Source: Clostridia bacterium (GTDB lineage Bacteria; Bacillota; Clostridia; Oscillospirales; CAG-272). From it: a stretch of DNA of 64,000 nt. Made by a program: the position numbers and the translations under genes. Location of the stretch: the NCBI GenBank assembly GCA_017456145.1, contig JAFTJZ010000034.1:2412-66411 (forward strand), in the 5' to 3' direction. This document shows, in pieces, positions 1 through 64,000 of the stretch (position 1 is the first letter of the stretch; the number at the start of each line of letters is the position of its first letter). The notes beneath the pieces were generated by a model. The model saw nothing but the letters and a program-made list of their open reading frames with translations. It made no database searches and had not been told where the DNA came from.

Positions 1-487
1 TGATGAAAAATTTCTGATTGATCACCATTACCGCTGCGGCAAGTATCATTTCCACCAGCGCGATGATGGTCGGGTTTTCATGAAGGAATGCCGGCAGGGG
101 CGCGCCCCACATGACACCGCCCATCGCTATATACATCAGAAGTGCAAGTATAATCAAGGATGATATCAACCGATATCGCAGATTTTTTTCTTCCGCCCTC
201 ATACCTGTCGTCTCGCTCGCCGTTTTTTCTTCGGCAGCGCGCGCGTTGTTTGGGTCATCGGTAGCATTCTGCGTGATTTTTACTTTTTCTCTGGCACCGT
301 ATCCTGCTTTTTCTACCGCAGAAATTATTTCTTCAGCCGATACGTTGCCTTCTACCTGCATGGAATTTGTCAAAAGACTGACGCTGCAGCTTGTCACGCC
401 GGCAAGACTTCCCACCGACTTTTCGACGCGTGCCGAGCAAGCCGCACAGCTCATTCCCGTCACCTCAAATTGTTGCATGATAATCAC
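1..487 (-). CDS. Heavy-metal (Cu-type) translocating P-type ATPase, N-terminal part; gene continues beyond the left window edge
   Basis: Absent from the ORF track because it has no in-window stop. Reverse translation from GTG 487 / ATG 478 gives (M)IIMQQFEVTGMSCAACSARVEKSVGSLAGVTSCSVSLLTNSMQVEGNVSAEEIISAVEKAGYGA, an HMA domain with the GMxCxxC motif, followed by hydrophobic helices (LISSLIILALLMYIAMGG; IIALVEMILAAAVMVINQKF). GGAG lies 5 nt before GTG 487. ORF 111..509(+) is its antisense shadow. Confidence 0.8.
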   Translation of the reverse strand, partial: MIIMQQFEVTGMSCAACSARVEKSVGSLAGVTSCSVSLLTNSMQVEGNVSAEEIISAVEKAGYGAREKVKITQNATDDPNNARAAEEKTASETTGMRAEEKNLRYRLISSLIILALLMYIAMGGVMWGAPLPAFLHENPTIIALVEMILAAAVMVINQKFFI

Positions 488-523
488 ATCAACTCCTTTT
501 TCGAGTTAGCCATTGCTACCTAT

Positions 524-552
524 ATTTTATCACGATTTTCTGCGATTGTCAA
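524..552 (-). promoter_or_regulatory. Sigma-70 type promoter for the P-type ATPase gene
   Basis: Reverse strand reads TTGACA (552..547), a 17-nt spacer, then TAAAAT (529..524). Confidence 0.6.
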
Positions 553-582
553 GTCTATTTTATCATTCCCCCTCTCTAAGTG

Positions 583-612
583 AAAAAACCCCCACACCCG
601 TAGGTGTGGGGG
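583..612 (-). terminator. Intrinsic terminator 3' of the giant lipoprotein gene (bidirectional hairpin)
   Basis: CCCCCACACC-cgta-GGTGTGGGGG stem-loop at 589..612, with an A-run on the plus strand that reads as a T-run on the minus strand. It lies about 40 nt downstream of the stop at 653. Confidence 0.75.
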
Positions 613-652
613 AAAATCTTATTTAACGGTTAGGTTAAATGGAGTTTTATTA

Positions 653-3600
653 TTAGTACATAGATGCAGTCTTAACACTGCCGTCTGCCTTCTTCTCTAC
701 TGCGTTTCTGTTAACCTGACGGTCGAAGTCGATCATCGCGGTACCAGTTGCATAGTAGGGAGCAGCACCAGTATAAGGAGCAACAGGCTGAATCAGGTTC
801 TCCCAACCCTCAGCGCCGTCAACCTTCACGGTCTTGCCATAGGACTTAACATCCTTAACAAACTCACCGTAGGTATCCTTATCACCAGACTTGATGAGAG
901 CATAATAGGTAGAATCAGATGCGATAACATCATTCAGGATACCAATATAGGTCTCAAGGTAATCAGCCTCAGCGATAACACCACGGTTGTTCATGTACTC
1001 AACGATGGTGATCTGCTCGAGGTGTGTGTTCCAGATCTTCAGCAGCTCGTTCAGGTCAGTGTAGTTGGTAGCAGCCAGATTGTAGGACATGTAAGAGAAG
1101 TACAGAACTTCCTTAGCTTCCTTCAGGTAGTCGTTGAACTTATACTTAACAGCCTTGTCAGCCATGGTTGCGATTGCATCGTCGTGAACCTTCTCTGCAG
1201 CTGCAACAGCGGCGGTAGCAACGGGCTTGATCTCGGTGCCGACAATCTTATCAGAGTCAGCAACGACAATAGCGTTCAGAGCGTCAACAACTGCACCGTT
1301 ACCAGCCTTATCGACAGAGTAACCAACGTGCGTGGTACCGCTCATAACCTTGCTGTAAACGAAACCGTAAGCAGCATCGGTGTCCTTCTTAGCGTCGTTG
1401 TAACCGGTGACATACTTCTTCAGGATGTCCTCGATTGCATCAGACTTGGTGCCCTCGTTGAAGTAAACAGCCAGACCGTTGGTGTAAACACCCTCGGTAG
1501 CGGTAACGTTGCTGTAGATATCGTTCAGGATAGCGTCCTTGATCTCAGCATAGATATATCTATACATGATCTCATCGAGGTTAGCCTTAGCGACCTTCAG
1601 CTCTTCGTCAAATGCCTTCTGAACCTCAACACCGGTAGCCTTCTTTGCATCAACGGTAGCACCGAGGATGGCCATACGAGGACCAACGGTAGCAGCAGAA
1701 AGCTCAATCTGCATCAACTTAGCGTTTGCAGAGATAACTGCGAGAACGTCAGAAGTAACGGTCTCATAGCTAATGGTAGTACCGCTCAGAGTAGGAACAT
1801 AAGCGACACCGTTGTTATTGTAGTACTGAGCAATGCCCTTATAGGTGTGCTTAGGACCGATCTCCCAAGTATAGTCACCACCATTGTAGTAAGCAGCCAG
1901 GAAACCATCCGTCCAAACAGTGGTCTCAGTCGTGTTGATCAGAGAGAGGGCTTTAGCAGCAGCATCGTTTGCAGCAACATAGTCAGCAGGAACTGCATTT
2001 GCCTCAACAGCAGACTGAACAGCGATGGTGTAGTCGTTGAGCATGATGCTCAGAACTTCCAGAGCCTTCAGCTGATACTTATCGAACAGCAGATCGTATG
2101 CCTTCTCAACCATCTGAGCATACAGAGGATACTTGGTGATGCCGGCATTGGAGTTACCATTGATATCTTCTGCATAGTCGATAGCGACGGTAACATCGGT
2201 CAGCCAAGGAGCAGTCTTCCAAGTAGCGGGAACCTTAACGGAGTTGCTATCCTCGGTCTCCTCGCACATATAAGCGACGAGCTTGGAGAGATAGTCAGCG
2301 TCGGACAGCAGCTTGTTGTCCTTATCTACGCCGATCTTGCGCAGGAATGTTTCGAACAGATCGTTAGCAGCCTTGTTAGCAGCCTCTGCATTTGCAAGCA
2401 TCTCGATGATTGCAGCATAGGTGTTAGCAAGAGTGGAAACAGCCTTAGCGGACTCGGGAGTAACCAGATTCAGAACGGTAACGAGCGTACCGGTTGCGCC
2501 GAAGTCAGCAAGGTCAACAGCGATGGTAGGATCGTTGTACTCACCGTCGTAGTAACCAACCATCTTATAGGTCTTTGCGGGATCATTGTATGCGAAAACA
2601 TCGCCGGAGGTAGCAACTGCAGTGTCAATACCAATGGTGTGCTTCACGAAAGTAACATTCTCCCAAGTAGAGGGGAAGTCAGCACTATCGTTGGTGCTGT
2701 AGGTTGCACCGTATGCGCCGTCGTTCTTGTAGGTACCAGCCTTAACAATCTCGGTCTTAACGGTCTTATTTGCATCGCCCTTTACAGTATAGGTGTAAAC
2801 AGACCAGATATCATCGGTGTCGAAGTAGAAATCTACGCAGCCGGTAGCGTACTCGATCAGCATCTCATCGAGATCTTCCTGAATAGCGGTGAAGGCAGCG
2901 CGGTCAGCAGCGGTAACAACCTGAGCAACAACGTTCTTCTCTGCGCGGTTCTCACCATGGTAGTTAGCCTTGGCAGCGTCCTTTGCATACTTCTCACCGT
3001 CATCGTCATTCTTGTTATCCTTATCGCCGTTGTAGTTGAACACGTCAACAACTTCGCCCAGCTCATAGAGTCTGATTCTGATGTCCTTCAGCTGATCCTC
3101 GAGGGACTTAACAGCAGTAGCCTCTTTGATGCCACCGGCAATTGCATCCAGCTCGGTCAGGTTGGGAGCACGCAGGATCATGATACCCAGAGCAGCCATA
3201 GAAGCGTCTGCGGTATCGCCGTCATAATCACCGTAAACACCATTGGTGTCCTTGGGGAAGATAACCAGACCGGACAGGCTGTTGATCAGCTCTTTGTTAG
3301 CCTGAGTAAAGGTATTGTTCTGTGCACGAGTCAGCAGATCATCAGCGTCAGCCAGAACCTGGATAACAGCCTCGGTAGCGTCGTTCCAATCGTCGAGGTT
3401 CATAGCTTTGTCCATAGCGGTCATCATAGCCTGAATCTCAGCAGCGGTGAACTCACCGAAATAGCCCTCGAGAACAGCAGCGATACGCTCGTCGATCTCG
3501 TCAGCAGTGAGGTACTTCTCCAGAGTCTTGTCGATCATCTTCTGAACCTCGGAAGAGGACATAGTGTCGAGATCCTCAAGAGCAGCAGCAACCTGCTTTT

Positions 3601-4003
3601 CGATGTCGTAAGATGCCATAGCATTCTTAACAACCTTCTCAACGTCAGCGTCGGTAACGTAGTCAGCGAGCTTGTCGGACAGAGCCTTCAGGTCAGCGGA
3701 CTTCGCATAAGCAGCCAGATCGTCGGTAGTAGCGCAACCCTTGATAGAGTCGGCAACGATGGACTTAACCTTGTCTTCGGTAATGGCATCTGCACTCTTC
3801 AGATAAGGTGCAAGTGCCTCCGCAATTTTCGCAGCAACTTCTTCTTCCGTCGTAGCTGCGTCTGCAGTATTCTGCGCGTTTTCTGCTGCCGTGCGTGCTT
3901 CCTCATCGGTACAGCCGGTCAAGCAAACGGAGAACACCATCAGAGCTGCCAGCGTCAGAGCGAGAAGCTTGACAAAGCTGCGCTTTTTGTTGTTTGTAAG
4001 CAT
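653..4003 (-). CDS. Very large secreted lipoprotein (1116 aa), function unknown
   Basis: ORF 653..4222 trimmed to ATG 4003 (ttttatGGAGGcaaatcATG). The N-terminus MLTNNKKRSFVKLLALTLAALMVFSVCLTGC is a signal peptide plus an LTGC lipobox. The protein is Ala/Asp/Thr/Tyr-rich and I recognise no domain. Codon usage is strongly biased, with no TTA/CTA/TCA for about 1000 codons. Confidence 0.85.
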   Translation of the reverse strand: MLTNNKKRSFVKLLALTLAALMVFSVCLTGCTDEEARTAAENAQNTADAATTEEEVAAKIAEALAPYLKSADAITEDKVKSIVADSIKGCATTDDLAAYAKSADLKALSDKLADYVTDADVEKVVKNAMASYDIEKQVAAALEDLDTMSSSEVQKMIDKTLEKYLTADEIDERIAAVLEGYFGEFTAAEIQAMMTAMDKAMNLDDWNDATEAVIQVLADADDLLTRAQNNTFTQANKELINSLSGLVIFPKDTNGVYGDYDGDTADASMAALGIMILRAPNLTELDAIAGGIKEATAVKSLEDQLKDIRIRLYELGEVVDVFNYNGDKDNKNDDDGEKYAKDAAKANYHGENRAEKNVVAQVVTAADRAAFTAIQEDLDEMLIEYATGCVDFYFDTDDIWSVYTYTVKGDANKTVKTEIVKAGTYKNDGAYGATYSTNDSADFPSTWENVTFVKHTIGIDTAVATSGDVFAYNDPAKTYKMVGYYDGEYNDPTIAVDLADFGATGTLVTVLNLVTPESAKAVSTLANTYAAIIEMLANAEAANKAANDLFETFLRKIGVDKDNKLLSDADYLSKLVAYMCEETEDSNSVKVPATWKTAPWLTDVTVAIDYAEDINGNSNAGITKYPLYAQMVEKAYDLLFDKYQLKALEVLSIMLNDYTIAVQSAVEANAVPADYVAANDAAAKALSLINTTETTVWTDGFLAAYYNGGDYTWEIGPKHTYKGIAQYYNNNGVAYVPTLSGTTISYETVTSDVLAVISANAKLMQIELSAATVGPRMAILGATVDAKKATGVEVQKAFDEELKVAKANLDEIMYRYIYAEIKDAILNDIYSNVTATEGVYTNGLAVYFNEGTKSDAIEDILKKYVTGYNDAKKDTDAAYGFVYSKVMSGTTHVGYSVDKAGNGAVVDALNAIVVADSDKIVGTEIKPVATAAVAAAEKVHDDAIATMADKAVKYKFNDYLKEAKEVLYFSYMSYNLAATNYTDLNELLKIWNTHLEQITIVEYMNNRGVIAEADYLETYIGILNDVIASDSTYYALIKSGDKDTYGEFVKDVKSYGKTVKVDGAEGWENLIQPVAPYTGAAPYYATGTAMIDFDRQVNRNAVEKKADGSVKTASMY

Positions 4004-4239
4004 GATTTGCCTCCATAAAATAAGATTTGTGCTAACATTGTACACCATCTTGAGAAATATTTCATCGTTTTTCGATGAACGGGCGAAAAACGGCATCAAC
4101 GGGCATGACTCACCGCATAACTGCCCTAAAACAGGGCAATCGGAGCCATACCGGATACCAATTCGTTTTCGCACGCGGAAGAGTGCGGGGAAGTATGCGC
4201 CGCGTTGCGAGCCACTGCGCACATTCGCGTTCTCTGCAG

Positions 4240-4962
4240 TTACGGATCCCTCCGCTTGACGCCGGCGTACGCCTCAAACACCGCTTTGACCTCGGTGTAT
4301 CGGTTTTTTGCCACCGCCACGGTGTCTCCGTTGATCATCCTGAACTGGCAGCGCTCGATACCGACCGCGTGCCGAAGATTCACGATAAAGCTGCGATGAG
4401 AACGATAGAAATCCTGCGATGTGAGCAAGTTGCAAGCCTCTGCCAGTGTACCCGCGCACAAAACGACACCGCGCAAGCAGTGTACGTCCAGCTCGGATCC
4501 GAACACCTCTATGTAGAGAATGTCGTCCACGCTGATCAGATGCTCACCACCGTCAATCCCTTTTAGCACAATCGAAGGCTTTTGACGGTACTTGTCTGCC
4601 ACATGGCGGAACACATCTCTCAGCTTTTTTCTGTCAACCGGCTTGAGCAGATATCCTACGGGATACACGCTGTACGCTGCGAGAGCACTGTCGGCCTCAC
4701 TCGAACAGAAGACAACGTCCGTCTCCTCATCGGTCAGCCGCAGGCGTCGTACAAAGTCGATCCCACTGATACCACCAACCCGCGTTTCAAGAAAAAGCAG
4801 CTGATAGACACATTCGCTCATTGCCTTTTGCAACTGCTTAAAGCCGCGAAAGACGTCGATCACGTATTCCTCGCCCGGAAGTTCATCCGCCAAGGCACGC
4901 AACGCCTCCGCAAGCTCGCTCGCCTGTGGTTGCATTTCATCGCAAATCGCTATCCTGAACAT
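4240..4962 (-). CDS. LytTR-family response regulator with atypical receiver domain
   Basis: N-terminal REC-like fold (MFRIAICDE..., LLFLETRVGGISGIDF, VVFCSS, GYLLKPV) and a C-terminal LytTR DNA-binding domain (ISVDDILYIEVFG...FYRSHRSFIVNL). No kinase gene is adjacent. Confidence 0.85.
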   Translation of the reverse strand: MFRIAICDEMQPQASELAEALRALADELPGEEYVIDVFRGFKQLQKAMSECVYQLLFLETRVGGISGIDFVRRLRLTDEETDVVFCSSEADSALAAYSVYPVGYLLKPVDRKKLRDVFRHVADKYRQKPSIVLKGIDGGEHLISVDDILYIEVFGSELDVHCLRGVVLCAGTLAEACNLLTSQDFYRSHRSFIVNLRHAVGIERCQFRMINGDTVAVAKNRYTEVKAVFEAYAGVKRRDP

Positions 4963-5002
4963 TCTTTCCTCTCAAATCACGATTTCCATGGTGCTTACCC
5001 GT

Positions 5003-5031
5003 ATTATATCATATAAATGAAAATTTTGCAA
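5003..5031 (-). promoter_or_regulatory. Sigma-70 type promoter for the LytTR regulator gene
   Basis: Reverse strand reads TTGCAA, a 17-nt spacer, then TATAAT, about 40 nt upstream of ATG 4962. Confidence 0.6.
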
Positions 5032-5086
5032 TATCCTTTTGAAAAATTTTTCTTGGAAAAGCATAGATTTTTTAACTTTTTTTCTT

Positions 5087-6526
5087 TTAGGGGGAGAATT
5101 TCGGCATCCCGGGGAATTTTTTCTGATTTTCCGGGAGAAACATTCCTTCCTCTTTGGCGTCAAGTGCCCGATCGATCAGCAGCTCCAACCGATTATATTC
5201 GGGATATTCCAGCACGAGACTCAGAAGAAACGAGAGCGCCGCGCCGATCTCCGCGCCGCGAAAGCCAAAGCGGACGAGCGTTTTTCCATCGATATCGAGT
5301 CCCTCCGTCGAGATGCAATCGCCCCGTGCGGCGATTTCCTCGCAGCGCGTCATGGCTCGGCGATAAGACGCAGGGAGGGCATCGGCCGATATCGTCTGTC
5401 CCCCCCCTCCCTTTCGAGCAAGAGACCGGCAGTGCGTATCATCCATGGCGCAGACACCGCCAAGCAGCAGCACACGCGCCGTCAGATCGCGGTAGTGGGC
5501 CATCATACGCCGCAGCGCAGCATCATTTTGCGGGCAAAGCGCATAGGAGCCGTCAAGATAAGCCGCCGTCTGTCGCGTCACGGCATTGGAAAGTCGCAGT
5601 GCACTGCAGCTGACGTGCGCAAGCTCGGCGGGAGCCGATTCGGGATTCTCCTTCCTATATATATCACACGGCGTACGCATCAGCTGTGCCATCCGCAGCG
5701 GTGCGTCGGGGGGCAGCAGGGTGGCGCGCGCGATATCGGCGGGGGACGGCGCGCAGGGGAGGTGCGGCAAAACGTACTGCCACAGCTGTGCCTCCTCGAT
5801 CAGTGTCAATCCGTTGCCAAGGGGCATCGGGCTCTCCAGCATACGCATCCATTCCGCGGCACAGCGCTCACGGGAGATCTTGGACAAGCGATCGCCAAGG
5901 GCCGAGAGCGCGGCGCGCGTCCTTGGCTCGACAGTAAAGCCCAGCTGCACGGAAAAGCGGATACAGCGTAAAATCCGCAGCGCATCCTCCTCAAAGCGGC
6001 GGTAAGGATCGCCGACGCAGCGCAGCACACCCGCAGCAAGATCCTCCTGCCCGCCGTAAAGGTCCACCAGCTCGGCATCTCTGCCGATCTCCACGGTCAG
6101 CGCGACATCGCAAGCGAAGTCGGGCAATGCAGCGGCAGGCAGACGGCAGGCCATGGCGTTGACGGTAAAGTCGCGGCGGGCAAGATCATCGGCGATGCGG
6201 TCGGTGAAAAGGACACTGTCGGGGTGTCTGCCGTCGGTATAGCTCCCATCAAGACGATAGGTGGTACATTCGATGGGCTCCCCGTCGGCAAGGGCGGTCA
6301 CCGTTCCATGCTTGAGTCCCGTTTCAATGGTACGCAGACCTGCGCGGGAAAAGATCTCCAGCATTTTTGCGGGAGTGGCGGCGGTGGTGACATCCATATC
6401 GTGCGGCGTTTGCCCGCGCATGGCGTCACGCAAGCAACCGCCGACAATATAGGCGGGATACCCGTTTTGTTCCAGCGCATGGAGCACCCGCAGCGCGGCG
6501 GGCGAGATGGTGATGGTAGTGGACAT
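5087..6526 (-). CDS. cca: CCA-adding tRNA nucleotidyltransferase
   Basis: ORF 5087..6559 trimmed to ATG 6526 (GGAAAGGAGcccctATG). It carries the poly(A) polymerase/CCA family motifs YIVGGCLRDAMRG and HDMDVTT. Confidence 0.9.
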   Translation of the reverse strand: MSTTITISPAALRVLHALEQNGYPAYIVGGCLRDAMRGQTPHDMDVTTAATPAKMLEIFSRAGLRTIETGLKHGTVTALADGEPIECTTYRLDGSYTDGRHPDSVLFTDRIADDLARRDFTVNAMACRLPAAALPDFACDVALTVEIGRDAELVDLYGGQEDLAAGVLRCVGDPYRRFEEDALRILRCIRFSVQLGFTVEPRTRAALSALGDRLSKISRERCAAEWMRMLESPMPLGNGLTLIEEAQLWQYVLPHLPCAPSPADIARATLLPPDAPLRMAQLMRTPCDIYRKENPESAPAELAHVSCSALRLSNAVTRQTAAYLDGSYALCPQNDAALRRMMAHYRDLTARVLLLGGVCAMDDTHCRSLARKGGGGQTISADALPASYRRAMTRCEEIAARGDCISTEGLDIDGKTLVRFGFRGAEIGAALSFLLSLVLEYPEYNRLELLIDRALDAKEEGMFLPENQKKFPGMPKFSP

Positions 6527-6593
6527 AGGGGCTCCTTTCCGGAGGATGTAATCAATCATGAGCAGTAAAAGCTCGGGGTATTCTTATTTTACT

Positions 6594-6622
6594 ATTTTAC
6601 GATATTGTGCGGCGATTGTCAA
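6594..6622 (-). promoter_or_regulatory. Sigma-70 type promoter for cca
   Basis: Reverse strand reads TTGACA (6622..6617), a 17-nt spacer, then TAAAAT (6599..6594). Confidence 0.6.
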
Positions 6623-6627
6623 GAGTG

Positions 6628-6840
6628 TCAGGCAAAAAAATCGTTGACGGTGCACTGCAGCAGCGCAGCCAGCACGGGGAGCAAGGTAATATCGGGATAA
6701 CATTCCTCCCGCTCCCACTTGGAAATGGCCTGTGGCGAGACGCCGCACAGCTCGCCGAACCGCTGCTGGGAATATCCACGCGCGGCGCGATAATGCTTGA
6801 TCTTCTCGGAAATGATGATTTTACCACTCGGCATCGGCAT
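6628..6840 (-). CDS. XRE-family HTH transcriptional regulator (70 aa)
   Basis: The motif SEKIKHYRAARGYSQQRFGELCGVSPQAISKWEREECYPD is a Cro/C1-type HTH. Confidence 0.85.
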   Translation of the reverse strand: MPMPSGKIIISEKIKHYRAARGYSQQRFGELCGVSPQAISKWEREECYPDITLLPVLAALLQCTVNDFFA

Positions 6841-6863
6841 ACGGCTCCTTTCTTTTCCTTACA

Positions 6864-7418
6864 TTATATACTATCTTTTTGCGCGGGGGCAATTTTTCGG
6901 TAAGTTTCTCTCTCTCGGCTCAAAAGTCCGCAGCCGATCATTTCCCGCCGAATGGTACAATGATCCTCATGATACCGGTGAATGATGTCGTTGACCTCGG
7001 TCTCGTCGTAGTCACGCCCCGACTCAAAGTCCTTGGCAATCTCGCAGAGCACGATCTCCCGCTTTTTGCGCTGGGTAGGCAGCTGTGTCAGCCTGCCGTA
7101 TTTGAAAAAGTGCGAAAGGACTTCCTTTCTGTATTTTTCCTCACTGTCCATGACGGGCTTTTCTTTTTTGATGCATTCATAAAGCGGCTTATTGAAAAGC
7201 TCGCGGTTGAGCGAATAGATCATGTAAAACTGTGAGCGCGAGCAGTTGACCACACCTGCCGCCTCCAGCTTTTTGAGATGGTAACAGATGGTCGCGGGAG
7301 TGAGCGACAGGTCGCAGGCGATTTTCTCTACATATGAGTCCTCACGCAGGAGAATGTTGAGAATATTCAACCGCGTTTCGTCGGCAAGCAGCTTGAGTAG
7401 CTCTAATTTTTGCTTCAT
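6864..7418 (-). CDS. ArsR-type winged-helix regulator fused to a DUF2087-like C-terminal domain
   Basis: ORF 6864..7514 trimmed to MKQKLELLKLLADETRLNILNILL...ATICYHLKKLEAAGVV (ArsR HTH). The C-terminus ...ETEVNDIIHRYHEDHCTIRREMI is DUF2087-like. The ATG overlaps the stop of the upstream gene (ATGA at 7415..7418). Confidence 0.8.
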   Translation of the reverse strand: MKQKLELLKLLADETRLNILNILLREDSYVEKIACDLSLTPATICYHLKKLEAAGVVNCSRSQFYMIYSLNRELFNKPLYECIKKEKPVMDSEEKYRKEVLSHFFKYGRLTQLPTQRKKREIVLCEIAKDFESGRDYDETEVNDIIHRYHEDHCTIRREMIGCGLLSRERETYRKIAPAQKDSI

Positions 7419-7900
7419 TCGTCCGCTTCCCCCCTCTTTTCCCAGGCTGCTACCAGCGCAGCACGAGCAAAACGATAGCCGGCAAGCCGTTCTTCCAGCT
7501 CCACACGCTCCCAATCATTTGCCATAGCGAATCTTTTCTCATGCTCGGCAATCAAAAGGTCCGTAAAAGCCAAAAAGCCCAAGTACAGACCATATTCGGG
7601 CTGTTTATCTTTTGGAGCGTGTTCATATTGCTCGACCAAGTCCGCCCGTGCGAGCAGCGCTTGCTCTACATCCGAAATCAGATAATGCGTTTCGCATAGA
7701 CGCTCCCGCAGCCGATACGAGTGCATCAATCTGGCTTGAACGTTACTCACCGCGGCATAGCGATACTTTGCGCACTTATATTCCGCGATCTTCTGTTTTT
7801 TCTCGGAAGGATTTTTGTCCAAAGCATCGGTGAACAGACAAATCCGTCGGCACTCCTCACGCATGGCTTCGTAAGCCAACGTATAAAATGAATTGTTCAT
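7415..7900 (-). CDS. Hypothetical helical protein (161 aa)
   Basis: ORF 7415..7960 trimmed to MNNSFYTLAYEAM... The start overlaps the upstream stop (ATGA at 7897..7900) and the stop overlaps the downstream ATG. I recognise no family. Confidence 0.6.
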   Translation of the reverse strand: MNNSFYTLAYEAMREECRRICLFTDALDKNPSEKKQKIAEYKCAKYRYAAVSNVQARLMHSYRLRERLCETHYLISDVEQALLARADLVEQYEHAPKDKQPEYGLYLGFLAFTDLLIAEHEKRFAMANDWERVELEERLAGYRFARAALVAAWEKRGEADE

Positions 7901-8391
7901 TCCGTCACCTCCGTTTTGAGTTCTGCCCAAAGCCCCATTTCTGCGCGGGCACCGCGCCAAGCCGACACCACATCGTGTAAAACTTCATATTTCATCTTAG
8001 CTTTGAATATCAGATTCTGATCTCCGCTCGCCTTTGCGGCATCACGCTCTTTTTGATACATTTCAAGAAAACCTGAACTCATCCATATTTCGGGATAGAG
8101 CGCGACCTCCAAGATCGCCTTTTGCTCCTCGCTCAAAGTTGCGTGATACGCCGCAAGCTGTGGGAAATGGCAAACGAAATTGGGAAAACGCCGGTGTATG
8201 GTCTTGGCGGGATCGGGCATACAGGCGCACAAGCCCGCCTGCAGGCAGACGTTGTAAATACCGCGCTGCATTTGCAGTACGCCGCGCTCGGTTGCGTTTT
8301 CCTTACCCAGCGCGCCCATCTTTTCCAAGCACGCCGCATCCTTTTCACGTACCACACGGCACAGCGCCTCATGTATCATTTGTTCGGTCAT
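7897..8391 (-). CDS. Hypothetical protein (164 aa), first gene of a translationally coupled operon
   Basis: ORF in the track. A consensus promoter lies about 50 nt upstream. I recognise no family. Confidence 0.6.
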   Translation of the reverse strand: MTEQMIHEALCRVVREKDAACLEKMGALGKENATERGVLQMQRGIYNVCLQAGLCACMPDPAKTIHRRFPNFVCHFPQLAAYHATLSEEQKAILEVALYPEIWMSSGFLEMYQKERDAAKASGDQNLIFKAKMKYEVLHDVVSAWRGARAEMGLWAELKTEVTE

Positions 8392-8414
8392 ATTGATCTA
8401 CCTTCTTTCTTGAT

Positions 8415-8436
8415 CAGTGTAAAATCGCTTACACTG
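8415..8436. promoter_or_regulatory. Inverted repeat (candidate operator) in the leader of the 8391 operon
   Basis: CAGTGTAA-N6-TTACACTG with perfect 8-bp arms. It sits immediately downstream of the -10 box. Confidence 0.45.
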
Positions 8437-8438
8437 AT

Positions 8439-8467
8439 ATTATACACATCTAATCACTTTTTGTCAA
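8439..8467 (-). promoter_or_regulatory. Consensus sigma-70 promoter of the 8391..6864 operon
   Basis: Reverse strand reads TTGACA (8467..8462), a 17-nt spacer, then TATAAT (8444..8439). Confidence 0.7.
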
Positions 8468-8515
8468 GAGGTAATTCGACAATCATCTAATCATTCTACC
8501 AATGGTAGAGAAAAG

Positions 8516-8532
8516 TCCCGCACGAGGCGGGG
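8516..8532 (-). terminator. Hairpin terminator 3' of the AraC-family gene
   Basis: CCCGC-acgag-GCGGG stem. On the minus strand it is followed by ACTTTTCTC. The same 17-mer hairpin recurs at 18548..18566. Confidence 0.5.
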
Positions 8533-8539
8533 CAAACTA

Positions 8540-9445
8540 TCATTCGTCCTTCTCCACGGGGATCCAGAGTTCTCTGTAGCGTTGATTGCTCCTCTCCCCG
8601 CCATACCAATGCGTCACCACCAGCTCCGGCGCATTGGCAAGCCGGTAGCCCGAGGTGGGCAGCCATTCGCTTGCGATGCGTTTCCGCAAATCAAGAAAAA
8701 CCATGGTGGGATAAGAGCACCGCTCGGTCTCGAATATCGCATAAGTAGCTTTGGGAATAGTGATGTTTTCGAAATACCTTGCATATTCCTTGCCGAGAAC
8801 GCCGTCTTTTTCCAGATTGTTCCGATAATACTCAGACAGTTGATTAGCAATATAGAAATCGTAGCCCTCGTCATCCACGTTTGTGATAATATCATAACCG
8901 GTATCATCATGCCGTCCCGAAAGTCCCGTCAGGATATACTGCAGCGCTCTGGTTTTGACGTACATCTCCTTTTCTTGTTCCATACGCTCGCCGGGAACGC
9001 CGAGAAAACGACGCTTATACCCCGTCAAAATCATTTCATCCTTTTCTTCAATTCTGTAGTTCATCATACTACCGCCTTCCATTGAAATTTTGATCAACAA
9101 GCGGGAAAAGGAGCGGAGCATCTTTCCGTTCGTGCGCGCCTCGGACGGTGTGATGCCATGGAATTTTTGAAATGCTTTGGCAAAGCTGTCGGGGCTGTCG
9201 TAGCCGTATTTGAGTGCAATATCAATAACCTTTTTTTTGCCACCGGCAAGCTCCGCGCCCGCAAGCGTCAGCCGCCGCAAGCGAATATACTCTCCCAGCG
9301 TGTAGCCGCAAAGGATACTGAACACTCTTTGAAAATGATAGCTCGATGAAAAGCTCTGCCGCGCGACCGCCTCATAATCGATCTCCTCGGTCAGATGCGC
9401 CTCGATGTAGTCAATTGCCCGCTGCATTCCCTCAATCCAGTCCAT
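8540..9445 (-). CDS. AraC-family transcriptional regulator with GyrI-like effector-binding domain
   Basis: ORF 8540..9526 trimmed to ATG 9445 (AGGAGGgatggaaATG). HTH_AraC motifs SSSYHFQRVFSILCGYTLGEYIRLRRL and YDSPDSFAKAFQKFHGITPSE are present, with a C-terminal GyrI-like fold. Confidence 0.85.
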   Translation of the reverse strand: MDWIEGMQRAIDYIEAHLTEEIDYEAVARQSFSSSYHFQRVFSILCGYTLGEYIRLRRLTLAGAELAGGKKKVIDIALKYGYDSPDSFAKAFQKFHGITPSEARTNGKMLRSFSRLLIKISMEGGSMMNYRIEEKDEMILTGYKRRFLGVPGERMEQEKEMYVKTRALQYILTGLSGRHDDTGYDIITNVDDEGYDFYIANQLSEYYRNNLEKDGVLGKEYARYFENITIPKATYAIFETERCSYPTMVFLDLRKRIASEWLPTSGYRLANAPELVVTHWYGGERSNQRYRELWIPVEKDE

Positions 9446-9526
9446 TTCCATCCCTCCTGTCTGCCAATATTGTAGCAGAAACTGCGCCAAAAATCCCGAC
9501 TTTGAGTGCGGTGATGTATCGGACAT

Positions 9527-9555
9527 ATTATATCACATTGACAAAGAGATGTAAA
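9527..9555 (-). promoter_or_regulatory. Promoter for the AraC-family gene
   Basis: Reverse strand reads TTTACA, a 17-nt spacer, then TATAAT. Confidence 0.5.
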
Positions 9556-9580
9556 GCCCCCGCAAAACGCAAAACGTGTA

Positions 9581-9610
9581 TTGACAGCCGATTGGGTTAT
9601 ATGATATAAT
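9581..9610 (+). promoter_or_regulatory. Promoter for the GH31 gene
   Basis: TTGACA (9581..9586), an 18-nt spacer, then TATAAT (9605..9610). It diverges from the AraC gene. Confidence 0.6.
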
Positions 9611-9637
9611 GAAAAAAACACACGGGAGGATAGGAGT

Positions 9638-12007
9638 ATGAGGATGATTACACACCATCGTGTGCCGCACGGCGCGATTTTCCAGAGTGACGAGGGCATT
9701 GTCCTGCGCGTGCAGGCTTGGCGGGAGGACATTCTGCGTCTCTCCTGCACCAAGGGCAACTTTACCGACGGGGAGAGCGACATTGTCACCGCCTCGCCGA
9801 ACAACGTTCCGCTCATTTTGACCGAGGAGGCGGATCGCATCACCGTCGGCACCTCGCGCGTGACGCTGGAGATCCGCCGCCACACCTTTGCCATGCGCTT
9901 TTTGCGGGGCGGGACAGAGATTCTTCGTCTTGCCTCGGAACCGCTGCAGCTGCTGGACACCACCGTCACCGTCCCACGCCACACCGCCGACCGCGAGACA
10001 CCCGACCGCTTGAAGTTGGTCAAAACCGACACGCTCCCCGGCTACCGTTTCTCGCTCTCGCTTGATCTTGATCCCAACGATGTGATCTACGGTCTGGGGC
10101 AATACGGTAACGGCAGCCTCAACCGTCGCGAGGTCGCGCTGGAGCTCTACCAAATGAACAACTTTGCGCCCGTTCCCTTTATGGTCTCCGACCGCGGCTG
10201 GGGTATTCTGGTGGACACAGGAGCTTATTCGACCTTCTCCCGCGATGCCTTCGGCACCACCTTCTACACCGATGCCGTCAGCATGGGCGATTTCTATTTC
10301 TGCGGGAGCGAGAGCATCGACGGCGCCATCGCCGCCTACCGCACCCTGACCGGTGCCGCGCCCATGATGCCCAAGTGGCTGTTCGGCTACGCGCAGAGCA
10401 AGGAGCACTACCACACCGGGGAGGAGCTGCTCTCGGTGCTATGTGAATACCGCCGCCGTGGCGTACCGCTCGATCTGATCGTGCAGGACTGGAACTACTG
10501 GAAGGAGGGCACTTGGAGTGACAAATCCTTTGATCCCGCCCGCTATCCCGACCCCACCGCCATGTGCGACGAGGTACACAAAAACCATGCCCACATTATG
10601 ATCTCGGTCTGGCCCAACACCCGCGGGGGCGACAGTTTCCGCGAGCTGTTTGATAAGGACGGGCTGCTGACCGACGAGGGCACCTTTGGCGGGGGCGGCG
10701 TTTACAATGTCTTTGACGCTGCCGCCTGCGACATCTACACCTCACAGCTGGAAAACATCCGCCGCCACGGCTTTGATGCGTGGTGGTGCGATGCGACCGA
10801 GCCGTTTGAGACGGGATACGGCGACCGCATCACACCGAGCGAGCTCAGAGAGCGCGTCATGCCTTACTACCGCCGCTATTTTGACAGCCGCAAGATCAAT
10901 CTCTTTTCCCTGCTCCACGCGGGCAATGTCTATCATTACACCCGCCGTGCGGAAAATGAAAAAAAGCGCGTCGTCAACCTCACTCGCTCAGGCTACGCGG
11001 GACAGCAGAGATACGGCACTATCGTCTGGAGCGGTGATATTGGCGGCTCGTTTGCCGAGATGAAACGGCAAATCGCCGAGGGGTTGAATTTCTGCGCCTC
11101 GGGGCTGCCCTACTGGTCGCTGGACATCGGTGGTTTCTTCCCGACGCACGGCAGCGCCACCTTCAACTGCCATGTTCCCTACCACGCCGTCAGCGAGCCC
11201 GGCTACCGCGAGCTGTACGTTCGCTGGCTGCAGCTTGGCTGCTTTCTGCCCGTTTTCCGCTCCCACGGCACCACCTTCCCCCGCGAGATCTGGCGCTTTG
11301 GCGAGAAGGGGGAGCCATTCTACGATGCGATTGAAAAATTCATCCGCCTGCGCTACACCCTGATGCCTTACATCTACTCCACGGCATGGCAGGTGACCAA
11401 AAATCACAAGACTTTTATTCGCCTGCTTGCCTTTGATTTTCCGCATGACGCCCGTGCCCTGACCGAGGATACCACGTATCTGTTCGGTCGGTCACTGCTG
11501 GTCAGCCCTGTCACCGAGCCTCAATACTATGAGGGGGCCGACATACCGCTCGACGTACCGCAGATCAAGGACGTTTATCTGCCCGCAGGCGCGGATTGGT
11601 ACAACTACTTCACAGGCGAGCGCTTTGCGGGCGGCAATGTCGTCGCGGTGGGCACACCGCTGGACTCCATGCCACTCTTTGTCCGCGCGGGGAGCATCCT
11701 GCCCACCTCGCCCGTCATGCAGTACGTGGATGAGATCCCCGACGCGCCCTACACCGTCACGGTCTATCCCGGCGCGGACGCAGACTTCACGCTCTACGAG
11801 GACAGCGGCGACGGCTACGCCTATGAGGCGGGCGAATACGCCGAGGTCGATCTCCACTGGAGCGATACGGCGCACACGCTGACCGTCTGTGCCCGCCGCG
11901 GCGACTTCCCCACGCTGGTCCGCAGCCGCACCATGCATCTGCGCGTCGTTGGCGGCAAGGAGACGACCGTTACCTACATTGGCGAGAGGATTTGCGTCGA
12001 GCTGTGA
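9638..12007 (+). CDS. Glycoside hydrolase family 31 (alpha-glucosidase/alpha-xylosidase-like)
   Basis: 789 aa with GGAGGATAGGAGT before the ATG. GH31-type motifs are present: DLIVQDWNYWKEG, ISVWPN, DAWWCDATEPF and VWSGDIGGSF. Confidence 0.85.
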   Translation: MRMITHHRVPHGAIFQSDEGIVLRVQAWREDILRLSCTKGNFTDGESDIVTASPNNVPLILTEEADRITVGTSRVTLEIRRHTFAMRFLRGGTEILRLASEPLQLLDTTVTVPRHTADRETPDRLKLVKTDTLPGYRFSLSLDLDPNDVIYGLGQYGNGSLNRREVALELYQMNNFAPVPFMVSDRGWGILVDTGAYSTFSRDAFGTTFYTDAVSMGDFYFCGSESIDGAIAAYRTLTGAAPMMPKWLFGYAQSKEHYHTGEELLSVLCEYRRRGVPLDLIVQDWNYWKEGTWSDKSFDPARYPDPTAMCDEVHKNHAHIMISVWPNTRGGDSFRELFDKDGLLTDEGTFGGGGVYNVFDAAACDIYTSQLENIRRHGFDAWWCDATEPFETGYGDRITPSELRERVMPYYRRYFDSRKINLFSLLHAGNVYHYTRRAENEKKRVVNLTRSGYAGQQRYGTIVWSGDIGGSFAEMKRQIAEGLNFCASGLPYWSLDIGGFFPTHGSATFNCHVPYHAVSEPGYRELYVRWLQLGCFLPVFRSHGTTFPREIWRFGEKGEPFYDAIEKFIRLRYTLMPYIYSTAWQVTKNHKTFIRLLAFDFPHDARALTEDTTYLFGRSLLVSPVTEPQYYEGADIPLDVPQIKDVYLPAGADWYNYFTGERFAGGNVVAVGTPLDSMPLFVRAGSILPTSPVMQYVDEIPDAPYTVTVYPGADADFTLYEDSGDGYAYEAGEYAEVDLHWSDTAHTLTVCARRGDFPTLVRSRTMHLRVVGGKETTVTYIGERICVEL

Positions 12008-12096
12008 GAAACAAAGGAGGTTGGGGCTTTCCTCCAAGCCCCGCGCCCCCGGGCGTCCGAACAAAAAAATTTCTTCAGTTTTTCCGTATTTCTTGC

Positions 12097-12118
12097 AACC
12101 AAAGTTCTTAAAAACCGT
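12097..12118 (+). promoter_or_regulatory. Possible ECF-type autoregulated promoter
   Basis: An AAC-N16-CGT arrangement (gcAACcaaagttcttaaaaacCGTac) lies about 50 nt upstream of the ECF sigma start. The call rests on this pattern alone. Confidence 0.3.
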
Positions 12119-12166
12119 ACTTATTAGGTGAAAAAGCTTTTTCATCACAATCAAGGAGGTGACCAC

Positions 12167-12721
12167 ATGGACGACCTGCAGATCATCGATCTGTTTTTCG
12201 CACGGGATGAGCAGGCCATCGCGCAGACCGAGGCAAAATACGGCAAACTCTGCCTGACGCTGGCAGGCAACATCTTAGGCAACCCACAGGATGCCGAAGA
12301 GTGTGTCAACGACACCTATCTGCAATTATGGAACCAAATCCCACCCACCCGACCGCAGAATTTCAAAGCATTTCTCTGCAAGATCGCAAGAAATTTATCG
12401 CTCAAGCGGCTGGAATATCGCAACGCGGCCAAGCGTTCGGCGCAGATGACACTCCCCCTGCCCGACGATGCACCGCCCTTACCCGACATCGGCGCACCGT
12501 CCGTCGCAGATGAGGCAGCGCTCGCCGCGCTGATCAGCGATTTTCTCCGCGCGGAGCCGCAGATCTCTCGCTTGGTCTTTTTGCGCAAATACTGGTTCTT
12601 CGACACGGTCGCCGATATCGCCGCGCGGTATTCCATCAGCGAAAGTCGCGTCAAATCCATGCTGCACCGCACCAGAGGCCGCCTGATGGCACATCTGAAA
12701 AAGGAGGGCTTTGAACCATGA
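12167..12721 (+). CDS. ECF-type RNA polymerase sigma-70 family factor
   Basis: ORF 12128..12721 trimmed to ATG 12167 (GGAGGtgaccacATG). Region 2 is DAEECVNDTYLQLW and the region 4 HTH is TVADIAARYSISESRVKSMLHRTRGRL. Confidence 0.85.
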   Translation: MDDLQIIDLFFARDEQAIAQTEAKYGKLCLTLAGNILGNPQDAEECVNDTYLQLWNQIPPTRPQNFKAFLCKIARNLSLKRLEYRNAAKRSAQMTLPLPDDAPPLPDIGAPSVADEAALAALISDFLRAEPQISRLVFLRKYWFFDTVADIAARYSISESRVKSMLHRTRGRLMAHLKKEGFEP

Positions 12722-13656
12722 ACACCATTCGTCTGACCGATGCACTGACACATATCGACGACGCTCTGATCGCCGAGGCCGCAAGCGACACTCCCATAAG
12801 ACGCCGACAGCTTTGGACGAAATACGCCGCCGTTGCCGCCTGCTTATGCCTTGCCGTTACCGCGCTGTTTATCTCGTGGGTACACACCAACCAAGGGAGC
12901 CCCGCACCCCCCGACACCGACACTCCATCCACTCCGTCACCCGACACTCCGTCACCCGACACTTCGGCACCCGAAACAGCGGGCGGTCCGCCTTATATCA
13001 TCCACGAGGGGGAAAGCTATCTCGTCTCTCCGTATGGAGCATCCACGTGGGATGAGGTACTGCCCGACGGCTACTCACTCGCAGGCACCACGCTGCAACA
13101 AGATTCCGAAAGTGGGAACGGGTACGGTGAGGAATCCTACCCCTACTACACCAATCCCGACACCCCCTATCTCATCTACGTATATCACTCCGTCGCCCTC
13201 TCACAGCCCGCCTTCTCTGCCAAATGGGAGGAGCGATACGTTCCCTACGTTCACGAGAGTGTGCGCTACAAGTATTTTCTGAGTCGAGACGGGCAGCTGT
13301 ATATCCGTCTGTTGGACGCACGATATGCCGATCTCACCGACCATCCCGCCCTGAGCGATGAGCTGCTCATGCAATGGACGCAGTCCTATCAAACTTCAAT
13401 CAAGGAGTTACCCGAGGGATTTGTCAGCATTGGAAAAGCCACGCTTGCAGAGCGCTACACGCTGCCCGACGGCGCGCTGTGCAGCAGCCATTTTGCAAAC
13501 GAGGTCTACGCCAATCCGGATAATCCCGATATGCTGCTGCAGGAGGAGACCCGCACCTACTCTGATGGATCCTACACCTCCTATACCGTCTACGTCCGTT
13601 ACGGTATGGGGCTTGATGAGGAGCAGCTGCTCCCCTGGTTCCGCACGACTCCGTAG
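12718..13656 (+). CDS. Membrane-anchored protein, probable cognate anti-sigma factor
   Basis: ATGA overlap with the sigma gene. It has a short N-terminal cytoplasmic segment, one TM helix (YAAVAACLCLAVTALFISW), a (T/S)PSPDT repeat linker and an extracytoplasmic domain of unknown family. Confidence 0.65.
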   Translation: MNTIRLTDALTHIDDALIAEAASDTPIRRRQLWTKYAAVAACLCLAVTALFISWVHTNQGSPAPPDTDTPSTPSPDTPSPDTSAPETAGGPPYIIHEGESYLVSPYGASTWDEVLPDGYSLAGTTLQQDSESGNGYGEESYPYYTNPDTPYLIYVYHSVALSQPAFSAKWEERYVPYVHESVRYKYFLSRDGQLYIRLLDARYADLTDHPALSDELLMQWTQSYQTSIKELPEGFVSIGKATLAERYTLPDGALCSSHFANEVYANPDNPDMLLQEETRTYSDGSYTSYTVYVRYGMGLDEEQLLPWFRTTP

Positions 13657-13694
13657 CATCGGCGCCGCGCTGCGCCTTTTCCAAGGTGACCAAA

Positions 13695-13746
13695 GGGGGT
13701 GAGTCAAATGCACAAATGCATCTGACTCACCCCCGCCGTTTTTTGT
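13695..13746 (+). terminator. Intrinsic terminator after the sigma/anti-sigma operon
   Basis: GGGGGTGAGTCA...TGACTCACCCCC 12-bp stem followed by GCCGTTTTTTG. Confidence 0.8.
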
Positions 13747-13863
13747 TCTGCGGCTGAACACCGCAATTTTCCTGCCTTGCAGGCCAAAACGTAAATTCCG
13801 CGCGTCCAAAAGCCCCACTTTCGGCTTTTTGGCGGGGGCTGCACCAATGACGCAGCCTCGTTT

Positions 13864-14676
13864 TTATTCACTCAGCAGTGCTGCAAGCTCTGCTCGCCGA
13901 TCGCTCAGGCTCTCGCAGACCGTTCCCTTGAACAGCGACGGCTCGAGCTCGTCCCCTTCAAAGGCATCGATCACCCGCTGCGCGATCCGAAATTGTACAG
14001 CCGCTCTGTCCCGCTCTCCGCGTTCCAGCCAATGTTTTCCCAAGATCATCAGCATATCGACCAGCGATTCCGCAGATAAATTCTTTTGCAGCTGCGCCGC
14101 CTGATAGCGATCCTCGCCCTGTAAAAGAGATGCCGCCAGCTCCAATTTGGTGAAATAAATCTCGGGAAGCATCTCCAGAACAGGCTCTATCAGGTCATCC
14201 ATGCCGTTCTCCTTGTAGCACTTCGCCAAAATACGACACGCATCGTATTTCACGGAATCGTCCTTGGTCGATTCGATCAGAGATCTGCACAGAGCGATCA
14301 CCTCATCTGCTCTGTTCTTCTCATCCAGCGTATACAGCAGATTGTTCAATATCATGTCATTCCCGGGAAAGCGCTGCAGCCCCTGTCGCAGGATCTGCTC
14401 CGATTTTACACGATCGGTGTATCGATAACAAAGCGCCTCATCGCAGATTTTTGTCACCTTCTTCTCCGTTTCATACAGATTGAAATCAAAAAGCTCGTCG
14501 GTAGAGACACCGAAAAACGAGGCAATGGCGGGGATCATGGTCACATCGGGCATGGTAGTGTCGTTTTCCCACTTGGAAACCGCTTGAAACGACACGCCGA
14601 GATACCCCGCAAGCACCTCCTGCGACAAATTTCGCTCCTTTCTTAGCGACTTGATTTTTTCTCCGAGTCTTATCAT
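13864..14676 (-). CDS. XRE-HTH + TPR-like repeat regulator (paralogue 1, 270 aa)
   Basis: MIRLGEKIKSLRKERNLSQEVLAGYLGVSFQAVSKWENDTTMPD is a Cro/C1 HTH, and the C-terminus is helical repeats. GGAGGaaaaccATG start. Confidence 0.85.
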   Translation of the reverse strand: MIRLGEKIKSLRKERNLSQEVLAGYLGVSFQAVSKWENDTTMPDVTMIPAIASFFGVSTDELFDFNLYETEKKVTKICDEALCYRYTDRVKSEQILRQGLQRFPGNDMILNNLLYTLDEKNRADEVIALCRSLIESTKDDSVKYDACRILAKCYKENGMDDLIEPVLEMLPEIYFTKLELAASLLQGEDRYQAAQLQKNLSAESLVDMLMILGKHWLERGERDRAAVQFRIAQRVIDAFEGDELEPSLFKGTVCESLSDRRAELAALLSE

Positions 14677-14742
14677 GGTTTTCCTCCAAAATATTTTTTG
14701 GATCGGTGTTTATCCCGAAATTATTATAGCATAAGTATGCCT

Positions 14743-14771
14743 ATTATACCTTGGAAATTCGGATTTGTCAA
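14743..14771 (-). promoter_or_regulatory. Consensus promoter for HTH-TPR paralogue 1
   Basis: Reverse strand reads TTGACA (14771..14766), a 17-nt spacer, then TATAAT (14748..14743). Confidence 0.65.
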
Positions 14772-14922
14772 CGTAATATCCAAAAATTTATATAGGAATT
14801 TTTAATGAACACACGCTACTTGTATTAAACGTCAAGGGTTGCACCGCGTACACAAGCGCGCTCGAACAACGCATCAACGAATCATAACCTTCACTCCCAA
14901 GCGGTCGGGGAATCATACGGAA

Positions 14923-14957
14923 AAAGGGTTCGGAACATTGTTTTCGAACCTTTTGTT
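14923..14957 (+). terminator. Terminator-like hairpin in the leader upstream of the ABC exporter pair
   Basis: AAGGGTTCG-gaacattgtttt-CGAACCTTTTGTTG. It is preceded by an isolated GC-rich patch (14835..14920) inside AT-rich DNA. Confidence 0.5.
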
Positions 14958-15172
14958 GTATTATGATCAAATTGTAATGATGAAACCACACTTTTTGCCT
15001 GTGATATGTAGTGTTATATTCTACATTCAACCTGCGTTAGAAAGAATTTCTCCAAACAAGTTATTGTTTTCTCTTCATTGCTATGGTACCATAATACCGG
15101 TGAAAGATGTTAGGCAATGTAGGTAGTCACACTATTCTTTCACCCATCAAACCGCATCGGGAGGAAAAGGCA

Positions 15173-16765
15173 ATGAAACTGAAAGAACTTACGCGTTTCA
15201 TAAGGAATAAGTTTCAGTTTTATATCGTTTTTACGTGTATGAAAGAGTTGCTACGCACCTGTATTAGCATTTTGATTCCCATTTTGTTATCAAAAATCAT
15301 ATTGAAAGCTACGTCGGGGAATGTGAATGAGGTGTTATTTTTTGCTATCATCATTCTTTCGATCGAACTTGTAGAATTGATTATTTTCTGCATAAGCGAT
15401 ATTCAGCTTCAAAAAAACTTATCAAAAAACAAACATGTTTGCAAATTGGAGTTTTATAAGTTCTTCTTCGACAGACCCCTACATGCGTTGTTTTCCCTTG
15501 AAGTTGGAAAAACGAAAGAAAAATTAAACGACGATTTTGAGACGATAACGAAAAAATATACCTCAACCTACCCGAAAACCATCACATCACTGTTATCTGC
15601 GATTGCATATTTTCTGTATTTGGTTTCCTTGAGCCCATGGATCGCGCTTATTTTCTTTGCGATCTCGCTGCTGCAAGTGATCCCGCCTATAATGATTCGA
15701 AAGTATCTACAGGTAAATTATGACGACTGCCGAGATATAGAGGCTGAATTAACAAACTTCGTTGTAGGTGGGTATCGAGCATTTTTGCTGATCAAGCTAT
15801 ACAAGCTGGACAACTGGTGGAAGAAAAAGCTCGCCGTACTTCATAAGAAGTATTCGAAAATCGGAAGGAAAAGCATCTACACAGGAACCGCAGAAAGTGT
15901 GCTTAACGATATGATCAACAGTATTCTTACTTACGTTACATACGGCATCATCGGTATGCTTGTTTTGAACGGTGTTGTCATGCTTGATGTTGGTATTCAG
16001 GCAATCGCTGTATCGGGAAGTGTTTTCGGATTGGTCAAGACCATATTCGAAGTGATTCGAGATGTTGCCGTAAGCAGAGCAGCCGAAATCCGACTTTCCG
16101 ATTCGTCCTTGTCAACTGAATCAACCGAAGGCCATATAAGGACAGGAGATATCAACGTTTCTGATTTAACTTTTTCGTATGATGAAAATGTGCTGATTTC
16201 AAATCTGAGCCTTTCAATGAATCATCCCAAAATATCTGTCATGAAAGGATCCAATGGAAGTGGTAAAACGACCCTGCTTTATTTGATTGCCGGAGTTTTG
16301 AAAAGCAACACGGGAGAAGTATCCATAGATGGCATTTCTTCGTCCTCTCTTTCTTCTTCCAACTATCCAAGAGATTTGTTCTTCCTTCCCCAAGAGGATG
16401 CCGTGTTCAATTTCACGGCAATAGAGTTGTTCGGCATGATGCTTCCTGACCGTAATGACGAGGTTTTGGAGCAAGCAAAAAGATTTGGCTTGAATGAGGA
16501 CTTATTGCATGGCTCCAAAATAAGTGAGCTGTCCGGCGGAGAGCGAAAAAAGGTCTTTCTTACGATTGCGTTTGTGATCGATCCCGTATTGATGATATTG
16601 GACGAACCAACGAATTCGTTGGATGTGGAAGGAAAAGCCCAGCTCAAAGAATTATTGCGTCAGAGAGATAAGCGTACGCTACTTGTGACTCATGATGGAT
16701 TTATGGATGATATTGCAGGACAAACATATGTTATCAATAAAGGAGCCAATGATGAAAACATATAA
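15173..16765 (+). CDS. ABC exporter, fused permease + ATPase (subunit 1)
   Basis: ORF 15107..16765 trimmed to ATG 15173 (GGGAGGaaaaggcaATG). It has an N-terminal 6-TM-like domain, Walker A GSNGSGKTT, signature LSGGERKK, Walker B LMILDEPT and H-loop VTHD. The gene is AT-rich. Confidence 0.85.
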   Translation: MKLKELTRFIRNKFQFYIVFTCMKELLRTCISILIPILLSKIILKATSGNVNEVLFFAIIILSIELVELIIFCISDIQLQKNLSKNKHVCKLEFYKFFFDRPLHALFSLEVGKTKEKLNDDFETITKKYTSTYPKTITSLLSAIAYFLYLVSLSPWIALIFFAISLLQVIPPIMIRKYLQVNYDDCRDIEAELTNFVVGGYRAFLLIKLYKLDNWWKKKLAVLHKKYSKIGRKSIYTGTAESVLNDMINSILTYVTYGIIGMLVLNGVVMLDVGIQAIAVSGSVFGLVKTIFEVIRDVAVSRAAEIRLSDSSLSTESTEGHIRTGDINVSDLTFSYDENVLISNLSLSMNHPKISVMKGSNGSGKTTLLYLIAGVLKSNTGEVSIDGISSSSLSSSNYPRDLFFLPQEDAVFNFTAIELFGMMLPDRNDEVLEQAKRFGLNEDLLHGSKISELSGGERKKVFLTIAFVIDPVLMILDEPTNSLDVEGKAQLKELLRQRDKRTLLVTHDGFMDDIAGQTYVINKGANDENI

Positions 16766-18348
16766 AAAACGAGTTGTCAGGGATTGTGCTAGGACCGTTT
16801 TTCCCTCTGCTGTATTTAACGTATTGGATGCGGTCATTGGCGCATTGCTGACCGTGTATATTTCAAGCATTCTGGCCAAGTTTGCCGATGCCATATTCGA
16901 GATGGATATCACTTACGGCATGGAGAATTTCGGGATACTGATCATATGCGTTCTAATCTCGCTGTTTGTTATGCCCTTATTTGGTACCGTAAAGGAAATT
17001 CTTCTCTTTGACAATTCCTTAAAGCATGACCGCATGATCTACGGGAGATATTTGAACAAAAGATTCAAAGAGGCCCGCCAATTTTCCGAAGGTGAGGTTC
17101 AATATCGGCTTGAACAGGATGCCATAGACGTGCGCTGCATGTGGTTGGATTTGGTTACGAAAAGCATAGCCACGCCGATCATGCTCGGATATTTGCTCTA
17201 TCATTCGATACGGATCAGTCTGTTGTATACGGTCATTATTTTTCTTGTTTCAGCAATAAAATTAGTTATGCCTATAGTCACGAAAAAACTGAACACCAAA
17301 TACGATATGGAAGTTCGAGAATATCAGACGCAAGTGCGATCCTACGAATTTGAAGTGCTGGATCAACCGCATAAAGTAAAGATGTACGGTCTGACATCAC
17401 CGCTGCTGCAAAGATTCGATCAAATTTATTTGCGCTTTTTTCGTGATACATTAAAAAAAAAGCATTCGACTATCATTCATAACATCCAATCTGTCCGGTA
17501 TGCTCGATGCATTTTGCACGATTATTATTCTTTTGTCCGGAGCCATCCTGGTTGCCAAAGGCGAAATGACAGCGGGAGGTATCGCGGCCGCGTTCGGATT
17601 CCTTTCGATTTTCAATACGCTGTTTAAAAACATTTCTTCTTTTATTCGTGATTATCCCGTTTTCGGAACGCTGGTTGACCGATTGACCGTATTTTATACT
17701 CACGAAGAAGAAACCTCCGGTGCGCAAGTATCTTCTTTGAATGAAATATCTGTCAGCGACCTATCTTTTTCCTACGAAGAAAAAGCCGTATTTCAAAATG
17801 TGAATTTTACGATACACCAAGGAGATAAGGTTGCGATATGCGGCCAAAACGGGAGCGGCAAATCGACTTTGATCAAGCTACTATGCGGAGTTTTGAAAGA
17901 TTACTCGGGTCATATTAAAATTGGCGGGCAAGAATTGTCGGAGTTATCTGCTCTTAACTGGTACGATTGCATTGCCTATACCGAACAGGATCCATATCTG
18001 TTCCCGATGAGCATAAAAGAAAATATTCATATTGGAAATCTTAACGCATCTGATGAGGAGCTTGATGAAATCATTGGAAAACTTGAAATAGAACATCTCA
18101 TCGACCGCAACCGCGATATTCATTCAGAAAAACAGCAGTTGTCTGGAGGAGAAAAACAGAAGATTTCCATAGGGCGAGCATTGCTGAAAAATACGCCCAT
18201 CATCATAATGGACGAGCCAAGCAACAATTTGGATACAGAGGCTTTGGCGTGGCTTCGTGATTTTATCAGCCAATCGCCCAAGACGATTGTTTTCGTGTCC
18301 CACGATTCGGATTTAATATCTTGCGCCGATTATACTGTTTGTTTGTAA
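16752..18348 (+). pseudogene. ABC exporter, fused permease + ATPase (subunit 2), split by a frameshift in an A9 run
   Basis: ORFs 16692..17627 (TM domain) and 17500..18348 (end of TM domain plus NBD: GQNGSGKST, LSGGEKQK, IIIMDEPS) are consecutive parts of one ABC protein in frames 0 and +1. The switch lies at A9 17453..17461. Removing one A gives ...FRDTLKKSIRLSFITSNLSGMLDAF... Confidence 0.7.
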
Positions 18349-18442
18349 ATCATGATGTAAACAATTACCGCGTTTTTCTTAATGACATCTACAACCATAG
18401 ATGTTCACGACTCTGTATGCAAAATGATTCATTTATATAAAA

Positions 18443-18486
18443 AATCCGAACCAATTTCGACTTACGAAATAGTTCGGATTTGTTGC
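18443..18486 (+). terminator. Intrinsic terminator after the ABC pair
   Basis: AATCCGAAC...GTTCGGATT stem followed by TGTTGCGTTT. Confidence 0.5.
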
Positions 18487-18547
18487 GTTTGGTGAAGCGG
18501 ACGATTGGATGTCCAAACCGAAATTATTGACATGCAAAAGCAAAAAA

Positions 18548-18566
18548 GCCCCGCACGAGGCGGGGC
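18548..18566 (-). terminator. Intrinsic terminator 3' of HTH-TPR paralogue 2
   Basis: GCCCCGC-acga-GGCGGGGC stem. On the minus strand it is followed by TTTTTTGCTTTT. Confidence 0.7.
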
Positions 18567-18572
18567 AGGCAT

Positions 18573-19646
18573 TTACGATTGGAGAATAGTTATAATGTCC
18601 TTGCAAGTACGGATTGGGAAAAAAATCTGTTCTTCGGTCAAGCAGCGTTTTACGTCGCCTACTAAAGTCCAATCGGTTCTTCTGTCATTTGTATGGTCTA
18701 CCGTATATCCCCTCAGAACCGGGCAGGAATATGTTTCGATTGCTTTTCGATCCATTTCATCGAAGATAGTAGCATGATTGTATGCTGTTATAATTGCATC
18801 TGCCGCTTTCTCATATTCATTTTGACGTAAAGCGATTCGTGCCTTTTCCATATATATCAGAGATAGTTTTATATGAAAATGCTGGTAATTGCCATCAGTA
18901 ATTACTGCATTGATGGCAGCTATCTTGGCATCCAAGATTTCTTCACAGGGCTCGGGAAGAAACATCCACAAGTACTCCAAACTAATGCAAAGGTTATTGA
19001 GACCATCTCGCACGGCCTTTTTAAGTAGGAATTCTTTTTCTTTTCCTTCCACACAAAGCATAAGCAAATCGTCTCTATTGGTTTCGGGTTTATCAGGATA
19101 CATAAGTGCATACTTTTTAGCTTCGTCAAGTTGCCCTTTGGATTTGTGTGCATGTACAAGTCCCGATATGGCTTGATTACATATTTCTCTATCTGTGCAG
19201 TCTTCAAGAATCATTTCGTAATGACGTATCGATGATGCTAAAAGTTCTTTTTCTGTTTGCGTGCCACAATATTTTGTACTGTAACCAACGTACCATTCAT
19301 TGGTCGCCAACCATTTCAAATATCGATAATCCATCGGATATTCTGCCACAGCCTTGCGGGCTATTTCCAAATCTGCCTCATGATCATCTTTTTTCCAGTA
19401 TTGATGGTACTCAGCATCAAAATAAGCTTTTCGTTCGTCCACTTTTTCAGGGATCAACCCTAATAGTTCATCTGCAGAAACATGGAATAGTTTTGTCAAT
19501 GGTCCTATCAAAGATAGATCAGGGTTCGATATTCCACACTCCCATTTTGAAACTGCTTGATATGAAACACAAAGATAGTCAGCAAGTTTTTCCTGTGTCA
19601 AATCATTCTTTTTGCGTAATGCTTTTATTCTTTCACCTATGGTCAT
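18573..19646 (-). CDS. XRE-HTH + TPR-like repeat regulator (paralogue 2, 357 aa)
   Basis: ORF 18573..19718 trimmed to ATG 19646 (GAGGTGtttctaATG). MTIGERIKALRKKNDLTQEKLADYLCVSYQAVSKWECGISNPD is followed by a long helical-repeat C-terminus. The gene is AT-rich. Confidence 0.85.
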   Translation of the reverse strand: MTIGERIKALRKKNDLTQEKLADYLCVSYQAVSKWECGISNPDLSLIGPLTKLFHVSADELLGLIPEKVDERKAYFDAEYHQYWKKDDHEADLEIARKAVAEYPMDYRYLKWLATNEWYVGYSTKYCGTQTEKELLASSIRHYEMILEDCTDREICNQAISGLVHAHKSKGQLDEAKKYALMYPDKPETNRDDLLMLCVEGKEKEFLLKKAVRDGLNNLCISLEYLWMFLPEPCEEILDAKIAAINAVITDGNYQHFHIKLSLIYMEKARIALRQNEYEKAADAIITAYNHATIFDEMDRKAIETYSCPVLRGYTVDHTNDRRTDWTLVGDVKRCLTEEQIFFPIRTCKDIITILQS

Positions 19647-19817
19647 TAGAAACACCTCACAGAATTTATTGAATCCGGATTCTGCTATAATTGTAACACA
19701 TGGTACTAAAAAAAACAATAACTTGTTTTTTTAATATGATGCAACCTGCAGTTGAGAGACTGTGCTTTTCAGCATTTCCCGACGCTTGCGTCTGGGGCAA
19801 GCATATAAGAGACATAG

Positions 19818-19857
19818 CAAAAAGCAGGCGCACATCTTCGATGTACTCCTGCTTTTT
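19818..19857 (-). terminator. Intrinsic terminator following tRNA-like module U3 (exact copy of the tRNA-Glu terminator)
   Basis: The minus strand reads AAAAAGCAGGAGTACATCGAAGATGTGCGCCTGCTTTTT, identical to 20148..20186. Confidence 0.7.
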
Positions 19858-19858
19858 G

Positions 19859-19964
19859 TGGTGACCCGTACGGGAATCTGAACCCCGCTTTGCGCCGAAA
19901 GAAAATCAGCGCTCCTACTTCAGCGTAGCGCAAAACAGCAAATGCTTGCGCATTTGCGGGGCAC
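19859..19964 (-). ncRNA. tRNA-3'-end-bearing structured module U3 (not a complete tRNA)
   Basis: The minus strand reads GCCCCGCAAAUGCGCAAGCAUUUGCUGUUUUGCGC-[32 nt]-GCGCAAAGCGGGGUUCAGAUUCCCGUACGGGUCACCA. The last 20 nt are identical to the 3' end of the adjacent tRNA-Glu. It is paralogous to U2. Confidence 0.45.
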
Positions 19965-19987
19965 AATTCGGTTAGAATCGGCAACAC

Positions 19988-20016
19988 AAAAGGCACCACC
20001 TTCGGTGATGCCTTTT
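19988..20016 (-). terminator. Intrinsic terminator following module U2
   Basis: The minus strand reads AAAAGGCATCACCGAAGGTGGTGCCTTTTGTG. Confidence 0.7.
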
Positions 20017-20020
20017 GTAT

Positions 20021-20126
20021 TGGTGACCCGTACGGGAATCTGAACCCCGCTTTGCGCCCTCAAAAATTCAACGCTTGCGCTGCAGCAATGCGCAAAGCAG
20101 CAAATGCTTGCGCATTTGCGGGGCTC
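20021..20126 (-). ncRNA. tRNA-3'-end-bearing structured module U2 (not a complete tRNA)
   Basis: Same 5' 35 nt (1 mismatch) and same 3' 37 nt as U3, with a divergent 32-nt centre. Predicted helices are GCAAAUGC-GCAA-GCAUUUGC (GNRA loop), CUUUGCGC/GCGCAAAG and CCCCG/CGGGG. Confidence 0.45.
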
Positions 20127-20147
20127 GATTCAATAAGAGATCATAGC

Positions 20148-20186
20148 AAAAAGCAGGCGCACATCTTCGATGTACTCCTGCTTTTT
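20148..20186 (-). terminator. Intrinsic terminator of tRNA-Glu
   Basis: GCAGG...CCTGC stem with an inner ACATC-GAA-GATGT helix, followed by TTTTT. It starts 2 nt after the CCA end. Confidence 0.8.
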
Positions 20187-20187
20187 G

Positions 20188-20263
20188 TGGTGACCCGTAC
20201 GGGAATCGAACCCATGTTTCCAGCGTGAGAGGCTAGCGTCTTGAACCGCTTGACCAACGGGCC
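20188..20263 (-). tRNA. tRNA-Glu (anticodon CUC), CCA encoded
   Basis: The minus strand reads GGCCCGUUGGUCAAGCGGUUCAAGACGCUAGCCUCUCACGCUGGAAACAUGGGUUCGAUUCCCGUACGGGUCACCA. It folds as a cloverleaf with acceptor GGCCCGU/ACGGGUC, anticodon stem CUAGC/GCUGG, loop CUCUCAC and T-loop UUCGAUU. It closely resembles the canonical Firmicutes tRNA-Glu. Confidence 0.9.
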
Positions 20264-20282
20264 GTTTTTTCAACGCTCGTAT

Positions 20283-20311
20283 ATTATATCACAGCGAAAA
20301 CGATTTGTCAA
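20283..20311 (-). promoter_or_regulatory. Consensus promoter of the tRNA-Glu unit
   Basis: Reverse strand reads TTGACA (20311..20306), a 17-nt spacer, then TATAAT (20288..20283), about 20 nt before tRNA position 1. Confidence 0.7.
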
Positions 20312-20456
20312 TAGGGTTTTTGAAAAAAACAAGATTTTTTATAAAAATTTCTCGCAAGTGCGGCCAACGGACGATCACAAGATTTTCTGCATGAGATATT
20401 TGACTGCTTTGCAGGCAAAAAAGCACAAATACCGCGCAGAGCGCAGCAGTGCCCCC

Positions 20457-21038
20457 TCAATCCTCGCGCACGACGATAGACTCATCATCCGCGAGCGCAA
20501 CGACGTGATAAGGGCTTTCGCGGCGCAGGTGCTCATAATCCTCGCGTCGTGCGTCGGTGTAGTGGCAGACCAAAATGCCACCATAAAAGCCCAGTCCCGA
20601 AAAGTCTGTCAAGCCGAAGGTGTCGGTGTCATACCTTGCGACATGCGCGACATCAACGCAGGCAATGTGCGCGCCCGCGCTGCCGCCGGCATAAGTGACA
20701 CCGCGATGAACCGCGTTTTGAATGATACGATCATATCCCGCCTCGCGGATGCGTTTGAGCGTACCGAAGGTGTTGCCGCCGCTGATATAAATGAGATCCA
20801 CGTCGGGCGTTACATCCGGCGCGGAGCGAAAGTAATCGGCAACATGAATATTCTTCCGCAGAAATCCAAAAGCGCACAGGCGGGATTCATACTTACCGCT
20901 TTTGAGCTTTTCGGGGGTTGCTTTTTCGTTGGGGAAATACAACACGCGGCAATCGCGCAGTGGCTTGCAGAGATTGTCGCAGATAAAGGCTGCCGACTTG
21001 GGATTTCCAAAATCGCAGGAGGATAAGATCAGTTTCAT
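20457..21038 (-). CDS. Peptidase S51 (dipeptidase E-like)
   Basis: 193 aa with LIYISGGNTFGTL and TYAGGSAGAHI (Ser nucleophile context). There is a 4-nt overlap with the upstream GNAT gene. Confidence 0.75.
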   Translation of the reverse strand: MKLILSSCDFGNPKSAAFICDNLCKPLRDCRVLYFPNEKATPEKLKSGKYESRLCAFGFLRKNIHVADYFRSAPDVTPDVDLIYISGGNTFGTLKRIREAGYDRIIQNAVHRGVTYAGGSAGAHIACVDVAHVARYDTDTFGLTDFSGLGFYGGILVCHYTDARREDYEHLRRESPYHVVALADDESIVVRED

Positions 21039-21595
21039 GCTTTACATAGCTCCTTTTGCATCAGATATTCATTCACCGACCGCCCGTCCTTCAGCTTGAA
21101 TGCGTTCGGGCGCACGGCAACGATCCGGAAACCGAATTTTTCATACAGCGCGCGGGCGCGTGCATTGCCCTCGATAAATTCCAGGTCGATCAACTCGGTA
21201 CCATCGTGCGCCATCGCCGCTGCGATCATAGCGTCAAACATGGCGCTGCCGATGCCAAGCCCCCAGTACTTTTTCAAAATAGCAATGCCGATCGTGGCAC
21301 GGTGGCGGATTTTGATGCCGCTGCGGAAGGCAATCTCGCAGTTCCCCGCGATCTCGCCATCCACGTAGCAGGAAATACGCAAAATATCCGCCGATTCTCG
21401 CCCGTTTCGAATCCAGTTTTCCTCGCTCTCGATCGTCACGCCCTCCCACTCCTCGGGATAGCGCACGAGAAACTCAGTCTCGCCGCACGCAGTCGTGATG
21501 TAGTGCAGCATCTTGGCACCGTCGCCGACCTCGGGTGTTTTCAGTATGGCAGCTCTGCCGTCCTTTAATGTAATTTGTTTGTTTTCTATTATCAT
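21035..21595 (-). CDS. GNAT-family N-acetyltransferase
   Basis: 186 aa with the acetyl-CoA binding motif ILKKYWGLGIGSAMFDAMI and ...ARALYEKFGF. Confidence 0.85.
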   Translation of the reverse strand: MIIENKQITLKDGRAAILKTPEVGDGAKMLHYITTACGETEFLVRYPEEWEGVTIESEENWIRNGRESADILRISCYVDGEIAGNCEIAFRSGIKIRHRATIGIAILKKYWGLGIGSAMFDAMIAAAMAHDGTELIDLEFIEGNARARALYEKFGFRIVAVRPNAFKLKDGRSVNEYLMQKELCKA

Positions 21596-21626
21596 CTTTG
21601 ATCATTCCTTTCTAAAAACATATTTG

Positions 21627-21838
21627 CCAAGGGGCGTTGCCCTGTGCCTCCGGCAGCCAAGGGGCGTCGCCCTGTGCCTCCGGCGGCCAAGGGGCGTCGC
21701 CCCTTAAACCCCACCAAGAACCTTTTTGAAAAAAGGTTCTTGGAACTCCAAAAACTTTGAATCAATTTTTGAGTTGAATTTTTAGCGGTTCTGTTCTCTC
21801 CATGCGTTTCTGTTGTCCATGTGGGGCCCCTACCCCAC
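21627..21838 (+). repeat. Multi-hairpin intergenic repeat, subfamily 2, copy a (with a 30-nt tandem head)
   Basis: The head is 2.6 tandem copies of CCAAGGGGCGT(T/C)GCCCTGTGCCTCCGGC(A/G)G (21627..21705). This is followed by the core palindrome CCAAGAACCTTTTTGAAAAAAGGTTCTTGG (21714..21743) and the tail GTGGGGCCCCTACCCCAC. 90 nt (21708..21797) are identical to 23731..23820. Confidence 0.85.
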
Positions 21839-21990
21839 AAGATGGCAGAGAAATAGTTTCTGCCCCGGCGGAACGCCGTAGGAGGCAGGCTAATCCTCGC
21901 GACACGCACCGGGTAACAGAGCAAAATGCACCCGTAAAGACCCAATCCTGAAATTTGTGTCTTGATATATCATCATATTCTCCATCCTTA

Positions 21991-22368
21991 TTAATCGACA
22001 ACCCCGACTTGATACTCATCTTCATAAACAATCTTACCCACATAATTGGTGTAAACAATATCGTAAGGAATATCATATTTATCAAGCAAGTCTATAAGCG
22101 GCTGTATGCGTTCAAGCATTTCAGAACTGTTTTCTGTTTTGAAATAAGTAATTGCCCCTTGAGGATTGTCATTATTGTCTCCATAAAATGGAGGCTGAGG
22201 TAAATTGTCGAGAAACCATTGATGTGTATCGTCATACAGTTTTACATCTTCGGGGCTATAAATATTGTCGCGTATTCTGCGCCAATTCAAAATAAATACC
22301 CCTACTGGTTTCTTTGTTCTCCACGCAATTTCACGTCCTTGTATTCTCACATATTTCGGTAATTTCAT
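21991..22368 (-). CDS. Hypothetical protein (125 aa), AT-rich
   Basis: ORF 21991..22386 trimmed to ATG 22368 (ATGA overlap with the GNAT stop). I recognise no family. Confidence 0.55.
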   Translation of the reverse strand: MKLPKYVRIQGREIAWRTKKPVGVFILNWRRIRDNIYSPEDVKLYDDTHQWFLDNLPQPPFYGDNNDNPQGAITYFKTENSSEMLERIQPLIDLLDKYDIPYDIVYTNYVGKIVYEDEYQVGVVD

Positions 22369-22892
22369 TTGGGGTCTCCTTCCCATTTCAGATAACCGCT
22401 TGTAAACGGAAGATGGTCAAACTTCTTTGTTCCGGTATGAACAAATCCGTTCGCTATGTACCAATTTTTTAAAACGGTACTTTCTTCGATAATACCGATT
22501 TTTATTACATGACCGCCCGATGCTTTCACTACATCCTTTGCGTGATCGAGAAGTAATTTGCCAAAGCCATTATGTCTGTACTCCGGTAACACCGCAAGGT
22601 TGTGAAGCTCAAAGGCATCGTCGCTTTCTTTAGAGAGCGACATATATCCGATAATTTTCTTGCCGGCATACAATGCGTACATATTCCAACCCCAATTCTT
22701 CTGCGTTTCAAGAAAAGAAAGAGGAATAAAGCTCGTATGTTTCGGACAGTTTTCTTTCGTCAATCCAAACTGATCTGCCACAGTCCGAAAACTCCGATGA
22801 ATGACATCCAAACACTCATTAAAATCATTCTTATTTACTTCTTGTATTTTTGGTTCAGCGCCAAACACGATATTTAATTTACTCATCGTCAT
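22365..22892 (-). CDS. GNAT-family N-acetyltransferase, AT-rich
   Basis: 175 aa with LHNLAVLPEYRHNGFGKLLLDHA and ...WYIANGF. Confidence 0.8.
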   Translation of the reverse strand: MTMSKLNIVFGAEPKIQEVNKNDFNECLDVIHRSFRTVADQFGLTKENCPKHTSFIPLSFLETQKNWGWNMYALYAGKKIIGYMSLSKESDDAFELHNLAVLPEYRHNGFGKLLLDHAKDVVKASGGHVIKIGIIEESTVLKNWYIANGFVHTGTKKFDHLPFTSGYLKWEGDPK

Positions 22893-23679
22893 ATTCCTTC
22901 CTGAAAATATCCAGCATATGGTTCGTCGCGCCGATCAAATCGGGGCGTTCGCAGATGCTGAGTGTATAGTGCATATAGACAGCAAAGGTCTCGTCATCCA
23001 TGGCATCCAGACACTCATTCATCATGCGGGTGAGCATATCGGTGCCGACGTAGTGCAGCCGCGTGGTGGGAAAGCCCTGCATGAGCGCATCGACGTCCTC
23101 CTTGCGGTACAGCTGAAACACATCCTCGGGCAGGGAGTACAGCTTATAAGTCTTGGTATCGATCTTATTCTGCGCGAGGGACTGGTGGATCATGCCGCGC
23201 ATAAAGCAATACTGCAGCATGGTCATGTCGCTGTTGCAATAGGCAGCAAAGACAATACCGCCCGTTTTGGTGACGCGGATGGTCTCGGCAAGTGCCTGTT
23301 TTTGCTCCGGCTCGGTATAGAGATGATACATCGGACCGAGCAGCAGCGTGATGTCATAGCTCTCGTCGGGGATATGCGCAAGATCCAGCGCGTCGCCCTG
23401 CGTGATGGTGACACGCTCGCCCTCCTCGGTATTGGCGCGGAACACCTCGATGTTATGCTCCACCAACTCAACGGCGTCCACCTCATACCCCTTTTGCGCA
23501 AAATAGTGCGAATACCTTCCCGTACCCGCGCCGATCTCCAAAATCTTCATACCCGACTTCAGATACCGCTCGACGTAATGTACCGTCGTTAAAAATTCAA
23601 CCAGACCGTGCTTGGCGCGCAGCCGCCCGTCCTCGTTGTGTGATGAATAGTAGTTTACTACAGCTTCAATTCTTTCCAT
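22879..23679 (-). CDS. Class I SAM-dependent methyltransferase
   Basis: 266 aa with motif I ILEIGAGTGRYSHYF and an acidic post-I residue in YEVDAVEL. Confidence 0.85.
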   Translation of the reverse strand: MERIEAVVNYYSSHNEDGRLRAKHGLVEFLTTVHYVERYLKSGMKILEIGAGTGRYSHYFAQKGYEVDAVELVEHNIEVFRANTEEGERVTITQGDALDLAHIPDESYDITLLLGPMYHLYTEPEQKQALAETIRVTKTGGIVFAAYCNSDMTMLQYCFMRGMIHQSLAQNKIDTKTYKLYSLPEDVFQLYRKEDVDALMQGFPTTRLHYVGTDMLTRMMNECLDAMDDETFAVYMHYTLSICERPDLIGATNHMLDIFRKEYDDE

Positions 23680-23710
23680 AATAATAATCCTTTCGTTTGG
23701 TTATAGTGGA

Positions 23711-23862
23711 CAAGGGGCGTTGCCCCTTGAACCCCACCAAGAACCTTTTTGAAAAAAGGTTCTTGGAACTCCAAAAACTTTGAATCAATTTTTGAGTTGA
23801 ATTTTTAGCGGTTCTGTTCTGTTTACGCGGTTCTGTTGTCCATGTGGGGCCCCTACCCCACA
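23711..23862 (+). repeat. Multi-hairpin intergenic repeat, subfamily 2, copy b
   Basis: CAAGGGGCGTTGCCCCTTG hairpin, core palindrome at 23737..23766, and tail GTGGGGCCCCTACCCCAC. It is a direct repeat of copy a. Confidence 0.85.
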
Positions 23863-23908
23863 TATCAGCAGCGAGATACGTTCAGCAGCAGACATTCCCG
23901 TCAAACAT

Positions 23909-24062
23909 TTGGGGTAGGGGTCCCAAAAGGACGTTCCTGTTCGCTCATACAGAACCTGAGCGCAGCAGATTCAAGCAAAAAATAATATCAAGTTTTTTGG
24001 AGGTGTCGGAACCTTTTGTTCACAAAAGGTTCTGACCCAGCGGAGCGATGGCAACGCCCCGC
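23909..24062 (-). repeat. Multi-hairpin intergenic repeat, subfamily 2, diverged inverted copy b'
   Basis: The reverse complement has the same module order (GGGGCGTTGCC..., AGAACCTTTTGTGAACAAAAGGTTC, CTCCAAAAAACTTGA..., GGGACCCCTACCCCAA). It lies tail-to-tail with copy b. Confidence 0.7.
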
Positions 24063-24073
24063 ACTCCTGAAAA

Positions 24074-24118
24074 TATAAAAACGGTGCAAATCGAGAAAAA
24101 ATCATCGACTTGCACCGT
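24074..24118 (-). terminator. Strong intrinsic terminator of the micro-gene
   Basis: The minus strand reads ACGGTGCAAGTCGA-tgattttttc-TCGATTTGCACCGT followed by TTTTTAT. Confidence 0.8.
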
Positions 24119-24153
24119 TCATATCCAAATATGATGATAGGGGAAAAACAGCC

Positions 24154-24264
24154 CTATTTTGCAAAATGGGTACGACAACACAAGCCCGACGGGACCCAAG
24201 GGTTGGGTTCCATGCCGTGCTTTACGATTACGGTAATGTTCAGTTGGAACATACGGTAAGCCAT
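24154..24264 (-). CDS. Micro-ORF (36 aa) MAYRMFQLNITVIVKHGMEPNPWVPSGLCCRTHFAK; could alternatively be a structured sRNA
   Basis: Too short for the ORF track. It has AAAGGA 8 nt before the ATG, a perfect promoter upstream and a strong terminator downstream. I recognise no family. Confidence 0.5.
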   Translation of the reverse strand: MAYRMFQLNITVIVKHGMEPNPWVPSGLCCRTHFAK

Positions 24265-24297
24265 GGTTGTCGTCCTTTCTTTGGAAAATATGCGGCT

Positions 24298-24326
24298 ATT
24301 ATAGCACACTTTTCCCGCTTTGTCAA
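24298..24326 (-). promoter_or_regulatory. Perfect consensus sigma-70 promoter of the micro-gene
   Basis: Reverse strand reads TTGACA (24326..24321), a 17-nt spacer ending in TGc (extended -10), then TATAAT (24303..24298). Confidence 0.75.
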
Positions 24327-24532
24327 TAGCTGATTTCGTTTTTTTTCGGCTTTTAGCTGTTATTTCACTGTCAGCACACTGTTCTCCCCCGCGCTGGCCT
24401 ATATCGAGTGCGCCTGACCAATGCCACGCACGCCGCCTGCTGCAATATCAGCGAGGTCTACTTTCGCAAGCTGTTCACCGAGCAATATCGAACCACACCC
24501 AAGCAGTGACTGCTGGACTATCGCATCGAAAC

Positions 24533-24601
24533 GTTTTTGAAGGATCCAAGGAAACTTTTTTCAAAAAGTTTCCTTGGCGGGGCTTGGGGCAGCGCCCCAA
24601 C
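24533..24601 (-). repeat. Multi-hairpin repeat, subfamily 1, copy c (hairpins A+B)
   Basis: Core CCAAGGAAACTTTTTTCAAAAAGTTTCCTTGG (24546..24577) plus TTGGGGCAGCGCCCCAA (24584..24600). This 69-nt stretch is identical to 26017..26085. Confidence 0.85.
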
Positions 24602-24621
24602 ACTGCACCGACGGCGCGAGA

Positions 24622-25749
24622 TCACAGCATCTTTTCTTCGCTCACGGTTTTGTCCGCAAGGGCATAAGGACGATATTGTGCAAGAATTGCCTGATATCGC
24701 TCGTTTTCATTATAGCAAGCAAAACAGAATGGGGGCTCCCCGAGTCGGTCCAACAGCCACTGTACACCGTTACACTTCCCACCGTCCCACGTTTTCTTCA
24801 TGTCATACGTGTAGCCACGCAGCGCTACCGAGGTGTGCGTGATTACATCGTTCGCGCACAGATCCAGTGCTCTTTGGTGTCGGAACGCCGTTTGCAGAGC
24901 CGCCAACGCATCCTCAGTCTGCCCCGCGTCGGTATAATAGCGGAACAGCGAGAGCTGAATATCAGCCATGACACTGTGGCAAATACCATGGTCAAACGCG
25001 GGATACAGGGCATCAGCAATGGCGCATGCTTGCTCCAAAATGCGGATTCTGTCTGCCGCCGACAGCGTCGCCCGATGCACAGCGATTCGACAAAGGAACC
25101 ACAAAACGTCCTCCATGCTGCGATGGATAAAGTCCGCCATGACGTGAAAATTCCTCTCGTCATCGGCAGGGTAAATGTCGCAAAGAGCAAATTCACGCGA
25201 ATCATTCAGGTCGGGCAGGCGTTCGGCTTGCGCCTTCGCCTTTTCATACTCACAAGAGCAGCTGTATAGCTCCACAAGGCTCATCACCGCATCGTAGCGA
25301 TAACGATCCACGGTACACTCCCGCATGACATAGGCGCAAAGCGACTCGATCTCCTCTTTGTTTTGTGTCACATTTTCCACATCCATCAACGCGGTAATGT
25401 ACCATGAGATCACGCCGAAGTCATATGGAAATTCCGCATATGCCGCTCTTGCCAGCGCATTTTTGGATTGGTGATCTCCGATGTGGCGATAATGCTCCAA
25501 GCGCGACAGAATTTCTTTGATTCTTTTCTCCTTGAGTGCCTCATCGCGTCCCATCAGCACATCCAGCGACACGCCAAAAAATTCTGCCAACGGGATAAGA
25601 AACATAATGTCGGGATAACCCTCGTTGCGCTCCCATTTGGATACAGATTGGGGAGAGACGCGGAGATATTCCGCCAGCTTTTCCTGCGACAAGCCGCGCG
25701 ACGTGCGCAGCTCTTTGATGTTTTTACCGAAATTCAGATTCATATTCAT
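24622..25749 (-). CDS. XRE-HTH + TPR-like repeat regulator (paralogue 3, 375 aa)
   Basis: FGKNIKELRTSRGLSQEKLAEYLRVSPQSVSKWERNEGYPD is the HTH, and the C-terminus is long helical repeats. Confidence 0.85.
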   Translation of the reverse strand: MNMNLNFGKNIKELRTSRGLSQEKLAEYLRVSPQSVSKWERNEGYPDIMFLIPLAEFFGVSLDVLMGRDEALKEKRIKEILSRLEHYRHIGDHQSKNALARAAYAEFPYDFGVISWYITALMDVENVTQNKEEIESLCAYVMRECTVDRYRYDAVMSLVELYSCSCEYEKAKAQAERLPDLNDSREFALCDIYPADDERNFHVMADFIHRSMEDVLWFLCRIAVHRATLSAADRIRILEQACAIADALYPAFDHGICHSVMADIQLSLFRYYTDAGQTEDALAALQTAFRHQRALDLCANDVITHTSVALRGYTYDMKKTWDGGKCNGVQWLLDRLGEPPFCFACYNENERYQAILAQYRPYALADKTVSEEKML

Positions 25750-25791
25750 TCACCTCAAATCAATTTTTAAGGGTGCGCATCCTTTGCCTAT

Positions 25792-25820
25792 AGTATACAG
25801 CAAAGCAGCCGCCGTGTCAA
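25792..25820 (-). promoter_or_regulatory. Promoter for HTH-TPR paralogue 3
   Basis: Reverse strand reads TTGACA, a 17-nt spacer, then TATACT. Confidence 0.6.
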
Positions 25821-26016
25821 TCACCGTGTGCGAGAAATGCCTCAACGGAAAAGCGAATGTTCACGTGGCCGTTGCAGGCTCGTTTTCAAAAAAACACTCA
25901 AGGTGTTTTCCCAAAAACACCTTGAGCTGTTTTATTCCAAGCCAACTGCTTGCCTTCGGCAACCGAAGCCCTTTGAACAAAAGACAATACAACAATCTTT
26001 CCTAAAATGATTGAAG

Positions 26017-26085
26017 GTTTTTGAAGGATCCAAGGAAACTTTTTTCAAAAAGTTTCCTTGGCGGGGCTTGGGGCAGCGCCCCAAC
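26017..26085 (-). repeat. Multi-hairpin repeat, subfamily 1, copy d
   Basis: Identical over 69 nt to copy c. It lies 17 nt 3' of the spoIVB stop. Confidence 0.85.
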
Positions 26086-26102
26086 CTCCCCCGCTCCCGT
26101 CC

Positions 26103-27173
26103 TCACCCTGCGAGGTTGTCCATCTGCTCCAGCATATTTTCAATAAAAATTCCGTACCCGCGGGCGGGGTCGGAGATCAGGACATGAGTGACGGCGCCGA
26201 TCAGCTTACCGTCTTGAATGACGGGACTGCCGCTCATGCCCTGAATGATACCGCCGGACTCTTCAAGCAGTGCGGGATCGGTGACCTGGATAGAAAAACA
26301 CTTGGAGCCTTTGGCGTCGCGGTCAATGGCAGAAAGGGTAACGGTATAGCTGCGGCGCTCGTTGGCGGAGAGCGTACACAGAATCTCCGCCTCGCCTGTG
26401 TGAACCTCGTCGCGCGTGCCGAGAGGGATCGCTTGGTTCTCGATTCCGTCGGGGATCTCGCTCAATACGCCAAAGACTCCGCAGGCACAGTTTTGCCGCA
26501 GTGTACCAATCTTTCCCGTATGAAAATAACCCTTGATCTCACCCGGATTTCCCGCCACACCGCGCTTAATCCCACTGACAGTGACCTCGACGACGTTACC
26601 ACGGCGCACAGGCATCAATTCTCCCGTATCAATATCACAGATACCATGTCCCAGCCCGCCAAAGGTGAGCGTTTCCGGGTCAATATAGGTCAGTGTTCCA
26701 ATGCCCGCACCGCTGTCGCGGACATATAGCCCCGTGCGATAAGCACCATTTTCATCGAGAACCGGGGTAAGAGTTGCGGTCATTTCGTTCTCGCCGCGCA
26801 GATACGTGACGCTTACGGGGCTGCCACCCGAGGCACTGATCTGATCCGAGAGGGCTTGTGCGCTGTCGACGGGGGCATCGTTGAGCGCGATGATGACGTC
26901 CTTGAGCTTGATTCCGGCATCTTTTGCGGGATTCTGGCTCCCGTTTTCGGTCGTTATGTCACGAAAGCCCACCACAAGTACACCCTGGGTGGTAAATTTG
27001 ACCCCAAAGGGATAACCGCCGGGAATGAGGGCGGCGGGGCGTGTATTTTTCGCAGCGGATTGTAATATAGGCTCGCCGGTCTGTGCCATTACCTGCAGCG
27101 GGCAGAACGCAGCGGTAATCAACAATGAGAGGGCGAGCGAGACCGCCGTCAAAAAGCGGAGATTTCGTTTCAT
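26103..27173 (-). CDS. spoIVB: SpoIVB peptidase (S55 family, sporulation signalling protease)
   Basis: ORF 26103..27293 trimmed to MKRNLRFLTAVSLALSLLI (signal/TM). It has a PDZ-like segment (GIKLKDVIIALND), GIGTLTYIDPETLTFGGLGHGI and the catalytic Ser context GMSGSPVIQDGKLIGAVTHV. Confidence 0.85.
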   Translation of the reverse strand: MKRNLRFLTAVSLALSLLITAAFCPLQVMAQTGEPILQSAAKNTRPAALIPGGYPFGVKFTTQGVLVVGFRDITTENGSQNPAKDAGIKLKDVIIALNDAPVDSAQALSDQISASGGSPVSVTYLRGENEMTATLTPVLDENGAYRTGLYVRDSGAGIGTLTYIDPETLTFGGLGHGICDIDTGELMPVRRGNVVEVTVSGIKRGVAGNPGEIKGYFHTGKIGTLRQNCACGVFGVLSEIPDGIENQAIPLGTRDEVHTGEAEILCTLSANERRSYTVTLSAIDRDAKGSKCFSIQVTDPALLEESGGIIQGMSGSPVIQDGKLIGAVTHVLISDPARGYGIFIENMLEQMDNLAG

Positions 27174-27362
27174 GAGAGGCACTTCCTTGTTTTGAAATTG
27201 GTTGCGATGACGCTCTACTAATTTTCCCGCAATGCGCGTTTTCATGTGTGTATGTGCGGTGGAACTTATTGCTTTTTTGCCGATGACAGACAAAATTTAT
27301 CATAAAAAACGCACATATGATAAGCTGCCCACCATCAATCGATCGTGGACAGCGAAAAATTA

Positions 27363-28745
27363 TTATACTTCATAACCAAAAACAAAAACGTCCTGATCTG
27401 TCGCACCTTGAAACGCATCAAAATCAAAAGTAAGCGATCCGTAAACGGAATATTGACTCTGATTGTTATTGAGGGCTATCACTTGTTCAGGTTCCAAAAA
27501 CGAATATAGGGAAACGATCTGATCTCCGTTCCGATTGAATATGGGTGCCGATAAGCAGCCTTTATCCAATGTGATCACACGCTCCTGCAGCGTCTCCACA
27601 TCAAATATATGATATGTGCGGTCATACTGAAACAAGGTAATCAGCTTGCTCCCGTTCGGTGCGGTCGGATCGTCCACGGAATAATATCTGCCACCCGCAA
27701 TCAGAGCAGCCACCGCCAGCCGCGGCTCGCATTCCGCAACGCAAATATATCCGCCGCTTTGCTTGATGTTATACCGAACGCTGACGTTTTGCATGATCAG
27801 CTCGGGCTTGGCAGTGGGCATATCCACCTCGATACGGTACAGATCGGCAGCATGATCTTCTCCATACCCGTACGATACATCATACAAAGGAAATCTTTGC
27901 AGCTCCTCGGGAAGAGAGACCGTGACCTTATCTGTGTCGGAATACTCCATATAATAAATATAGCCTGCGTATATCTTTCCTCTATGCTCAAGCTCCTCTA
28001 CCTTTTTTTCGGAATCTTTCATGTTCAAACGATAAATTATCGTACTGATCGTATTAAAAAACAAAGCATCCCCCTCCACATAAGCAGGAATTGCCTGCAC
28101 GGGTAAGGTACACAAATATGTCCACTGCGCGGTATTGCCATTGAGCGCATATGCTTGGATGTACGTCGTTCCGTTCTCATCACTCTCGAATACGGTGTGA
28201 TAGATGATATTGGTTTTGACGTCGAAAGCCCATGTCGTACCCGTCGGCTTGTACGGCCCGGCAAGGACCTGCATCGTTTGCGACGCGTAGTCGTAGCGAC
28301 ACATATAATAACCGCCCCACTCATATCCCTTGCGATATTCGTAGCCGGGATCCTGCGTTTCAAAATATATCACAGGGCCTTCACGACTTTCGTTCGGCGA
28401 AACCACAAAATCCATGCAGAACCGAAACGCTTGGAGCGGGCAATCGTATTCATGCTCGCAAAGCGGATCAGGGCAAAGATAGAACCGCTCACCGGTTCTT
28501 GTATCGTAGATGTTCAGGGATGTTTTTTCCAACATCATATAGCCCCAATCTGCTCTCGTAGCGTTGGAACGAATAAGCGTTTCACCCTCCCAGGGCTCTA
28601 TATATTCATATTCATTACTTTCGGTTCCCGATATATTGTTTGAGGAATCGGTGTCGCTCCTATCATCGGTTGACTGTATTGCGGTACAGCCACACAAAAG
28701 CATCACGACCAAAAGCAAGGAAATCAAACGAACAAAATACTGCAT
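27363..28745 (-). CDS. Secreted probable lipoprotein (460 aa), beta-propeller-like, AT-rich
   Basis: MQYFVRLISLLLVVMLLCGC is a signal peptide with a Cys-containing lipobox-like end. The protein is rich in Tyr/Ile/Asp strand motifs (IYYxx). The function is not recognised with certainty. Confidence 0.7.
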   Translation of the reverse strand: MQYFVRLISLLLVVMLLCGCTAIQSTDDRSDTDSSNNISGTESNEYEYIEPWEGETLIRSNATRADWGYMMLEKTSLNIYDTRTGERFYLCPDPLCEHEYDCPLQAFRFCMDFVVSPNESREGPVIYFETQDPGYEYRKGYEWGGYYMCRYDYASQTMQVLAGPYKPTGTTWAFDVKTNIIYHTVFESDENGTTYIQAYALNGNTAQWTYLCTLPVQAIPAYVEGDALFFNTISTIIYRLNMKDSEKKVEELEHRGKIYAGYIYYMEYSDTDKVTVSLPEELQRFPLYDVSYGYGEDHAADLYRIEVDMPTAKPELIMQNVSVRYNIKQSGGYICVAECEPRLAVAALIAGGRYYSVDDPTAPNGSKLITLFQYDRTYHIFDVETLQERVITLDKGCLSAPIFNRNGDQIVSLYSFLEPEQVIALNNNQSQYSVYGSLTFDFDAFQGATDQDVFVFGYEV

Positions 28746-28803
28746 ACGGTACTCTCCTTTCTAAATCCGACTCCTATCTCAGTATATATATTATGTTGGG
28801 TCT

Positions 28804-28832
28804 ATTTTACCATGAATTTGATTTGTTGTCAA
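28804..28832 (-). promoter_or_regulatory. Promoter for the 460-aa lipoprotein gene
   Basis: Reverse strand reads TTGACA, a 17-nt spacer, then TAAAAT. Confidence 0.6.
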
Positions 28833-29210
28833 TGTGTAGTATCACAAATATAAGTTTTCTCCCTTTTACACAAAACACCTCGTCCCTTTTTGTATAGATG
28901 CCACAAAATATTTAAGAAAAAGTGTCCTCTCTCACATGGTGCGAGAAATCCAAACCACATTCAGATTGTGCGAACATATCTTTCTACCGTTGATTCGCTT
29001 ATCGTTCATTCTTTGCCTCGGCAAAGGACGAACCAAATGCCCCGCCTTGACGGCTCAACGCCGTCATCGCGCAAGCGCGGAAGGCAAGGATGGGAATATG
29101 CCTTAAGGTCAGGGGCTCTCCCTTTTTTTGTGAAACGCGAGGATATTGTTAATTATTTATCTAAAGTTCCCGTTTGCGATGAATTTATTCCTTATCATTA
29201 TAAATTACAC

Positions 29211-29239
29211 TTGACTTTTTTGCAAGGGTGTGATATAAT
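29211..29239 (+). promoter_or_regulatory. Promoter of the MarR-ABC-ABC operon
   Basis: TTGACT (29211..29216), a 17-nt spacer, then TATAAT (29234..29239). Confidence 0.65.
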
Positions 29240-29254
29240 TAGTTATCTAACTAA
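29239..29254. promoter_or_regulatory. Palindromic candidate MarR operator
   Basis: TTAGTTA-TC-TAACTAA with perfect 7-bp arms. It overlaps the -10 box and the expected start site. Confidence 0.5.
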
Positions 29255-29278
29255 TTTATGCCAATCAAGGAGGATTTT

Positions 29279-29842
29279 ATGAGCGAAAAAAAACCGACAT
29301 TGCGGAGTGATGAGCACATCATTCACCTGCGCCCGCCGCGTCCGCACGAAACACCGCCGATGATCATCAACGATATTTCCCACCTGTTCCACGGCAAGAT
29401 GCGCAGTATGGAGACCGAGGGCATCATGTCTCAGCACGGAGCGCGGATGATAGCCTATGAGCTCTCTCGCCGAGAGGGGCTGCGCCAGATCGACCTGGTA
29501 CGCCTGACCCACATGAAGGCGCCGACGGTCAGCGTTATTGTCAAAAAGATGGCTGCCGAGGGACTTTTGACCCACGAGGTACAATTTTCCGATCTGCGGT
29601 CGATACGGCTGTATCTGACCGAAAAAGGGCGCGCGCTGCATGAGACGACCCGCCGCTCACTGCGCTCTACCGATGAGATCATGATGGCCGGCTTTACCGA
29701 GGAAGAGGCGCAGCAGCTCAAAGCCATGTTATGCCGTGTGCGCGACAATCTGCTCTCCGATCTGGAGAGCAACGGGCTTTTACGCCCCGCCTCCACGCTT
29801 GACGAGAAGGAAGACACCCCGAAGGAGGACGGCAAGCAGTGA
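29279..29842 (+). CDS. MarR-family transcriptional regulator
   Basis: ORF 29258..29842 trimmed to ATG 29279 (GGAGGattttATG). The winged HTH is LRQIDLVRLTHMKAPTVSVIVKKMAAEGLL...RLYLTEKG. Confidence 0.85.
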   Translation: MSEKKPTLRSDEHIIHLRPPRPHETPPMIINDISHLFHGKMRSMETEGIMSQHGARMIAYELSRREGLRQIDLVRLTHMKAPTVSVIVKKMAAEGLLTHEVQFSDLRSIRLYLTEKGRALHETTRRSLRSTDEIMMAGFTEEEAQQLKAMLCRVRDNLLSDLESNGLLRPASTLDEKEDTPKEDGKQ

Positions 29843-31662
29843 ACAGCAAAGTAAAACTAAGCAAATATCTTCGCCCCTATCTGCCCTTCGCGATCATCTC
29901 CCCTTTAATGATGATGGGCGAGGTTCTGGCAGACCTATGCCTGCCGTACCTGATGTCCTTTATTGTGGATTACGGCATTCTGGAAAACGGTCTGGTTGAA
30001 ATTCAAAGCAACGCGATCGCCTCAGGCATCATGGCGCTGCTGTTCGACGAGGGATACACACAGATGAACGTCATTGTGACCTTTGGTGTGCTGATGTTGC
30101 TGATCACTCTGGTCGGCGGTTTCTTCGGAACCTTCTGCGCCTACACTGCTGCCCGCGCGGCACAGGGCTTTGGCAACGATATTCGTGTCGACAGCTACCG
30201 CCACGTCATGTCGCTCTCGATCGAGCAGACCGACCGCTTTACCACCGGCTCGCTGATCACCCGCATGACGGGGGACATCGCGATGCTGATCGAATTTGTC
30301 GAAATGATCCTTCGTATGTTCGTCCGCGCGCCCATGTTCTTGGTGGGCGGCACCATCATGCTGCTCTCACTCAATCTGCAATTCGGCACCGTATTGCTGT
30401 GCGCGTTGCCTGTGCTGCTGATCACGCTGGGACTGGTTCTCTCCCGCGCCGTGCCGATTTTCGGCGTGGTGCAAAAAAAGCTTGACCGCGTCAATGCAGT
30501 GGTGCAGGAAAACATCGCGGGGGCTCGCGTTGTCAAGGCGTACGTTCGTGAGGAGTATGAAAACGAGCGCTTTGGACGCGCCAACGGCGATCTGCGCGAC
30601 CAGAACCTGCGGGTGCTCAAGCTCATGGCGATCATTCATCCCGTCATGAGCTTTGTGCAGAATTTCGCCGTCATTGCCATTTTTGCCATCGGCGGCATCT
30701 CGATCTCCCGGGGACTTGACGGTATGTCCATCGGTACGGTCATGGCGGGCGTCAGCTACGTCACGACGGTGCTGATGAGTGTCATGATGGTCACGATGAT
30801 GTTTCAATCCGTCTCTCGCGCCATGGCCTCGGCCAAAAGAGTGCGCGAGGTCCTTGAGAGCGATCCCGTCATTGTGGGCGGTAGCCTTACCGAGGGCGAG
30901 GGTGGCGAAAATGCCATATCGTTTTGCGATGTCGGGTTCCGTTACCCCGGCACAACGGGTAATCCCGTGCTCCAGCATATCAATCTTAACATCCGTCGCG
31001 GCGAGACGCTGGCTCTCATCGGTGCGACGGGCAGCGGCAAGACCTCTCTGGTCAACCTGATCTCTCGGTTTTATGACCCGACCGAGGGCGTAGTCACGGT
31101 AGACGGTATCGACGTGCGCGATTGGGATCTGACTGCGCTACGCAAAAAGATCGGCTTTGTTCAGCAAAAGAGCGAGCTGTTCTCGGACACCATCCGCGGC
31201 AACATCCTCTGGGGCAAGGAGGACGCGACCGACGAGGAGATCCGCGCAGCGGCGACCGTTGCACAAGCGGCCCCCTTTATCGACAGCTTTGCCGACGGAT
31301 ACGAGACCTTCATCGCCGAGAAGGGCGCCTCGCTCTCCGGCGGGCAAAAGCAGCGAATGTCCATCACCCGCGCTATGGTACGCAAGCCGGAAATTCTGAT
31401 TTTAGACGACTCGACCTCCGCGCTCGACCTCGCAACCGAGGGGCGTCTACGTGCGGGGCTGCGCGAGGCGCTCGCCGACACGACGGTGATCATGATCGCT
31501 CAGCGCATCGCCTCGGTCAAGGAAGCCGACCGCATCGCCGTCATTGAGGCTGACGGCACCATTCTCCACTGCGCGCCGCACGACGAGCTGCTGCGCATCA
31601 GTGAAACGTACCGCGATATTGTCAGCTCGCAAAGACAGAACGGAGGTGAGGCACATGAATAA
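29839..31662 (+). CDS. ABC exporter, fused permease + ATPase (multidrug/lipid exporter type), subunit A
   Basis: 607 aa. The GTG start overlaps the MarR stop. It has a TM domain, Walker A GATGSGKTS, signature LSGGQKQR and Walker B ILILDDSTS. Confidence 0.85.
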   Translation: MNSKVKLSKYLRPYLPFAIISPLMMMGEVLADLCLPYLMSFIVDYGILENGLVEIQSNAIASGIMALLFDEGYTQMNVIVTFGVLMLLITLVGGFFGTFCAYTAARAAQGFGNDIRVDSYRHVMSLSIEQTDRFTTGSLITRMTGDIAMLIEFVEMILRMFVRAPMFLVGGTIMLLSLNLQFGTVLLCALPVLLITLGLVLSRAVPIFGVVQKKLDRVNAVVQENIAGARVVKAYVREEYENERFGRANGDLRDQNLRVLKLMAIIHPVMSFVQNFAVIAIFAIGGISISRGLDGMSIGTVMAGVSYVTTVLMSVMMVTMMFQSVSRAMASAKRVREVLESDPVIVGGSLTEGEGGENAISFCDVGFRYPGTTGNPVLQHINLNIRRGETLALIGATGSGKTSLVNLISRFYDPTEGVVTVDGIDVRDWDLTALRKKIGFVQQKSELFSDTIRGNILWGKEDATDEEIRAAATVAQAAPFIDSFADGYETFIAEKGASLSGGQKQRMSITRAMVRKPEILILDDSTSALDLATEGRLRAGLREALADTTVIMIAQRIASVKEADRIAVIEADGTILHCAPHDELLRISETYRDIVSSQRQNGGEAHE

Positions 31663-33517
31663 AGCACCGCAAAGTGGCGGACGCCCCATGCCGGGCATGG
31701 GCCCCGGCGGCGGCCCCGGTGGACGCAACAACGCCCGTCTTCACGTAGAAAAGCCGAAAAATGCCAAGGCAACCATCTTCCGCCTGCTCAAGTACATCGG
31801 GCGCAACGGAAAGTTGTTTTTCCTTTTGCTGCTCTTCATGCTGATCACCACACTCACCGATCTGGCAGGTCCCATGCTGCAGCAAAGAGCAATCGCCACC
31901 TTCGCGCTGGTGGGCGACAAGCTGACCGTGGATCTGGATGCGTTGATCGGCTATCTTGCGATTATGGCAACCGCATTCACAATCAGTGCGCTGGTTTCTT
32001 TTCTGCAGGGTATTTTCTCCGCCAAGCTGTCGCAGGCCACCGTTTACACCATGCGCTGTGATCTGTTCAAAAAGATCTCCCGCCTGCCCATCAGCTACAC
32101 CGACACGCACCGTCACGGCGACCTGATGTCCCGCATGACCAACGACGTGGAGAACGTCTCCAACGCCATTTCGCAATCCATCACCGCGCTGATCTCTTGT
32201 CTGATCACGCTGGTGGGCGCCTTCATCATGATGCTCAAATACAGCTGGCAGATGACATTGATCACACTGATCACCATTCCCATTGCCATCACGGTCTCGG
32301 GAACGCTGGGAAAATTCATGCGAAAATTCTTCGTCCGCCAGCAAAAGCTGCTGGGGCAGCTCAACGGACACGTGGAAGAGATGGTAACCTCCTACAAAAC
32401 GGTCGTTTCCTACGGCAAGGAGGCAGATGCCGTAAAGGCCTTCGCCAAAACCTCGGGAGAGCTGCGACGCGCCAGTATATCTGCCCGCGTCTGGGGATCG
32501 ATCATGGGTCCCATCATGAACTTTGTGGGAAATATGCAGTACGTTGCGCTGGCCATCACGGGCGGTTATATGATCCTGACGGGCAAGGGCGGTATGTCGA
32601 TCGACAAGCTGCAGGCGATGCTGATGTATTCCAAGAAGTTTACCATGCCCATCAACCAGGTGGCCAATCAGTATTCCATCATTCTTACGGCGCTGGCAGG
32701 TGCGGAGCGCATTTTCGCCATCATGGACAGTGCCGACGAGATCGACCAAGGAGACACGGCACTGGATCACGACACCATGCAGGGCAAGATTGAATTTGAG
32801 GATCTGTGTTTCTCCTATGTTCCGGGCGAGCCAGTGCTCAAGCATCTGAACCTGTCGGTCAGCCCGGGACAGAAGGTCGCCATCGTGGGTGCGACAGGCA
32901 GCGGCAAGACGACCATCGTCAACCTGCTGACCCGATTCTACGAGCCTGACAGCGGTCGCATCACGGTAGACGGCACCGATATTCGCGACATTCCGAAGGA
33001 TTCCCTTCGCCGTGCGGTCGCCATCGTTCTGCAGGACACGGTGCTCTTCTCGGACACCATCGGGCAGAACATCAAATACGGAAATATGGATGCCGATGCT
33101 GAGGCAGTTTGCCGTGCAGCGGCACACGCCAAGGCCGACACCTTCATCGATCGTCTGCCCGAGGGCTATGAGACCATGCTTGCCGAGTCGGGCTCCAATC
33201 TCTCGCAGGGGCAGCGGCAGCTGCTCTCCATCGCCCGCGCCGTGCTCGCCGACCCGAGAATCTTGATCCTCGATGAGGCAACCTCCTCGGTCGATACACG
33301 AACCGAGATGCACATCCAGCAAGCCATGGTCAATCTCATGAAGAACCGCACCTCGCTGATCATCGCCCACCGTCTCTCCACCATTCGTGATGCCGACAAG
33401 ATCGTCGTGCTCAAGGACGGTGTCATCGCCGAAGAAGGAAACCATGAGGAGCTCCTCGCTCAAGGCGGTGAATACGCCAAGCTTTATCAAAGCCAGTTCG
33501 CCGGCGTGGCGACGTAA
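31655..33517 (+). CDS. ABC exporter, fused permease + ATPase, subunit B
   Basis: ORF 31544..33517 trimmed to ATG 31655 (GGAGGTGAGGCACATG, 8-nt overlap with subunit A). Motifs are GATGSGKTT, LSQGQRQL and ILILDEATS. The N-terminal tail is Gly/Pro-rich. Confidence 0.85.
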   Translation: MNKAPQSGGRPMPGMGPGGGPGGRNNARLHVEKPKNAKATIFRLLKYIGRNGKLFFLLLLFMLITTLTDLAGPMLQQRAIATFALVGDKLTVDLDALIGYLAIMATAFTISALVSFLQGIFSAKLSQATVYTMRCDLFKKISRLPISYTDTHRHGDLMSRMTNDVENVSNAISQSITALISCLITLVGAFIMMLKYSWQMTLITLITIPIAITVSGTLGKFMRKFFVRQQKLLGQLNGHVEEMVTSYKTVVSYGKEADAVKAFAKTSGELRRASISARVWGSIMGPIMNFVGNMQYVALAITGGYMILTGKGGMSIDKLQAMLMYSKKFTMPINQVANQYSIILTALAGAERIFAIMDSADEIDQGDTALDHDTMQGKIEFEDLCFSYVPGEPVLKHLNLSVSPGQKVAIVGATGSGKTTIVNLLTRFYEPDSGRITVDGTDIRDIPKDSLRRAVAIVLQDTVLFSDTIGQNIKYGNMDADAEAVCRAAAHAKADTFIDRLPEGYETMLAESGSNLSQGQRQLLSIARAVLADPRILILDEATSSVDTRTEMHIQQAMVNLMKNRTSLIIAHRLSTIRDADKIVVLKDGVIAEEGNHEELLAQGGEYAKLYQSQFAGVAT

Positions 33518-33537
33518 GGACGGAGGGCCTCTGTCAA

Positions 33538-33620
33538 CCAAGGAAACTTTTGAAAAAAGTTTCCTTGGTTCCTTCAAAAAAACTTCCATCAGTAAAATCG
33601 TTTCTATTGAATTAAGCCCT
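33538..33620 (+). repeat. Multi-hairpin repeat, subfamily 1, copy e (hairpin B + diverged C, no GC hairpin)
   Basis: CCAAGGAAACTTTTGAAAAAAGTTTCCTTGG (33538..33568) followed by TTCCTTCAAAAAAACTT... It begins 20 nt after the ABC stop. Confidence 0.75.
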
Positions 33621-33659
33621 TTGGAATTTCTTGAACCACCCAAGGCAGAAAGGAGTCCT

Positions 33660-34517
33660 ATGACCGATCCACTGGCTTATGAGAAGGCGCACTTTTCGCG
33701 CATTGCCGAGGAGCATCTGCGCCGCAGCGCGCTTGCGGCAGCTGCGGGCGAGAGCGGCATCGGCACGCTCAACGAAAAACACCTGCACGCCATTCTCAAG
33801 GATTATATGTGTGAGGACCGTGCGCGCCAGGAGGTGCGTCTGGATGACCATATCATCACGGGGCGATATCCCATTCGCGACGACAAGATCATCAAGCGCG
33901 ACGCCGACCGCTACGTTGCAGATATTCTGACCGAGGCGGACGAGATCATCGAAATTCAGACAGGTAGCTTTTACCCACTGGTCAAAAAGCTGGATTTTTA
34001 CCTTCGCATGACCGATTGTCGCGTTACGGTGGTACATCCCATCGCGGCGCAAAAATGGCTGCGTTATCTGGACGGCAACAGCGGAGAGCTCTCTGCTCGC
34101 CGTCGCAGCCCCAAGCATGAGGGTGTCAAAGACATTGCGCATGAGCTGTATTGGCTCGCGCCATATCTTGCCGAGCCGCGATTCTCCTTACAGCTGGAGC
34201 TTTTGGAGGTCGAAGAGATCCGTATGACGGGGGTCAAAAAATATCGCGGGCGGCATCGCTCCGAGCGATACGATTGTATCCCGCTGGCTCTGCTGGATGA
34301 GATCGTGCTCACCTGCCCCGAGGATTACGCCGAGCACTTCCTCCCCGACGAGAGCGTACTCCCCTCTCCCATCAGCGCTGCCGACTTCAGCCGCGCCACA
34401 GGCATCCGCGGGCGCGCTGTCTACGGCATTCTCGGCATCCTTTGCGACCTCGGATTTCTCCGCGTCATGGATAAAGAGGAAATCAAGGCGCGCGGTCGCC
34501 GCTGGGCGCGGCTATGA
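33660..34517 (+). CDS. Hypothetical protein with PD-(D/E)xK nuclease-like core (CoiA-like D...E-I-Q signature)
   Basis: ORF 33387..34517 trimmed to ATG 33660 (AGGAGtcctATG). The motif RYVADILTEADEIIEIQTGSF resembles the D-x(n)-E-x-Q nuclease core. The assignment is tentative. Confidence 0.5.
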   Translation: MTDPLAYEKAHFSRIAEEHLRRSALAAAAGESGIGTLNEKHLHAILKDYMCEDRARQEVRLDDHIITGRYPIRDDKIIKRDADRYVADILTEADEIIEIQTGSFYPLVKKLDFYLRMTDCRVTVVHPIAAQKWLRYLDGNSGELSARRRSPKHEGVKDIAHELYWLAPYLAEPRFSLQLELLEVEEIRMTGVKKYRGRHRSERYDCIPLALLDEIVLTCPEDYAEHFLPDESVLPSPISAADFSRATGIRGRAVYGILGILCDLGFLRVMDKEEIKARGRRWARL

Positions 34518-34535
34518 TTTATTCAAAAAAATATC

Positions 34536-34572
34536 GATCGGGCTGTCTCACACAAGGCGAGACAGCCCGATC
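34536..34572. terminator. Strong hairpin between convergent genes
   Basis: GATCGGGCTGTCTC-acacaaggc-GAGACAGCCCGATC. Confidence 0.65.
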
Positions 34573-34613
34573 GTATTTCGGCGTACAGATGAAGGCTGTT
34601 GGAGCCCCCCCCA

Positions 34614-34647
34614 CTTTAGGTGCTTTTTCGGGGAAAAGCACCTAAAG
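34614..34647. terminator. Second hairpin between convergent genes
   Basis: CTTTAGGTGCTTT-ttcgggga-AAAGCACCTAAAG. Confidence 0.55.
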
Positions 34648-34710
34648 AATCCTGAAACAGCTGATAGAAGGGGAGAGTCATAAGCTTTTGTCCGTATGCA
34701 TTGCGCTTGC

Positions 34711-37700
34711 TCACTCCTCGTCGTCGAAATGGATATCCTCCTCTTCCTCGGGGAGCGTCTCGTGGTGGTGGCGTTTTTCACGCTCTGCCGCCTCATAAGC
34801 ATCAAACTCGGTGAAATCGATTTCGTCCTCGTCCTCATCATCAAAGGAGTTTTCCCGATGATGGTGGTGGTGATGATGCTCCTGCTGTATTTCGGACGTT
34901 TTCGGTGTCTTTTTCTTTTTCCGCGCACTCGGATGTTGCCCCGTTGCAGCGTCGGTCAGCTCCTCTACGTCCATCAGCGCGTTGCCCGCAATTTTTTGAT
35001 ACAGAGTCTTGCAGCCCTTGCCGATCAGAACCAGCCCAAAGAGGATCATCGAGCCCAGCCATTTGCCTCCGCGCAGCAGCATGGCACCGACCTTCTTGGC
35101 CGCGCGTACCACAGCGGCAGCGAATTTCTTTATCCAAGCGCCAACCGTTGCCAAGACAGCCCTGGCTTTGGCAAGCATGACCGCAGATTTGCTTTCCTTT
35201 TGAGGATCCGCGGGAGCCGTTGTCTCCTCGGATTCTTCTTTCGACGCGGGTGCCTCTTGCGCGGCGATGACAGGTACATCTTCCTCGGATGTTTCGTTGG
35301 CGGTTGCATCCTCGGTCGCGGGAACGTCGGCTGTGGTAGCGCGCGCCTTCTTTCTGCGGCGCAGCCATATGATCAGCACGATCCCGCCCGCAAGGAGGAC
35401 CAGTGCGATGATCGCATACAAGGCTAAGAAGTTAAAGCCATCGTCATAGTCCGGGACGTAGGTGTCCTGACCACCGACCGTAGCAGAGGTAAAAGTCGCG
35501 GTGTAGATGGCATCTGCATTGACCGTCGTCACATCGGGCGACCATCCCGCAAAGGTAAAGACGGTGTCTCCCTGTTGCGCTTTGGTCGGCGACTCGGGCA
35601 GTGTGACAGTGTCTCCCTTGTGATAGATCGCCGTGGAGATTTCCACCCCGTCCACAACAAAGGTCACCGTGTATTCCCGCAGCTGCAGTGCCGAACGGAT
35701 GACCACGTTCTCCGCAGGCATGGTGAAGGTGTAGCTGACGCCATCCTCACCGACCGTCAGCGGGTAAACCACGCCGCTGCTCTCACCCGTAACGGTTACA
35801 AAATCCACAACGTAACCTTCCTCGTGGCGGAGCGTAAAGGTAACGGTCTGATCCTGCAGCGATTGGCGGGCAGGCAGCGTGATCACGCCGCTCTGTACTC
35901 CCTCCTCGTCCTGTGCGATGTTGAGCTTGAACTCGTTGCGGAAACACAGCGTACCGCCGCCCGTAAACTTTACGGTTAGAAATCCGCCCTCTGCATCGTA
36001 GGTAGCAGCAAGCTCGTTCAGCGCACCGTCCGCACCCATGGTATAAACACGGGTCGCGTCGCAGGCGGCACCCAGACACTGGGTGATGAGCGTAGCGTTA
36101 TATTTCGGCGTGATCGCCTTTTCATTGGCATCCAGATATTGCACCTCGCAGGCATCTGCCATGCCGTCAACGGTGCGGTTGCTCAGCACAATGTAGGTAC
36201 AGTTGCCCGAGCGCAGATCCCCCAGCAGTGCCTCGCCCAGAGACAGCGTTGCATCGCCATCGCGCATAACGATCTCCACCATGCGGTCGTCTGTCACGGC
36301 AAGCTCCAGCAGGCGGTTGATCCGTACGCGGCTGCTGTCACTGACGATACGGTAGACCGTACCTGTATCTATGACGGTCAGCGTGGTTCCGCTGCCGTTC
36401 TCGGCGATGCTCGCCTGCTCATAAACAGCGGTAAAGACGGCATCGCCCGTCAGAGGCGTCAGGCGTCGATCCCATCCGCGGAAGATATATACATAATCGC
36501 CGTCGGCGGCTTTGTCCGTACTGCCCTTGAAGGCAGGAGTTTCACCCAGCAGATAGTCCTCGGTGATCTCCTTGCCGTCGATGATCCATTTCACGGTGCA
36601 TTTCCGGGGCACCGCGCGCCACATAGCCTCATACGTTACGTCACCCGTCACAGGGGTCAGCGAAGGAGACCAGCCGACAAACTCATATGCGTTTTGTGCA
36701 TCGGGGTCCTTAACGGGGGTGTTTTCCGAATAAGAGGGTGCCTCGCCGTAGGCGACGGTCTGCTGCGTCGTCCGACCGTCAACGTTCCATGTGACGGTAT
36801 AGCTGCGAAGAGTGGCATCGTAGGCGGCGTAATAGGCGATATTGCCCGCATCTGCCTCACCAAAGAGAGCATCCTCTCCGTTGGATGTTTTCCATCCTGC
36901 AAAGGTGTAGGTATATTTTGCACTCTGCTCACGGGTGGGAGTCTCTCCATCATAGGTGATCTGCTCTCCGCGGATCAAAGTGTACTGCTCGATGACGGTT
37001 TGTCCGTCATAATCGTAGAAGGTGACTACACTGACCTGCGCGGGAGCGACGGTCATGGAGACCGAGGCACTCAGGCGAATGGTCTCCTGCGAGCCCTCCG
37101 ATCTGTAGGCAAGTGTACCCGAATCGATAGCATCGATCAGGTCACGCTGCAAATCCGTATAGTCGGGCGCGGCGGGTGCAGCCCCCGGTTGCGCGACGGG
37201 CTGCGGCTCGGTGGGCTGCTGCACGGGTGCGGGAGCGGTCGGCTCCAGCACGGTATCGGGCTCCACGGGCTTTGTCACAGGCGTGGGGATGGTCGGCTTT
37301 TCCACAGGGGTCGGCACGACCGGCTCCTCCACGGGGGCGGGCAGGTCGGGCAGCGAGGAGGGATTCGCATTGTTGTTGTCCGCGGGGATCTGATTGCTGT
37401 CCAAAAGCTCGGAATAGCTGAAGATAAACTGCTCATTGGGATTGGCAAGGCCGGTGATGGTCCAGCCACTATAGCGGGCCTGACTGTCATCCAGACCCGA
37501 GCTGACCACGTAAAGCTGGGCGACAAACTCCATATAACGGTGCAGACGATCGAACATTTCATCCAGCGCCCACTTGACGCTGTTGTTCTGGAACAAGGCA
37601 TACAAACTGCCGTACAGGCTGCCCATGTTGCTGCTGATGGAGGAATAATTCTGCTTATAATACGTCAGTTTCTCCGCAAGCGTGCTGCAGGAGGCATACC

Positions 37701-38811
37701 CCGAGAGCAGTGTTTTGAGCGCGGAGGTTGCACTCGCCGCCTGCTCAATGGCACTTTCGGAAACGCCCGCCTGCACCAGCTCGTTGCGGCGGTTGAGCAC
37801 CTGATCGACCGTGCCGCCCATCAGTGTAGCGTACAGTTGCTTTCCGTCGCTGCTGTACGCGTAAATGCTCTCCATAACGGCGAGCACCTCCTCGGCACGA
37901 GCAAGCTGGGCACAATACAGCTCATATTCCTGAAGTCTTTGATCGTAGCTGGAAACGTCATCCAGATATTGCTCATATGCGGCGAGCTTGCCGTCGTATT
38001 CCGCCTCCGCTTTTACGTATGCGTTGTAGGCATCAAGCTCGGTCTGATACTCGGCATAATCCTCAAGATAGTCTTGATAGGCAGCATACTTGGCGTCATA
38101 CTTTTCTTTTTCCACCAGATAATTTTCCCAAGCGGCTACATCCTGCTCATATCTCGCAGTGGCAGCGATATATGCCTCATATGCGGCAAGCTGCTCGGTA
38201 TACCGCTCATAATTTTCATTTTCCTCCCACAGGTCATACGCATATGAATACGCATAATTCCGATAATAATCGGCAAGCGTCGCGGAAATGACCACCGAGC
38301 AGGTATAATCCACGTATACCCTGTTCTGCTGCGCGGCGTTGACCGAGGAAAACGTGGCGTCATACGTTCCCGTAGTATAGGAGTAGTTCAGGTTCTGGTA
38401 GGTGCTGTTCATCGTCACACCGGAGGGCACCCAGTGGATCTGCGCCCCGCTGGCCGAGGTATAGGTATAGCTTTGCGCACGGACGTGCAGCTTGGCTCCC
38501 TCATATTCCGCCGAAACACAGTCTACGGGAATGGCGTTGCTGTAGAGGAACACCTCTTCTCCAAGCATGGTGTTAAGATATTCACGCTCTGCCGAGGGCA
38601 GGCTTTTCCCCGTGAGCATGGAGACAAAATCTGCCGCCCCTGTTTCAATCACGACGGGCGAGGAAGGATTGCTGTAATCCAGCACGGCGATCGCATCGGC
38701 TGCGGCAGCCATAGGAGCGGCAAGCATCGGCATAAGGCAAGCCAATGTCAGCAGCAACAATATCCCCGTGCGGCACACGCGTTCGCTCAAATTTCTGCAT
38801 CTATGTTTCAT
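34711..38811 (-). CDS. Giant cell-surface protein (1366 aa) with InlB-type B-repeat (Flg_new-like) domains, a TM anchor and a His/acid-rich cytoplasmic tail
   Basis: Signal peptide ILLLLTLACLMPMLAAPMAAAADA. It has a Tyr-rich coiled-coil, a Pro-rich linker (PVEEPVVPTPVEKPTIPTPV...) and repeated YxVTF/..F.GW motifs (YTYTFAGWKT, YEFVGWSP, YIFRGWDR, FTFAGWSP). The TM helix is LALYAIIALVLLAGGIVLIIWL and the tail contains HHHHHHH. Confidence 0.85.
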   Translation of the reverse strand: MKHRCRNLSERVCRTGILLLLTLACLMPMLAAPMAAAADAIAVLDYSNPSSPVVIETGAADFVSMLTGKSLPSAEREYLNTMLGEEVFLYSNAIPVDCVSAEYEGAKLHVRAQSYTYTSASGAQIHWVPSGVTMNSTYQNLNYSYTTGTYDATFSSVNAAQQNRVYVDYTCSVVISATLADYYRNYAYSYAYDLWEENENYERYTEQLAAYEAYIAATARYEQDVAAWENYLVEKEKYDAKYAAYQDYLEDYAEYQTELDAYNAYVKAEAEYDGKLAAYEQYLDDVSSYDQRLQEYELYCAQLARAEEVLAVMESIYAYSSDGKQLYATLMGGTVDQVLNRRNELVQAGVSESAIEQAASATSALKTLLSGYASCSTLAEKLTYYKQNYSSISSNMGSLYGSLYALFQNNSVKWALDEMFDRLHRYMEFVAQLYVVSSGLDDSQARYSGWTITGLANPNEQFIFSYSELLDSNQIPADNNNANPSSLPDLPAPVEEPVVPTPVEKPTIPTPVTKPVEPDTVLEPTAPAPVQQPTEPQPVAQPGAAPAAPDYTDLQRDLIDAIDSGTLAYRSEGSQETIRLSASVSMTVAPAQVSVVTFYDYDGQTVIEQYTLIRGEQITYDGETPTREQSAKYTYTFAGWKTSNGEDALFGEADAGNIAYYAAYDATLRSYTVTWNVDGRTTQQTVAYGEAPSYSENTPVKDPDAQNAYEFVGWSPSLTPVTGDVTYEAMWRAVPRKCTVKWIIDGKEITEDYLLGETPAFKGSTDKAADGDYVYIFRGWDRRLTPLTGDAVFTAVYEQASIAENGSGTTLTVIDTGTVYRIVSDSSRVRINRLLELAVTDDRMVEIVMRDGDATLSLGEALLGDLRSGNCTYIVLSNRTVDGMADACEVQYLDANEKAITPKYNATLITQCLGAACDATRVYTMGADGALNELAATYDAEGGFLTVKFTGGGTLCFRNEFKLNIAQDEEGVQSGVITLPARQSLQDQTVTFTLRHEEGYVVDFVTVTGESSGVVYPLTVGEDGVSYTFTMPAENVVIRSALQLREYTVTFVVDGVEISTAIYHKGDTVTLPESPTKAQQGDTVFTFAGWSPDVTTVNADAIYTATFTSATVGGQDTYVPDYDDGFNFLALYAIIALVLLAGGIVLIIWLRRRKKARATTADVPATEDATANETSEEDVPVIAAQEAPASKEESEETTAPADPQKESKSAVMLAKARAVLATVGAWIKKFAAAVVRAAKKVGAMLLRGGKWLGSMILFGLVLIGKGCKTLYQKIAGNALMDVEELTDAATGQHPSARKKKKTPKTSEIQQEHHHHHHHRENSFDDEDEDEIDFTEFDAYEAAEREKRHHHETLPEEEEDIHFDDEE

Positions 38812-38891
38812 GGAGAGTACCTCTTTCTCGGATTCTTCTTATATTATAACATTTTTCCTTGTATTTTGCAATAGCCTTGCCGCTTTTGGTG

Positions 38892-38920
38892 TTGACAAAT
38901 CATAAATTTTTTCGTATAAT
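38892..38920 (+). promoter_or_regulatory. Consensus promoter of the ABC-F gene
   Basis: TTGACA (38892..38897), a 17-nt spacer, then TATAAT (38915..38920). Confidence 0.7.
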
Positions 38921-38972
38921 ATAAGATGATACGATACAAATACCGAAACACACACCCGAAAGAGTTTGATCT

Positions 38973-40967
<1,995 letters not shown>

Positions 40968-41127
40968 ATACGTGGACTTGCCCCATGCCCCCGCCGAAAC
41001 CTTTCTTGAAGGGATGGTTCCGATCATCAATAAGCTTTGGAGAAAATACGAATTTGTGTGTTCCATCCAAATGATTTTTAAGTTTGAGAATTCCAAGAGG
41101 ATTATTACGAAGGTCCCTGAGCGGGTC

Positions 41128-41149
41128 GCAGAGCAATGCTCTGCATTTT
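41128..41149 (+). terminator. Short hairpin + T-run just upstream of the thioesterase RBS
   Basis: GCAGAGC-aat-GCTCTGC followed by ATTTTG. Confidence 0.45.
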
Positions 41150-41166
41150 GAAAAAAGGAGATTAGT

Positions 41167-41916
41167 ATGTATCACATCGAACAATATCGTACAAAATGGC
41201 ACGACACGGACGCCAACCGCATGGTTCGCCCGTCACAAATGATGGTTTATCTGCAGGAGACCGCAAATCTGCACATGATCCAAGCGGGACAATCGCTGGA
41301 TGAGCTGCGTGACACGCGCGGGCTCGGATTTATTCTCACGCGCATGTCGATGGAGATCCATCAGCACGTCCACGCGCATGAAGACATCCAAGTCCGCACA
41401 TGGATCACCTACGGCAAGGGCTTTAATTATCCCCGCTATTTTTCCATGGAACGCCCGGACGGCTCCATCATCGCTCAAGCGTGCAGCCATTGGGTACTGC
41501 TCGATCTTGCAACCCACCGCCCTCTTCGCGCCGATGAATATCGTTACAACTACGAGCCCGAGCCCCCCCTTCCCCTCACGCCGCCCCGCCGTTTCCTTGT
41601 GCCTGAGAGCATGGAGTGTGTCGGTGAACGCAAGATCGTTTACTCCGACCTTGATTATAACGGCCACATGAACAATACCCGCTACCCCGATATGGTCTGC
41701 GACTTTCTTCCCGACGGCACGGTATCGCGCATCCGCGCCATGCATTTTAATTATGTCAACGAAGGAAAGGCCGGTGCGACGTTGCGCGTCATGCGCGGCG
41801 AGCGCACCACCGAGGACAACAACACGATCTATCTCGTCCAAACCTATGACGCCGACGACAAGCTTTGTCTTGATTGCGAGGTTCACGTCGCACCGTGCGA
41901 CCTGTGTGAGGGCTGA
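41167..41916 (+). CDS. Acyl-ACP thioesterase
   Basis: 249 aa. MYHIEQYRTKWHDTDANRMVRPSQMMVYLQE is a hotdog-fold acyl-ACP thioesterase N-terminus, and the second hotdog half carries YSDLDYNGHMNNTRY. Confidence 0.8.
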   Translation: MYHIEQYRTKWHDTDANRMVRPSQMMVYLQETANLHMIQAGQSLDELRDTRGLGFILTRMSMEIHQHVHAHEDIQVRTWITYGKGFNYPRYFSMERPDGSIIAQACSHWVLLDLATHRPLRADEYRYNYEPEPPLPLTPPRRFLVPESMECVGERKIVYSDLDYNGHMNNTRYPDMVCDFLPDGTVSRIRAMHFNYVNEGKAGATLRVMRGERTTEDNNTIYLVQTYDADDKLCLDCEVHVAPCDLCEG

Positions 41917-41918
41917 TC

Positions 41919-42386
41919 ATGGCATCGATCATCCCCCCCTATGCCGAATATATCAAGACCATCGCCCGTGCGGGGGAGGCGTTTAATCGTAACGCCTTCG
42001 CTGCGCTCGGGCTTGGCGCAACACACGCGGATTACATACGTACCATTTGCCGCAACGCAGGTATATCTCAAGAGGAGCTTGCCATGCGCATCGGGGTCTA
42101 TAAAAGCAACGTCACACGCACCTTGGTACAGTTGGAACAGGGCGGTTATATCGAGCGCCGACAAGGAACCGCAGATCGGCGTTGCATCTTGGTCTATCCA
42201 ACCGATCTTGCGTATGAACTACTCCCCGCCATCGTCGAGGTGCAGGGCGATTGGCGCGCAATTCTGACCGACGGCTTTTCACCTGAGGAAAAAGAGCAGC
42301 TCGCCGAGCTCTTGGAGCGCATGGAAGATAACGTCCGCCGTCACCGACTCGGCGAGACCGACATCGACGCAGACGTGGGGTATTAA
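41919..42386 (+). CDS. MarR-family transcriptional regulator
   Basis: 155 aa starting 2 nt after the thioesterase stop. Motif ISQEELAMRIGVYKSNVTRTLVQLEQGGYIERRQ...DRRCILVYPT. Confidence 0.85.
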   Translation: MASIIPPYAEYIKTIARAGEAFNRNAFAALGLGATHADYIRTICRNAGISQEELAMRIGVYKSNVTRTLVQLEQGGYIERRQGTADRRCILVYPTDLAYELLPAIVEVQGDWRAILTDGFSPEEKEQLAELLERMEDNVRRHRLGETDIDADVGY

Positions 42387-42643
42387 GATGTTTATCCCTC
42401 CGTAAGCCGATTACCCAATGACCTATGCTCAGACCATCAACACCGTTTCATACTTAGCTTTTTGACGATTTCCAAGGACCCTTTTCTCAAAAAGCTTATA
42501 TAAACTTTAGGGTCCCGATCCTCAACAAGCAATGGGGTGAGTTCCAAGTGCAAAAGATGCATTTGAAACTCACTCCGTCGTTTTTGCTTTCGGTTAAACA
42601 CCGTAAATTCCGTGCGGTAAAAAAGCCTGACATCGGCTTTTTT

Positions 42644-42672
42644 GCAAAAGGGCTGCGCCAATGACGCAGCCC
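42644..42672. terminator. Bidirectional intrinsic terminator between convergent genes
   Basis: GGGCTGCG-ccaatga-CGCAGCCC flanked by a T-run on both strands. A sister hairpin GGCTGCACCAATGACGCAGCC lies at 13837..13857. Confidence 0.7.
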
Positions 42673-42718
42673 TTGCTTTTTCGTTTATAGACTCACCGAA
42701 AGAATTTCGGTGTTGGCT

Positions 42719-45700
42719 TTATGCCTTGGGAGCTGCCTTCTTCTTCTTGATGATGAAGACAACAGCCACTGCGATACCGCCGGCAGCGACAACCGCAATC
42801 AGGATCCACAGCCACAGCAGGCTGCTCTCGGGCTCAACAACTTCATCCACAGCAGTATAAACCGCATTAACGGTCACATCGCCGGTGGTCAGCGTGTAGC
42901 TCTCCCACTTGCCGGTGTAGCCTTCCTTCTCAGGAACAGCAGGCTCGGTAATGGACTTATTCTCTACCGTGTACTTCGCAGTACCAACGGTCGTACCGTC
43001 AGCAACGAAGGTCACGGTGTACTCAATTGCCGTGTAAACAGCATTGATGGTGATATCAGCAGCGCCCAGCTTGTAGCTGTCCCACTTGCCCATATAGCCG
43101 TCCTTTGCGGGAACAGCAGGCTCGGTCAGCTTGGTATCGGTAGCCTTGAAGGTTACCTTAGCAACTTCCTTACCGTCAGCTACAAAGGTTGCGGTATAGG
43201 TCTTCTCCTCGCCGATTGCCGTGTACTCGGGCTTAACCGTCTGGTTGTAAGAACCGGTCTTGGAGTAGACTGTCTCATCCAGCAGCTTGTAGGATGCCCA
43301 TGCACCGGTGTAGCCATCCAGAGCGGGAACGGCGGGAGCCTTGATGGAGGTAGACTTGATGTTGAACTCAACCTTTGCTACCTGCTTGCCGTCCTTATCG
43401 ACGAAGGTGATGTAGTAGGTCTCAAGATCGTAAGATGCCTCTACCTTCTGGTCGTAGGAACCGGTCTTGGTATAGACAGCCTCGTCCAGCAGCTTGTAGG
43501 AGTTCCATTTGCCTGCCTTGTATCCCTTGACTGCGGGAACCGCGGGCTCGGTGATCTTGGTGTCCTCAATGTCGAAGGCAACCTTCTGAACGGTCTTGCC
43601 GTCCATGCCTACGAAGGTGATGTAGTAGGTCTCAAGCTCGTAAACGGGAGCAACGGTGATATCCTCTGCACCCAGCGTGTAGTCTGCCCACTTGCCGTTG
43701 GTATAACCCTTGACGGCGGGAACCGCGGGCTCGTCAACCTCGGTGTCACCTACAGAGTAGGGTACCTTGGCAACCGTCTCACCATCCTTGTCAACGAAAG
43801 TGACATAGTAGGTGTTGGAATCATAGATGGGAGCGACCTCGCGATCGAAGGAAAGCTCGTTCTCATAGTAGTAGTCTACATCCAGCAGCATATCTGCGGT
43901 CAGCTCGGGCCATGTGCCGATGTAACCGTCCTTCTTGGGAACCTCGGGATATTCGATCTCAATGTTCTCAACCGTGAAAGGAACCTTGGCAATCTCGTTG
44001 CCATCTGCATCCACAAAGGTTACATAATAAGTGATGGGCGTATAGACAACATCGATCGTGATGTCAGCCAAAGGCAGGAAGGGGAAACTCCAGGATGCCA
44101 CGTAACCGATAGGAGCCACAGGCAACTCGGGCATAAACATGGCGGGCAGAGTCTCAAACGAATACATACGAATTGCCCAGAGATTGTCACCGTTCATAAA
44201 GGTTGCGGTGTACATGGTGGGAACGTAGTAACCGTTGATCGTAATATCTGCATACTCCAGCGTATAGTCATCCCAGACCAGCGTGTAATGCAATCTGTTT
44301 GCAGTCGTGGGGAAGTTGAGCGTGGTAGGATCCGCAGGATCGAACTCGTCAGTACCGATGATCTCACCATCAACCACGAAAGTAGCAGTGAAGGAGCGAA
44401 CGGGGGTCAGCGTCAGATCACCTGCAGGCATGGTCAGCGCAGCGGGATCAACGACGGTTTTAGTATCAATATCCATCCACTTGGTCACACCCTCCAGCTG
44501 GACCTCTGCGAGATCAAACAGCTCTGCAAGAGCGTAGCCCTCGGTGCGGTAAGCGGTGTAGAGAACGCTCTCACCGTCCACAAACTGTACCTGATACAGA
44601 TCGGCGAAGGTAGCGTCAACACCGACGTTGTGTGTGATCACGTTGTTAACGACCAGAGACTGTGCCTGCTCGGGCACGGGGATCTCCAATGTGAACGCAA
44701 GATTCAGAATGAAACGGCCGTTACCCTCATAGAAATCAGCCAGCGTCTTGCCGTAAATTTCGTTCGCGGTGTTGCTGTCAACAACAGCAGTCAGAACGCG
44801 ATCCAGTACCTCGATCAGCTTGAGACGAATGGTCTCCGCCTGGCTCTCATACATATTCAGCTTATCCAGAATAACCTGATTGTAGCCGCCCAGCTCAATG
44901 GAGGACAGCACATTGCGCAGCTCATCCAGCGTCAGCTTGTTGAGCAGTGCGTCAACAGCTGCCTCAGCCTCCTCGGGCTCCAGCGTAGCGTTGCCAATGC
45001 CAAACAGCTTGTCACGCAGCTCCTGAGACAGCTCAGCGTTGGTCAGAGAAGTGACATAAAGCTCAGCCAGCTTTTCGGGAGCATTGATTACGAAATCATA
45101 ACCGATAGAATCGGAGCCGAGGTAATTGACACCCATCTGAACCATCGCGTCGATCTTGGACGCATAGTTGCAGATCTCGGTGGTATCGCCGACCAATGCG
45201 ACGTTAAAGCCGTTGGTGTATGTAACCCACTGGTTATTAGCACTATCGTAAACATCGTAGGAGAGGATAAAGGATGCGACCACACCGTCATCACCGACGT
45301 TGACGATGTCAGCGGGAGTAGGAACGGAAGCCGCAACTGCATACTCTGTTGCGGTCATGTCAAGGGCACGATCGCTGTAAACGACCACATCATTGAGACG
45401 GATCTCATAAATGTAGCCCAGGAATGCATCCAGCGCCGTGGGGAGCAGATCACTCTTAATCTTCTCAACGTCGATCGCAGCCATCAGCTCATCCTTGGTA
45501 ACGCCCTTAAGAGAATCCTTGAAGGCGTCCATGGAAAGAACATATTTGAAATCGACCAGAGAAACCAGACCACTCGGATCGTTGGTCATAAAGTAATCTA
45601 CGATCACATCCGTACCGATTGCACTGATAACGATATCCATCGGCACCCTTGTCGTATCGATGCACTCGACCAGAACAGTCGTTTCAACATCGTTGACAAC

Positions 45701-46963
45701 AGCGTTGATGTCGATGACGCCGGCACTGATCAGGTCAGAAATACAATCCTTCGTCTCAAGGAGAGTAATAATACCGTTCATCACACCGGTGTTCTTCAGG
45801 GCAGCGGAAAGAATCGCATTATCCTTGTCTGCGGCAAGAACAACATCCAGATTATCAACAACCATATCAGCAGTTACAAACTTCGGCAGGAAAGACGACA
45901 GCCCCAGCTTGTCAAAGTTTGCCTTTGCGATTGCTGCAACGTCAACTACATTATCGAGCAGATAATCAATGCGCTCCGTATCGGTAGTCAATGCCATGAA
46001 TGCACTGTCTTTATCCGCTTTCCAATTGGGGTCTTTCGCATAACCAACCAATTCGTTGATCCCCATTTGGGTAACCAGAGAATTGGATTTAACATTTGCG
46101 ATAACCTCATCGTCGGCAACAACCGTTGCAATAAAGCTATCCGTTACGATTGCGTTATACACGTTTTCATTGTTGAGAAGTGCCGCAACATCAATCGAAC
46201 TCAGCATCTCATTGATTACGTCCTTAGTCAAAAGCGCATTGATCTCATCAGAAGTAATCAAAGGATCCGTGCCGGTAATCAAATCCAAAGCATTTTCAGC
46301 TTTGATGTACTTGCTCAACGTAATCGATTGGCTAAGCGTATCTACCGCATCTGCCTTAAGGTAGTTTGCGAGATTTGCACCGAACGCAGTCAGTGTACTC
46401 AGAACCTTGTTGACAACCTCATCGGTAATCAGGACAGTCAGCTGTGCATAATTCTGCAAAATGTACGCGCCCAGCGCGCCATCCTTGAAGAGATTCCAGA
46501 TCTCATCGGCGGGGACGGAGTCAATCAACGCATTGACGTCGATGATTTCCATCACCTTATCAATCTTGACCACGGACAGGAGATCTTCCTTGGTAAACTT
46601 ATCAGTAATAATGTGTACGGGAAGGTCATTCTTCAGCGCACCCAGATCGGATGCAGCGTACAGATCCTTAAGTACGGCCAGCGCGGAGTTGGCGTCGCGC
46701 GTAACCAGGAAGTTGTACAAAGATGCCGGCATTACCTGCAGCAGGGCCTGTTTGTCAAAGGACTCAGACTGCAGAAGGTCTGCCAAGGTTTCCGCATTGA
46801 TGCTCACGGTATAGATGCCGTCGGCGTAGCTAATTCCGTAGGAATTATTGCTATCGTCCAGCAGAGGTGCAGCGGTCGCCGGAAGGACCAGCGAGGACAG
46901 CAGCATCATCAGCGACATCAAAACAGCAGCAATGCGAGTCATGCGTGTTTTCATCTGTTTCAT
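42719..46963 (-). CDS. Giant cell-surface protein (1414 aa) with a C-terminal array of InlB-type B-repeats and a TM anchor
   Basis: Signal peptide MTRIAAVLMSLMMLLSSLVLPATAAP. It has at least 6 tandem ~65-75-aa units (YY(V/I)TFVD.DG..VAKV....D..(I/V).EPAVPA..GY.GKW..Y.L) and a C-terminal LLWLWILIAVVAAGGIAVAVVFIIKKKK. GGAGA lies 5 nt before the ATG. Confidence 0.85.
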   Translation of the reverse strand: MKQMKTRMTRIAAVLMSLMMLLSSLVLPATAAPLLDDSNNSYGISYADGIYTVSINAETLADLLQSESFDKQALLQVMPASLYNFLVTRDANSALAVLKDLYAASDLGALKNDLPVHIITDKFTKEDLLSVVKIDKVMEIIDVNALIDSVPADEIWNLFKDGALGAYILQNYAQLTVLITDEVVNKVLSTLTAFGANLANYLKADAVDTLSQSITLSKYIKAENALDLITGTDPLITSDEINALLTKDVINEMLSSIDVAALLNNENVYNAIVTDSFIATVVADDEVIANVKSNSLVTQMGINELVGYAKDPNWKADKDSAFMALTTDTERIDYLLDNVVDVAAIAKANFDKLGLSSFLPKFVTADMVVDNLDVVLAADKDNAILSAALKNTGVMNGIITLLETKDCISDLISAGVIDINAVVNDVETTVLVECIDTTRVPMDIVISAIGTDVIVDYFMTNDPSGLVSLVDFKYVLSMDAFKDSLKGVTKDELMAAIDVEKIKSDLLPTALDAFLGYIYEIRLNDVVVYSDRALDMTATEYAVAASVPTPADIVNVGDDGVVASFILSYDVYDSANNQWVTYTNGFNVALVGDTTEICNYASKIDAMVQMGVNYLGSDSIGYDFVINAPEKLAELYVTSLTNAELSQELRDKLFGIGNATLEPEEAEAAVDALLNKLTLDELRNVLSSIELGGYNQVILDKLNMYESQAETIRLKLIEVLDRVLTAVVDSNTANEIYGKTLADFYEGNGRFILNLAFTLEIPVPEQAQSLVVNNVITHNVGVDATFADLYQVQFVDGESVLYTAYRTEGYALAELFDLAEVQLEGVTKWMDIDTKTVVDPAALTMPAGDLTLTPVRSFTATFVVDGEIIGTDEFDPADPTTLNFPTTANRLHYTLVWDDYTLEYADITINGYYVPTMYTATFMNGDNLWAIRMYSFETLPAMFMPELPVAPIGYVASWSFPFLPLADITIDVVYTPITYYVTFVDADGNEIAKVPFTVENIEIEYPEVPKKDGYIGTWPELTADMLLDVDYYYENELSFDREVAPIYDSNTYYVTFVDKDGETVAKVPYSVGDTEVDEPAVPAVKGYTNGKWADYTLGAEDITVAPVYELETYYITFVGMDGKTVQKVAFDIEDTKITEPAVPAVKGYKAGKWNSYKLLDEAVYTKTGSYDQKVEASYDLETYYITFVDKDGKQVAKVEFNIKSTSIKAPAVPALDGYTGAWASYKLLDETVYSKTGSYNQTVKPEYTAIGEEKTYTATFVADGKEVAKVTFKATDTKLTEPAVPAKDGYMGKWDSYKLGAADITINAVYTAIEYTVTFVADGTTVGTAKYTVENKSITEPAVPEKEGYTGKWESYTLTTGDVTVNAVYTAVDEVVEPESSLLWLWILIAVVAAGGIAVAVVFIIKKKKAAPKA

Positions 46964-47063
46964 AGCTCTCTCCTATAAATGTTGGTGTTGTTTTTTGTCT
47001 CCGTGTCCCTTCACACACAGTCGCCCGCGCGTAAAGAGCCATTTTGACTTTTATAGTTATACT

Positions 47064-47092
47064 ATAATACCACACTTTTTCAAAAAAATCAA
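47064..47092 (-). promoter_or_regulatory. Promoter of the 1414-aa surface protein gene
   Basis: Reverse strand reads TTGATTtttttgaaaaagtgtggTATTAT (17-nt spacer, TGn extended -10). 26 of 29 nt are identical to the soj promoter at 55400..55428. Confidence 0.55.
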
Positions 47093-47314
47093 GACCTATT
47101 TCAAAAAAAGTTAAAAAAATTTGAAAAACCATCAAATTTTTTTACGATTCCCAGCGGCAGGCAGTGATTTTTGGGAGATTTTTTCGTTTATTTTGGCATT
47201 TTTTGTCGTTCTTCGGAAATTTTCAGCCCAAAGTAAAAAAAGCCGTATCGCGCGCGTCTTTCGCGCAAAAGATGAGCGGGCACATATTTCCACCGAACGG
47301 GCAGGCATTTTTCA

Positions 47315-47344
47315 TTGACTTTCCGCACATTTGCATGTTATAAT
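47315..47344 (+). promoter_or_regulatory. Promoter preceding a ~170-nt leader of the sigma-like regulator gene
   Basis: TTGACT (47315..47320), an 18-nt spacer with TGt, then TATAAT (47339..47344). Confidence 0.55.
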
Positions 47345-47521
47345 ATTCTCGCACGGCACCCGGGTGTGCGGCAGAACAGTTCTTCGGCGCCGCCACGTCG
47401 GCATGGCAGGATAATTTGGTACGACATTTTGCTGCGCGGCAATGTCGTACGACCATGGTGAACGACACGAAATAATACACTATATAATAAATGATAGAAA
47501 CTGACGGAAAGGAGACATCAT

Positions 47522-47941
47522 ATGCGCGAAACCGTACGAATCAAAAAAGAGGAGCGACTGTCCGAGCCCGCAGCCGTTCGTCGCGCAAGGGCTTATTTGG
47601 AGGAATATCAACGTGCCACCGATATGCTTTCCCTGTTGCAAAACGAGCGAGACGACCGATACGGCATCCCGGGGGCACGTTTTTCCGCCTCTCTTGCCGA
47701 GCGCACCGAGCAGGCGACCTACTGGGAAGGACGAGCGCGAGAAATTTGCACTTTGATCGATTCTCTGCCAACCTACCGCGAAAAAATGATGCTGCACTAT
47801 CACTACATTCTGGGGTATACCGTTGAGGCAGCGGCAGAAGCGATGGAAATATCCCGCAGCGGCGCATTTCGTATGAAACGGCGTGCACTGGAGCTGGTCG
47901 CCGCTGCGCTTGCCCGGCAAGAGAACAGCGAGAGCGCGTAA
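47522..47941 (+). CDS. Small sigma-70 region-4-like transcription activator (phage RinA/ArpU/DUF1492-like)
   Basis: 139 aa with GGAAAGGAGacatcatATG. An N-terminal coiled region (RRARAYLEEYQRATDMLSLLQNE) is followed by LPTYREKMMLHYHYILGYTVEAAAEAMEISRSGAFRMKRRALELV, a region-4-type HTH. Confidence 0.65.
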   Translation: MRETVRIKKEERLSEPAAVRRARAYLEEYQRATDMLSLLQNERDDRYGIPGARFSASLAERTEQATYWEGRAREICTLIDSLPTYREKMMLHYHYILGYTVEAAAEAMEISRSGAFRMKRRALELVAAALARQENSESA

Positions 47942-48124
47942 GCACCGCCGCAGCGTATAACATCGATGTATAATAATGTAGCTTTCAGGCAAAGGATTTT
48001 AAGAAATTTCCGGATCTTCCACGAAAAAGCACCTTGCGCAGGATTTGGGGTAGCACTCCGATTTCATTTACCCCCGATCGGCAACGAAAAGCGCTTGTTT
48101 TTCATTCTTTTACGTCCGCCCCTA

Positions 48125-48153
48125 TTGCTTTTTTAACAAAAATATGCTATACT
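48125..48153 (+). promoter_or_regulatory. Promoter of the GxGYxYP lipoprotein gene
   Basis: TTGCTT, a 17-nt spacer ending in TGc, then TATACT. Confidence 0.5.
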
Positions 48154-48206
48154 GTATCTGTATATCTCTCGCGGTGCGAGTAAATTTTTGTACGGAGGTA
48201 CATGAC

Positions 48207-50504
48207 ATGAAAAAAATCCTTGTCATTTTGCTGGCGCTCTTGAGCCTGACCATGGTCTTCTCGCTCCTCGCCTGCAACAATGAACCCGCGCCCCCCGACG
48301 AGGGCGACGACACGCCCCCCGAGGCCATGACCGACATTGTCATCGACGGCGCATCCTCTTACACGTTAGTTCGTTCCGACCGTTATAACACCAGCGACCC
48401 CATTACGCAAGCCGCGGTCGATCTGCGCAAGGCCGTCGAGGCTGCCACCGGCTGCTCACTGGGCATCACAACCGACTACACCGCCCCCGTCGCACTGGAG
48501 ATCATCGTCGGCGACACCAATCGCGAGGAAAACGCCCTGATTCCCACCGACCTTGCCTTGAATGAATATGTCATCATCCACAAGGACGGCAAGCTGATCA
48601 TTTCGGGCAGCGACGGCACCTCCACCTCCAAGGCGGTAGAGTATTTCATCAAAACTTATCTGGGTTACGATGCCGCGACAGGCACCTACGCCAAAACCAC
48701 CCTTTCCATTCCCGAAAGTCTCAACTACCGCGGCTCCTTCGATTATCCGACCATCGTCTACCAGATCGGCGATATCAAGAGCATCCCCACCGCAAGCGGA
48801 AACGAGGTCTACAACGATGTCGTTCGTCTGATCACCTCCTTGCAGGGACGCTTGAACAAGAACGCCGAGGAGAACGGATTCTACATCTATCAGATGTACG
48901 ACAGCACCGATTCCTTCTGGCTGGAATACATTTCAGGCGAGGGCAAGATGTTTGACGGTGCGATCGTTGTTGAACTGAAGACGTGGGCAGACTTCTGGGA
49001 GGTCTTTGCCCCTTACATTCAGGAGGCGGGCCTTGTTGCATGGGACCCCGAGGTTCCTTCGACCGCCAACGTAGCCGCCACCATCTGCGCACTTGACGGC
49101 TACCTCCCCGTTCGTTTCAGCTCCGACGAAAGCAGCCTGTACAAATGGCTGCGCAACAACGGTGTTGCCACTGCCGAAAACCTTTACGGCATGTTTGACG
49201 GAACGCTCGGCACCAAAATCGCCGACACCAACCTGGATTCCTCGGGCAGTGCAAAGTGTGACGCATATCTGTGGGCGCTGGAGAAATACGGCGACCGCTG
49301 CAACCCCTTGATGGTTGCTTATACCCTGGACGGTGCCTCCACCGTTGCGGACAATCTCATTTATCAGGAAGCAGAGGGCAACACCCCCAACTGGAACCAG
49401 CTCTACAGCCACGATTTTCTGATCTACAACGAGTGTTTCTTCTTTGATCTGACCTGTTATGCCGAGGAGGCTCCCTGCGACGATCCCGAGCAGCCCATCG
49501 GCACGGATGCCGCAACGCTGCACACCATCCTCAACTTTTTCTGCCAGAAGAACAATGGCAAAATGGGCAAGCTGATGGGATTCCCGCCTTGGTACATGAA
49601 GTACACCACCCACCGCGGTCACGGAACACCCGTTGCCACCACGCTGGAGTGGGATTTCGTCGAGTTCATCTCGGCGTACAACTTCATCAAGGAGGCAGAT
49701 GCCGCACATCCCGCCTGGATGACCAACGGCTCCGTCTTTACGCAGTACGTCTCCACCACCGATTATGAAAACACCGAGGTCGAGCCCACCGAGATCTTTG
49801 ACAGCAAGACCCGTTACTTCACCATTTACATGGGCGACTACGACTCTTCCGCATGGCTCAAGCAGCACATTCCCAACTTCTTCCGCGACAACGGAAGAGG
49901 AGAATATCCGCTGATGTGGGGCTTTAACCCCAACCTTGGCGACCGCGTTCCCATGGTGTTTGATTACATCTACGAAAATCTGACCGAGAACGACATTCTC
50001 GCCACAGGCGACAGTGGCGCGGGCTACGTCATCCCCGCCATGCTGCCCAACATAGACACCTGGGTCGCCTATAACGAGCCGTACACCGAGAAATACGACA
50101 TGGACATCGTCGGTTTCATCATCAACGGCAACAATCCGATGACCGATCGCGAGTTTGCGGCATATGCCGAGATCGCCCCCATCGGCTCGTTCCACAACGA
50201 CTCCTCCAAAAAGCTGGTCGTTTGGGACAATCTGACCGTCTATATGCACCTGATGAACGGCATCAACCCGACCGACGCCAAGGTCGCGGAATCAATGTAC
50301 AATTATGCATCTCAGACGGGCAACAACTTCTCCGCATACCGTACCGTTTGCTATTCGCCCTCGTCGGTCAACAACGCAATTGAGGCGTTTATCGAATATG
50401 CTGAGGCAAAGAACGACGGCTACTCCTATATGTGTGTCGATCCTTACACGCTCTTTGATCTGGTTCTCCAATCCGGTCAGGGTGATTATCGAGACGCAGA
50501 GTAA
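48207..50504 (+). CDS. Lipoprotein of the GxGYxYP putative glycoside-hydrolase family
   Basis: ORF 48144..50504 trimmed to ATG 48207 (GGAGGtacatgacATG). MKKILVILLALLSLTMVFSLLAC is a signal peptide plus lipobox. The family motif is GDSGAGYVIPAML. Confidence 0.75.
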   Translation: MKKILVILLALLSLTMVFSLLACNNEPAPPDEGDDTPPEAMTDIVIDGASSYTLVRSDRYNTSDPITQAAVDLRKAVEAATGCSLGITTDYTAPVALEIIVGDTNREENALIPTDLALNEYVIIHKDGKLIISGSDGTSTSKAVEYFIKTYLGYDAATGTYAKTTLSIPESLNYRGSFDYPTIVYQIGDIKSIPTASGNEVYNDVVRLITSLQGRLNKNAEENGFYIYQMYDSTDSFWLEYISGEGKMFDGAIVVELKTWADFWEVFAPYIQEAGLVAWDPEVPSTANVAATICALDGYLPVRFSSDESSLYKWLRNNGVATAENLYGMFDGTLGTKIADTNLDSSGSAKCDAYLWALEKYGDRCNPLMVAYTLDGASTVADNLIYQEAEGNTPNWNQLYSHDFLIYNECFFFDLTCYAEEAPCDDPEQPIGTDAATLHTILNFFCQKNNGKMGKLMGFPPWYMKYTTHRGHGTPVATTLEWDFVEFISAYNFIKEADAAHPAWMTNGSVFTQYVSTTDYENTEVEPTEIFDSKTRYFTIYMGDYDSSAWLKQHIPNFFRDNGRGEYPLMWGFNPNLGDRVPMVFDYIYENLTENDILATGDSGAGYVIPAMLPNIDTWVAYNEPYTEKYDMDIVGFIINGNNPMTDREFAAYAEIAPIGSFHNDSSKKLVVWDNLTVYMHLMNGINPTDAKVAESMYNYASQTGNNFSAYRTVCYSPSSVNNAIEAFIEYAEAKNDGYSYMCVDPYTLFDLVLQSGQGDYRDAE

Positions 50505-50601
50505 CAATTTTCCCGAGGTCTCCGCGCTTTTGCGGGAGACCTCGGGCTCTTTTTATGAAAAAAGGTTGACATATTTGTGGTTTTATGATACAATAAGGGA
50601 A

Positions 50602-50917
50602 GTTGGGGCGCTGCCCCAAGCCCTGCCAAGGAAACTTTTTGAAAAAAGTTTCCTTGGATCTTTCAAAAACTTTAGATAAAATCGCTTATTTTTAATTTTT
50701 CAAAGTTTTTGGAAGTCCGGAAACCTTTTTTTCAAAAAGAGGGTCGGTGGGCGCGGGGTAGCGTCCACGGGCACGGGGATGTTGGGGCGCCGCCCCAAGC
50801 CCTGCCAAGGAAACTTTTTGAAAAAAGTTTCCTTGGATCCTTCAAAAACTTTAGATAAAATCGCTTAATTTTAATTTTTTCAAAGTTTTTGGAAGTCCAG
50901 AAACCTTTTTTCCAAAA
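50602..50917 (+). repeat. Multi-hairpin repeat, subfamily 1, two complete head-to-tail copies (f1, f2; period 179 nt)
   Basis: Each copy has GTTGGGGCGC(T/C)GCCCCAAG, CCAAGGAAACTTTTTGAAAAAAGTTTCCTTGG (50626..50657 and 50805..50836), CCTTCAAAAACTTT-N29-AAAGTTTTTGGAAG and CC(A/G)GAAACCTTTTTT..AAAAAGG. The pair ends 45 nt before mnmG. Confidence 0.9.
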
Positions 50918-50961
50918 AGGTTTCTGGTCGCCGAAGGCAATCCACAAGACCGAGAGTACAC

Positions 50962-52848
50962 ATGAACATTGACACTTACCACACCACAGATATTGCAGTA
51001 GTCGGCGCGGGACACGCGGGCGTTGAGGCGGCACTGGCCGCGGCAAGGCTCGGCATGAACACCGTGCTTTTCACGCTTTCACTGGACGCCATCGCCAACC
51101 TGCCCTGCAATCCATCCATCGGCGGCACAGGCAAGGGGCACCTCGTCTACGAAATCGACGCGCTGGGCGGCGAGATGGGCCGCGCCGCCGACGCGGTTAC
51201 GCTGCAAAGCCGCACGCTCAACGTCGGCAAGGGTGCCGCCGTCCGTTCCAAGCGAGTGCAGGCCGATCGCCGCCTTTACCACCAAATCATCAAGCAAACG
51301 CTGGAAAAGCAGCCGAATTTACGCATTGTCCAAGCGGAGATCGTCGACCTAATCACCGAGCAGGAGGGCGAGTCGAGACGCATTACCGGCGTGATTACCA
51401 AGCTCGGCGAGAAATGGTCCTGCCGAGCTGCCATTCTCTGCACGGGGACCTATCTCGGCGGTCGCGTTTTCGTCGGTGACGTCAACTATCCCTCCGGGCC
51501 GGACGGATTTTTAGCCGCTGCAGGCTTGACCGATGCTCTGCAACGGCTGGGTCTGACGCTCATGCGATTCAAAACGGGAACTCCCGCCCGCGTCCGCCGT
51601 GACAGCATTGACTACAGCGCTCTGGAGCTCCAGCCGGGCGAGACCGACGGTCTTCCCTATTGCGCCGACACGGACGAAAACTATCTGGATGACCTCGATC
51701 AGATTCCCTGCCACATTGTCTATACCAACGCCCAAACCCATCGCATTATCCGCGACAACATTACACGCAGCGCCATGTACTCGGGTGCCATTCACGGCAC
51801 GGGCCCCCGCTACTGCCCCTCCATTGAAGACAAGCTGACCCGATTCCCCGACAAGGAGCGGCACCAGCTGTTTGTCGAGCCCATGGGCCGACATACCGAG
51901 GAGATGTATATTCAAGGCTTTTCCACATCTCTTCCCACCGACGTCCAGACCGCCATGCTCCATTCGCTGGATGGCTTTGAAAATGCAGAAATCATGCGTT
52001 ATGCCTATGCCATTGAATATGATTGCATCGATCCTACCCAATTGCGCGGTACGCTTGAGCTCAAAAGCATCCGCGGCTTGTACGGCGCAGGACAGTTCAA
52101 CGGCACCTCCGGGTATGAGGAGGCCGCCGCCCAAGGACTTGTCGCCGGTATCAACGCCGTCCTTGCTCTGCGCGGCGAGGATCCGCTGCTTTTGGAGCGT
52201 TCGGGCAGCTACATCGGCACGCTGATCGACGACCTTGTCACCAAAGGTACGCACGAGCCCTACCGTATGATGACTTCTCGCAGCGAATATCGCCTCCTTT
52301 TGCGACAGGACAACGCCGATCTGCGCTTGACGCCACTGGGTCGCCGAGTCGGGCTGATTGATGATGCCCGCTATGCCGCGTTTACCGAGAGAAAGGAGCA
52401 GATCGACCGTGAGATCCGCCGCCTTGAGAGCACCCACCTCTCCCCCGCCGCCGCCAACGCTTATCTTTTGCCAAACGGCGAGAGTGCGGTCCCAAGCGGC
52501 GTGTCGCTGGCGGATCTTCTGCGCCGTCCCGCGCTGAGTTACGGCGGGCTTGCCGAGATCGATCCCGAGCGACCCGTTCTTTCCCGCCGCGTCTGTCTGA
52601 CCGTCGAGGTCACCGTCAAGTACGACGGTTACATCAAGCGCGAGATCGCCGAGGTGGAGCGCCATCGCAAGCTCGAGGTCAAGCGCCTCCCCGATGACAT
52701 CGATTACCTCCATCTCAAGGGGCTGCGCATCGAGGCTGCGCAAAAGCTCGACAAGCTCCGTCCCATGACCGTCGGTCAAGCCTCTCGGATCAGCGGCGTC
52801 AATCCCGCCGATATTTCGGTGCTGTTGATTTATCTGGGCCTCAAATGA
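50962..52848 (+). CDS. mnmG: tRNA uridine-5-carboxymethylaminomethyl synthesis enzyme MnmG (GidA)
   Basis: 628 aa with the FAD motif IAVVGAGHAGVEAALAAARLG plus NPSIGGTGKGHLVYEIDALGG, GPRYCPSIEDK and YAIEYD. Confidence 0.95.
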   Translation: MNIDTYHTTDIAVVGAGHAGVEAALAAARLGMNTVLFTLSLDAIANLPCNPSIGGTGKGHLVYEIDALGGEMGRAADAVTLQSRTLNVGKGAAVRSKRVQADRRLYHQIIKQTLEKQPNLRIVQAEIVDLITEQEGESRRITGVITKLGEKWSCRAAILCTGTYLGGRVFVGDVNYPSGPDGFLAAAGLTDALQRLGLTLMRFKTGTPARVRRDSIDYSALELQPGETDGLPYCADTDENYLDDLDQIPCHIVYTNAQTHRIIRDNITRSAMYSGAIHGTGPRYCPSIEDKLTRFPDKERHQLFVEPMGRHTEEMYIQGFSTSLPTDVQTAMLHSLDGFENAEIMRYAYAIEYDCIDPTQLRGTLELKSIRGLYGAGQFNGTSGYEEAAAQGLVAGINAVLALRGEDPLLLERSGSYIGTLIDDLVTKGTHEPYRMMTSRSEYRLLLRQDNADLRLTPLGRRVGLIDDARYAAFTERKEQIDREIRRLESTHLSPAAANAYLLPNGESAVPSGVSLADLLRRPALSYGGLAEIDPERPVLSRRVCLTVEVTVKYDGYIKREIAEVERHRKLEVKRLPDDIDYLHLKGLRIEAAQKLDKLRPMTVGQASRISGVNPADISVLLIYLGLK

Positions 52849-53034
52849 GCCTTGTCTATCACTCAAAACACGGTATTTCTTCTTCTCTTTCAAGTCATAA
52901 CATCTTAAGCGATCTTACTACATCGCAATGAATGTGTTAAGTTCCTCCGAGATTTCAAAAAAGCTTATTCCGATTTTTCTTTTGGGGTTTCGGGCAAATG
53001 CTCCGATCTCCCCATATCCGTACAGGAGACATTT

Positions 53035-53790
53035 ATGGACTATAGTCAATTTTCCGAGCTCTTCTCCGCTTGCTTGCAGGCAAATCATATGGATCACCTG
53101 TTAAATGATGCTCTTATCAACTATTTTCACCAATTGACCGTTCGCATGCTGCAAGTCAATCGCGTGATGAATCTGACCCGCATCACTGAGCCGCAGGAGA
53201 TCATCCTACGCCACTACATTGACTCACTGACACTCTCCCCCCACATCCCCGCAGGTGCGTCTGTGCTGGATGTCGGCTGTGGCGCGGGTTTTCCCTCCCT
53301 ACCGCTGGCCATTGCTCGCCCGGACCTGAAAATCACGGCATTGGACAGCACTGACAAAAAAGTTCGGTATATCAACGAAACCGCTGCGTTTCTTGGCATC
53401 CCACACACACGCCTCCACGCCGTGACCGCGCGTGCCGAGGATGCAGCTGCCGCCACTTCTCCGATGCGGGAGTCCTATGACGTCGTCACCAGCCGTGCCG
53501 TCGCTCGTCTGCAGCTGCTCGCCGAGCTTTCTATTCCTTTTCTTCGCGTCGGTGGACTCTTCATCGCCATGAAGGGAGGCCGTGCCACCGAAGAGCTTTC
53601 CGAGGCTACGTGTGCTTATCACACCCTCGGCGCTCCCAAAGCTGAGCTTTTCCCCTGCACCATTGCGTCGCCGCCGGGATCGTCCGAGACAGCCCCCGAG
53701 GAGCACGTGCTGGTGATAGCGAAAAAAGTTAGGAAAACCGCGGAAATTCATCCGAGAAAATATGCGCAAATGTTAAAAAAGCCGCTTTAA
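53035..53790 (+). CDS. rsmG: 16S rRNA (guanine527-N7)-methyltransferase RsmG (GidB)
   Basis: 251 aa with MNLTRITEPQEIILRHYIDSL, VLDVGCGAGFPSLPLAI and VTSRAVA. It sits directly after mnmG. Confidence 0.9.
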   Translation: MDYSQFSELFSACLQANHMDHLLNDALINYFHQLTVRMLQVNRVMNLTRITEPQEIILRHYIDSLTLSPHIPAGASVLDVGCGAGFPSLPLAIARPDLKITALDSTDKKVRYINETAAFLGIPHTRLHAVTARAEDAAAATSPMRESYDVVTSRAVARLQLLAELSIPFLRVGGLFIAMKGGRATEELSEATCAYHTLGAPKAELFPCTIASPPGSSETAPEEHVLVIAKKVRKTAEIHPRKYAQMLKKPL

Positions 53791-53805
53791 TTCGCGGCTT
53801 TTTTC
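53781..53805 (+). terminator. Intrinsic terminator overlapping the rsmG stop codon
   Basis: GCCGC-tttaattc-GCGGC followed by TTTTTTC. Confidence 0.7.
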
Positions 53806-53983
53806 TTTGCTTATCGAAACAATTCTTCCAAATGCTGCCGCTCTCTCACTTTTCCGTCAAATTTTTATGACATTCGCATCGCCAAACTGCGACGATTTTT
53901 CCATCAGATTCTTGCTAAAATTTCCTTGCCATCGCCGCGGGACAACCCTGCCGCGAAATTTGAAAACAAAGGAATCAACCATC

Positions 53984-55180
53984 ATGTCATCCTCCGTTAT
54001 GCAAGAAATCCGTCGTAAATTGCCGATTCGCCCTCGCAAGGACGCTATATCGCTGACACCAACCGAGCTACCCACCACCGCAGAGCAATCCGGCATGGTT
54101 TATGAGCTCCCGATCGACGACATCATCCCCAATCGCAGCCAACCGCGCTCCTGCTTTAACCAAAACGCCATTCTCCGACTCTCTGACTCCATACGTCGTT
54201 ATGGAATCCTTCAACCTCTTACCGTCCGAAAAATTCTCGTGCCTGCCAAAACACGCAGCAACTTCTCGCCTATCACCCTTGATGACCCCAAGAATGAAGA
54301 AAAAAGCGCGGGTGCAGACCCATCAAGTACATATCTCCCGCCTGCGATGGGTGTTCACTCCTATAGCAGCGATCCGGCAGCCCCATCAGGCGGCCAACCA
54401 ACCGTTCTTTATGAACTAATTGCGGGCGAACGCAGACTTCGTGCGGCCAAGCTTGCGGAGCTTATCACCGTTCCCTGTATCATCGTCAATACAGATGATT
54501 CGACAAGTGCCGAGCTCGCGATCATAGAAAACCTCCTTCGCGAGGATCTTAATATGTTTGAGCAGGCGGAAGCTTTTCGCCGCTTGATCGACGAATTTAT
54601 GCTGACACAGGATGAAGTTGCACGTCGCGTCTCTCTGAGTCAGTCTGCTGTTGCAAATAAGCTGCGCATTCTCCGACTCTCACGATCCGAACGCGAGATC
54701 ATTCTCCAAGCCGGGCTGACAGAGCGTCACGCACGCGCGCTTTTGAAGATCACCGACGAGCACCTTCGTCTCGAAACCCTGCACCATATTATCGACAAAC
54801 GCATGAATGTCAGCACCACGGAGGGATATATCGACGAAATCCTTGATCATTTAAGTCGAGAGCGCAATCGGGCAAAAGAAACGACCGCCTACGCGTCGGA
54901 ATCCACCATACAATCCGATCCACTTTCGCCTCAGCCGCCCTCGGCCCACGAAAATTCGAGCGCAGAGCTGCCAGTAGCATCACCACTATTTGGTGTAACG
55001 TCAGTTTCGCGCCGAAAGGGTGCGATTCGCGACATTCGATTGTTTTATAATTCGATTCGGAACGCCGCGACCATTCTTGAACAGACGGGCGTTCAAGTCG
55101 ATATTGATCAGCAAGAATCCGATGAGGAAATTTTGATTTTTGTTCATGTAACCACTCAAAAGCCATCCAAGCCGATTTGA
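53984..55180 (+). CDS. noc: ParB-family protein in the noc position (nucleoid-occlusion-like), with an internal low-complexity insertion
   Basis: ORF 53807..55180 trimmed to MSSSVMQEIRRK (ATG 53984, weak SD). ParB N-domain motifs IIPNRSQPR, GILQPLTVRK and YELIAGERRLRAAKLA are present, with HTH QDEVARRVSLSQSAVANKLRILRL. The symbol is assigned from gene order (rsmG-noc-soj-spo0J). Confidence 0.75.
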   Translation: MSSSVMQEIRRKLPIRPRKDAISLTPTELPTTAEQSGMVYELPIDDIIPNRSQPRSCFNQNAILRLSDSIRRYGILQPLTVRKILVPAKTRSNFSPITLDDPKNEEKSAGADPSSTYLPPAMGVHSYSSDPAAPSGGQPTVLYELIAGERRLRAAKLAELITVPCIIVNTDDSTSAELAIIENLLREDLNMFEQAEAFRRLIDEFMLTQDEVARRVSLSQSAVANKLRILRLSRSEREIILQAGLTERHARALLKITDEHLRLETLHHIIDKRMNVSTTEGYIDEILDHLSRERNRAKETTAYASESTIQSDPLSPQPPSAHENSSAELPVASPLFGVTSVSRRKGAIRDIRLFYNSIRNAATILEQTGVQVDIDQQESDEEILIFVHVTTQKPSKPI

Positions 55181-55181
55181 G

Positions 55182-55197
55182 TGTTTCACGTGAAACA
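55182..55197. promoter_or_regulatory. parS site 1
   Basis: TGTTTCACGTGAAACA is a perfect palindrome with 15/16 match to the Bacillus consensus TGTTCCACGTGAAACA. Confidence 0.85.
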
Positions 55198-55227
55198 TTT
55201 TTATTTCAAATAAACTTGTTTCTTATT

Positions 55228-55243
55228 TGTTCCACGTGAAACA
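55228..55243. promoter_or_regulatory. parS site 2
   Basis: TGTTCCACGTGAAACA is an exact consensus parS. Confidence 0.9.
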
Positions 55244-55283
55244 TCTTAATTTTCATTTGAGCCCATTGAATTTTTGTTGGAAA

Positions 55284-55299
55284 TATTTCACGTGGAACA
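55284..55299. promoter_or_regulatory. parS site 3
   Basis: TATTTCACGTGGAACA, whose reverse complement is TGTTCCACGTGAAATA (15/16). Confidence 0.8.
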
Positions 55300-55330
55300 T
55301 TTCCATCTCATCTTCGCCTCAATTTAGATA

Positions 55331-55346
55331 TGTTCCACGTGAAACA
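55331..55346. promoter_or_regulatory. parS site 4
   Basis: TGTTCCACGTGAAACA is an exact consensus parS. Confidence 0.9.
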
Positions 55347-55399
55347 CATTTGAATCTGAATATTTTTCTAAATATTTCGAATTTTCAGACAAAATGATA

Positions 55400-55428
55400 T
55401 TGATTTTTTTCAAAAAGTGTGCTATAAT
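55400..55428 (+). promoter_or_regulatory. Promoter of soj-spo0J(-serS)
   Basis: TTGATT, a 17-nt spacer ending in TGc, then TATAAT. Confidence 0.6.
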
Positions 55429-55492
55429 ATAGACCAGAAGTATATTTCGCCGATTTTTCGGCTCACATTATCGAAAGGCGGTATTCACCGAT

Positions 55493-56254
55493 ATGGGAAA
55501 AATTATAGCCTTTGCCAACCAAAAAGGCGGTGTGGGCAAAACCACCTCCGCCGTCAATATAGCCGCGTCGCTCGGTATTCTCGGTCGCCGCGTTCTTGTT
55601 GTCGACCTTGACCCTCAGGGTAACACCACCAGCGGCGTCGGCATTTCAAAAAAGACACTCCGTCGCACCATGCATGATGTTTTATCCGACCAAGTTCCGG
55701 CATCCGAGGTGATTTTACCAACCGAATTTGAGAATCTTTGGATATTACCGGCAAATATCTCGCTCGCGGGCTCCGAATTTGACCTCTACGAGTCAGAGGA
55801 AAGTGAATTTCAGATCAAAAAAGCGCTTGAACCTCTGAAAAGCGAATATGATTACATCATCATCGACTGCCCGCCTTCGCTTGGCATGCTCACGGTCAAC
55901 GCCATGACTGCAGCAGACGGTGTCGTGATCCCCATGCAATGCGAATTTTATGCGCTTGAAGGACTTTCTCAGCTCATGATCACGGTAAGTCGCATCAAGC
56001 AGCATTATAATAGCGCGCTCAACATTGTCGGCATCCTTGTCACAATGTATAACAGTCGACTTTTGCTCTCCGTGCAGGTGATTTCTGAGTTGAAAAAGCA
56101 TTATTCGGACAAGCTCTTTGAGCAATGCATCTCCAGAAACGTCAAGCTTTCCGAGGCTCCCGGGTTTGGTCTCCCCGTATACTACCACGACAAAAAGAGC
56201 AAGGGCGCCGAAGAATATCTCGCAGTCGCAAGAGAATTGATCTTCAGAATTTGA
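55493..56254 (+). CDS. soj: ParA-family chromosome partitioning ATPase Soj
   Basis: 253 aa with the deviant Walker A in IIAFANQKGGVGKTTSAVNIAASL, plus VLVVDLDPQGNTTSG and IIIDCPPSLG. Confidence 0.95.
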   Translation: MGKIIAFANQKGGVGKTTSAVNIAASLGILGRRVLVVDLDPQGNTTSGVGISKKTLRRTMHDVLSDQVPASEVILPTEFENLWILPANISLAGSEFDLYESEESEFQIKKALEPLKSEYDYIIIDCPPSLGMLTVNAMTAADGVVIPMQCEFYALEGLSQLMITVSRIKQHYNSALNIVGILVTMYNSRLLLSVQVISELKKHYSDKLFEQCISRNVKLSEAPGFGLPVYYHDKKSKGAEEYLAVARELIFRI

Positions 56255-56265
56255 CAGCGGGTAAT

Positions 56266-56335
56266 TGGGACATCGCCCCAAGCCCCACCGCGTAACCTTT
56301 TTGCAAAAAAGGTTTTTTGGAATCTCCATAAACTT
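56266..56335 (+). repeat. Degenerate copy g of the multi-hairpin repeat
   Basis: GGGACATCGCCCCAAGCCCC + GTAACCTTTTTGCAAAAAAGGTTTTTTGG + AATCTCCATAAAC. It begins 12 nt after the soj stop. Confidence 0.6.
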
Positions 56336-56408
56336 CTTTTAATTATATTTTCGTTATCGTTCGTGATGTAACGGTCGATTTTAACATTATTCAAGAGAGG
56401 AACATCTC

Positions 56409-57332
56409 ATGGCAAAGAAAGCAGGCGGTCTCGGCCGCGATTTCTACTCACTTTTAGATGATAACACCCCTGAAAACGCCAAAGGATCATCAACCACGCT
56501 GCGAATTGCGGACATCGAGCCGCGAAGTGACCAGCCAAGAAAGGATTTCAACCAGAACGCACTGGAGCTTTTGGCAGAGTCCATTGGCACCTACGGCGTT
56601 CTGCAGCCGATTATTGTCCGTGAAAATCCCATGCTGCCCGGATCTTACGAGATCATTGCGGGCGAGCGTCGGTGGCGCGCCGCAAAAATGGCAGGATTAT
56701 CTGACATTCCCGTCGTCATTCTCGAGGGCGACGATCTCAAGGCTGCGCAGGTTTCCATTATCGAGAACATTCAGCGCGAAAATCTCAACCCCGTCGAGGA
56801 AGCGCTCGCATACCGAGCTCTGATCGATAAATTTGACCTCACGCAGGAAAAGGTCGCCGCTCAGGTCGGAAAAAATCGTACGACCATCGCAAACATGATG
56901 CGCTTACTTGATCTGCCCGAGGACGTACTTGATATGCTGCGCGACGGCACCATCAGCGCCGGTCATGCCCGCGCACTTTTGGGGCTTGATCGCGAGGAGG
57001 ATATTCCCGTGCTCGCCAACAAGATCTTCATGTATGACATGACGGTACGTGACGTCGAAAAAGCCGTTCGCCGCATGAACGAGCAGGCCGGGGCCGCAGA
57101 ACTCGAGGAGCAGGGAAGTGCTGACGTCGTCTCTCCCCCGGATCATGAGGCCACTTTGCGTCGTCTGTACATCAAGGAGCTTGAGAACAAGATGCTTGGT
57201 GCGCTCGGGCGGAAGGTCAAGATCACCTCAACGCCCAAAAAGAAGACCGTGGAGCTCACTTATGAGAACGACGACGACCTTGAAGAGCTTCTCCGTGCGC
57301 TTTGCGGCAACGATATCTTTGTGGAGGAATAA
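56409..57332 (+). CDS. spo0J: ParB-family chromosome partitioning protein Spo0J
   Basis: 307 aa with IEPRSDQPRKDF, GVLQPIIVRE, YEIIAGERRWRAAKMAG and HTH QEKVAAQVGKNRTTIANMMRLLDLP. Confidence 0.95.
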   Translation: MAKKAGGLGRDFYSLLDDNTPENAKGSSTTLRIADIEPRSDQPRKDFNQNALELLAESIGTYGVLQPIIVRENPMLPGSYEIIAGERRWRAAKMAGLSDIPVVILEGDDLKAAQVSIIENIQRENLNPVEEALAYRALIDKFDLTQEKVAAQVGKNRTTIANMMRLLDLPEDVLDMLRDGTISAGHARALLGLDREEDIPVLANKIFMYDMTVRDVEKAVRRMNEQAGAAELEEQGSADVVSPPDHEATLRRLYIKELENKMLGALGRKVKITSTPKKKTVELTYENDDDLEELLRALCGNDIFVEE

Positions 57333-57390
57333 CATATTTTCTCTTTGCTGCCATTATTTTACATTTTTATTTTGAAAGGAACGTATTCCC

Positions 57391-58671
57391 ATGCTGGACA
57401 TTAAATATATCAAAGAAAATCCCGATGAAGTCATTGCGCGCCTTGCCAAAAAGGGAAAGGACGCCAAGGAAGACATTGCGCAGATCCTCGCGCTTGATAC
57501 GCAGAGAAGAACGCTGATCGGCGAGGTGGAGGCACTGAAAGCCGAACAAAACAAGGCTACCAAGCAGATTCCCCAGATGAAAAAGGCGGGTCTTGACACC
57601 GCCCCCGTATTTGCTGAGCTCAAGGCAATGGGCGATAAAGCCAAGGCGATCGACGAACAGCTCAAAGAGGTTGAAACACAGCTGACCGGCGTTATGCTGG
57701 GTCTGCCCAACCTGCCCGACAACGACCTGAAAGAGGGTGGAAAAGAGAATAACGAGCCGCTGCGCTACTGGGGTGAGCCTCGCAAGTTCGATTTCGAGCC
57801 TCAAAATCATGTCGATCTTTGCACATCGCTGGGTCTGATCGATTACGATCGCGGTACCAAGCTGGCAGGCTCCGGTTTTTGGATCTATCGCGGCATGGGC
57901 GCAAGATTGGAGTGGGCACTTCTCAACTATTTTATTGATACCCATATCGCCGACGGCTATGAGCTGATCCTTCCTCCCCATATGCTGGAGTACGAATGCG
58001 GTCTGACGGCAGGTCAGTTCCCCAAATTTGCTGATGAAGTCTACAAAATCGAAAATCCGACCGATAATCGTATGCACTATATGCTGCCCACGGCCGAGGC
58101 TGCTCTGGCATCTCTTTACCGGAACGAGCTGATGACCGAGGCGGATTTCCCCAAAAAGCTGGTCAGCTACACCCCCTGTTTCCGTCGCGAGGCGGGCTCT
58201 TACCGCTCTGACGAACGCGGCATGGTGCGCGGACACCAGTTCAACAAAGTCGAAATGTTCCAATATACGCTGCCCGAGCAGAGTGACGCGGCATTTGACG
58301 AGCTGGTTACCAAGGCGGAGGCTCTTGTCGGCGGTCTGGGATTCCACTTCCGTACGGTTAAGCTGGCAGCAGAGGACTGCTCCGCATCGATGGCACGCAC
58401 CTACGACATCGAGATCAACATTCCGTCCATGAATGGCTATAAAGAGGTCTCCTCGGTCTCCAACGCTCGCGATTATCAGGCGCGCCGCGGAAATATCCGC
58501 GTGAAACGCGCAACAGGCAAGACCGAATTTGTTCACACCCTCAACGGCTCCGGGCTTGCAACCTCCCGCATCCTGCCCGCCCTTGTCGAGCAAAACCAGA
58601 CCGCAGATGGCTCCGTCGTCATCCCCGAGGTCCTGCGCAAGTACGTCGGTGTGGAGATCTTGAAGAAATAA
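57391..58671 (+). CDS. serS: Seryl-tRNA synthetase
   Basis: 426 aa. MLDIKYIKENPDEV begins the coiled-coil arm, and class II motifs are present (FWIYRGMGARLEWALLNYFID, TPCFRREAGS, GSGLATSRILPALVEQ). Confidence 0.95.
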   Translation: MLDIKYIKENPDEVIARLAKKGKDAKEDIAQILALDTQRRTLIGEVEALKAEQNKATKQIPQMKKAGLDTAPVFAELKAMGDKAKAIDEQLKEVETQLTGVMLGLPNLPDNDLKEGGKENNEPLRYWGEPRKFDFEPQNHVDLCTSLGLIDYDRGTKLAGSGFWIYRGMGARLEWALLNYFIDTHIADGYELILPPHMLEYECGLTAGQFPKFADEVYKIENPTDNRMHYMLPTAEAALASLYRNELMTEADFPKKLVSYTPCFRREAGSYRSDERGMVRGHQFNKVEMFQYTLPEQSDAAFDELVTKAEALVGGLGFHFRTVKLAAEDCSASMARTYDIEINIPSMNGYKEVSSVSNARDYQARRGNIRVKRATGKTEFVHTLNGSGLATSRILPALVEQNQTADGSVVIPEVLRKYVGVEILKK

Positions 58672-58678
58672 AATACAA

Positions 58679-58780
58679 CAAGGGGCGCCGCCCCAAGCCC
58701 CGCCAAGGAAACTTTTTCCAAAAAGTTTCCTTGGATCCTTCAAAAAATCTTTATCCGTTTTTGATTTTTTGCGGGTCTGT
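58679..58780 (+). repeat. Multi-hairpin repeat, subfamily 1, copy h
   Basis: AAGGGGCGCCGCCCCAAG + CCAAGGAAACTTTTTCCAAAAAGTTTCCTTGG (58703..58734) + ATCCTTCAAAAAATC... It begins 8 nt after the serS stop. Confidence 0.85.
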
Positions 58781-58879
58781 TCATTCCCCGCGTTTCCAAT
58801 CGCCCATATGTATGAATACGGTGGAATAGAACAATATTTTCGAAAATTGCCCGCCCACCAACGAAAAAAGGAGAACCAT

Positions 58880-59578
58880 ATGTCACTCACCGCGCTTGTA
58901 CATACGCTGACAGCATCAGAAGACCCCTCTCTTTTTGAGGAGATCTGGACATATATTATTGATAATTATTTCACCATCGATTGGTATTCATATAACTATA
59001 ACCATTTTTCCGTCAGCGATAACGGCCTAATCTCCATCCGTACCGGCATCGCCGCACTGCTGCTTGGTGTCATCATCGCCGCAGCCATGGCCACCTACCA
59101 AAAACGAACCCTGGGAGATCTGGTTCGCGCCATCGATCGTGAATGGTGCGTCACCCCCGACACGGCCAAAACCTTGACCGAGCTGGGACTGATCCGTAAT
59201 ACCGCCATCAAAGGCGACCTGCGCCACGGTCGCGCACTTCGTCGTGTCGTCCGCTGCGTTGAGGAAGAGGCCCATTACGCCGCGCTGAAGGAACGCCGCG
59301 ATCATCTTGCCGCCCAAGCGGAGGCAGGGGACGCCGAGGCAATCGCCACTTTGAAACAATGGAAGGATGTCCCGTATCGTCTCAATTTTGACACCGACCA
59401 TTTCTATATTCCCGAGTCTTTGATCTATGGCGCGGATAACCAGTTCGACAAGAAGGGAACCACACCGCTGACCCTTGTTCTTTGCATCGTTGTTTGCGTC
59501 GTCCTGTTGATCGCCGTCTGTTTCTTCCTGCCTGAGCTGTTGCAGCTGACGGATAATATGATCGGGATATTTGCTTGA
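58880..59578 (+). CDS. Hypothetical membrane protein (232 aa, two TM helices)
   Basis: ORF 58769..59578 trimmed to ATG 58880 (GGAGaaccatATG). TM helices are GIAALLLGVIIAAAMA and LTLVLCIVVCVVLLIAVCFFL. Confidence 0.6.
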   Translation: MSLTALVHTLTASEDPSLFEEIWTYIIDNYFTIDWYSYNYNHFSVSDNGLISIRTGIAALLLGVIIAAAMATYQKRTLGDLVRAIDREWCVTPDTAKTLTELGLIRNTAIKGDLRHGRALRRVVRCVEEEAHYAALKERRDHLAAQAEAGDAEAIATLKQWKDVPYRLNFDTDHFYIPESLIYGADNQFDKKGTTPLTLVLCIVVCVVLLIAVCFFLPELLQLTDNMIGIFA

Positions 59579-59620
59579 GCGCTATCCCACTTTATTTTGA
59601 CCATTTCTATCATTCTGTTT

Positions 59621-59663
59621 CCGCCGAGAGGTTTTGTTGTTTGTCCTCTCGGCGGATTTTTTA
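59621..59663 (+). terminator. Intrinsic terminator
   Basis: CCGCCGAGAGG-ttttgttgtttgt-CCTCTCGGCGG followed by ATTTTTT. Confidence 0.8.
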
Positions 59664-59713
59664 TAAAAAATCAATCGGCGCACCGCCCGTACGGACGAAA
59701 TGCGCCGATCTTT

Positions 59714-60325
59714 TTATTTTGCTGCGTGAAACTCTGCCAGCTTTTTTTCAAGCAACGCCATGGCTTGCGTATTCCGCTGCATAAACGCCTCGTCGCTCAT
59801 CTCCGCCACAGGCGAGTGCGGACCGCAATATTCCCGAAAACCGAATTTGTGGTAGATGCTGATCGCAGGATAATTTTGCGTCGAGGTCAGCAGATACAGA
59901 CAACCGTCGTGATAGCGCTCGTTGTATAACGCCAACACACGGGCAAGCAACGCCTGTGCGATGCCCCTTCCTGCATGATTGTCCTTGACGGCAAGCCAAT
60001 GCGCACGATAACAAGGCTTACCTATAAATTCCCAGCACCACAGCGATGCCGTCGCCACATATTCCCCGTCGGGAGCGATGACAAACAGCGTGTGATCGCG
60101 TGCATCCAGAGGGTAGTCGTTCAAAAATTCCCGCGTAAAGCAATCAACGCCCTCCGCAAGGGTCTTAAATTGTCCGACGTCGCACTCGATCTCTGCCCAC
60201 TTTTGTGCATCTCCCTCGCGATAATAGGCAAAGGAGTATCCCGCAGGCAGCGACACCCGCGGATAGACATCGGTATCACATTTGTAAAGGATCAGGGAAA
60301 TGGCCGGTGTGGATTGGTCAATCAT
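59714..60325 (-). CDS. GNAT-family N-acetyltransferase
   Basis: 203 aa with GGAGGtttatATG. Motifs are WLAVKDNHAGRGIAQALLARVL and ...ISIYHKFGF. Confidence 0.8.
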   Translation of the reverse strand: MIDQSTPAISLILYKCDTDVYPRVSLPAGYSFAYYREGDAQKWAEIECDVGQFKTLAEGVDCFTREFLNDYPLDARDHTLFVIAPDGEYVATASLWCWEFIGKPCYRAHWLAVKDNHAGRGIAQALLARVLALYNERYHDGCLYLLTSTQNYPAISIYHKFGFREYCGPHSPVAEMSDEAFMQRNTQAMALLEKKLAEFHAAK

Positions 60326-60365
60326 ATAAACCTCCTCTGTAAACGGTATGTGCCGCTCTCGGTGC

Positions 60366-62360
60366 TCATTGATTCAGAGCGGCAAGATCAAGGTGATATT
60401 CATTGCCACCAAAGCGAACAAGGTAGCGGCTGCCGCCCGCATGGCTGATGTGCGGCAAGGCCTCTCCGATACGAACGGGGAAGAGCAGGGTGGTAAAGTG
60501 AAACTCCTTCACCCCGCACACCCGCCGCGACAGGGTCGTCGCCTTGTGAAGATAACTCTCGTTTCTGCCGTTGTACCAGCCGCAAAAGCGCGGCTCGGTC
60601 TGACCGCTGACTGCCTCGACCGCCACCTCCCCCGCATCGTCTATCGGAATGATCGCAACCTCATACGTCCGAGCAAACTCAGAGATCATAGCTCCGGGAT
60701 AATCCGGCAGTGCGCGCATACGCGTGGTGTCCAGGTGGAAGAGGACCTCATAATCGTGCGCTGCACCGTCGTTTGAGAGCAGTGTATCGCGAATGCAGAA
60801 AAATCCCGGCTTGCAAAATCGCACCTCGCGCTTGTGGGTGGCGGGCTTGGACAGCTCCTTGCCCCCTTCGGCCCGAAACGTATCGTCATAGGTGGCGGCG
60901 GCATAGTCAAACGTCGCGCACGTTACCCAGCCCGCGTCGATCGGCTCTTGTGCGACCAGAGGTCTTGTGCGATATTGCGCCATACCGTCCACCAGCACGG
61001 TATTATGCCCGTAACCCGAGAGTGCGTACTCCCTTGCACGAGAGAGCTCATATTGTCCGCCACCGTCATCGTAGATCAGCTCCTCGCTGCCCTTGTACAG
61101 ATTGATATTCAGCTTATCCTGATGCATATGCCCTGCACCCAAGGGGCCGACATCAAAGCAAAGATAGGTCGCATCCGCGCCCCAATCACTTCGCATGACG
61201 GCAAAGCCCGCATACGGCAGATAAGCGGATGCCGTCATCCCCGCGGGCGGCTGCCCCTCGGCCCGCGCAGTGGTAATGTATCTGCATTCGGGACAATCAC
61301 CTAACAGCTTTTCCGTGCGCTCGGTATACAGATGGGTGCATATGGTAAAGGTATCGTTGGTGCGCGGCTGGGTCAGCGCAGGCGTGGACAACAGCACTGC
61401 CGCGTGTGCCGTTTTACGGATCAGCTCTGACACACGATCCGGCACCTCGGCACGATATCCCAGCGTATTCGCAAGGCTGTAAAAATTCGCAGCGCAACGA
61501 TAAACCACGACCTGATAGTCGGGCGAGAGCTCATTGTGCATTCCGTCGGGCAGCATCTGCCCATTCAATTCGCGGATCAGCCGTTCGGCGGCAGTGGCGC
61601 GGTTGGCCGCCGCGTCGCATAGCTCGGGAAACAGTGCGGAAAAGGTATAAACACCGTTGGATTCCATCATCAGCCAATTGCCCCTCGTCGGATGGGCGAC
61701 CAGGTGGATCGCCTGACGGTGCATCGAGGCGATCATGAGCAACAGCGTGACATCGTCCAGGGCTGTGCGAAAACCGTCGTAGGCGACCTGCCATGAGCCA
61801 AGCAGCCGCAGACCGCACTCAATGGTGCGCCATGCGCTGCCCGGACCGTTCCAATTTGCGGGAATGTCGGTCTGCGCGATCCATTTCAGTAATTGTGTGC
61901 GGAAGGCAACAGCGTATTTCTCTTTCCTCGTTTTTCGATACGCCCGCGCCATGGGAATCCAGTAGGAATGACGGTTGAACTGCCAGAGCCATTCATGATT
62001 GCGCGGCCCCCGAAGAGCCGTGGGATCAAACAGAAAATCGATCTCTCCCTCAAACGTCCAATCGATGTTGACCTCGCGCATGATGCCGCTGCTCGCCCGA
62101 TCCGCGGCAGCCGCATCGTACGTCCCCTTGGCGGACAGCTCCTCAACAGGGAAGTCAGGCTTGCCGCGATAATAGGCCGCACACGCAGCCAGCGCCGCAT
62201 CGAGATCTCCGTCGGCGAGGGCCTGCGCATATGCTTTACCGATCGCATCGGGATCGAGCACGTCGATCAGCTCTCCCAGATGTGCCGCGTATTTTGCCGC
62301 AGTCGCGCCGTCTGCGGTCAGCGCGGCAACCACAGATAAAAGTCGTTGTTCATGATTCAT
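60366..62360 (-). CDS. Heparinase II/III-like (alginate-lyase superfamily) protein
   Basis: ORF 60366..62396 trimmed to ATG 62360 (AAGGAGtaaagctATG). Motifs are NHEWLWQFNRHSYW, WRTIECGLRLLGSW, GNWLMMESNG, HNELSPDYQ, GAGHMHQDKLNINLY and GHNTVLVDG. Confidence 0.8.
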   Translation of the reverse strand: MNHEQRLLSVVAALTADGATAAKYAAHLGELIDVLDPDAIGKAYAQALADGDLDAALAACAAYYRGKPDFPVEELSAKGTYDAAAADRASSGIMREVNIDWTFEGEIDFLFDPTALRGPRNHEWLWQFNRHSYWIPMARAYRKTRKEKYAVAFRTQLLKWIAQTDIPANWNGPGSAWRTIECGLRLLGSWQVAYDGFRTALDDVTLLLMIASMHRQAIHLVAHPTRGNWLMMESNGVYTFSALFPELCDAAANRATAAERLIRELNGQMLPDGMHNELSPDYQVVVYRCAANFYSLANTLGYRAEVPDRVSELIRKTAHAAVLLSTPALTQPRTNDTFTICTHLYTERTEKLLGDCPECRYITTARAEGQPPAGMTASAYLPYAGFAVMRSDWGADATYLCFDVGPLGAGHMHQDKLNINLYKGSEELIYDDGGGQYELSRAREYALSGYGHNTVLVDGMAQYRTRPLVAQEPIDAGWVTCATFDYAAATYDDTFRAEGGKELSKPATHKREVRFCKPGFFCIRDTLLSNDGAAHDYEVLFHLDTTRMRALPDYPGAMISEFARTYEVAIIPIDDAGEVAVEAVSGQTEPRFCGWYNGRNESYLHKATTLSRRVCGVKEFHFTTLLFPVRIGEALPHISHAGGSRYLVRFGGNEYHLDLAALNQ

Positions 62361-63034
62361 AGCTTTACTCCTTTTCCGATTTTTTAATGATAACACACGG
62401 ACAGCAGTGTTGATATGTTTATCTCCCTACCGAAGAATGGCAATGGATATGGAGTTTCTCCCGGCTCGGCATCCGCGCCTTCTTTGTGGGCGGGAAGGTC
62501 GCATCAAACGCCTCGACCGCAGCAGTGTCCTCACGGCAATCGGCGACGGTGGAAACGATATACATCCACTTTCTGCCGTCAAGTGCGCCCGGCTTGTAGA
62601 CGTTCCGGAACGCCTCGCGCGTAAGCTCTTCCACCGCCCGTCATCTTTTTTTGTTTCTAAACGCATCGTCAAATGGTTCATTGTTAATTCTTGCATAAAT
62701 TGTTGACGCGCAAATTACGAGAGGACTGCCGAGAATGTATTTGCATACCTCCCGTTGACCGTACGATCTCCAATAGGTCGATGTTTTTCAAAAAGCACAC
62801 TCCGATATAAAATATTCAAGCCTAAATCTGTAAAACATTATATCACAAAATCGTGAATATTTCAAGCCAAATCAACTTTTTTGGCGAACAGAGTCTTTTG
62901 ATAACAAAAAAACCCTGTCCCTTGCCAGGGCGTAGTCCTTTTTTCCTTTCAAGCATCTCAGACCAAGATTAAGCACCGTAGACGCCGAAAGGCCCCAGTA
63001 AATCCGAAAATGCGGTTCTCATATGTACTGCATC

Positions 63035-63081
63035 GAAAAAAGGGGCTGCTGCAAATCTTCATTTGCAACAGCCCCTTTTTT
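63035..63081. terminator. Bidirectional intrinsic terminator
   Basis: GGGGCTGCTGCAAAT-cttc-ATTTGCAACAGCCCC flanked by A6 and T6. Confidence 0.75.
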
Positions 63082-63132
63082 GCTGCGATAAACGTGATAA
63101 AAGGTCAAAAGCAGAGGTAAAAGTGAAAAAGG

Positions 63133-63645
63133 TCAACTTTTCTCTTTTACAGTTTTTTCAAGGATCATTTTTTTGCACTCTTCCCAAGAACCCTCTACAA
63201 AAGAGTCCTTATACAATCGCAAAGCCATATTATTGTTCATAAATATCATAACAATAGTGCTTTTCTCTTTTATTTTCTGGATATTACTGTATTTGAATTT
63301 GCTGACAGATGTATGATCCGTTAAAACAATTTCGTCTTCCAAAAATTCGGTGGTACGCATCCATTCTGTAACACCATAGGTGGTAGAATATAATTTGTAT
63401 CTTTTTAACCAAACGATAAAACGCTGAATAAAAAGCTTAAATACAGCTATTACGAACATCAAAGCATAGAGATAAACAACCATCCAATCGGTGTGCAAGA
63501 CAATAGAAAAAATCATTCCGGACACTCCAATAACACCTACAACACACCAAAGAATAAACAGAAAAATATTTGCAGCTCCGTGTATGTGGTATTCTTTAGC
63601 CCATGATCTCATTAAATCTTTTGTGATTTTATACTCGTTTTTCAT
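63133..63645 (-). CDS. YcxB-like membrane protein (170 aa), AT-rich
   Basis: Two central TM helices (IFLFILWCVVGVIGVSGMIFSIV, VVYLYALMFVIAVF) are followed by a soluble C-terminal domain. The family call is tentative. Confidence 0.6.
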   Translation of the reverse strand: MKNEYKITKDLMRSWAKEYHIHGAANIFLFILWCVVGVIGVSGMIFSIVLHTDWMVVYLYALMFVIAVFKLFIQRFIVWLKRYKLYSTTYGVTEWMRTTEFLEDEIVLTDHTSVSKFKYSNIQKIKEKSTIVMIFMNNNMALRLYKDSFVEGSWEECKKMILEKTVKEKS

Positions 63646-64000
63646 TTCGTGTTCTCCTTCGCCGTATTGATAGAAGATATAAGCATTACTCTAATACTTG
63701 TGCAAGCGGAATCAAGCGTTTTATATTCGTTTTCAGCAATGTAATTTGTTTTAATATAGAAGTTCTAACCAATATCCCGTTTCGTTTGTTTCCTTGAGTG
63801 CTATTTGAAGTTTGGCGATAAAATCTGCTTTACCATGTGCATATTGCGTTTCACGGATGTTGGCACCAATTGACGTGCCACTTCTGCCGATTTGATTGGA
63901 TATTATAGGCTCCCGCTTTTCTTTGAGTGATTTTACAAAATTTATAATTTGGACTGCAAATTCCATAGATTGCGTGCGAAGTTTTGACTCGGACAAGATA
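63642..64000 (-). pseudogene. Four-helix-bundle protein (TIGR02436-like) gene, frameshifted; start at or beyond the right window edge
   Basis: ORF 63751..63996 ends ...IGRSGTSIGANIRE...ALKETNETGYWLELLY*. The expected C-terminus (IKTNYIAENEYKTLDSACTSIRVMLISSINTAKENTK*) continues in another frame down to 63642, overlapping the ycxB-like ATG. The frameshift is near 63751..63760. Confidence 0.5.

Follow-up and report, generated by a model that had tools for sequence, protein, structure and literature searches.

The window, a stretch of 64,000 nucleotides from an uncultured Clostridia bacterium, carries on its minus strand a promoter, a gene for tRNA-Glu(CUC), a terminator (T1), a structured module (U2), another terminator (T2), a further module (U3) and an exact second copy of T1, in the order that an earlier note had read from the letters. 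All features described below lie on this strand. The promoter of the tRNA-Glu unit (20283..20311) is of the sigma-70 type, with TTGACA, a spacer of 17 nt and TG-TATAAT, that is, 12 of 12 hexamer matches plus the TG extension; comparably strong promoters stand ahead of the tRNA at related loci. The tRNA-Glu(CUC) gene (20188..20263) encodes its CCA end and was found by ARAGORN and by Rfam RF00005 (59.4 bits). The array adjoins an AT-rich island, as had been proposed: GC goes down to 0.38-0.42 over 15-20 kb. The island at 14.7-19.7 kb holds only HTH regulators and ABC transporters.

Hairpins with T runs, predicted to act as terminators, are found 3′ of the tRNA, of U2 and of U3, all in the orientation of the tRNA. 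An A run precedes and a T run follows the long symmetric hairpin of T1 (20142..20187), which is defined by an inverted repeat at 20147-20187 (read by symmetry) and by a terminator-scan match at 20175-20159; the hairpin looks bidirectional. T2 (19981..20020), a symmetric hairpin between A and T runs whose sequence is unlike that of T1, is defined by an inverted repeat of 19982-20000 with 20004-20022 and by a scan match at 20007-19994. On the transcribed strand, both putative terminators consist of a G+C-containing hairpin and then a T run, as intrinsic terminators do, and a sequence scan of 850 nt gave 8 terminator-like sites where 1.0 would be expected. The second copy of T1 (19813..19858) forms, with the preceding 20 nt, a perfect direct repeat of the tRNA end and T1: the 66-nt blocks at 19813-19878 and 20142-20207 are 100% identical. 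This repeat is probably the mark of a recent recombination.

U2 (20021..20131) and its paralogue U3 (19859..19969) constitute a direct repeat with a period of 162 nt and 83% identity over 118 nt. As had been noticed, both reuse the 3′ end of tRNA-Glu: GATTCCCGTACGGGTCACCA occurs exactly three times, at 20188-20207, 20021-20040 and 19859-19878, with a chance expectation of 0.01, and a 27-nt block at the 5′ end of the modules is present twice, with a chance expectation of 0. The 5′ starts of the modules were moved about 5 nt upstream, to 20131 and 19969. Their 5′ strand, GAAUCGAGCCCC in U2 and GAAUUGUGCCCC in U3, is paired with GGGGUUC(A)GAUUC, so that the copy of the T arm is enclosed in a 12-bp helix, which the earlier note had missed. 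The 32-nt centres, previously called unrelated, share 18 of 32 positions without gaps, a value equalled by 7 of 2000 shuffles, and are therefore diverged homologues. The segment 19741..19812, described as a truncated fourth 5′ fragment, is at best a doubtful remnant: the covariance model R1 (see below) gives no match there at E≤1, its alignment with U3 is not significant, and its best local alignment with U2 is marginal (reached by 11 of 1000 shuffles) and falls on the centre of U2, not on its 5′ end. The sole part that it clearly shares with the other units is the 8 nt TCTCTTAT 3′ of T1. A further unit may have begun here and decayed; shortened last units exist in other arrays, for example at loci L019, L028 and L009. 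The statement that U2 and U3 are not tRNAs was borne out, since ARAGORN finds only tRNA-Glu in the window and the Rfam tRNA model misses both modules even at E≤10.

When each module is folded separately, the same three-way junction is obtained. Its closing helix, P1, has 12 bp and is formed by a T-arm copy containing one extra A and, upstream of this copy, a strand that is antisense to the T arm; P2 is a hairpin, GNRA-looped in many modules, and the P3 stem ends in a variable apex. In U2, the P1 5′ strand (20120-20131) is followed by P2 (20100-20119, with a GCAA loop at 20108-20111), the P3 5′ strand (20090-20098), the variable apex (20058-20089), the P3 3′ strand (20049-20057), the P1 3′ strand or T-arm copy (20036-20048, with the extra A at 20041) and the tail CCGUACGGGUCACCA (20021-20035). 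The corresponding parts of U3 are the P1 5′ strand at 19958-19969, P2 at 19938-19957, the P3 5′ strand at 19928-19936, the apex at 19896-19927, the P3 3′ strand at 19887-19895, the P1 3′ strand at 19874-19886, with the extra A at 19879, and the tail at 19859-19873. The junction appears in the minimum free energy (MFE) fold of U2 (-49.5 kcal/mol; z-score against shuffles, -2.65). For U3, the MFE prediction resembles a cloverleaf that ends in 3′ CCA; a cloverleaf as the general alternative was rejected, being possible for U3 and not conserved. Applied to the 64-kb window, model R1 scores U2 at 112.4 bits and U3 at 104.8 bits, and in the rest of the window it yields one weak partial match, on the tRNA's own 3′ end (22.6 bits, E 7e-4).

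The helices predicted from the two window copies are real in the sense that they are seen again, with compensatory changes, in other species. In an alignment of 21 modules, 85.5% of the cells are paired; the corresponding values are 71% for shuffles and 22-45% for slid controls. Compensatory changes occur at 20 of the 29 pairs in these 21 modules, and none of five measures was reached by any of 500 shuffles; covarying pairs make up 8 of 8 in P2 and 8 of 9 in P3, all of these counts being taken from alignments fitted to the model, in which the P1 3′ strand had been fixed by the search pattern. Within the window, U2 and U3 differ at 3 of 58 paired columns and at 14 of 38 unpaired columns (p=2e-4). 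The single stem difference between them that had been pointed out, a C-G pair in U2 that is a U-G pair in U3, was confirmed, and in the aligned rows locus L024 has U-A at this pair. Pairing of the P1 5′ strand in trans with the T arm of the real tRNA was considered and rejected, because roughly half of the modules, as read from their sequences, have an extra U or A there; the P1 5′ strand thus tracks the 3′ strand of its own module, not the tRNA. Conserved unpaired nucleotides are few, and an obvious ligand or target site is therefore absent.

The sense strand provides the better fold in 17 of the 21 modules, with a borderline difference in energy (Wilcoxon p=0.056), and the P2 loop is GNRA on this strand in roughly 9 of 21, as read from the aligned rows. 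An excess of G-U pairs over A-C mismatches is absent (31 vs 37 overall, 17 vs 14 in the inner helices), partly because the register of the outer part of P1 is ambiguous. Since the wobble test gives no excess and the energy asymmetry is borderline, strand specificity is not claimed as proven, and a folded DNA strand fits the strand data as well as an RNA does.

An exact 20-mer taken from the module was found at 17 loci in 15 Clostridia genomes plus 5 metagenome contigs; a match in Actinoplanes (L007) from the same search was judged to be due to chance. The carriers are uncultured gut Clostridia, in records labelled Oscillospiraceae, Eubacteriales or Clostridia, and the module body is kept across more than 12 species. 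Wherever a locus includes a tRNA, the module is directly downstream of this tRNA on the same strand, and in the 20-mer loci this tRNA is tRNA-Glu(CUC or UUC) everywhere except at L005, where it is tRNA-Lys. The Glu form has the final nucleotides of the tRNA itself, ACGGGUCACCA, at its 3′ end, and its own terminator usually comes next. A syntenic relative (L028) has the same architecture 3′ of tRNA-Arg(CCG), with both P1 strands rebuilt on the T arm of tRNA-Arg and with the same extra A; in this tRNA-Arg form, known from one locus, the acceptor and CCA tail is absent, and no strong terminator with a U run was read between the tRNA and the module. Other departures from the usual layout are a module that passes straight into a gene without a terminator (L024), a module tail unlike the adjacent tRNA (L025) and, as read from the sequence, a hairpin inserted at the position of the extra A (L010).

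The arrays of relatives vary in the number and kind of their units and include tandem arrays of mixed type. Comparison of L023 with L026 places the breakpoints immediately after the repeated tRNA end, and decaying copies are seen at L017b and L008. The module is dispensable, since in a related species tRNA-Glu stands bare, with its terminator and no module. Among the more distant orthologous loci, one has the tRNA-Arg form, one has a bare tRNA-Glu and several have no tRNA; in the comparison within the species, contigs that encode an identical neighbouring protein are of the same strain or are broken inside the repeat.

A family that contains U2 and U3 is not included in Rfam 15: searches of the window region at gathering thresholds and at E≤10 return only the tRNA, searches of 13 related loci return only tRNAs and one unrelated Gut-1 RNA, and a description of the motif was not found in the literature. 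The nearest known counterpart in design, which the earlier note had overlooked, is RtT (RF00391; rttR), in the tyrT-tyrV locus of E. coli. Known since about 1980, these repeats downstream of tRNA-Tyr have, to our knowledge, no accepted function. The tyrT/tyrV locus of E. coli K-12 has four RtT units with a period of 178 nt and six copies of the 19-mer; the RF00391 model scores the four units at 133-137 bits and gives no match at E≤10 on 19650-20350 of the window. Both families consist of tandem units in a tRNA trailer, each ending in a copy of the tRNA 3′ end, 19-20 nt that reach from the T loop to CCA; in both, the closing helix is formed by the tRNA-derived tail and an internal antisense segment around a branched interior, and the copy number is shaped by the repeats. 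The closing helix of an E. coli unit, GGGGAAGGAU paired with AUCCUUCCCC, and that of the window, GAAUCGAGCCCC paired with GGGGUUC(A)GAUUC, are nevertheless analogous, not homologous. The two families show no homology of sequence or structure, belong to different phyla and follow different tRNAs (Tyr, as opposed to Glu or Arg), and whereas RtT units are 178 nt long without terminators between them, modules of the window family are about 110 nt long and usually have a terminator each. In the window family, unlike RtT, the T loop and T stem are paired, with the extra A, and the interior is a simple three-way junction. The rtT RNA has been reported as a product of the processing of the tyrT transcript, with a role that is still unclear (bioRxiv 10.1101/2024.07.17.603846).

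The interpretation that we favour, with about even confidence, is that U2 and U3 are tandem copies of a conserved structured module in the tRNA 3′ trailers of Clostridia, an RtT-like tRNA-trailer RNA. Transcripts of the module would start at the strong tRNA promoter and pass through the tRNA terminator; no promoter of its own was found in the window, and none that is conserved could be seen by eye in the spacers of 10-20 nt between tRNA terminator and module at other loci. Strong, bidirectional-looking hairpins box in each module of the window, which argues for little transcription. The tRNA-type 3′ end with its terminator would allow 3′ maturation as for a tRNA, P1 would stop the pseudo-T arm from being handled as part of a tRNA, and recombination, homologous or unequal, among the recurring tRNA ends would change the copy number. 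As a guess from analogy, the module might be a stable by-product of processing with a trans-acting role like the one proposed for rtT and for sRNAs derived from tRNA spacers. The earlier note had envisaged a family of tRNA-primed or tRNA-mimicking small RNAs. Recurrence in other species and covariation in P2 and P3 support its core, a structured family attached to tRNAs; nothing was found in favour of priming, and mimicry is doubtful, because the T-arm copy is paired away in P1 and the 5′ strand of the acceptor is not conserved.

That the modules are functionless DNA relics of repeated recombination at the tRNA 3′ end is unlikely, although several observations point in this direction. They could be scars of integrase att sites or products of unequal crossing-over in a former repeat array, and would look intact because they are recent or have been homogenised by gene conversion. 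Integrative elements that target tRNA genes reportedly leave repeats of their att sites, among them those of tandem accretion and of reduced elements (CIMEs of Streptococcus). The window array resembles these in that tandem direct repeats of the tRNA 3′ end, with identity beginning at GATTCC in the T loop and running to CCA (20 nt) or, with T1, beyond it (66 nt), lie beside a variable low-GC region. The variation of unit number and kind among relatives, the often shortened last units, the breakpoints right after the repeated tRNA end, the bare tRNA-Glu in a relative and the decay of some copies all agree with such an origin, and at L026 a large ORF with an N-terminus read as that of a serine recombinase adjoins the array. 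Apart from L026, the ORF lists, read without family searches, show no recombinase-like gene next to most arrays of other species and no integrase in the window island; element bodies are likewise lacking. The sequence between the repeats is not structurally unconstrained, as it would be between scars: it is conserved in more than 12 species with compensatory changes, its stems far more than its loops, and neither the constant extra A nor the antisense strand is a feature of a simple att duplication. A phage or plasmid origin was rejected after two exact-pattern scans of viral contigs and a blastn search of U2 against plasmids and phages had all come back empty, which speaks against the relics as well. 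The earlier note's view that the scar reading is weakened gains, on better grounds than the note had given, from covariation, conservation across species and the missing integrase, and loses from the repeated ends as marks of recombination, the bare tRNA-Glu and the decaying copies. Very unlikely, in turn, are modules that serve as recombination sites in the form of folded single-strand DNA, as integron attC and the attP hairpin of CTX phage do. Our assessment is equally low for a specific version of this scheme, a new small site-specific cassette whose folded strand would rebuild the T-arm duplex with the extrahelical A as the point of exchange, and whose units, each with a tRNA end, a terminator and a hairpin in about 160 nt, would enter and leave the T loop of a matching tRNA and so build the Glu and Arg arrays. 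The imperfect hairpin with a stem that rebuilds the duplex of a recombination site, the extrahelical base, the variable apex and the arrays of units are shared with attC and CTX attP. In favour of such sites, P1 is the T-arm duplex of the upstream tRNA gene in the Glu and Arg forms alike, the extra A coincides exactly with the boundary of the unit, the hairpin of L010, as read from the sequence, is inserted at that position, arrays of mixed unit types occur, and the strand test does not tell RNA from DNA. The modules differ from the known sites in having no integron integrase or Xer context and no cargo genes; the arrays, that of the window included, have no linked recombinase in ORF lists read without family searches, the P1 strands GAATCGAGCCCC and GGGGTTCAGATTC do not, by eye, fit the R boxes (RYYYAAC / GTTRRRY), copies are missing from the viral, phage and plasmid collections, and a circle of about 165 nt would be very small.

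The modules could act in cis on the tRNA unit, rather than as trans-acting RNAs, in 3′ processing, as a block to exonucleases or as stacked terminators that guard the neighbouring genes against the very strong tRNA promoter, and this is distinctly unlikely. The fixed position and orientation behind the tRNA, the additional terminator that each unit usually supplies and a P1 whose sequence is taken from the upstream tRNA, whatever its identity, would suit such a role. A barrier needs less than a three-way junction with covarying arms, one terminator suffices in relatives, and the L024 module enters a gene without a terminator. Hardly credible is the idea that the modules are unusual tRNA-like molecules, which would adopt an alternative cloverleaf-like fold, undergo cleavage by RNase P and either be charged or serve as primers. 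It draws on the cloverleaf-like MFE fold of U3 with its 3′ CCA and on the tail, a true 3′ strand of the tRNA-Glu acceptor followed by ACCA. Against it, ARAGORN and the Rfam tRNA model reject the modules, a matching acceptor 5′ strand is not conserved, the structure that covaries is the three-way junction with the T-arm copy paired away, and the tail is absent from the tRNA-Arg form and at L025 is unlike that of the adjacent tRNA.

Two further classes of RNA invite comparison with the trailer RNA that we favour. The 3′ETS-leuZ RNA of E. coli is reportedly an sRNA cut from the spacer of a tRNA operon. RNAs of this type resemble the modules as functional small by-products of tRNA transcripts that end at the operon terminator; they differ in lying before the terminator and in being short, lightly structured and unrepeated, without a copy of the tRNA end. 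tRNA-Other of Bacillus cereus is a pseudo-tRNA or tRNA-like RNA with a non-translational role (PMC3399842). It shares with the modules a tRNA-derived sequence beside a variable genomic region and a possibly regulatory nature; RNAs of the tRNA-Other type keep the cloverleaf, whereas the modules take only the last 20-26 nt from the tRNA and pair them away. A MITE, a retron, a bridge RNA or omega RNA guide, a T-box, a fragment of a group II intron and a CRISPR-like array were also considered and set aside, as the modules have no defining feature of any of them.

The window family represents the design of RtT, with its trailer position, tRNA 3′ end and closing helix, in distant bacteria and in an unrelated sequence. 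Two independent inventions of this design would point to a common function, or to a general process at the ends of tRNA genes that produces such units. Because its covariation is clear, its three-way junction simple and its P1 apparently matched to the upstream tRNA, the family offers a tractable second system for the repeat RNAs of tRNA trailers. As a candidate motif absent from Rfam 15, it should be useful for annotating the genomes of gut Clostridia. The module array also accounts for the breaks of metagenome contigs at this locus. The same array is present in an independent metagenome assembly (L001).

The array lies on the minus strand and begins with a sigma-70-type promoter at 20311-20283 (a perfect TTGACA-17-TATAAT with a TG extension), followed by tRNA-Glu(CUC) at 20263-20188 (found by ARAGORN; Rfam tRNA, 59.4 bits), terminator T1, a long symmetric hairpin at 20187-20142, module U2, a terminator T2 whose sequence is unlike T1, module U3, and an exact second copy of T1 at 19858-19813. 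This arrangement, the core observation of the earlier note, was borne out by ARAGORN, Rfam, repeat analysis and a promoter scan; both modules exist, but their true starts, 20131 for U2 and 19969 for U3, lie about 5 nt further upstream than had been proposed. U2 and U3 form a direct repeat with a period of 162 nt, the last 20 nt of the tRNA (GATTCCCGTACGGGTCACCA) occur three times against 0.01 expected by motif count, and a 66-nt block comprising the tRNA end and T1 is duplicated with 100% identity. The 32-nt centres of the modules, which had been taken as unrelated, are instead diverged homologues (18/32 ungapped identities, a score equalled in 7 of 2000 shuffles), and the truncated fourth fragment claimed at 19741-19812 could not be confirmed, as the covariance model gave no match there and its alignment was marginal and misplaced to U2 and absent to U3. 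Because the same array is present in an independent metagenome assembly (L001) and three further contigs of the same strain end within the repeat, the array is real and not an assembly artefact. Between the doubtful fragment and the start of an HTH regulator gene, an A/T-only hairpin (AAAAAAACAAGTTATTGTTTTTTTT; 19709-19733, minus strand) might serve as a weak terminator or belong to the promoter region of that gene.

When folded singly, nearly all modules form a common three-way junction. Its 12-bp closing helix, P1, consists of a 3′ strand, GGGGUUC-A-GAUUC, that copies the T arm and a 5′ strand, GAAUC(U/A/-)GA(A/G)CCCC, that is antisense to it. The extra A forms a bulge in the window, is paired with U in some species and is faced by A in others. 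P2 is an 8-bp hairpin with a GNRA loop in roughly 9 of 21 modules (aligned rows read by eye), P3 is a 9-bp stem beneath a variable, pyrimidine-rich apex, and the final 15 nt of the module (CCGUACGGGUCACCA) fall beyond the junction. With a covariance model built from 15 modules, U2 scored 112 bits and U3 105 bits, and the model's sole other match in the 64-kb window was the tRNA's own 3′ end, weak and partial (22.6 bits, E 7e-4). Across 21 modules, standard pairs fill 85.5% of pair cells, against 71% in column shuffles and 22-45% when the partner is slid by 1-3 columns; these alignments were fitted to the model and are thus biased toward the structure, but the single-sequence folds do not depend on the model. 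Compensatory changes occur in 20 of 29 pairs, covarying pairs make up 8/8 of P2 and 8/9 of P3, and none of 500 shuffles reaches any of the five pairing and covariation measures. One pair, in aligned rows read by eye, runs from C-G in U2 through U-G in U3 to U-A in the close relative L024. U2 and U3 differ in 3 of 58 paired and 14 of 38 unpaired columns (p=2e-4), and U3 and L024 in 3/58 and 24/40, respectively; such far stronger conservation of paired columns is the mark of selection on the helices. A few copies, namely L017b and L008, show clear decay.

The distribution of the modules was explored by exact search with a 20-mer that crosses the odd T loop (GGTTCAGATTCCCGTACGGG), in a species-representative genome collection and then in a metagenome collection. 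The former yielded 18 loci, 17 of them from 15 uncultured genomes of animal-gut origin labelled Clostridia, Oscillospiraceae or Eubacteriales; the other, in Actinoplanes (L007), was judged a chance match and not a family member. The latter added five contigs. Wherever a tRNA is present, a module lies directly 3′ of it on the same strand, and in these 20-mer loci the tRNA is tRNA-Glu(CUC or UUC), in many cases as second gene of a tRNA-Met/tRNA-Glu pair, except at L005, where tRNA-Lys precedes the same terminator and module as in L008. The layout is constant: a strong promoter, the tRNA and a terminator are followed by between one and four units, of which most bring a terminator of their own. 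Searches of the window and of 13 other loci assigned the modules to no Rfam 15 family, nothing similar was found in the viral contigs, phages and plasmids searched, and a description of the motif was not found in the literature. The window element belongs to a conserved, structured family of tRNA-trailer modules that appears so far undescribed.

Several loci carry other forms. Short variants of about 70 nt, lacking P3, stand behind tRNA-Glu(UUC) in L010:2440-2800, L012:3900-4110, L014:1-240, L020:480-760 and L027; in the second unit of L010, L020 and L014, a hairpin (GTTTCGCAAAGCGAAAC) occupies the exact site of the standard module's extra A. L016 (minus strand) has two enlarged units of about 220 nt each, whose closing helix of about 22 nt (CCCGTACTCCCATCGAACCCAC paired with GTGGGTTCAGATTCCCGTACGGG) extends over the acceptor 3′ strand as well. 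Trailer units of a second kind, type B (140-250 nt; L024:1730-1859 and the third array units of L018 and L023, both minus strand), end in a tRNA-Glu-like 3′ end (ATTTCGAT(C/A)..CCCGTACGGGTCAC) and have hairpins of the GTTTCGCGGAAGCGAAC and ATTTGGCGGC..GCCGCCAAAT types. In L006 (oriented about 6800-7040) and L025:360-600, the module is followed downstream by a series of hairpin repeats with GATTCCATAC in common, which stand before a small gene (about 118 aa).

The Peptidase_S51 gene that neighbours the array has a 77% identical orthologue in the syntenic locus L028, where the same position is occupied by tRNA-Arg(CCG), a module matched by the model (31.8 bits; E between 5e-7 and 3e-6, according to the sequence searched), a truncated further unit and, after it, tRNA-Gln(CUG) with a promoter of its own (L028:4710-5090). 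The 3′ strand of the module's P1, CGCGGTTC-A-GAATCCGACT, reproduces the T arm of tRNA-Arg, again with the extra A following TTC; because the 5′ strand is its antisense, both P1 strands are rebuilt on tRNA-Arg. The P2/P3 architecture is kept, the tail is tRNA-like for 10 nt only, and by reading of the sequence no strong terminator (no U run) lies between tRNA and module. This one Arg locus shows the apparent constant features to be the junction and a T-arm-based P1 with the extra A, not the Glu tail. Some other orthologous loci (L029-L034) have no tRNA at this position, and in a related species (L035:3083-3300 and L036) tRNA-Glu(CUC) lies by the same Peptidase_S51 gene in the opposite orientation, with a single terminator and no modules. 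The module can thus be dispensed with, and the region is a hotspot of rearrangement.

The closest precedent is offered by the E. coli K-12 tyrT/tyrV locus, fetched for comparison, in which four RtT units (RF00391, 133-137 bits) follow one another with a period of 178 nt. Every unit ends in the final 19 nt of tRNA-Tyr, a 19-mer present six times, and folds so that this tail and an internal antisense segment form a closing helix (GGGGAAGGAU/AUCCUUCCCC). The window modules share this design of a unit with a copied tRNA end closed by tRNA-derived and antisense strands, although the two are not homologous, because RF00391 has no match in the window. rtT RNA is described as arising by processing of the tyrT transcript, with an unclear role in stress responses (bioRxiv 10.1101/2024.07.17.603846). 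We read the U2/U3 family, at even odds, as a putative RtT-like trailer RNA, whose unit copy number would change through recombination between the repeated tRNA ends. Module orientation is constant, and the terminators share the direction of the tRNA. Because neither the window scan nor inspection by eye of the 10-20-nt spacers of other loci revealed a promoter belonging to the modules, expression would require the tRNA terminator to be read through. The terminators in the window seem bidirectional, and the modules would thereby be insulated. That the modules have a cis role in handling the tRNA transcript is rather improbable, and that they constitute a tRNA-like molecule is scarcely credible. 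In 17 of 21 modules, folding is more favourable for the sense strand than for the antisense (mean difference 1.8 kcal/mol, p=0.056), with a gap of 7-10 kcal/mol for U2 and U3, and G-U pairs are no commoner than A-C mismatches. It is possible that the modules act as a folded DNA strand rather than as RNA; a folded-DNA recombination cassette in particular is very improbable.

That the modules are functionless relics of recombination is unlikely. The repeats have their boundary in the T loop, as is usual at att sites, and the array adjoins a low-GC stretch (GC 0.38-0.42) encoding two HTH regulators and two ABC transporters; however, no integrase is among the genes encoded there, and a motif count found no further tRNA-end copy flanking it. 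Scars do not show conservation with covariation across many species, as the modules do, which weakens this reading. The second of the transporter genes (16692-18348, plus strand) is split into overlapping frames, 16692-17627 and 17500-18348, and is probably a frameshifted pseudogene. In other species, ORF lists (without family searches) place no recombinase-like ORF next to most arrays. Directly after the single-module array of L026, a large ORF on the opposite strand (oriented 10685-12295) looks like a putative large serine recombinase. L023, from the same species, carries two modules, a type B unit and other downstream genes, and the differing sequences of the two loci are joined directly after ...GGGTCACCA. 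Unit types are mixed in the L018, L023 and L024 arrays. Together, the 66-nt perfect repeat, the L023/L026 joins and the mixed units point to the repeated tRNA ends as recombination points. In L020:380-480, compared with L010:2358-2440, other DNA replaces tRNA-Glu before the same terminator and modules, leaving only the remnant ..ATTCCCGTTCG..GGCTCACCA, which suggests insertion into the tRNA-Glu gene. A Gut-1 RNA (RF01706, 51.6 bits) at L023:1394-1463, a few kb from the array, is apparently unrelated to it. Elsewhere in the window, a 179-nt intergenic repeat (21685-21863 and 23708-23886, 90% identical) is accompanied by 30-nt tandem repeats at 21626-21715 and contains the palindrome CCAAGAACCTTTTTGAAAAAAGGTTCTTGG, and in L028 (about 5030-5100) a similar palindrome stands next to the truncated module.

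Follow-up and report, generated by a model that had tools for sequence, protein, structure and literature searches.

The window analysed here is the whole 64-kb stretch of DNA. Between spoIVB and tRNA-Glu it carries a series of genes together with structured repeat copies (modules described below), as follows:

20188-20263, minus strand: tRNA-Glu, right-hand conserved anchor for the variable interval, with a consensus promoter at 20311-20283
20457-21038, minus strand: S51 peptidase gene
21035-21595, minus strand: GNAT1
21626-21685, plus strand: two additional 30-nt tandem units at the 5' end of copy a, each H1 plus a TGTGCCTCCGGC linker
about 21685-21863 (family unit 21686-21845), plus strand: repeat copy a, full length with modules H1, H2, C, H3 and H4 (nhmmer E = 6.6e-47)
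21891-21961, minus strand: S51 peptidase gene relic, flanked by copy a and by the stop codon of the 125-aa protein gene
21991-22368, minus strand: gene for a 125-aa protein without a Pfam match
22365-22892, minus strand: GNAT2, overlapping its neighbours in the three-gene block 21991-23679
22879-23679, minus strand: TehB-like SAM methyltransferase, third gene of the overlapping block
about 23708-23886 (family unit 23709-23868), plus strand: repeat copy b, full length (nhmmer E = 5.9e-48)
23901-24064, minus strand: repeat copy b', a diverged full-length copy (E = 3.5e-37)
24075-24326, minus strand: micro-gene transcription unit (promoter, ORF and terminator-like hairpin)
24525-24601, minus strand: repeat copy c, short form (H1, H2, C)
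24622-25743, minus strand: HTH regulator with a weak TPR match and a promoter at 25820-25792
25896-25927, bidirectional: intrinsic terminator, downstream of copy d
26014-26090, minus strand: repeat copy d, short form
26103-27173, minus strand: spoIVB, the conserved left anchor

A previous sequence-only reading had described copies a and b as enclosing the three-gene block, copies c and d as enclosing the HTH regulator, and the inverted, diverged copy b' and the micro-gene as lying between the two blocks; all of this was found. GNAT1 and the S51 peptidase gene lie outside the a/b bracket, on the same strand and in the same recurrent gene neighbourhood as the three-gene block. The first two enclosed genes are AT-rich, as had been noted (the 125-aa gene has a GC content of 36.5% and GNAT2 one of 39.8%, compared with 53% in the methyltransferase gene and 51.5% across the window), but the a/b bracket has other limits than the AT-rich segment, which spans about 21.95-22.9 kb. 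The micro-gene has a promoter matching the consensus at 12/12 positions (24326-24298), a 36-codon ORF (24154-24264) and a terminator-like hairpin at 24075-24124, and a homologue search matched nothing except itself. The terminator at 25896-25927 probably ends spoIVB transcription. In line with the earlier reading, no ORF of the region carried an integrase or transposase domain.

Repeats of this kind occupy 10 loci in the window, two of them inverted doublets, giving 12 units. They occur in both orientations and are all intergenic. Outside the interval they are:

33518-33592, plus strand: copy e, H2 and C only, beginning immediately 3' of an ABC-transporter gene's stop codon
50603-50940, plus strand: copies f and g, each an inverted doublet, in a tandem pair with a period of 179 nt
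56265-56344, plus strand: copy h, a degenerate short form, 10 nt 3' of a stop codon
58678-58810, plus strand: copy i, H1 to H3 without H4, 6 nt 3' of a stop codon

Copies f and g are located in a 5' leader, after a promoter at 50566-50594, with a fold z-score of -6.1. Further copies were present in six metagenome contigs (L018-L023) whose flanks are unlike the window and share no gene with it, and one 3' half-copy (E = 1e-10) was found in contig L013 from a different species. L013 alone, and not L018-L023, proves the presence of the family in a second species. The occurrence of the family at 33.5, 50.6, 50.8, 56.3 and 58.7 kb and in unrelated contigs speaks against the proposal that the repeats are cassette boundaries.

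All copies are related, so the idea of a single repeat family was borne out. The family is modular, with a long form of about 165 nt, a short form of about 72 nt and up to four hairpins: H1 (AAGGGGC-nnn-GCCCCTT), H2 (CCAAGGAAACTTTTT-GA-AAAAAGTTTCCTTGG), the variable region H3 and H4 (TGTGGGG-CCCCTA-CCCCACA), together with a short motif C (ATCCTTCAAAAAC). Copies c, d and h are short forms, and f, g, b/b' and L021a/b are inverted doublets. The H1 unit occurs three times in copy a and twice in L021, which has the same duplicated H1 and linker. Chance is excluded, since 100 shuffles produced 0 matches to the hairpin core pattern; no Rfam family matched. Fold z-scores range from -4.3 to -6.1 among the family copies (-4.9 for the DNA of copy a). 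Stem variants with compensatory changes were seen across copies (4 for H1, 6 for H2 and 4 for H4), with double changes in 7 of the 18 consensus pairs, a pattern indicating that the hairpins are maintained via compensatory changes.

Copies a and b were confirmed as direct repeats with 94.8% identity across 155 nt. Their identical run measured 91 nt (21707-21797 = 23730-23820) and their identical tail 32 nt (21808-21839), with the mismatches concentrated at 21798-21807. Copy a, between GNAT1 and the 125-aa gene, runs antisense to these two minus-strand neighbours; copy b is antisense to the operon, with its H1 end 29 nt 5' of the methyltransferase start codon, and stands tail-to-tail with b' as an inverted doublet. 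A promoter-like site lies within b' at 24009-23982. As claimed, c (24533-24601) and d (26017-26085) are direct repeats that agree at 69/69 positions, with the identity ending at both edges of the stretch; both are sense-oriented, 20 nt 3' of the regulator stop codon and 12 nt 3' of the spoIVB stop codon, respectively. The contrast once drawn between perfect flanking copies and a divergent family holds only in part: c/d identity is perfect, but both copies are also 93% identical to those at 50.6 and 50.8 kb and 86% to that at 58.7 kb. Among 36 copy pairs, a/b, c/d and f/g, which are precisely the neighbouring ones, rank as the three most similar, and within each the similarity ends at the element edges, which suggests local copying or gene conversion. 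Recent local duplication or gene conversion is consistent with this pattern, whereas the cassette interpretation was mostly unsupported.

Comparison with relatives showed that the true variable unit is the entire spoIVB to tRNA-Glu interval, the gene content of which is wholly different between related species, in agreement with the accessory nature ascribed to these genes. In three relatives it measures 0.2 kb, 4.3 kb and 5.9 kb and holds 0, 4 or 7 genes. For example, in L033 the tRNA-Glu promoter lies within about 200 nt after spoIVB, with the upstream MarR and ABC-transporter synteny kept. In L012, whose SpoIVB is 72% identical to that of the window, an orthologous regulator directly follows spoIVB (57% identity over 366 aa, versus 26-27% to the other paralogues in the window), and the gap between the two genes holds no repeat, only a plain hairpin and then a T-run. 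The c/d block is thus ancestral synteny rather than a cassette. Furthermore, the methyltransferase, GNAT1, 125-aa protein and S51 peptidase recur as neighbours in three Clostridia contigs (L024, L034 and L036): L024 carries the methyltransferase (62%), the GNAT1 orthologue (55%) and the 125-aa protein (85%) side by side, and an S51 peptidase is two genes away from the 125-aa protein in L036. Copy a lies inside this recurrent gene neighbourhood, which argues against the a/b block as a cassette. The 125-aa gene is AT-rich in L024 as well (GC 42% vs 51-61% in its neighbours). Eight contigs from at least five samples showed no presence/absence or variant arrangement, which is weak evidence because all are 99.8-100% identical to the window; their apparent indels were N runs inserted by scaffolding. 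No empty-site/filled-site pair was found for the repeat.

It is possible, though rather unlikely, that the repeat is mainly a functional RNA module of 3' untranslated or intercistronic regions, serving stabilisation of the upstream mRNA or read-through attenuation, with selection for such a role, and not selfish mobility, retaining its position at stop codons. In 10 of the 19 copies the H1 end lies 0-20 nt 3' of a same-sense stop codon, compensatory changes across copies keep the stems intact, and copy d, placed between the spoIVB stop codon and the terminator, is therefore very probably transcribed. REPs, likewise mostly downstream of coding regions, are also thought to be RNA elements (PMC3733652). 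However, no U-tract was found 3' of any hairpin in the sense orientation, so the hairpins are not canonical terminators, and the genes surrounding copies a, b and L023 run antisense to them. The stems consist of Watson-Crick pairs only and would therefore fold equally on either strand and as DNA. The orthologous sites of related species are without the element, which is therefore dispensable there.

A tandem duplication of the repeat and its downstream operon, with the genes of one copy later replaced and the S51 relic left as a remnant, appears improbable. The relic (70.7% nucleotide identity to 20536-20610; peptide TQISGLGLYGCILLCY vs TDFSGLGFYGGILVCH) does occupy the position expected for the 3' end of a duplicated GNAT1-S51 unit, and the H1 ends of a and b are both about 30 nt 5' of a start codon (for a, from the first tandem H1 at 21626), but 70.7% for the relic against 95% for a/b cannot reflect one event unless a/b were homogenised later. 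The offsets also disagree, the relic being displaced by 1355 nt and a/b by 2023 nt; BLASTP detects no similarity between GNAT1 and GNAT2, and a/b similarity stops where the element stops. A new integrase-free system, in which the repeats are recombination sites bracketing two mobile gene cassettes, has very little probability: the high identity of the direct repeats a/b and c/d, the AT-richness of the 125-aa gene and GNAT2, the raised repeat density and the true variability of the interval between species speak for it, but the c/d regulator occupies the same place in repeat-free L012, copy a splits a recurrent neighbourhood, the AT-rich segment is off the bracket with the 125-aa gene AT-rich in other genomes as well, the same repeats elsewhere adjoin housekeeping-type genes with no paired partner, and the eight near-identical contigs hold no variant arrangement.

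With a probability of roughly 75%, we consider the repeats to be a modular, hairpin-rich, non-coding interspersed family whose copies are passengers of the islet and not boundaries of mobile cassettes. The observation behind the sequence-only reading was thus real and its interpretation partly supported, the cassette part itself being mostly not supported. The crowding of copies at 21.6-26.1 kb would follow from poor constraint on the spoIVB to tRNA-Glu interval, a hypervariable accessory islet. Repeats are present in 4 of its 5 intergenic gaps, and the enrichment is real (5 copies per 4.5 kb vs 7 units in the other 59.5 kb of the window), although passenger status accounts for it only loosely.

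The architecture had been described as matching no known element, but it does fit a known kind, the REP/BIME/BOX-like interspersed mosaic repeats, which are the nearest analogues. REP, BIME and REPIN are elements of Proteobacteria mobilised by RAYT transposases. They are short GC-rich intergenic palindromes, found for the most part 3' of coding regions, where neighbouring genes are co-directional or convergent, often as inverted pairs folding into larger hairpins and in mosaics with other motifs (PMC3733652, PMC2817692, PMC3116915). The window family is similarly dispersed, intergenic, GC-rich and mosaic, with inverted pairs, mostly after genes. However, it lacks a conserved unpaired GTAG or CGTC tag (GTAG is confined to the opposite strand of the H4 loop and is seen there in 5 of the 8 full-length copies), its unit, of 72-165 nt and with as many as four hairpins, is longer, no candidate transposase, RAYT gene or parent insertion sequence was found in view, and its host belongs to the Clostridia, PMC3733652 mentioning neither Firmicutes nor Clostridia. 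BOX elements of Streptococcus pneumoniae are modular composites of <200 bp (boxA, a variable number of boxB, and boxC), with partial forms, strongly base-paired prediction, intergenic location and no transposase of their own (PMC3049150). Our family is also modular, <200 bp and in a Firmicute host, with one module varying in copy number; it differs in its unrelated organism, its GC-rich modules and its multiplying module, which is the 5' hairpin and not the central box, and the likeness is drawn from descriptions. To our knowledge, a sense bias close to stop codons is not a noted feature of BOX elements.

Like MITEs, including palindrome-associated elements derived from IS200/IS605, the family is small, non-coding, multicopy and structured, with hairpins near both ends. 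However, it is GC-rich instead of AT-rich, shows only a weak GGGG...GCCCC likeness between its two ends instead of clear terminal inverted repeats, and has no visible target-site duplication in any of the eight full-length copies. Short structured repeats between consecutive same-strand genes also recall integron gene cassettes (attC and IntI), but the window has no integron integrase, and its repeats lack the R''-L''/L'-R' organisation of attC, occur in both orientations and beside housekeeping genes, and are not present as one per gene. Minimal mobile elements, a concept from Neisseria, are alternative gene sets between conserved flanking genes. The islet is similar in its 0, 4 or 7 genes between syntenic flanks, although what is compared here are species, whose SpoIVB proteins differ by about 28%, and not strains; its exchange would presumably proceed by homologous recombination of the flanks.

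The interspersed family, which may be mobile, appears to have colonised the intergenic gaps of this uncultured, gut, Oscillospirales-like Clostridia genome, with a behaviour comparable to that of REP/BIME/REPIN or pneumococcal BOX elements. From the pattern of similarity, it seems that either new copies emerge near existing ones or gene conversion homogenises neighbours. Direct repeats of 69-155 nt could, like any direct repeats, occasionally mediate RecA-dependent deletion of the intervening DNA, though nothing indicates that RecA-type recombination brought the enclosed genes in. The repeats are probably transcribed within neighbouring mRNAs, most often directly 3' of stop codons, and their strong sense bias next to stop codons could reflect function or target specificity instead of neutral colonisation.

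The repeats at 21.6-26.1 kb are probably of an ordinary kind, a new member of an established class, the interspersed mosaic repeats of intergenic DNA. They lie in a hypervariable islet, the interval from spoIVB to tRNA-Glu. The family is uncatalogued, and its host is an uncultured ruminant-gut clostridial lineage; the source samples are the ruminant metagenomes SAMN15829952, SAMN15829957 and SAMN15829982, with run SRR12529362. Sequence comparison of copies a, b, b', c and d confirmed the repeats that the sequence-only reading had described among the following genes, every one of which is on the minus strand.

Genes around the repeat copies (window coordinates)
20188-20263, minus: tRNA-Glu
20457-21038, minus: S51 peptidase
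21035-21595, minus: GNAT1; copy a comes next in window coordinates
21991-22368, minus: 125-aa protein, no family match
22365-22892, minus: GNAT2
22879-23679, minus: TehB-like SAM methyltransferase; copies b and b' come next
24154-24264, minus: 36-codon micro-gene; copy c comes next
24622-25743, minus: HTH regulator with a weak TPR match; copy d comes next
26103-27173, minus: spoIVB

As direct repeats, copy a (21685-21863) and copy b (23708-23886) agree at 94.8% of positions across 155 nt. A run of 91 nt and a tail of 32 nt are identical between them, the mismatches being grouped at 21798-21807, and the first hairpin of copy a has two additional tandem 30-nt units. Copies c (24533-24601) and d (26017-26085) are identical at 69/69 positions, and the identity stops at both edges of this stretch. 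Copy b' (23901-24064, minus strand) is full-length and diverged, and is placed tail-to-tail with b. Two further remarks of the first reading stood as well: the first two genes of the a/b block are AT-rich (125-aa gene 36.5% GC, GNAT2 39.8%, against 53% for the methyltransferase and 51.5% for the window), and no integrase or transposase domain was found in the genes of the region. Transposase domains were absent from all ORFs scanned at 12-29 kb of the window. The 125-aa protein was without a match in Pfam or NCBIfam and had no convincing match among solved structures.

The repeat was not specific to the islet. Further copies in the window were found at 33518 (e), 50603 (f), 50782 (g), 56265 (h) and 58678 (i), giving 12 repeat units in 64 kb, intergenic in every case; f is an inverted doublet, as is g, and the pair makes a 179-nt tandem. 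An exact-pattern scan of JGI metagenome contigs detected six more loci (L018-L023), in which the match to the window was limited to the repeat. The only second species proven to carry a copy is that of contig L013. Alignment of the window and L018-L023 copies gave a full-length element of ~165 nt with five parts.

Modules of the full-length repeat
H1: AAGGGGC-nnn-GCCCCTT, 17 nt
H2: CCAAGGAAACTTTTT-GA-AAAAAGTTTCCTTGG, 30-32 nt
C: motif, ATCCTTCAAAAAC
H3: variable region
H4: TGTGGGG-CCCCTA-CCCCACA, 20 nt

Short forms (H1, H2, C) are represented by c, d and h, while e is without H1 and i without H4. The H1 stem occurs as AAGGGGC/GCCCCTT, TTGGGGC/GCCCCAA, GCAGGGC/GCCCTGC and CGGGGGC/GCCCCCG, and there are six fully complementary stem variants for H2 and four for H4; the H2 arms were mis-registered by MAFFT, so the stems were tabulated directly. 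RNAalifold placed double changes in 7/18 consensus pairs, and the predicted folds were much more stable than shuffled controls (z-scores -4.3 to -6.1). Compensatory changes maintain the predicted stems of the repeat, and the family is, at the level of sequence, a dispersed and modular one that conserves its hairpins.

The nearest analogues, by likeness and not by demonstrated membership, are the REP/BIME/REPIN mosaics (PMC3733652, PMC3116915) and, in Streptococcus pneumoniae, the modular BOX elements (PMC3049150), because the repeat has no clear terminal inverted repeats, target duplications, conserved GTAG/CGTC tag or Rfam, phage or plasmid match. REP/BIME elements are imperfect palindromes of 20-40 bp, dispersed and extragenic, and the repeat (H1 17, H2 30-32, H4 20 nt) agrees with this. 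It also forms inverted doublets of the REPIN type, which fold into a single long hairpin: one long hairpin was predicted for doublet f (-44 kcal/mol, z-score -6.1), and g, b/b' and L021a/b are further tail-to-tail pairs. However, REP sequences carry an unpaired conserved GTAG or CGTC tetranucleotide at one palindrome end (PMC3733652), and no conserved unpaired tag of this type was seen in the repeat. The H1 flanks are AA/TT or TT/AA and belong to the stem, and CGTC and GTAG are confined to hairpin loops that differ among copies (GTC, GTT, GCT, TCT or TTT in H1; CCCCTA, CCCCTG or CCCCGT in H4). RAYT systems have a cognate single-copy RAYT (Y1 HUH transposase) gene flanked by repeats, to be set against the 64 kb of genome in view here. 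REP copy number is typically >100 per genome, and the density in the window would extrapolate to hundreds, with only 64 kb seen.

Other classes were compared as well. For a MITE, terminal inverted repeats would be expected, but the ends of the repeat are alike only in GGGG...GCCCC; nor was there a target-site duplication, as no common flanking nucleotides occurred at a, b, L018a, L019, L020 and L021a/b. Contig L012, from a related species, is without copy d after spoIVB, its intergenic DNA being too diverged for defining a precise insertion. Repeat hairpins are not canonical intrinsic terminators, because the GC-rich stem is not followed by a U-tract in the sense orientation (AAGCCCC after H1, ATCCTTC after H2); a terminator scan at the repeats found a weak alternative hairpin alone, in a and b on the minus strand. 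Integron cassette arrays have an IntI tyrosine recombinase, attI and one attC at each cassette 3' end in a single orientation, whereas here we found no recombinase domain, mixed repeat orientation and three repeats in one intergenic stretch. Composite transposons are flanked by transposase-encoding insertion sequences, whereas the repeats are non-coding and of 72-165 nt. No Rfam family matched the repeats at the gathering threshold or the E-value threshold, tRNA-Glu alone passing in the window; at the repeats the highest score, 29.9 bits, went to a hairpin from a plastid 3' UTR, whose gathering score is 51.5. A phage or plasmid origin was rejected on 0 matches of the H2 pattern in IMG/VR and no distant-mode blastn match of copy a to plasmids or of doublet f to phages.

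In 10/19 copies (c, d, e, h, i, L018a, L019, L020, L021a and L022) the H1 end lies 0-20 nt past the stop codon of a co-oriented gene. Since copy d has the spoIVB stop codon on one side and a bidirectional terminator (25896-25927) on the other, the 3' untranslated region of spoIVB almost certainly includes it. Three copies, a, b and L023, are antisense and have their H1 end 20-30 nt upstream of a start codon; for a the distance is taken from 21626, the first of its tandem H1 units. An undescribed class of gut-Oscillospirales elements, in which a four-hairpin module is placed or kept 0-20 nt after stop codons in the sense orientation and local copying or gene conversion could help to make the islet a recombination hotspot, appears unlikely to us; such a module could be a non-autonomous transposon with target specificity or a portable RNA module of 3' UTRs. 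Elsewhere (within 50566-50940), the gene at 50962-52848 has the f/g doublets in its 5' leader, right behind a consensus TTGACA-17-TACAAT promoter (50566-50594), where they might serve as an attenuator or leader structure. Within copy b' there is a promoter-like site (24009-23982, minus; CCGACA, 16-nt spacer, TATTAT, with TG before the extended -10) pointing towards the methyltransferase operon, and the repeat may supply the promoter of that operon.

The repeats had first been taken as brackets of two cassettes, the 125-aa gene, GNAT2 and methyltransferase between a and b and the regulator between c and d. This was contradicted by the synteny of the regulator in L012 without repeats, by a recurrent gene neighbourhood around a, and by an AT-rich segment (~21.95-22.9 kb) that does not coincide with the a/b bracket. 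In L012 (GCA_054291245.1), whose SpoIVB is 72% identical to that of the window, a regulator directly follows spoIVB and is 57% identical over 366 residues to the c/d-flanked regulator, against only 26-27% to the other paralogues of the window. The gap between them in L012 holds a plain hairpin and then a T-run, nothing more, and the repeat copy is absent. By this comparison the regulator's place next to spoIVB is common to a related species that has no repeats there, and the c/d-flanked regulator reads as ancestral at that position. Contiguous genes in locus L024 encode a methyltransferase (62%), a PNP_UDP_1 protein, the GNAT1 orthologue (55%) and the 125-aa protein (85%); L034 has two methyltransferases, PNP_UDP_1, the 125-aa protein and a NUDIX protein, and L036 has S51 peptidase, PNP_UDP_1 and the 125-aa protein. 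Judged from these gene orders, copy a is within a recurrent neighbourhood and not at its edge.

The 125-aa family is widespread, with 70-92% identity across many Clostridia compared with at most 75% for SpoIVB, and its gene is AT-rich in other hosts too; its composition is therefore a trait of the gene family and not a marker of the a/b block. The closest homologue (92%, L038) has that gene alone in common with the window (84% nt, 22004-22368), with no flank. On these two observations the AT-rich block was rejected as a transferred unit. This unnamed conserved family also reaches an Acholeplasmatales MAG (loci compared: L024, L028, L034, L036, L038), and TehB-like methyltransferases, PNP_UDP_1, GNAT, NUDIX and S51 peptidase are its recurrent neighbours. 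Between the 125-aa gene and copy a there is a 71-nt S51 peptidase gene relic (21891-21961; 70.7% nt identity to 20536-20610, with a frameshift), a sign of older rearrangement within the supposed cassette, or of a decayed duplicate.

The variable unit, as far as the compared contigs reveal, is the entire interval that two conserved anchors, spoIVB and tRNA-Glu, enclose. The sequence-only reading was thus right that the DNA is accessory, since the interval differs between species, while its unit of two cassettes gives way to the whole islet. MarR and ABC-transporter synteny upstream was kept in the window, L012, L013, L032 and L033. In L033 the tRNA-Glu promoter and gene follow within ~200 nt of spoIVB with 0 genes between. 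L012 has four genes before tRNA-Glu (regulator, epimerase, dehydroquinase and a split AraC gene), only the regulator being common to the window islet, which has seven genes and five repeat copies, with repeats in 4/5 of its intergenic gaps. The islet thus resembles a minimal mobile element, a concept of alternative content between conserved flanks, here MarR, ABC transporter, spoIVB and tRNA-Glu. SpoIVB proteins of the window and its relatives were about equidistant (65-76% identity); none at 75-100% identity to the window's was found among 5.8 billion proteins, and a search of genome contigs gave no SpoIVB closer than 71%. Contig L005 (SpoIVB 71% identical) was dropped from the comparison, as it was not syntenic on either side.

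Two other places nearby also differed. A 460-aa protein with no family match (27363-28745, upstream of spoIVB) is tandemly duplicated in L012 (6804-9797; 71% and 56% identity), and L013, L032 and L033 had no match and no such gene called beside spoIVB; across these contigs the site is a second variable spot. The ABC-transporter/DUF8091 intergenic region is of 143 nt in the window (33518-33660), ~525 nt in L013 (3832-4357) and ~965 nt in L012 (1249-2215), the latter two being full of other hairpin repeats, including GTAG-type REP-like palindromes. The clade seems generally rich in mosaic intergenic repeats.

Among nine copies, the three most similar of the 36 pairs were the three neighbouring ones (a/b 97%, c/d 99-100%, f/g 97% in the 5' half), and similarity within them ended at the element borders, which argues for local duplicative copying or gene conversion. 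That much of the earlier proposal of recent duplication or conversion survived; its claim that the flanking copies are set apart from the family is weakened, as the subfamily is homogeneous across the window and c/d are also 93% identical to f/g, 25 kb away. Eight same-species contigs, with identical GNAT1 or SpoIVB proteins, were 99.8-100% identical to the window. The proposed check for presence or absence of the blocks revealed no real polymorphism among them, and contigs so nearly identical are uninformative on excision. Apparent length differences of 100 nt (c), 54 nt (b) and 8 nt (d) were runs of N or poly-G/C scaffolding artefacts. Public short-read assemblies (L001/L016, L002, L004, L014, L015, L017) end or show N or poly-G/C exactly inside the repeats, such defects occurring in 6/8 public contigs. 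Between the window and L002, 6/9 differences were grouped within 52 nt of GNAT2 (22638-22689), a cluster suggestive of short-tract recombination with a divergent allele.

The micro-gene unit (24075-24326, minus) looks like a real transcription unit, because its 36 codons have a sigma-70 promoter that matches the consensus at 12/12 positions and carries a TG extension, as well as a ribosome-binding site and a terminator-like hairpin. Its peptide had no homologue but itself in 1.84 billion representative proteins, other matches being repetitive and chance-like, and Rfam gave nothing; the product of the gene may be a small RNA and not a protein. The idea that the peptide signals to the HTH-TPR regulator, in the style of RRNPP quorum sensing, was rejected: there is no homologue, and the L012 regulator is without such a neighbour. 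Past tRNA-Glu (20188-20263, minus), two ~118-nt units (20021-20138 and 19859-19976) each have a tRNA-like T-arm and acceptor 3' end (GGGGTTCAGATTCCCGTACGGGTCACCA) at their end and their own terminator hairpin. An exact 66-nt repeat is present there (19813-19878 = 20142-20207), and the DNA below 19.8 kb has 37-41% GC. In L012 (300 nt at 90% nt identity) and L033 the unit likewise adjoins tRNA-Glu. It could be left from integration at the 3' end of the tRNA, or be a tRNA-like small RNA that is conserved.

How the mosaic repeat family behaves is inferred from 64 kb of this genome. The element would spread or be homogenised locally, through a trans-acting transposase elsewhere in the genome or through recombination; it would be transcribed within neighbouring mRNAs, where the hairpins may stabilise 3' ends, and would accumulate in the islet because constraint there is weak. 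The main value of these results is a correction, as there is no new integrase-free cassette system. Short-read assemblies are broken or corrupted at exactly these repeat sites, and database indels there should not be trusted. The repeats provide a handle for strain typing, and for spoIVB and other genes they may influence read-through or the stability of the mRNA. The stop-codon-proximal sense bias and the spoIVB/tRNA-Glu islet are modest leads for Oscillospirales genome plasticity.

Follow-up and report, generated by a model that had tools for sequence, protein, structure and literature searches.

A modular family of hairpin-bearing intergenic repeats in uncultured gut Clostridia

Here, we describe a family of modular, hairpin-bearing repeats which occupies intergenic regions throughout the window (the whole 64-kb stretch of Clostridia DNA that was analysed) and recurs in many related genomes. 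The family is real and abundant and, as far as Rfam, the literature and the plasmid and phage collections searched by us show, it is undescribed; its hosts are uncultured gut Clostridia. Judging from sequence comparison, the family is probably a non-autonomous, non-coding interspersed repeat of the MITE, REP/BIME or BOX kind. A preliminary description of the window had compared the repeats to REP/BIME or MITE-like elements. The likeness holds, but membership in the MITE or REP class is putative since neither a clear target duplication nor a mobilising enzyme was found. The most unusual feature of the family is the covariation of a mirror-image segment with the arms of its hairpins.

Architecture of the repeat and its copies in the window

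The type locus at positions 50592-50953 comprises two units arranged head to tail with a start-to-start distance of 179 nt. Self-alignment of 50597-50738 with 50776-50917 yielded 87% identity without gaps and 95% with one gap, and the tandem pair with a period of 179 nt reported in the preliminary description is thereby borne out by the sequence from 50597 to 50917. The basic module is a half-unit composed of a GC hairpin (A), a C-rich linker, an A/T-centred palindrome of 30-34 nt (B) and the conserved tail CAAAAACTTT. The full unit, an imperfect inverted repeat, consists of two half-units that are inverted relative to each other on either side of an A/T-rich centre. This arrangement explains the four consecutive hairpins noted earlier: A and B constitute the left half-unit, D is the palindrome B of the right half-unit and C results from the two tails pairing across the A/T-rich centre. 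All four hairpins are hence present in the predicted fold, but they are not four unrelated structures, as the unit is an inverted pair of half-units. Half-units were found alone, as inverted pairs of ~150-215 bp, in tandem, nested or amplified.

RNA folding of the unit at 50771-50953 returned hairpins A, B, C and D as well as a mini-hairpin (GCCGAAGGC) with an energy of -71.3 kcal/mol (shuffles -43.7 +/- 4.3; z = -6.4), and an equally good fold was obtained for the opposite strand (z = -6.3). The 64-kb window contains seven occurrences of the B palindrome pattern and six of the A-plus-linker pattern, compared to 0.00 expected for either in dinucleotide-preserving shuffles. With 150-215 bp and no coding capacity, the repeat units lie within the size range of MITEs (~50-500 bp), while hairpin A, with its five covarying pairs, fits the description of REP sequences as extragenic, GC-rich imperfect palindromes of 20-40 nt.

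Both stems retain their pairing by means of compensatory changes. In the 150 best matches of a covariance model, standard pairs occupy 98.0% of the cells, compared to 81.7% with shuffled partners and 43-77% with partners slid by 1-3 columns. Compensatory changes on both sides were found for 17 of the 19 pairs in stems A and B, and cells with double changes number 419 (86.5 in shuffles). The interior of B takes at least 51 forms (AACC, AAAC, GGAAAC, GGGGGC and others), always accompanied by the matching 3' arm. G.T is more frequent than A.C in hairpin A (26 vs 8), which suggests that the sense strand folds; hairpin B, with 8 G.T and 11 A.C, lacks any strand asymmetry. Covariation of the stems also renders the repeat incompatible with coding.

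The covariance model was built from 62 oriented copies (hairpin A, linker, palindrome B and tail) and, when run without filters, detected 12-14 loci in the window. Besides the tandem pair, no fewer than 11 other copies, whether full, half or decayed, lie in the window (Table 1). Every copy listed in the preliminary description is present in the sequence, and more exist than the 11 or more counted there, the additions being 40959-41155, 34581-34666 and the right half at 25884-25964. In the region 21626-21702, the hairpin A module is amplified 2.6-fold as a tandem repeat with a 30-nt period, and the stretch 21685-21863 shares 90% identity over 179 nt with the copy at 23701-23886. The latter copy adjoins the ribosome-binding site of a minus-strand methyltransferase gene.

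Table 1 Copies of the repeat in the 64-kb window, with their parts and covariance model matches.
Feature	Positions	Strand	Model matches and parts
Tandem unit 1 (direct repeat)	50592-50770	+	50592-50678 (+, 85.0 bits); 50697-50780 (-, 25.7 bits, weak right half); left half-unit intact (A 50602-50620, B 50626-50657), right half degenerate
Tandem unit 2, type copy	50771-50953	+	50771-50857 (+, 83.9 bits); 50877-50953 (-, 52.2 bits)
Unit 2, left parts	50781-50836		A 50781-50799; linker 50800-50804; B 50805-50836
Unit 2, right parts	50839-50938		tail and hairpin C 50839-50895; D 50897-50927; mini-hairpin GCCGAAGGC 50930-50938
Copy after serS stop codon	58669-58810	+	58669-58755 (76.0 bits); A, B and tail, then sister-subfamily-like right part
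Decayed half-unit between soj and spo0J	56254-56383	+	56254-56341 (45.1 bits)
Half-unit without GGGGC-type hairpin A, directly 3' of ABC exporter stop codon	33508-33620	+	33508-33589 (37.0 bits)
Distant B-like module (CTTTAGGTGCTTTTTCGGGGAAAAGCACCTAAAG and tail)	34581-34666	+	28.8 bits, E 1.3e-5
Decayed full element, between ABC-F stop codon (40967) and next gene (41167)	40959-41155	+	40959-41042 (+, 19.6 bits); 41074-41155 (-, 22.1 bits)
Full element after spoIVB stop codon	25880-26095	-	26009-26095 (81.8 bits); 25884-25964 (16 bits)
Truncated half-unit after HTH_3 gene stop codon	24525-24611	-	81.6 bits; direct repeat, 99% identical to 26014-26085
Diverged sister-subfamily copy, tail to tail with 23701-23886	23900-24073	-	23985-24073 (33.7 bits)
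Sister-subfamily copy, B = CCAAGAACC..., right-end hairpin GTGGGGCCCCTACCCCAC	23701-23886	+	23701-23786 (91.3 bits)
Sister-subfamily copy upstream of minus-strand GNAT gene	21626-21863	+	21678-21763 (86.5 bits)
Solo decayed hairpin A and linker (GTTGGGGCTTTCCTCCAAGCCCCG), 11 nt past stop codon	12018-12045	+	weak match (11.3 bits)

Relative to Pfam-supported genes, all copies in the window are intergenic, in agreement with the placement given in the preliminary description. Seven of them start 0-25 nt past a stop codon; nine are in sense orientation and two antisense. A similar analysis of related loci, in which open reading frames of at least 100 codons within 60 nt of the hairpin-A side were regarded as abutting, yielded 47 co-oriented gene ends compared to 14 gene starts, with the stop codon usually located 0-30 nt 5' of hairpin A. 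Convergent element sites outnumber divergent ones in these loci (14 vs 4), and 17 of 25 elements in co-directional regions are sense, the other eight antisense. Clustering at gene 3' ends is what one would expect of small repeats persisting there, and the orientation preference is modest. Genes of the XRE HTH-TPR type adjoin elements both in the window and in one related locus (L090); given the abundance of this gene family, of which the window alone has four paralogues, the association is probably due to chance.

Distribution and insertion in related genomes

A scan of one genome per species detected the B pattern in at least 118 contig stretches. Among the 80 matches listed, ~40 assemblies are represented, the carriers are nearly all uncultured gut MAGs labelled Clostridia, Eubacteriales or Oscillospiraceae, obtained from human, goat, sheep and roe deer, and the pattern very often lies within 100 nt of a contig end, indicating that the repeat breaks assemblies. 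The covariance model returned 326 matches in 636 kb of B-pattern loci, compared to 23 matches, almost all from one lineage, in 682 kb of 80 loci picked by Spo0J homology alone. Hence, the family is widespread and its expansion patchy, having taken place in some Clostridia lineages and not in others. In one 6.8-kb locus, each of four consecutive intergenic regions carries a full element. The dispersed family postulated from the window is thus confirmed well beyond it. Plasmid and phage collections gave no match in blastn searches with the unit and a scan of viral contigs found one copy, on which grounds we do not regard the family as phage-borne.

Such repeats break metagenome assemblies in a large group of uncultured gut Clostridia, create spurious open reading frames and fill intergenic DNA near core genes; a family model would improve annotation and assembly of these genomes. 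No Rfam 15 family reached its gathering threshold on the repeat, only a tRNA passing in the window, and with permissive E-values the best sub-threshold match to the unit scored 29.5 bits against a threshold of 100. In a full-text literature search, the core sequences did not turn up as part of a repeat, the only result being an unrelated Paenibacillus paper, and a search for MITE or REP elements of Clostridia returned nothing specific. Both Rfam and the core-sequence search thereby agree with the earlier view that the repeat matches no described family. A 2024 review of prokaryotic MITEs leaves Clostridia unmentioned (PMC10969869).

The window stems from a rare uncultured member of the Clostridia, whose nearest genomes (SerS 95-97% and SpoIVB 70-74% identical) represent other species. 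The gene order mnmG-rsmG-noc-soj-spo0J-serS is common to the window and its relatives. Between soj and spo0J, the window has a gap of 154 nt holding the decayed half-unit; the corresponding gaps measure 24 nt in L200, 14 nt in L201, 13 nt in L206 and 72 nt in L202, none with an element, and mostly 20-40 nt, likewise without the element, in more distant relatives. A promoter TTGACA-17-TACAAT matching the consensus in 11 of 12 positions is located at 50566-50594 (+) in the window, where mnmG starts at 50962, and ~340 nt of repeat, i.e. the tandem pair, separate promoter and ATG. In L200, L201 and L202, a TTGACA-17-TACAAT or TAAAAT promoter is found 40-50 nt 5' of the mnmG ATG. Downstream of serS, the 33-nt gap of L202 is empty, whereas the window, L200, L201 and L206 hold elements of the same orientation and different subfamilies, the L201 copy with an 80-nt foreign insertion inside B. 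Even the ~92% identical L154 and L156 differ in tandem copy number as well as in orientation and content of the element after serS. Judged by this species-level comparison, the copies are insertions that differ between related genomes, with presence/absence polymorphism of the kind known from MITEs occurring between species at the soj-spo0J, mnmG-leader and serS-downstream sites.

Being placed between promoter and ATG, the tandem pair should be transcribed in sense direction as mnmG leader, unless another promoter exists. From the layout of the genes, some copies must consequently be transcribed, namely those in the mnmG 5' leader and in the spacer of the soj-spo0J operon. Copies in 5' leaders, in operon spacers and past stop codons provide a natural test of hairpin effects on gene expression in Clostridia.

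Full copies in other genomes end in terminal inverted repeats of 13-16 nt, e.g. GATAAATTGTTGTTTA...TAAACAACAATTTATC, the terminal sequence taking the form GATAAATTGTTGTTTA or TTCAAATTTGGGTTT. The copies in the window are inverted half-unit pairs without the terminal repeats seen elsewhere. The only candidate for a target duplication is a 9-nt near-repeat (AATTTGACA / ATTTTAACA) flanking the decayed soj-spo0J copy, where L200 has a single AATTTAACA. No consistent direct repeat was found in the flanks of 17 full copies. When 210 loci were compared with one another in search of clean filled and empty sites, the indels obtained belonged to unrelated taxa and elements; in the pair L125 and L127, the L125 contig ends at the element. 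As stated in the preliminary description, the window encodes neither a RAYT nor another transposase: Pfam analysis of its ~43 genes revealed no transposase, integrase or Y1 family member, and a RAYT gene flanked by repeats was sought there with no Y1_Tnp match. In related loci, terminal repeats paired at distances of 0.5-3.5 kb have nothing but ordinary genes (HTH-TPR, SpoIIE) between them, and neither the window nor the intervals between such pairs yielded an autonomous partner combining these ends with a transposase. We propose that the copies may have been spread by an enzyme encoded elsewhere, which would act on the terminal inverted repeats or the hairpins, and that they would survive where harm is least. 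Where they form stable hairpins at the ends of mRNAs, the copies may have incidental effects on decay of the message or on termination of translation, as is the case for REP sequences.

The mirror-image segment

The 3' arm of either module has its own mirror image 2-3 nt further downstream. Examples for hairpin A are GCCCCAA/ACCCCG, GTCCCAC/ACCCTG and GCCTCAA/ACTCCG; the pattern for B is ...GTTTCCCTTGG/AACCCTTCAAAAAC, with G of the arm usually replaced by C. Across subfamilies, the mirror segment covaries with both arms. Based on shuffles, into which phylogeny enters uncorrected, the mirror model reached z = 4.6 for B (0 of 2000 tail shuffles; 51 distinct arm types), compared to z = 2.4-2.8 for a direct copy and z = -0.5 for a copy of the 5' arm, and z = 5.7 for the 73 pairs of A (0 of 2000 shuffles), compared to z = 1.0 for a direct copy and z = 0.1 for the reverse complement. 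Since copying yields direct or inverted repeats, not mirror repeats, the mirror looks selected. Watson-Crick pairing of the tail with the loop, the 5' arm, the 3' arm or the hairpin-C partner was considered as well, and none of these pairings fits across subfamilies.

The conserved core present in many species, together with the three-way covariation, suggests selection beyond simple selfish spread. A tentative and, in our estimation, rather unlikely extension of this argument is that the half-unit represents a selected three-strand design, as arm, partner arm and mirror segment change together over dozens of subfamilies. The mirror-image covariation provides a concrete hypothesis, i.e. that a structural constraint, possibly a triplex, acts on a bacterial mobile repeat.

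Alternative explanations and known repeat systems

That the copies are ordinary or bidirectional intrinsic terminators, alike only through their A/T runs, is extremely unlikely. A terminator scan did pick, antisense to each half-unit, the stem GTTTTTGG-loop-CCAGAAAC with CTTTTTT directly after it (50885-50912, 50705-50731, 23778-23759 and 21755-21736), where tail' pairs with the 5' arm of B ahead of the T-run. These stems are weak, however, with three GC pairs, and two belong to the mnmG leader, 3' of the only promoter of that gene, while another element sits inside the soj-spo0J operon spacer. The similarity between copies spans 85-180 nt and includes the GC-rich parts, the sense strand has AAGCCC and A(A/T)C... 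instead of a U-run after A or B, and canonical terminators adjoin the elements (50510-50550 and 34535-34573). By their sequence layout, the copies are thus not ordinary terminators. Mobility could also be only the means of distribution for modules which are selected as cis-acting RNA structures in mRNA ends, where they would impede 3' exonucleases or alter the termination of translation, as has been shown for REP of E. coli; we regard this as unlikely. In its favour, a stop codon precedes hairpin A by 0-30 nt in 47 of 61 abutting cases, sense orientation prevails in co-directional sites of related genomes (17/25) and in the window (9/11), stems are preserved by compensatory changes, hairpin A shows its excess of G.T over A.C on the sense strand, and the mnmG-leader and soj-spo0J-spacer copies must be transcribed. 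Yet, the genes next to the copies have no functional relationship, the element is missing from orthologous sites in relatives, strand asymmetry is not seen in hairpin B, the orientation bias is modest, and antisense and promoter-proximal copies occur (21626-21863 and 23701-23886). Three other readings, namely G-quadruplex, i-motif and integron attC site, were discarded on sequence grounds. Moreover, copies flank housekeeping genes (mnmG, soj, serS, spoIVB), whereas attC sites are located at cassette ends in arrays next to intI, and the window contains no integrase.

Another explanation assigns the active part to hairpin A, which, as in REP/REPIN systems, would be moved in the form of single-stranded DNA by a RAYT whose gene lies in another part of the genome. 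Mobilisation by such a Y1, IS200-like enzyme would leave no target duplication, and no clear one was found; hairpin A is short, GC-rich and imperfectly palindromic, its loop varies, it is often present as inverted pairs at unit ends, and its ratio of 26 G.T to 8 A.C fits single-strand folding. One subfamily from other genomes even carries GTAG directly at the 5' foot of the hairpin (TTTGTAGGGCAGGGG; GTAGGGCAGGGG), but the window copies have GTTG at this position (GTTGGGGC). Moreover, many full copies without hairpin A retain the terminal repeats and B (L210, L014, L076), a Y1 transposase is absent from the window and from the intervals between repeat pairs in related loci, and RAYTs are known mainly from Proteobacteria, so that we consider this mode of transfer very unlikely. 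Doubtful, though less so, is the reading of the modules as potential intrastrand-triplex elements like BoxC / PIT / TM-ECO of E. coli, in which the 5' arm, rich in purines, the 3' arm, rich in pyrimidines, and the mirror image as third segment would form a triple helix that would stall polymerases and promote local rearrangement. Both hairpins indeed have the covarying mirror image after the 3' arm, which direct or inverted copies fit worse, and the order of the segments is that of class III intrastrand triplexes, composed of a purine domain, a pyrimidine domain and a 3' Hoogsteen domain in mirror order (PMC4666352); element-bearing intergenic regions are also rearranged between the ~92% identical genomes L154 and L156. 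On the other hand, canonical T.A-T or C+.G-C triads form short runs, with 2 in the commonest subfamily, 5 in the window type, 3.3 on average and 2-5 as the longest run in nearly all types, compared to the at least six consecutive canonical triads (loops of 1-6 nt) used in the published search for intrastrand triplexes (PMC4666352). The turn comprises only 2-3 nt, C+ triads need low pH, and the distant lineage L154 and L156 departs from the mirror rule. Given the short triad runs, we keep the triplex only as a lead. If true, it would be the first covariation evidence of a bacterial interspersed repeat maintained for triplex formation, whether the triplex forms in DNA, single-stranded or supercoiled, or in RNA at the 3' ends of mRNAs, with possible effects on mRNA 3'-end stability or local genome instability.

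The preferred reading as a non-autonomous interspersed repeat places the family next to several known systems. Like REP/BIME of Enterobacteria, it combines short GC-rich hairpins with other motifs in mosaic units, is strictly extragenic, reaches hundreds of copies and is frequent both at the 3' ends of genes and within operons, in many cases as inverted pairs. In contrast to REP/BIME, there is no sequence similarity, no RAYT was found here, the hosts are Clostridia and the dominant module is a 30-34-nt A/T-centred palindrome absent from BIMEs. Liang, Rudd and Deutscher reportedly observed in 2015 that a REP near a stop codon affects the upstream gene. With the MITEs Correia/NEMIS (Neisseria) and RUP (pneumococcus), the repeat shares a non-coding length of ~100-200 bp, terminal inverted repeats (here in copies from other genomes), folding of the whole element as a long hairpin, insertion polymorphism between genomes and, as predicted here, co-transcription with neighbouring genes (PMC10969869), but it differs in having neither a demonstrated target duplication nor a known cognate insertion sequence, and its half-units also occur alone. 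BoxC/PIT/TM-ECO elements (Holder et al. 2015, PMC4666352) are similarly intergenic and multi-copy, consist of a hairpin and a third segment in mirror order, often form inverted pairs, are linked to rearranged loci and show no association with genes of known mobile elements. Unlike these, the motif described here is embedded in a larger element, its triad runs fall below the published six-triad minimum and its subfamilies covary, whereas TM-ECO copies are nearly identical (PMC4666352). Pneumococcal BOX and SPRITE elements, finally, are also modular, with sub-elements varying in number, a stable secondary structure and a terminator-like sub-structure, and they cluster and insert into one another (PMC10969869). 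Module sequences and host class differ, the comparison being one of architecture and not of boxA/boxB/boxC homology. Comparable clustering and insertion are seen here in the nested insertion inside the L201 copy, in the tandem pair and in the amplified A module.

Distant branch and unrelated repeats in related loci

The superfamily has a more distantly related branch in L154 and L156 (e.g. L156 7040-7480), two related loci about 92% identical to each other. Here two GC hairpins follow one another, the palindrome is shorter (CAAGCTTTTGAAAAAGCTTG) and the tail reads AGCAAAACTTTT; the branch does not obey the mirror rule, by which the 3' arm of hairpins A and B is followed by its own mirror image, both covarying.

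In relatives sharing the gene order mnmG-rsmG-noc-soj-spo0J-serS (L200, L201 and L202), spacers equivalent to those of the window are occupied by other, unrelated intergenic repeat families. The repeat ttgttcgcactatcttcattcatc...ggccgtcgaggacgtcggcccctacag is present in three copies upstream of mnmG in L200, and a hairpin module, 'ggtacttaggggc...cccctaag', is common to all three loci. A hairpin-rich 80-nt sequence (L201 11325-11405) lies within palindrome B of the serS-downstream element, inserted exactly at the junction of loop and 3' arm; it is a second small element, a nested insertion.

Features of the window and of related loci
Feature	Locus	Position	Strand
XRE-type HTH paralogue	window	6643-6822	
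XRE-type HTH paralogue	window	13864-14676	
XRE-type HTH paralogue	window	18573-19718	
XRE-type HTH paralogue	window	24622-25749	
Very large protein, 1414 aa	window	42719-46963	
Very large protein, 1366 aa	window	34711-38811	-
Unrelated intergenic repeats	L200	3270-3790	
Unrelated intergenic repeats	L201	about 11610-11700	
Unrelated intergenic repeats	L202	about 120-200	

HTH genes and a small transcription unit

The DNA repeat family D7 of the window arises because its four XRE-type HTH genes are paralogues. Two HTH_3-TPR genes in another related locus, L090, are likewise flanked by elements on both sides; the association of HTH genes with elements in the window and L090 is probably due to chance.

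Downstream of the HTH gene at 24622-25749 lies a stand-alone small transcription unit (24076-24326, minus strand) with a promoter (24326-24298, 12/12 match), about 220 nt of folded sequence (z -6.1) and an ORF of about 37 codons with a ribosome-binding site. Its terminator is strong, and Rfam gave no match to the unit. Gene and unit together are similar in layout to regulator-plus-peptide pairs.

Other repeats and sites in the window

Three copies of the 3' portion of a minus-strand tRNA gene (20191-20263) lie at about 19859, 20021 and 20189, and a 66-nt perfect repeat links 19813-19878 with 20142-20207; together these look like integration footprints at the tRNA. Both very large proteins contain Listeria-Bacteroides repeat domains, and their coding DNA is itself internally repetitive (42852-43643). 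Four parS-like sites (TGTTTCACGTGAAACA and variants; 55182-55355), spaced by 46-56 nt, have a noc/parB-like gene on one side and soj on the other, which fits an origin-proximal region.
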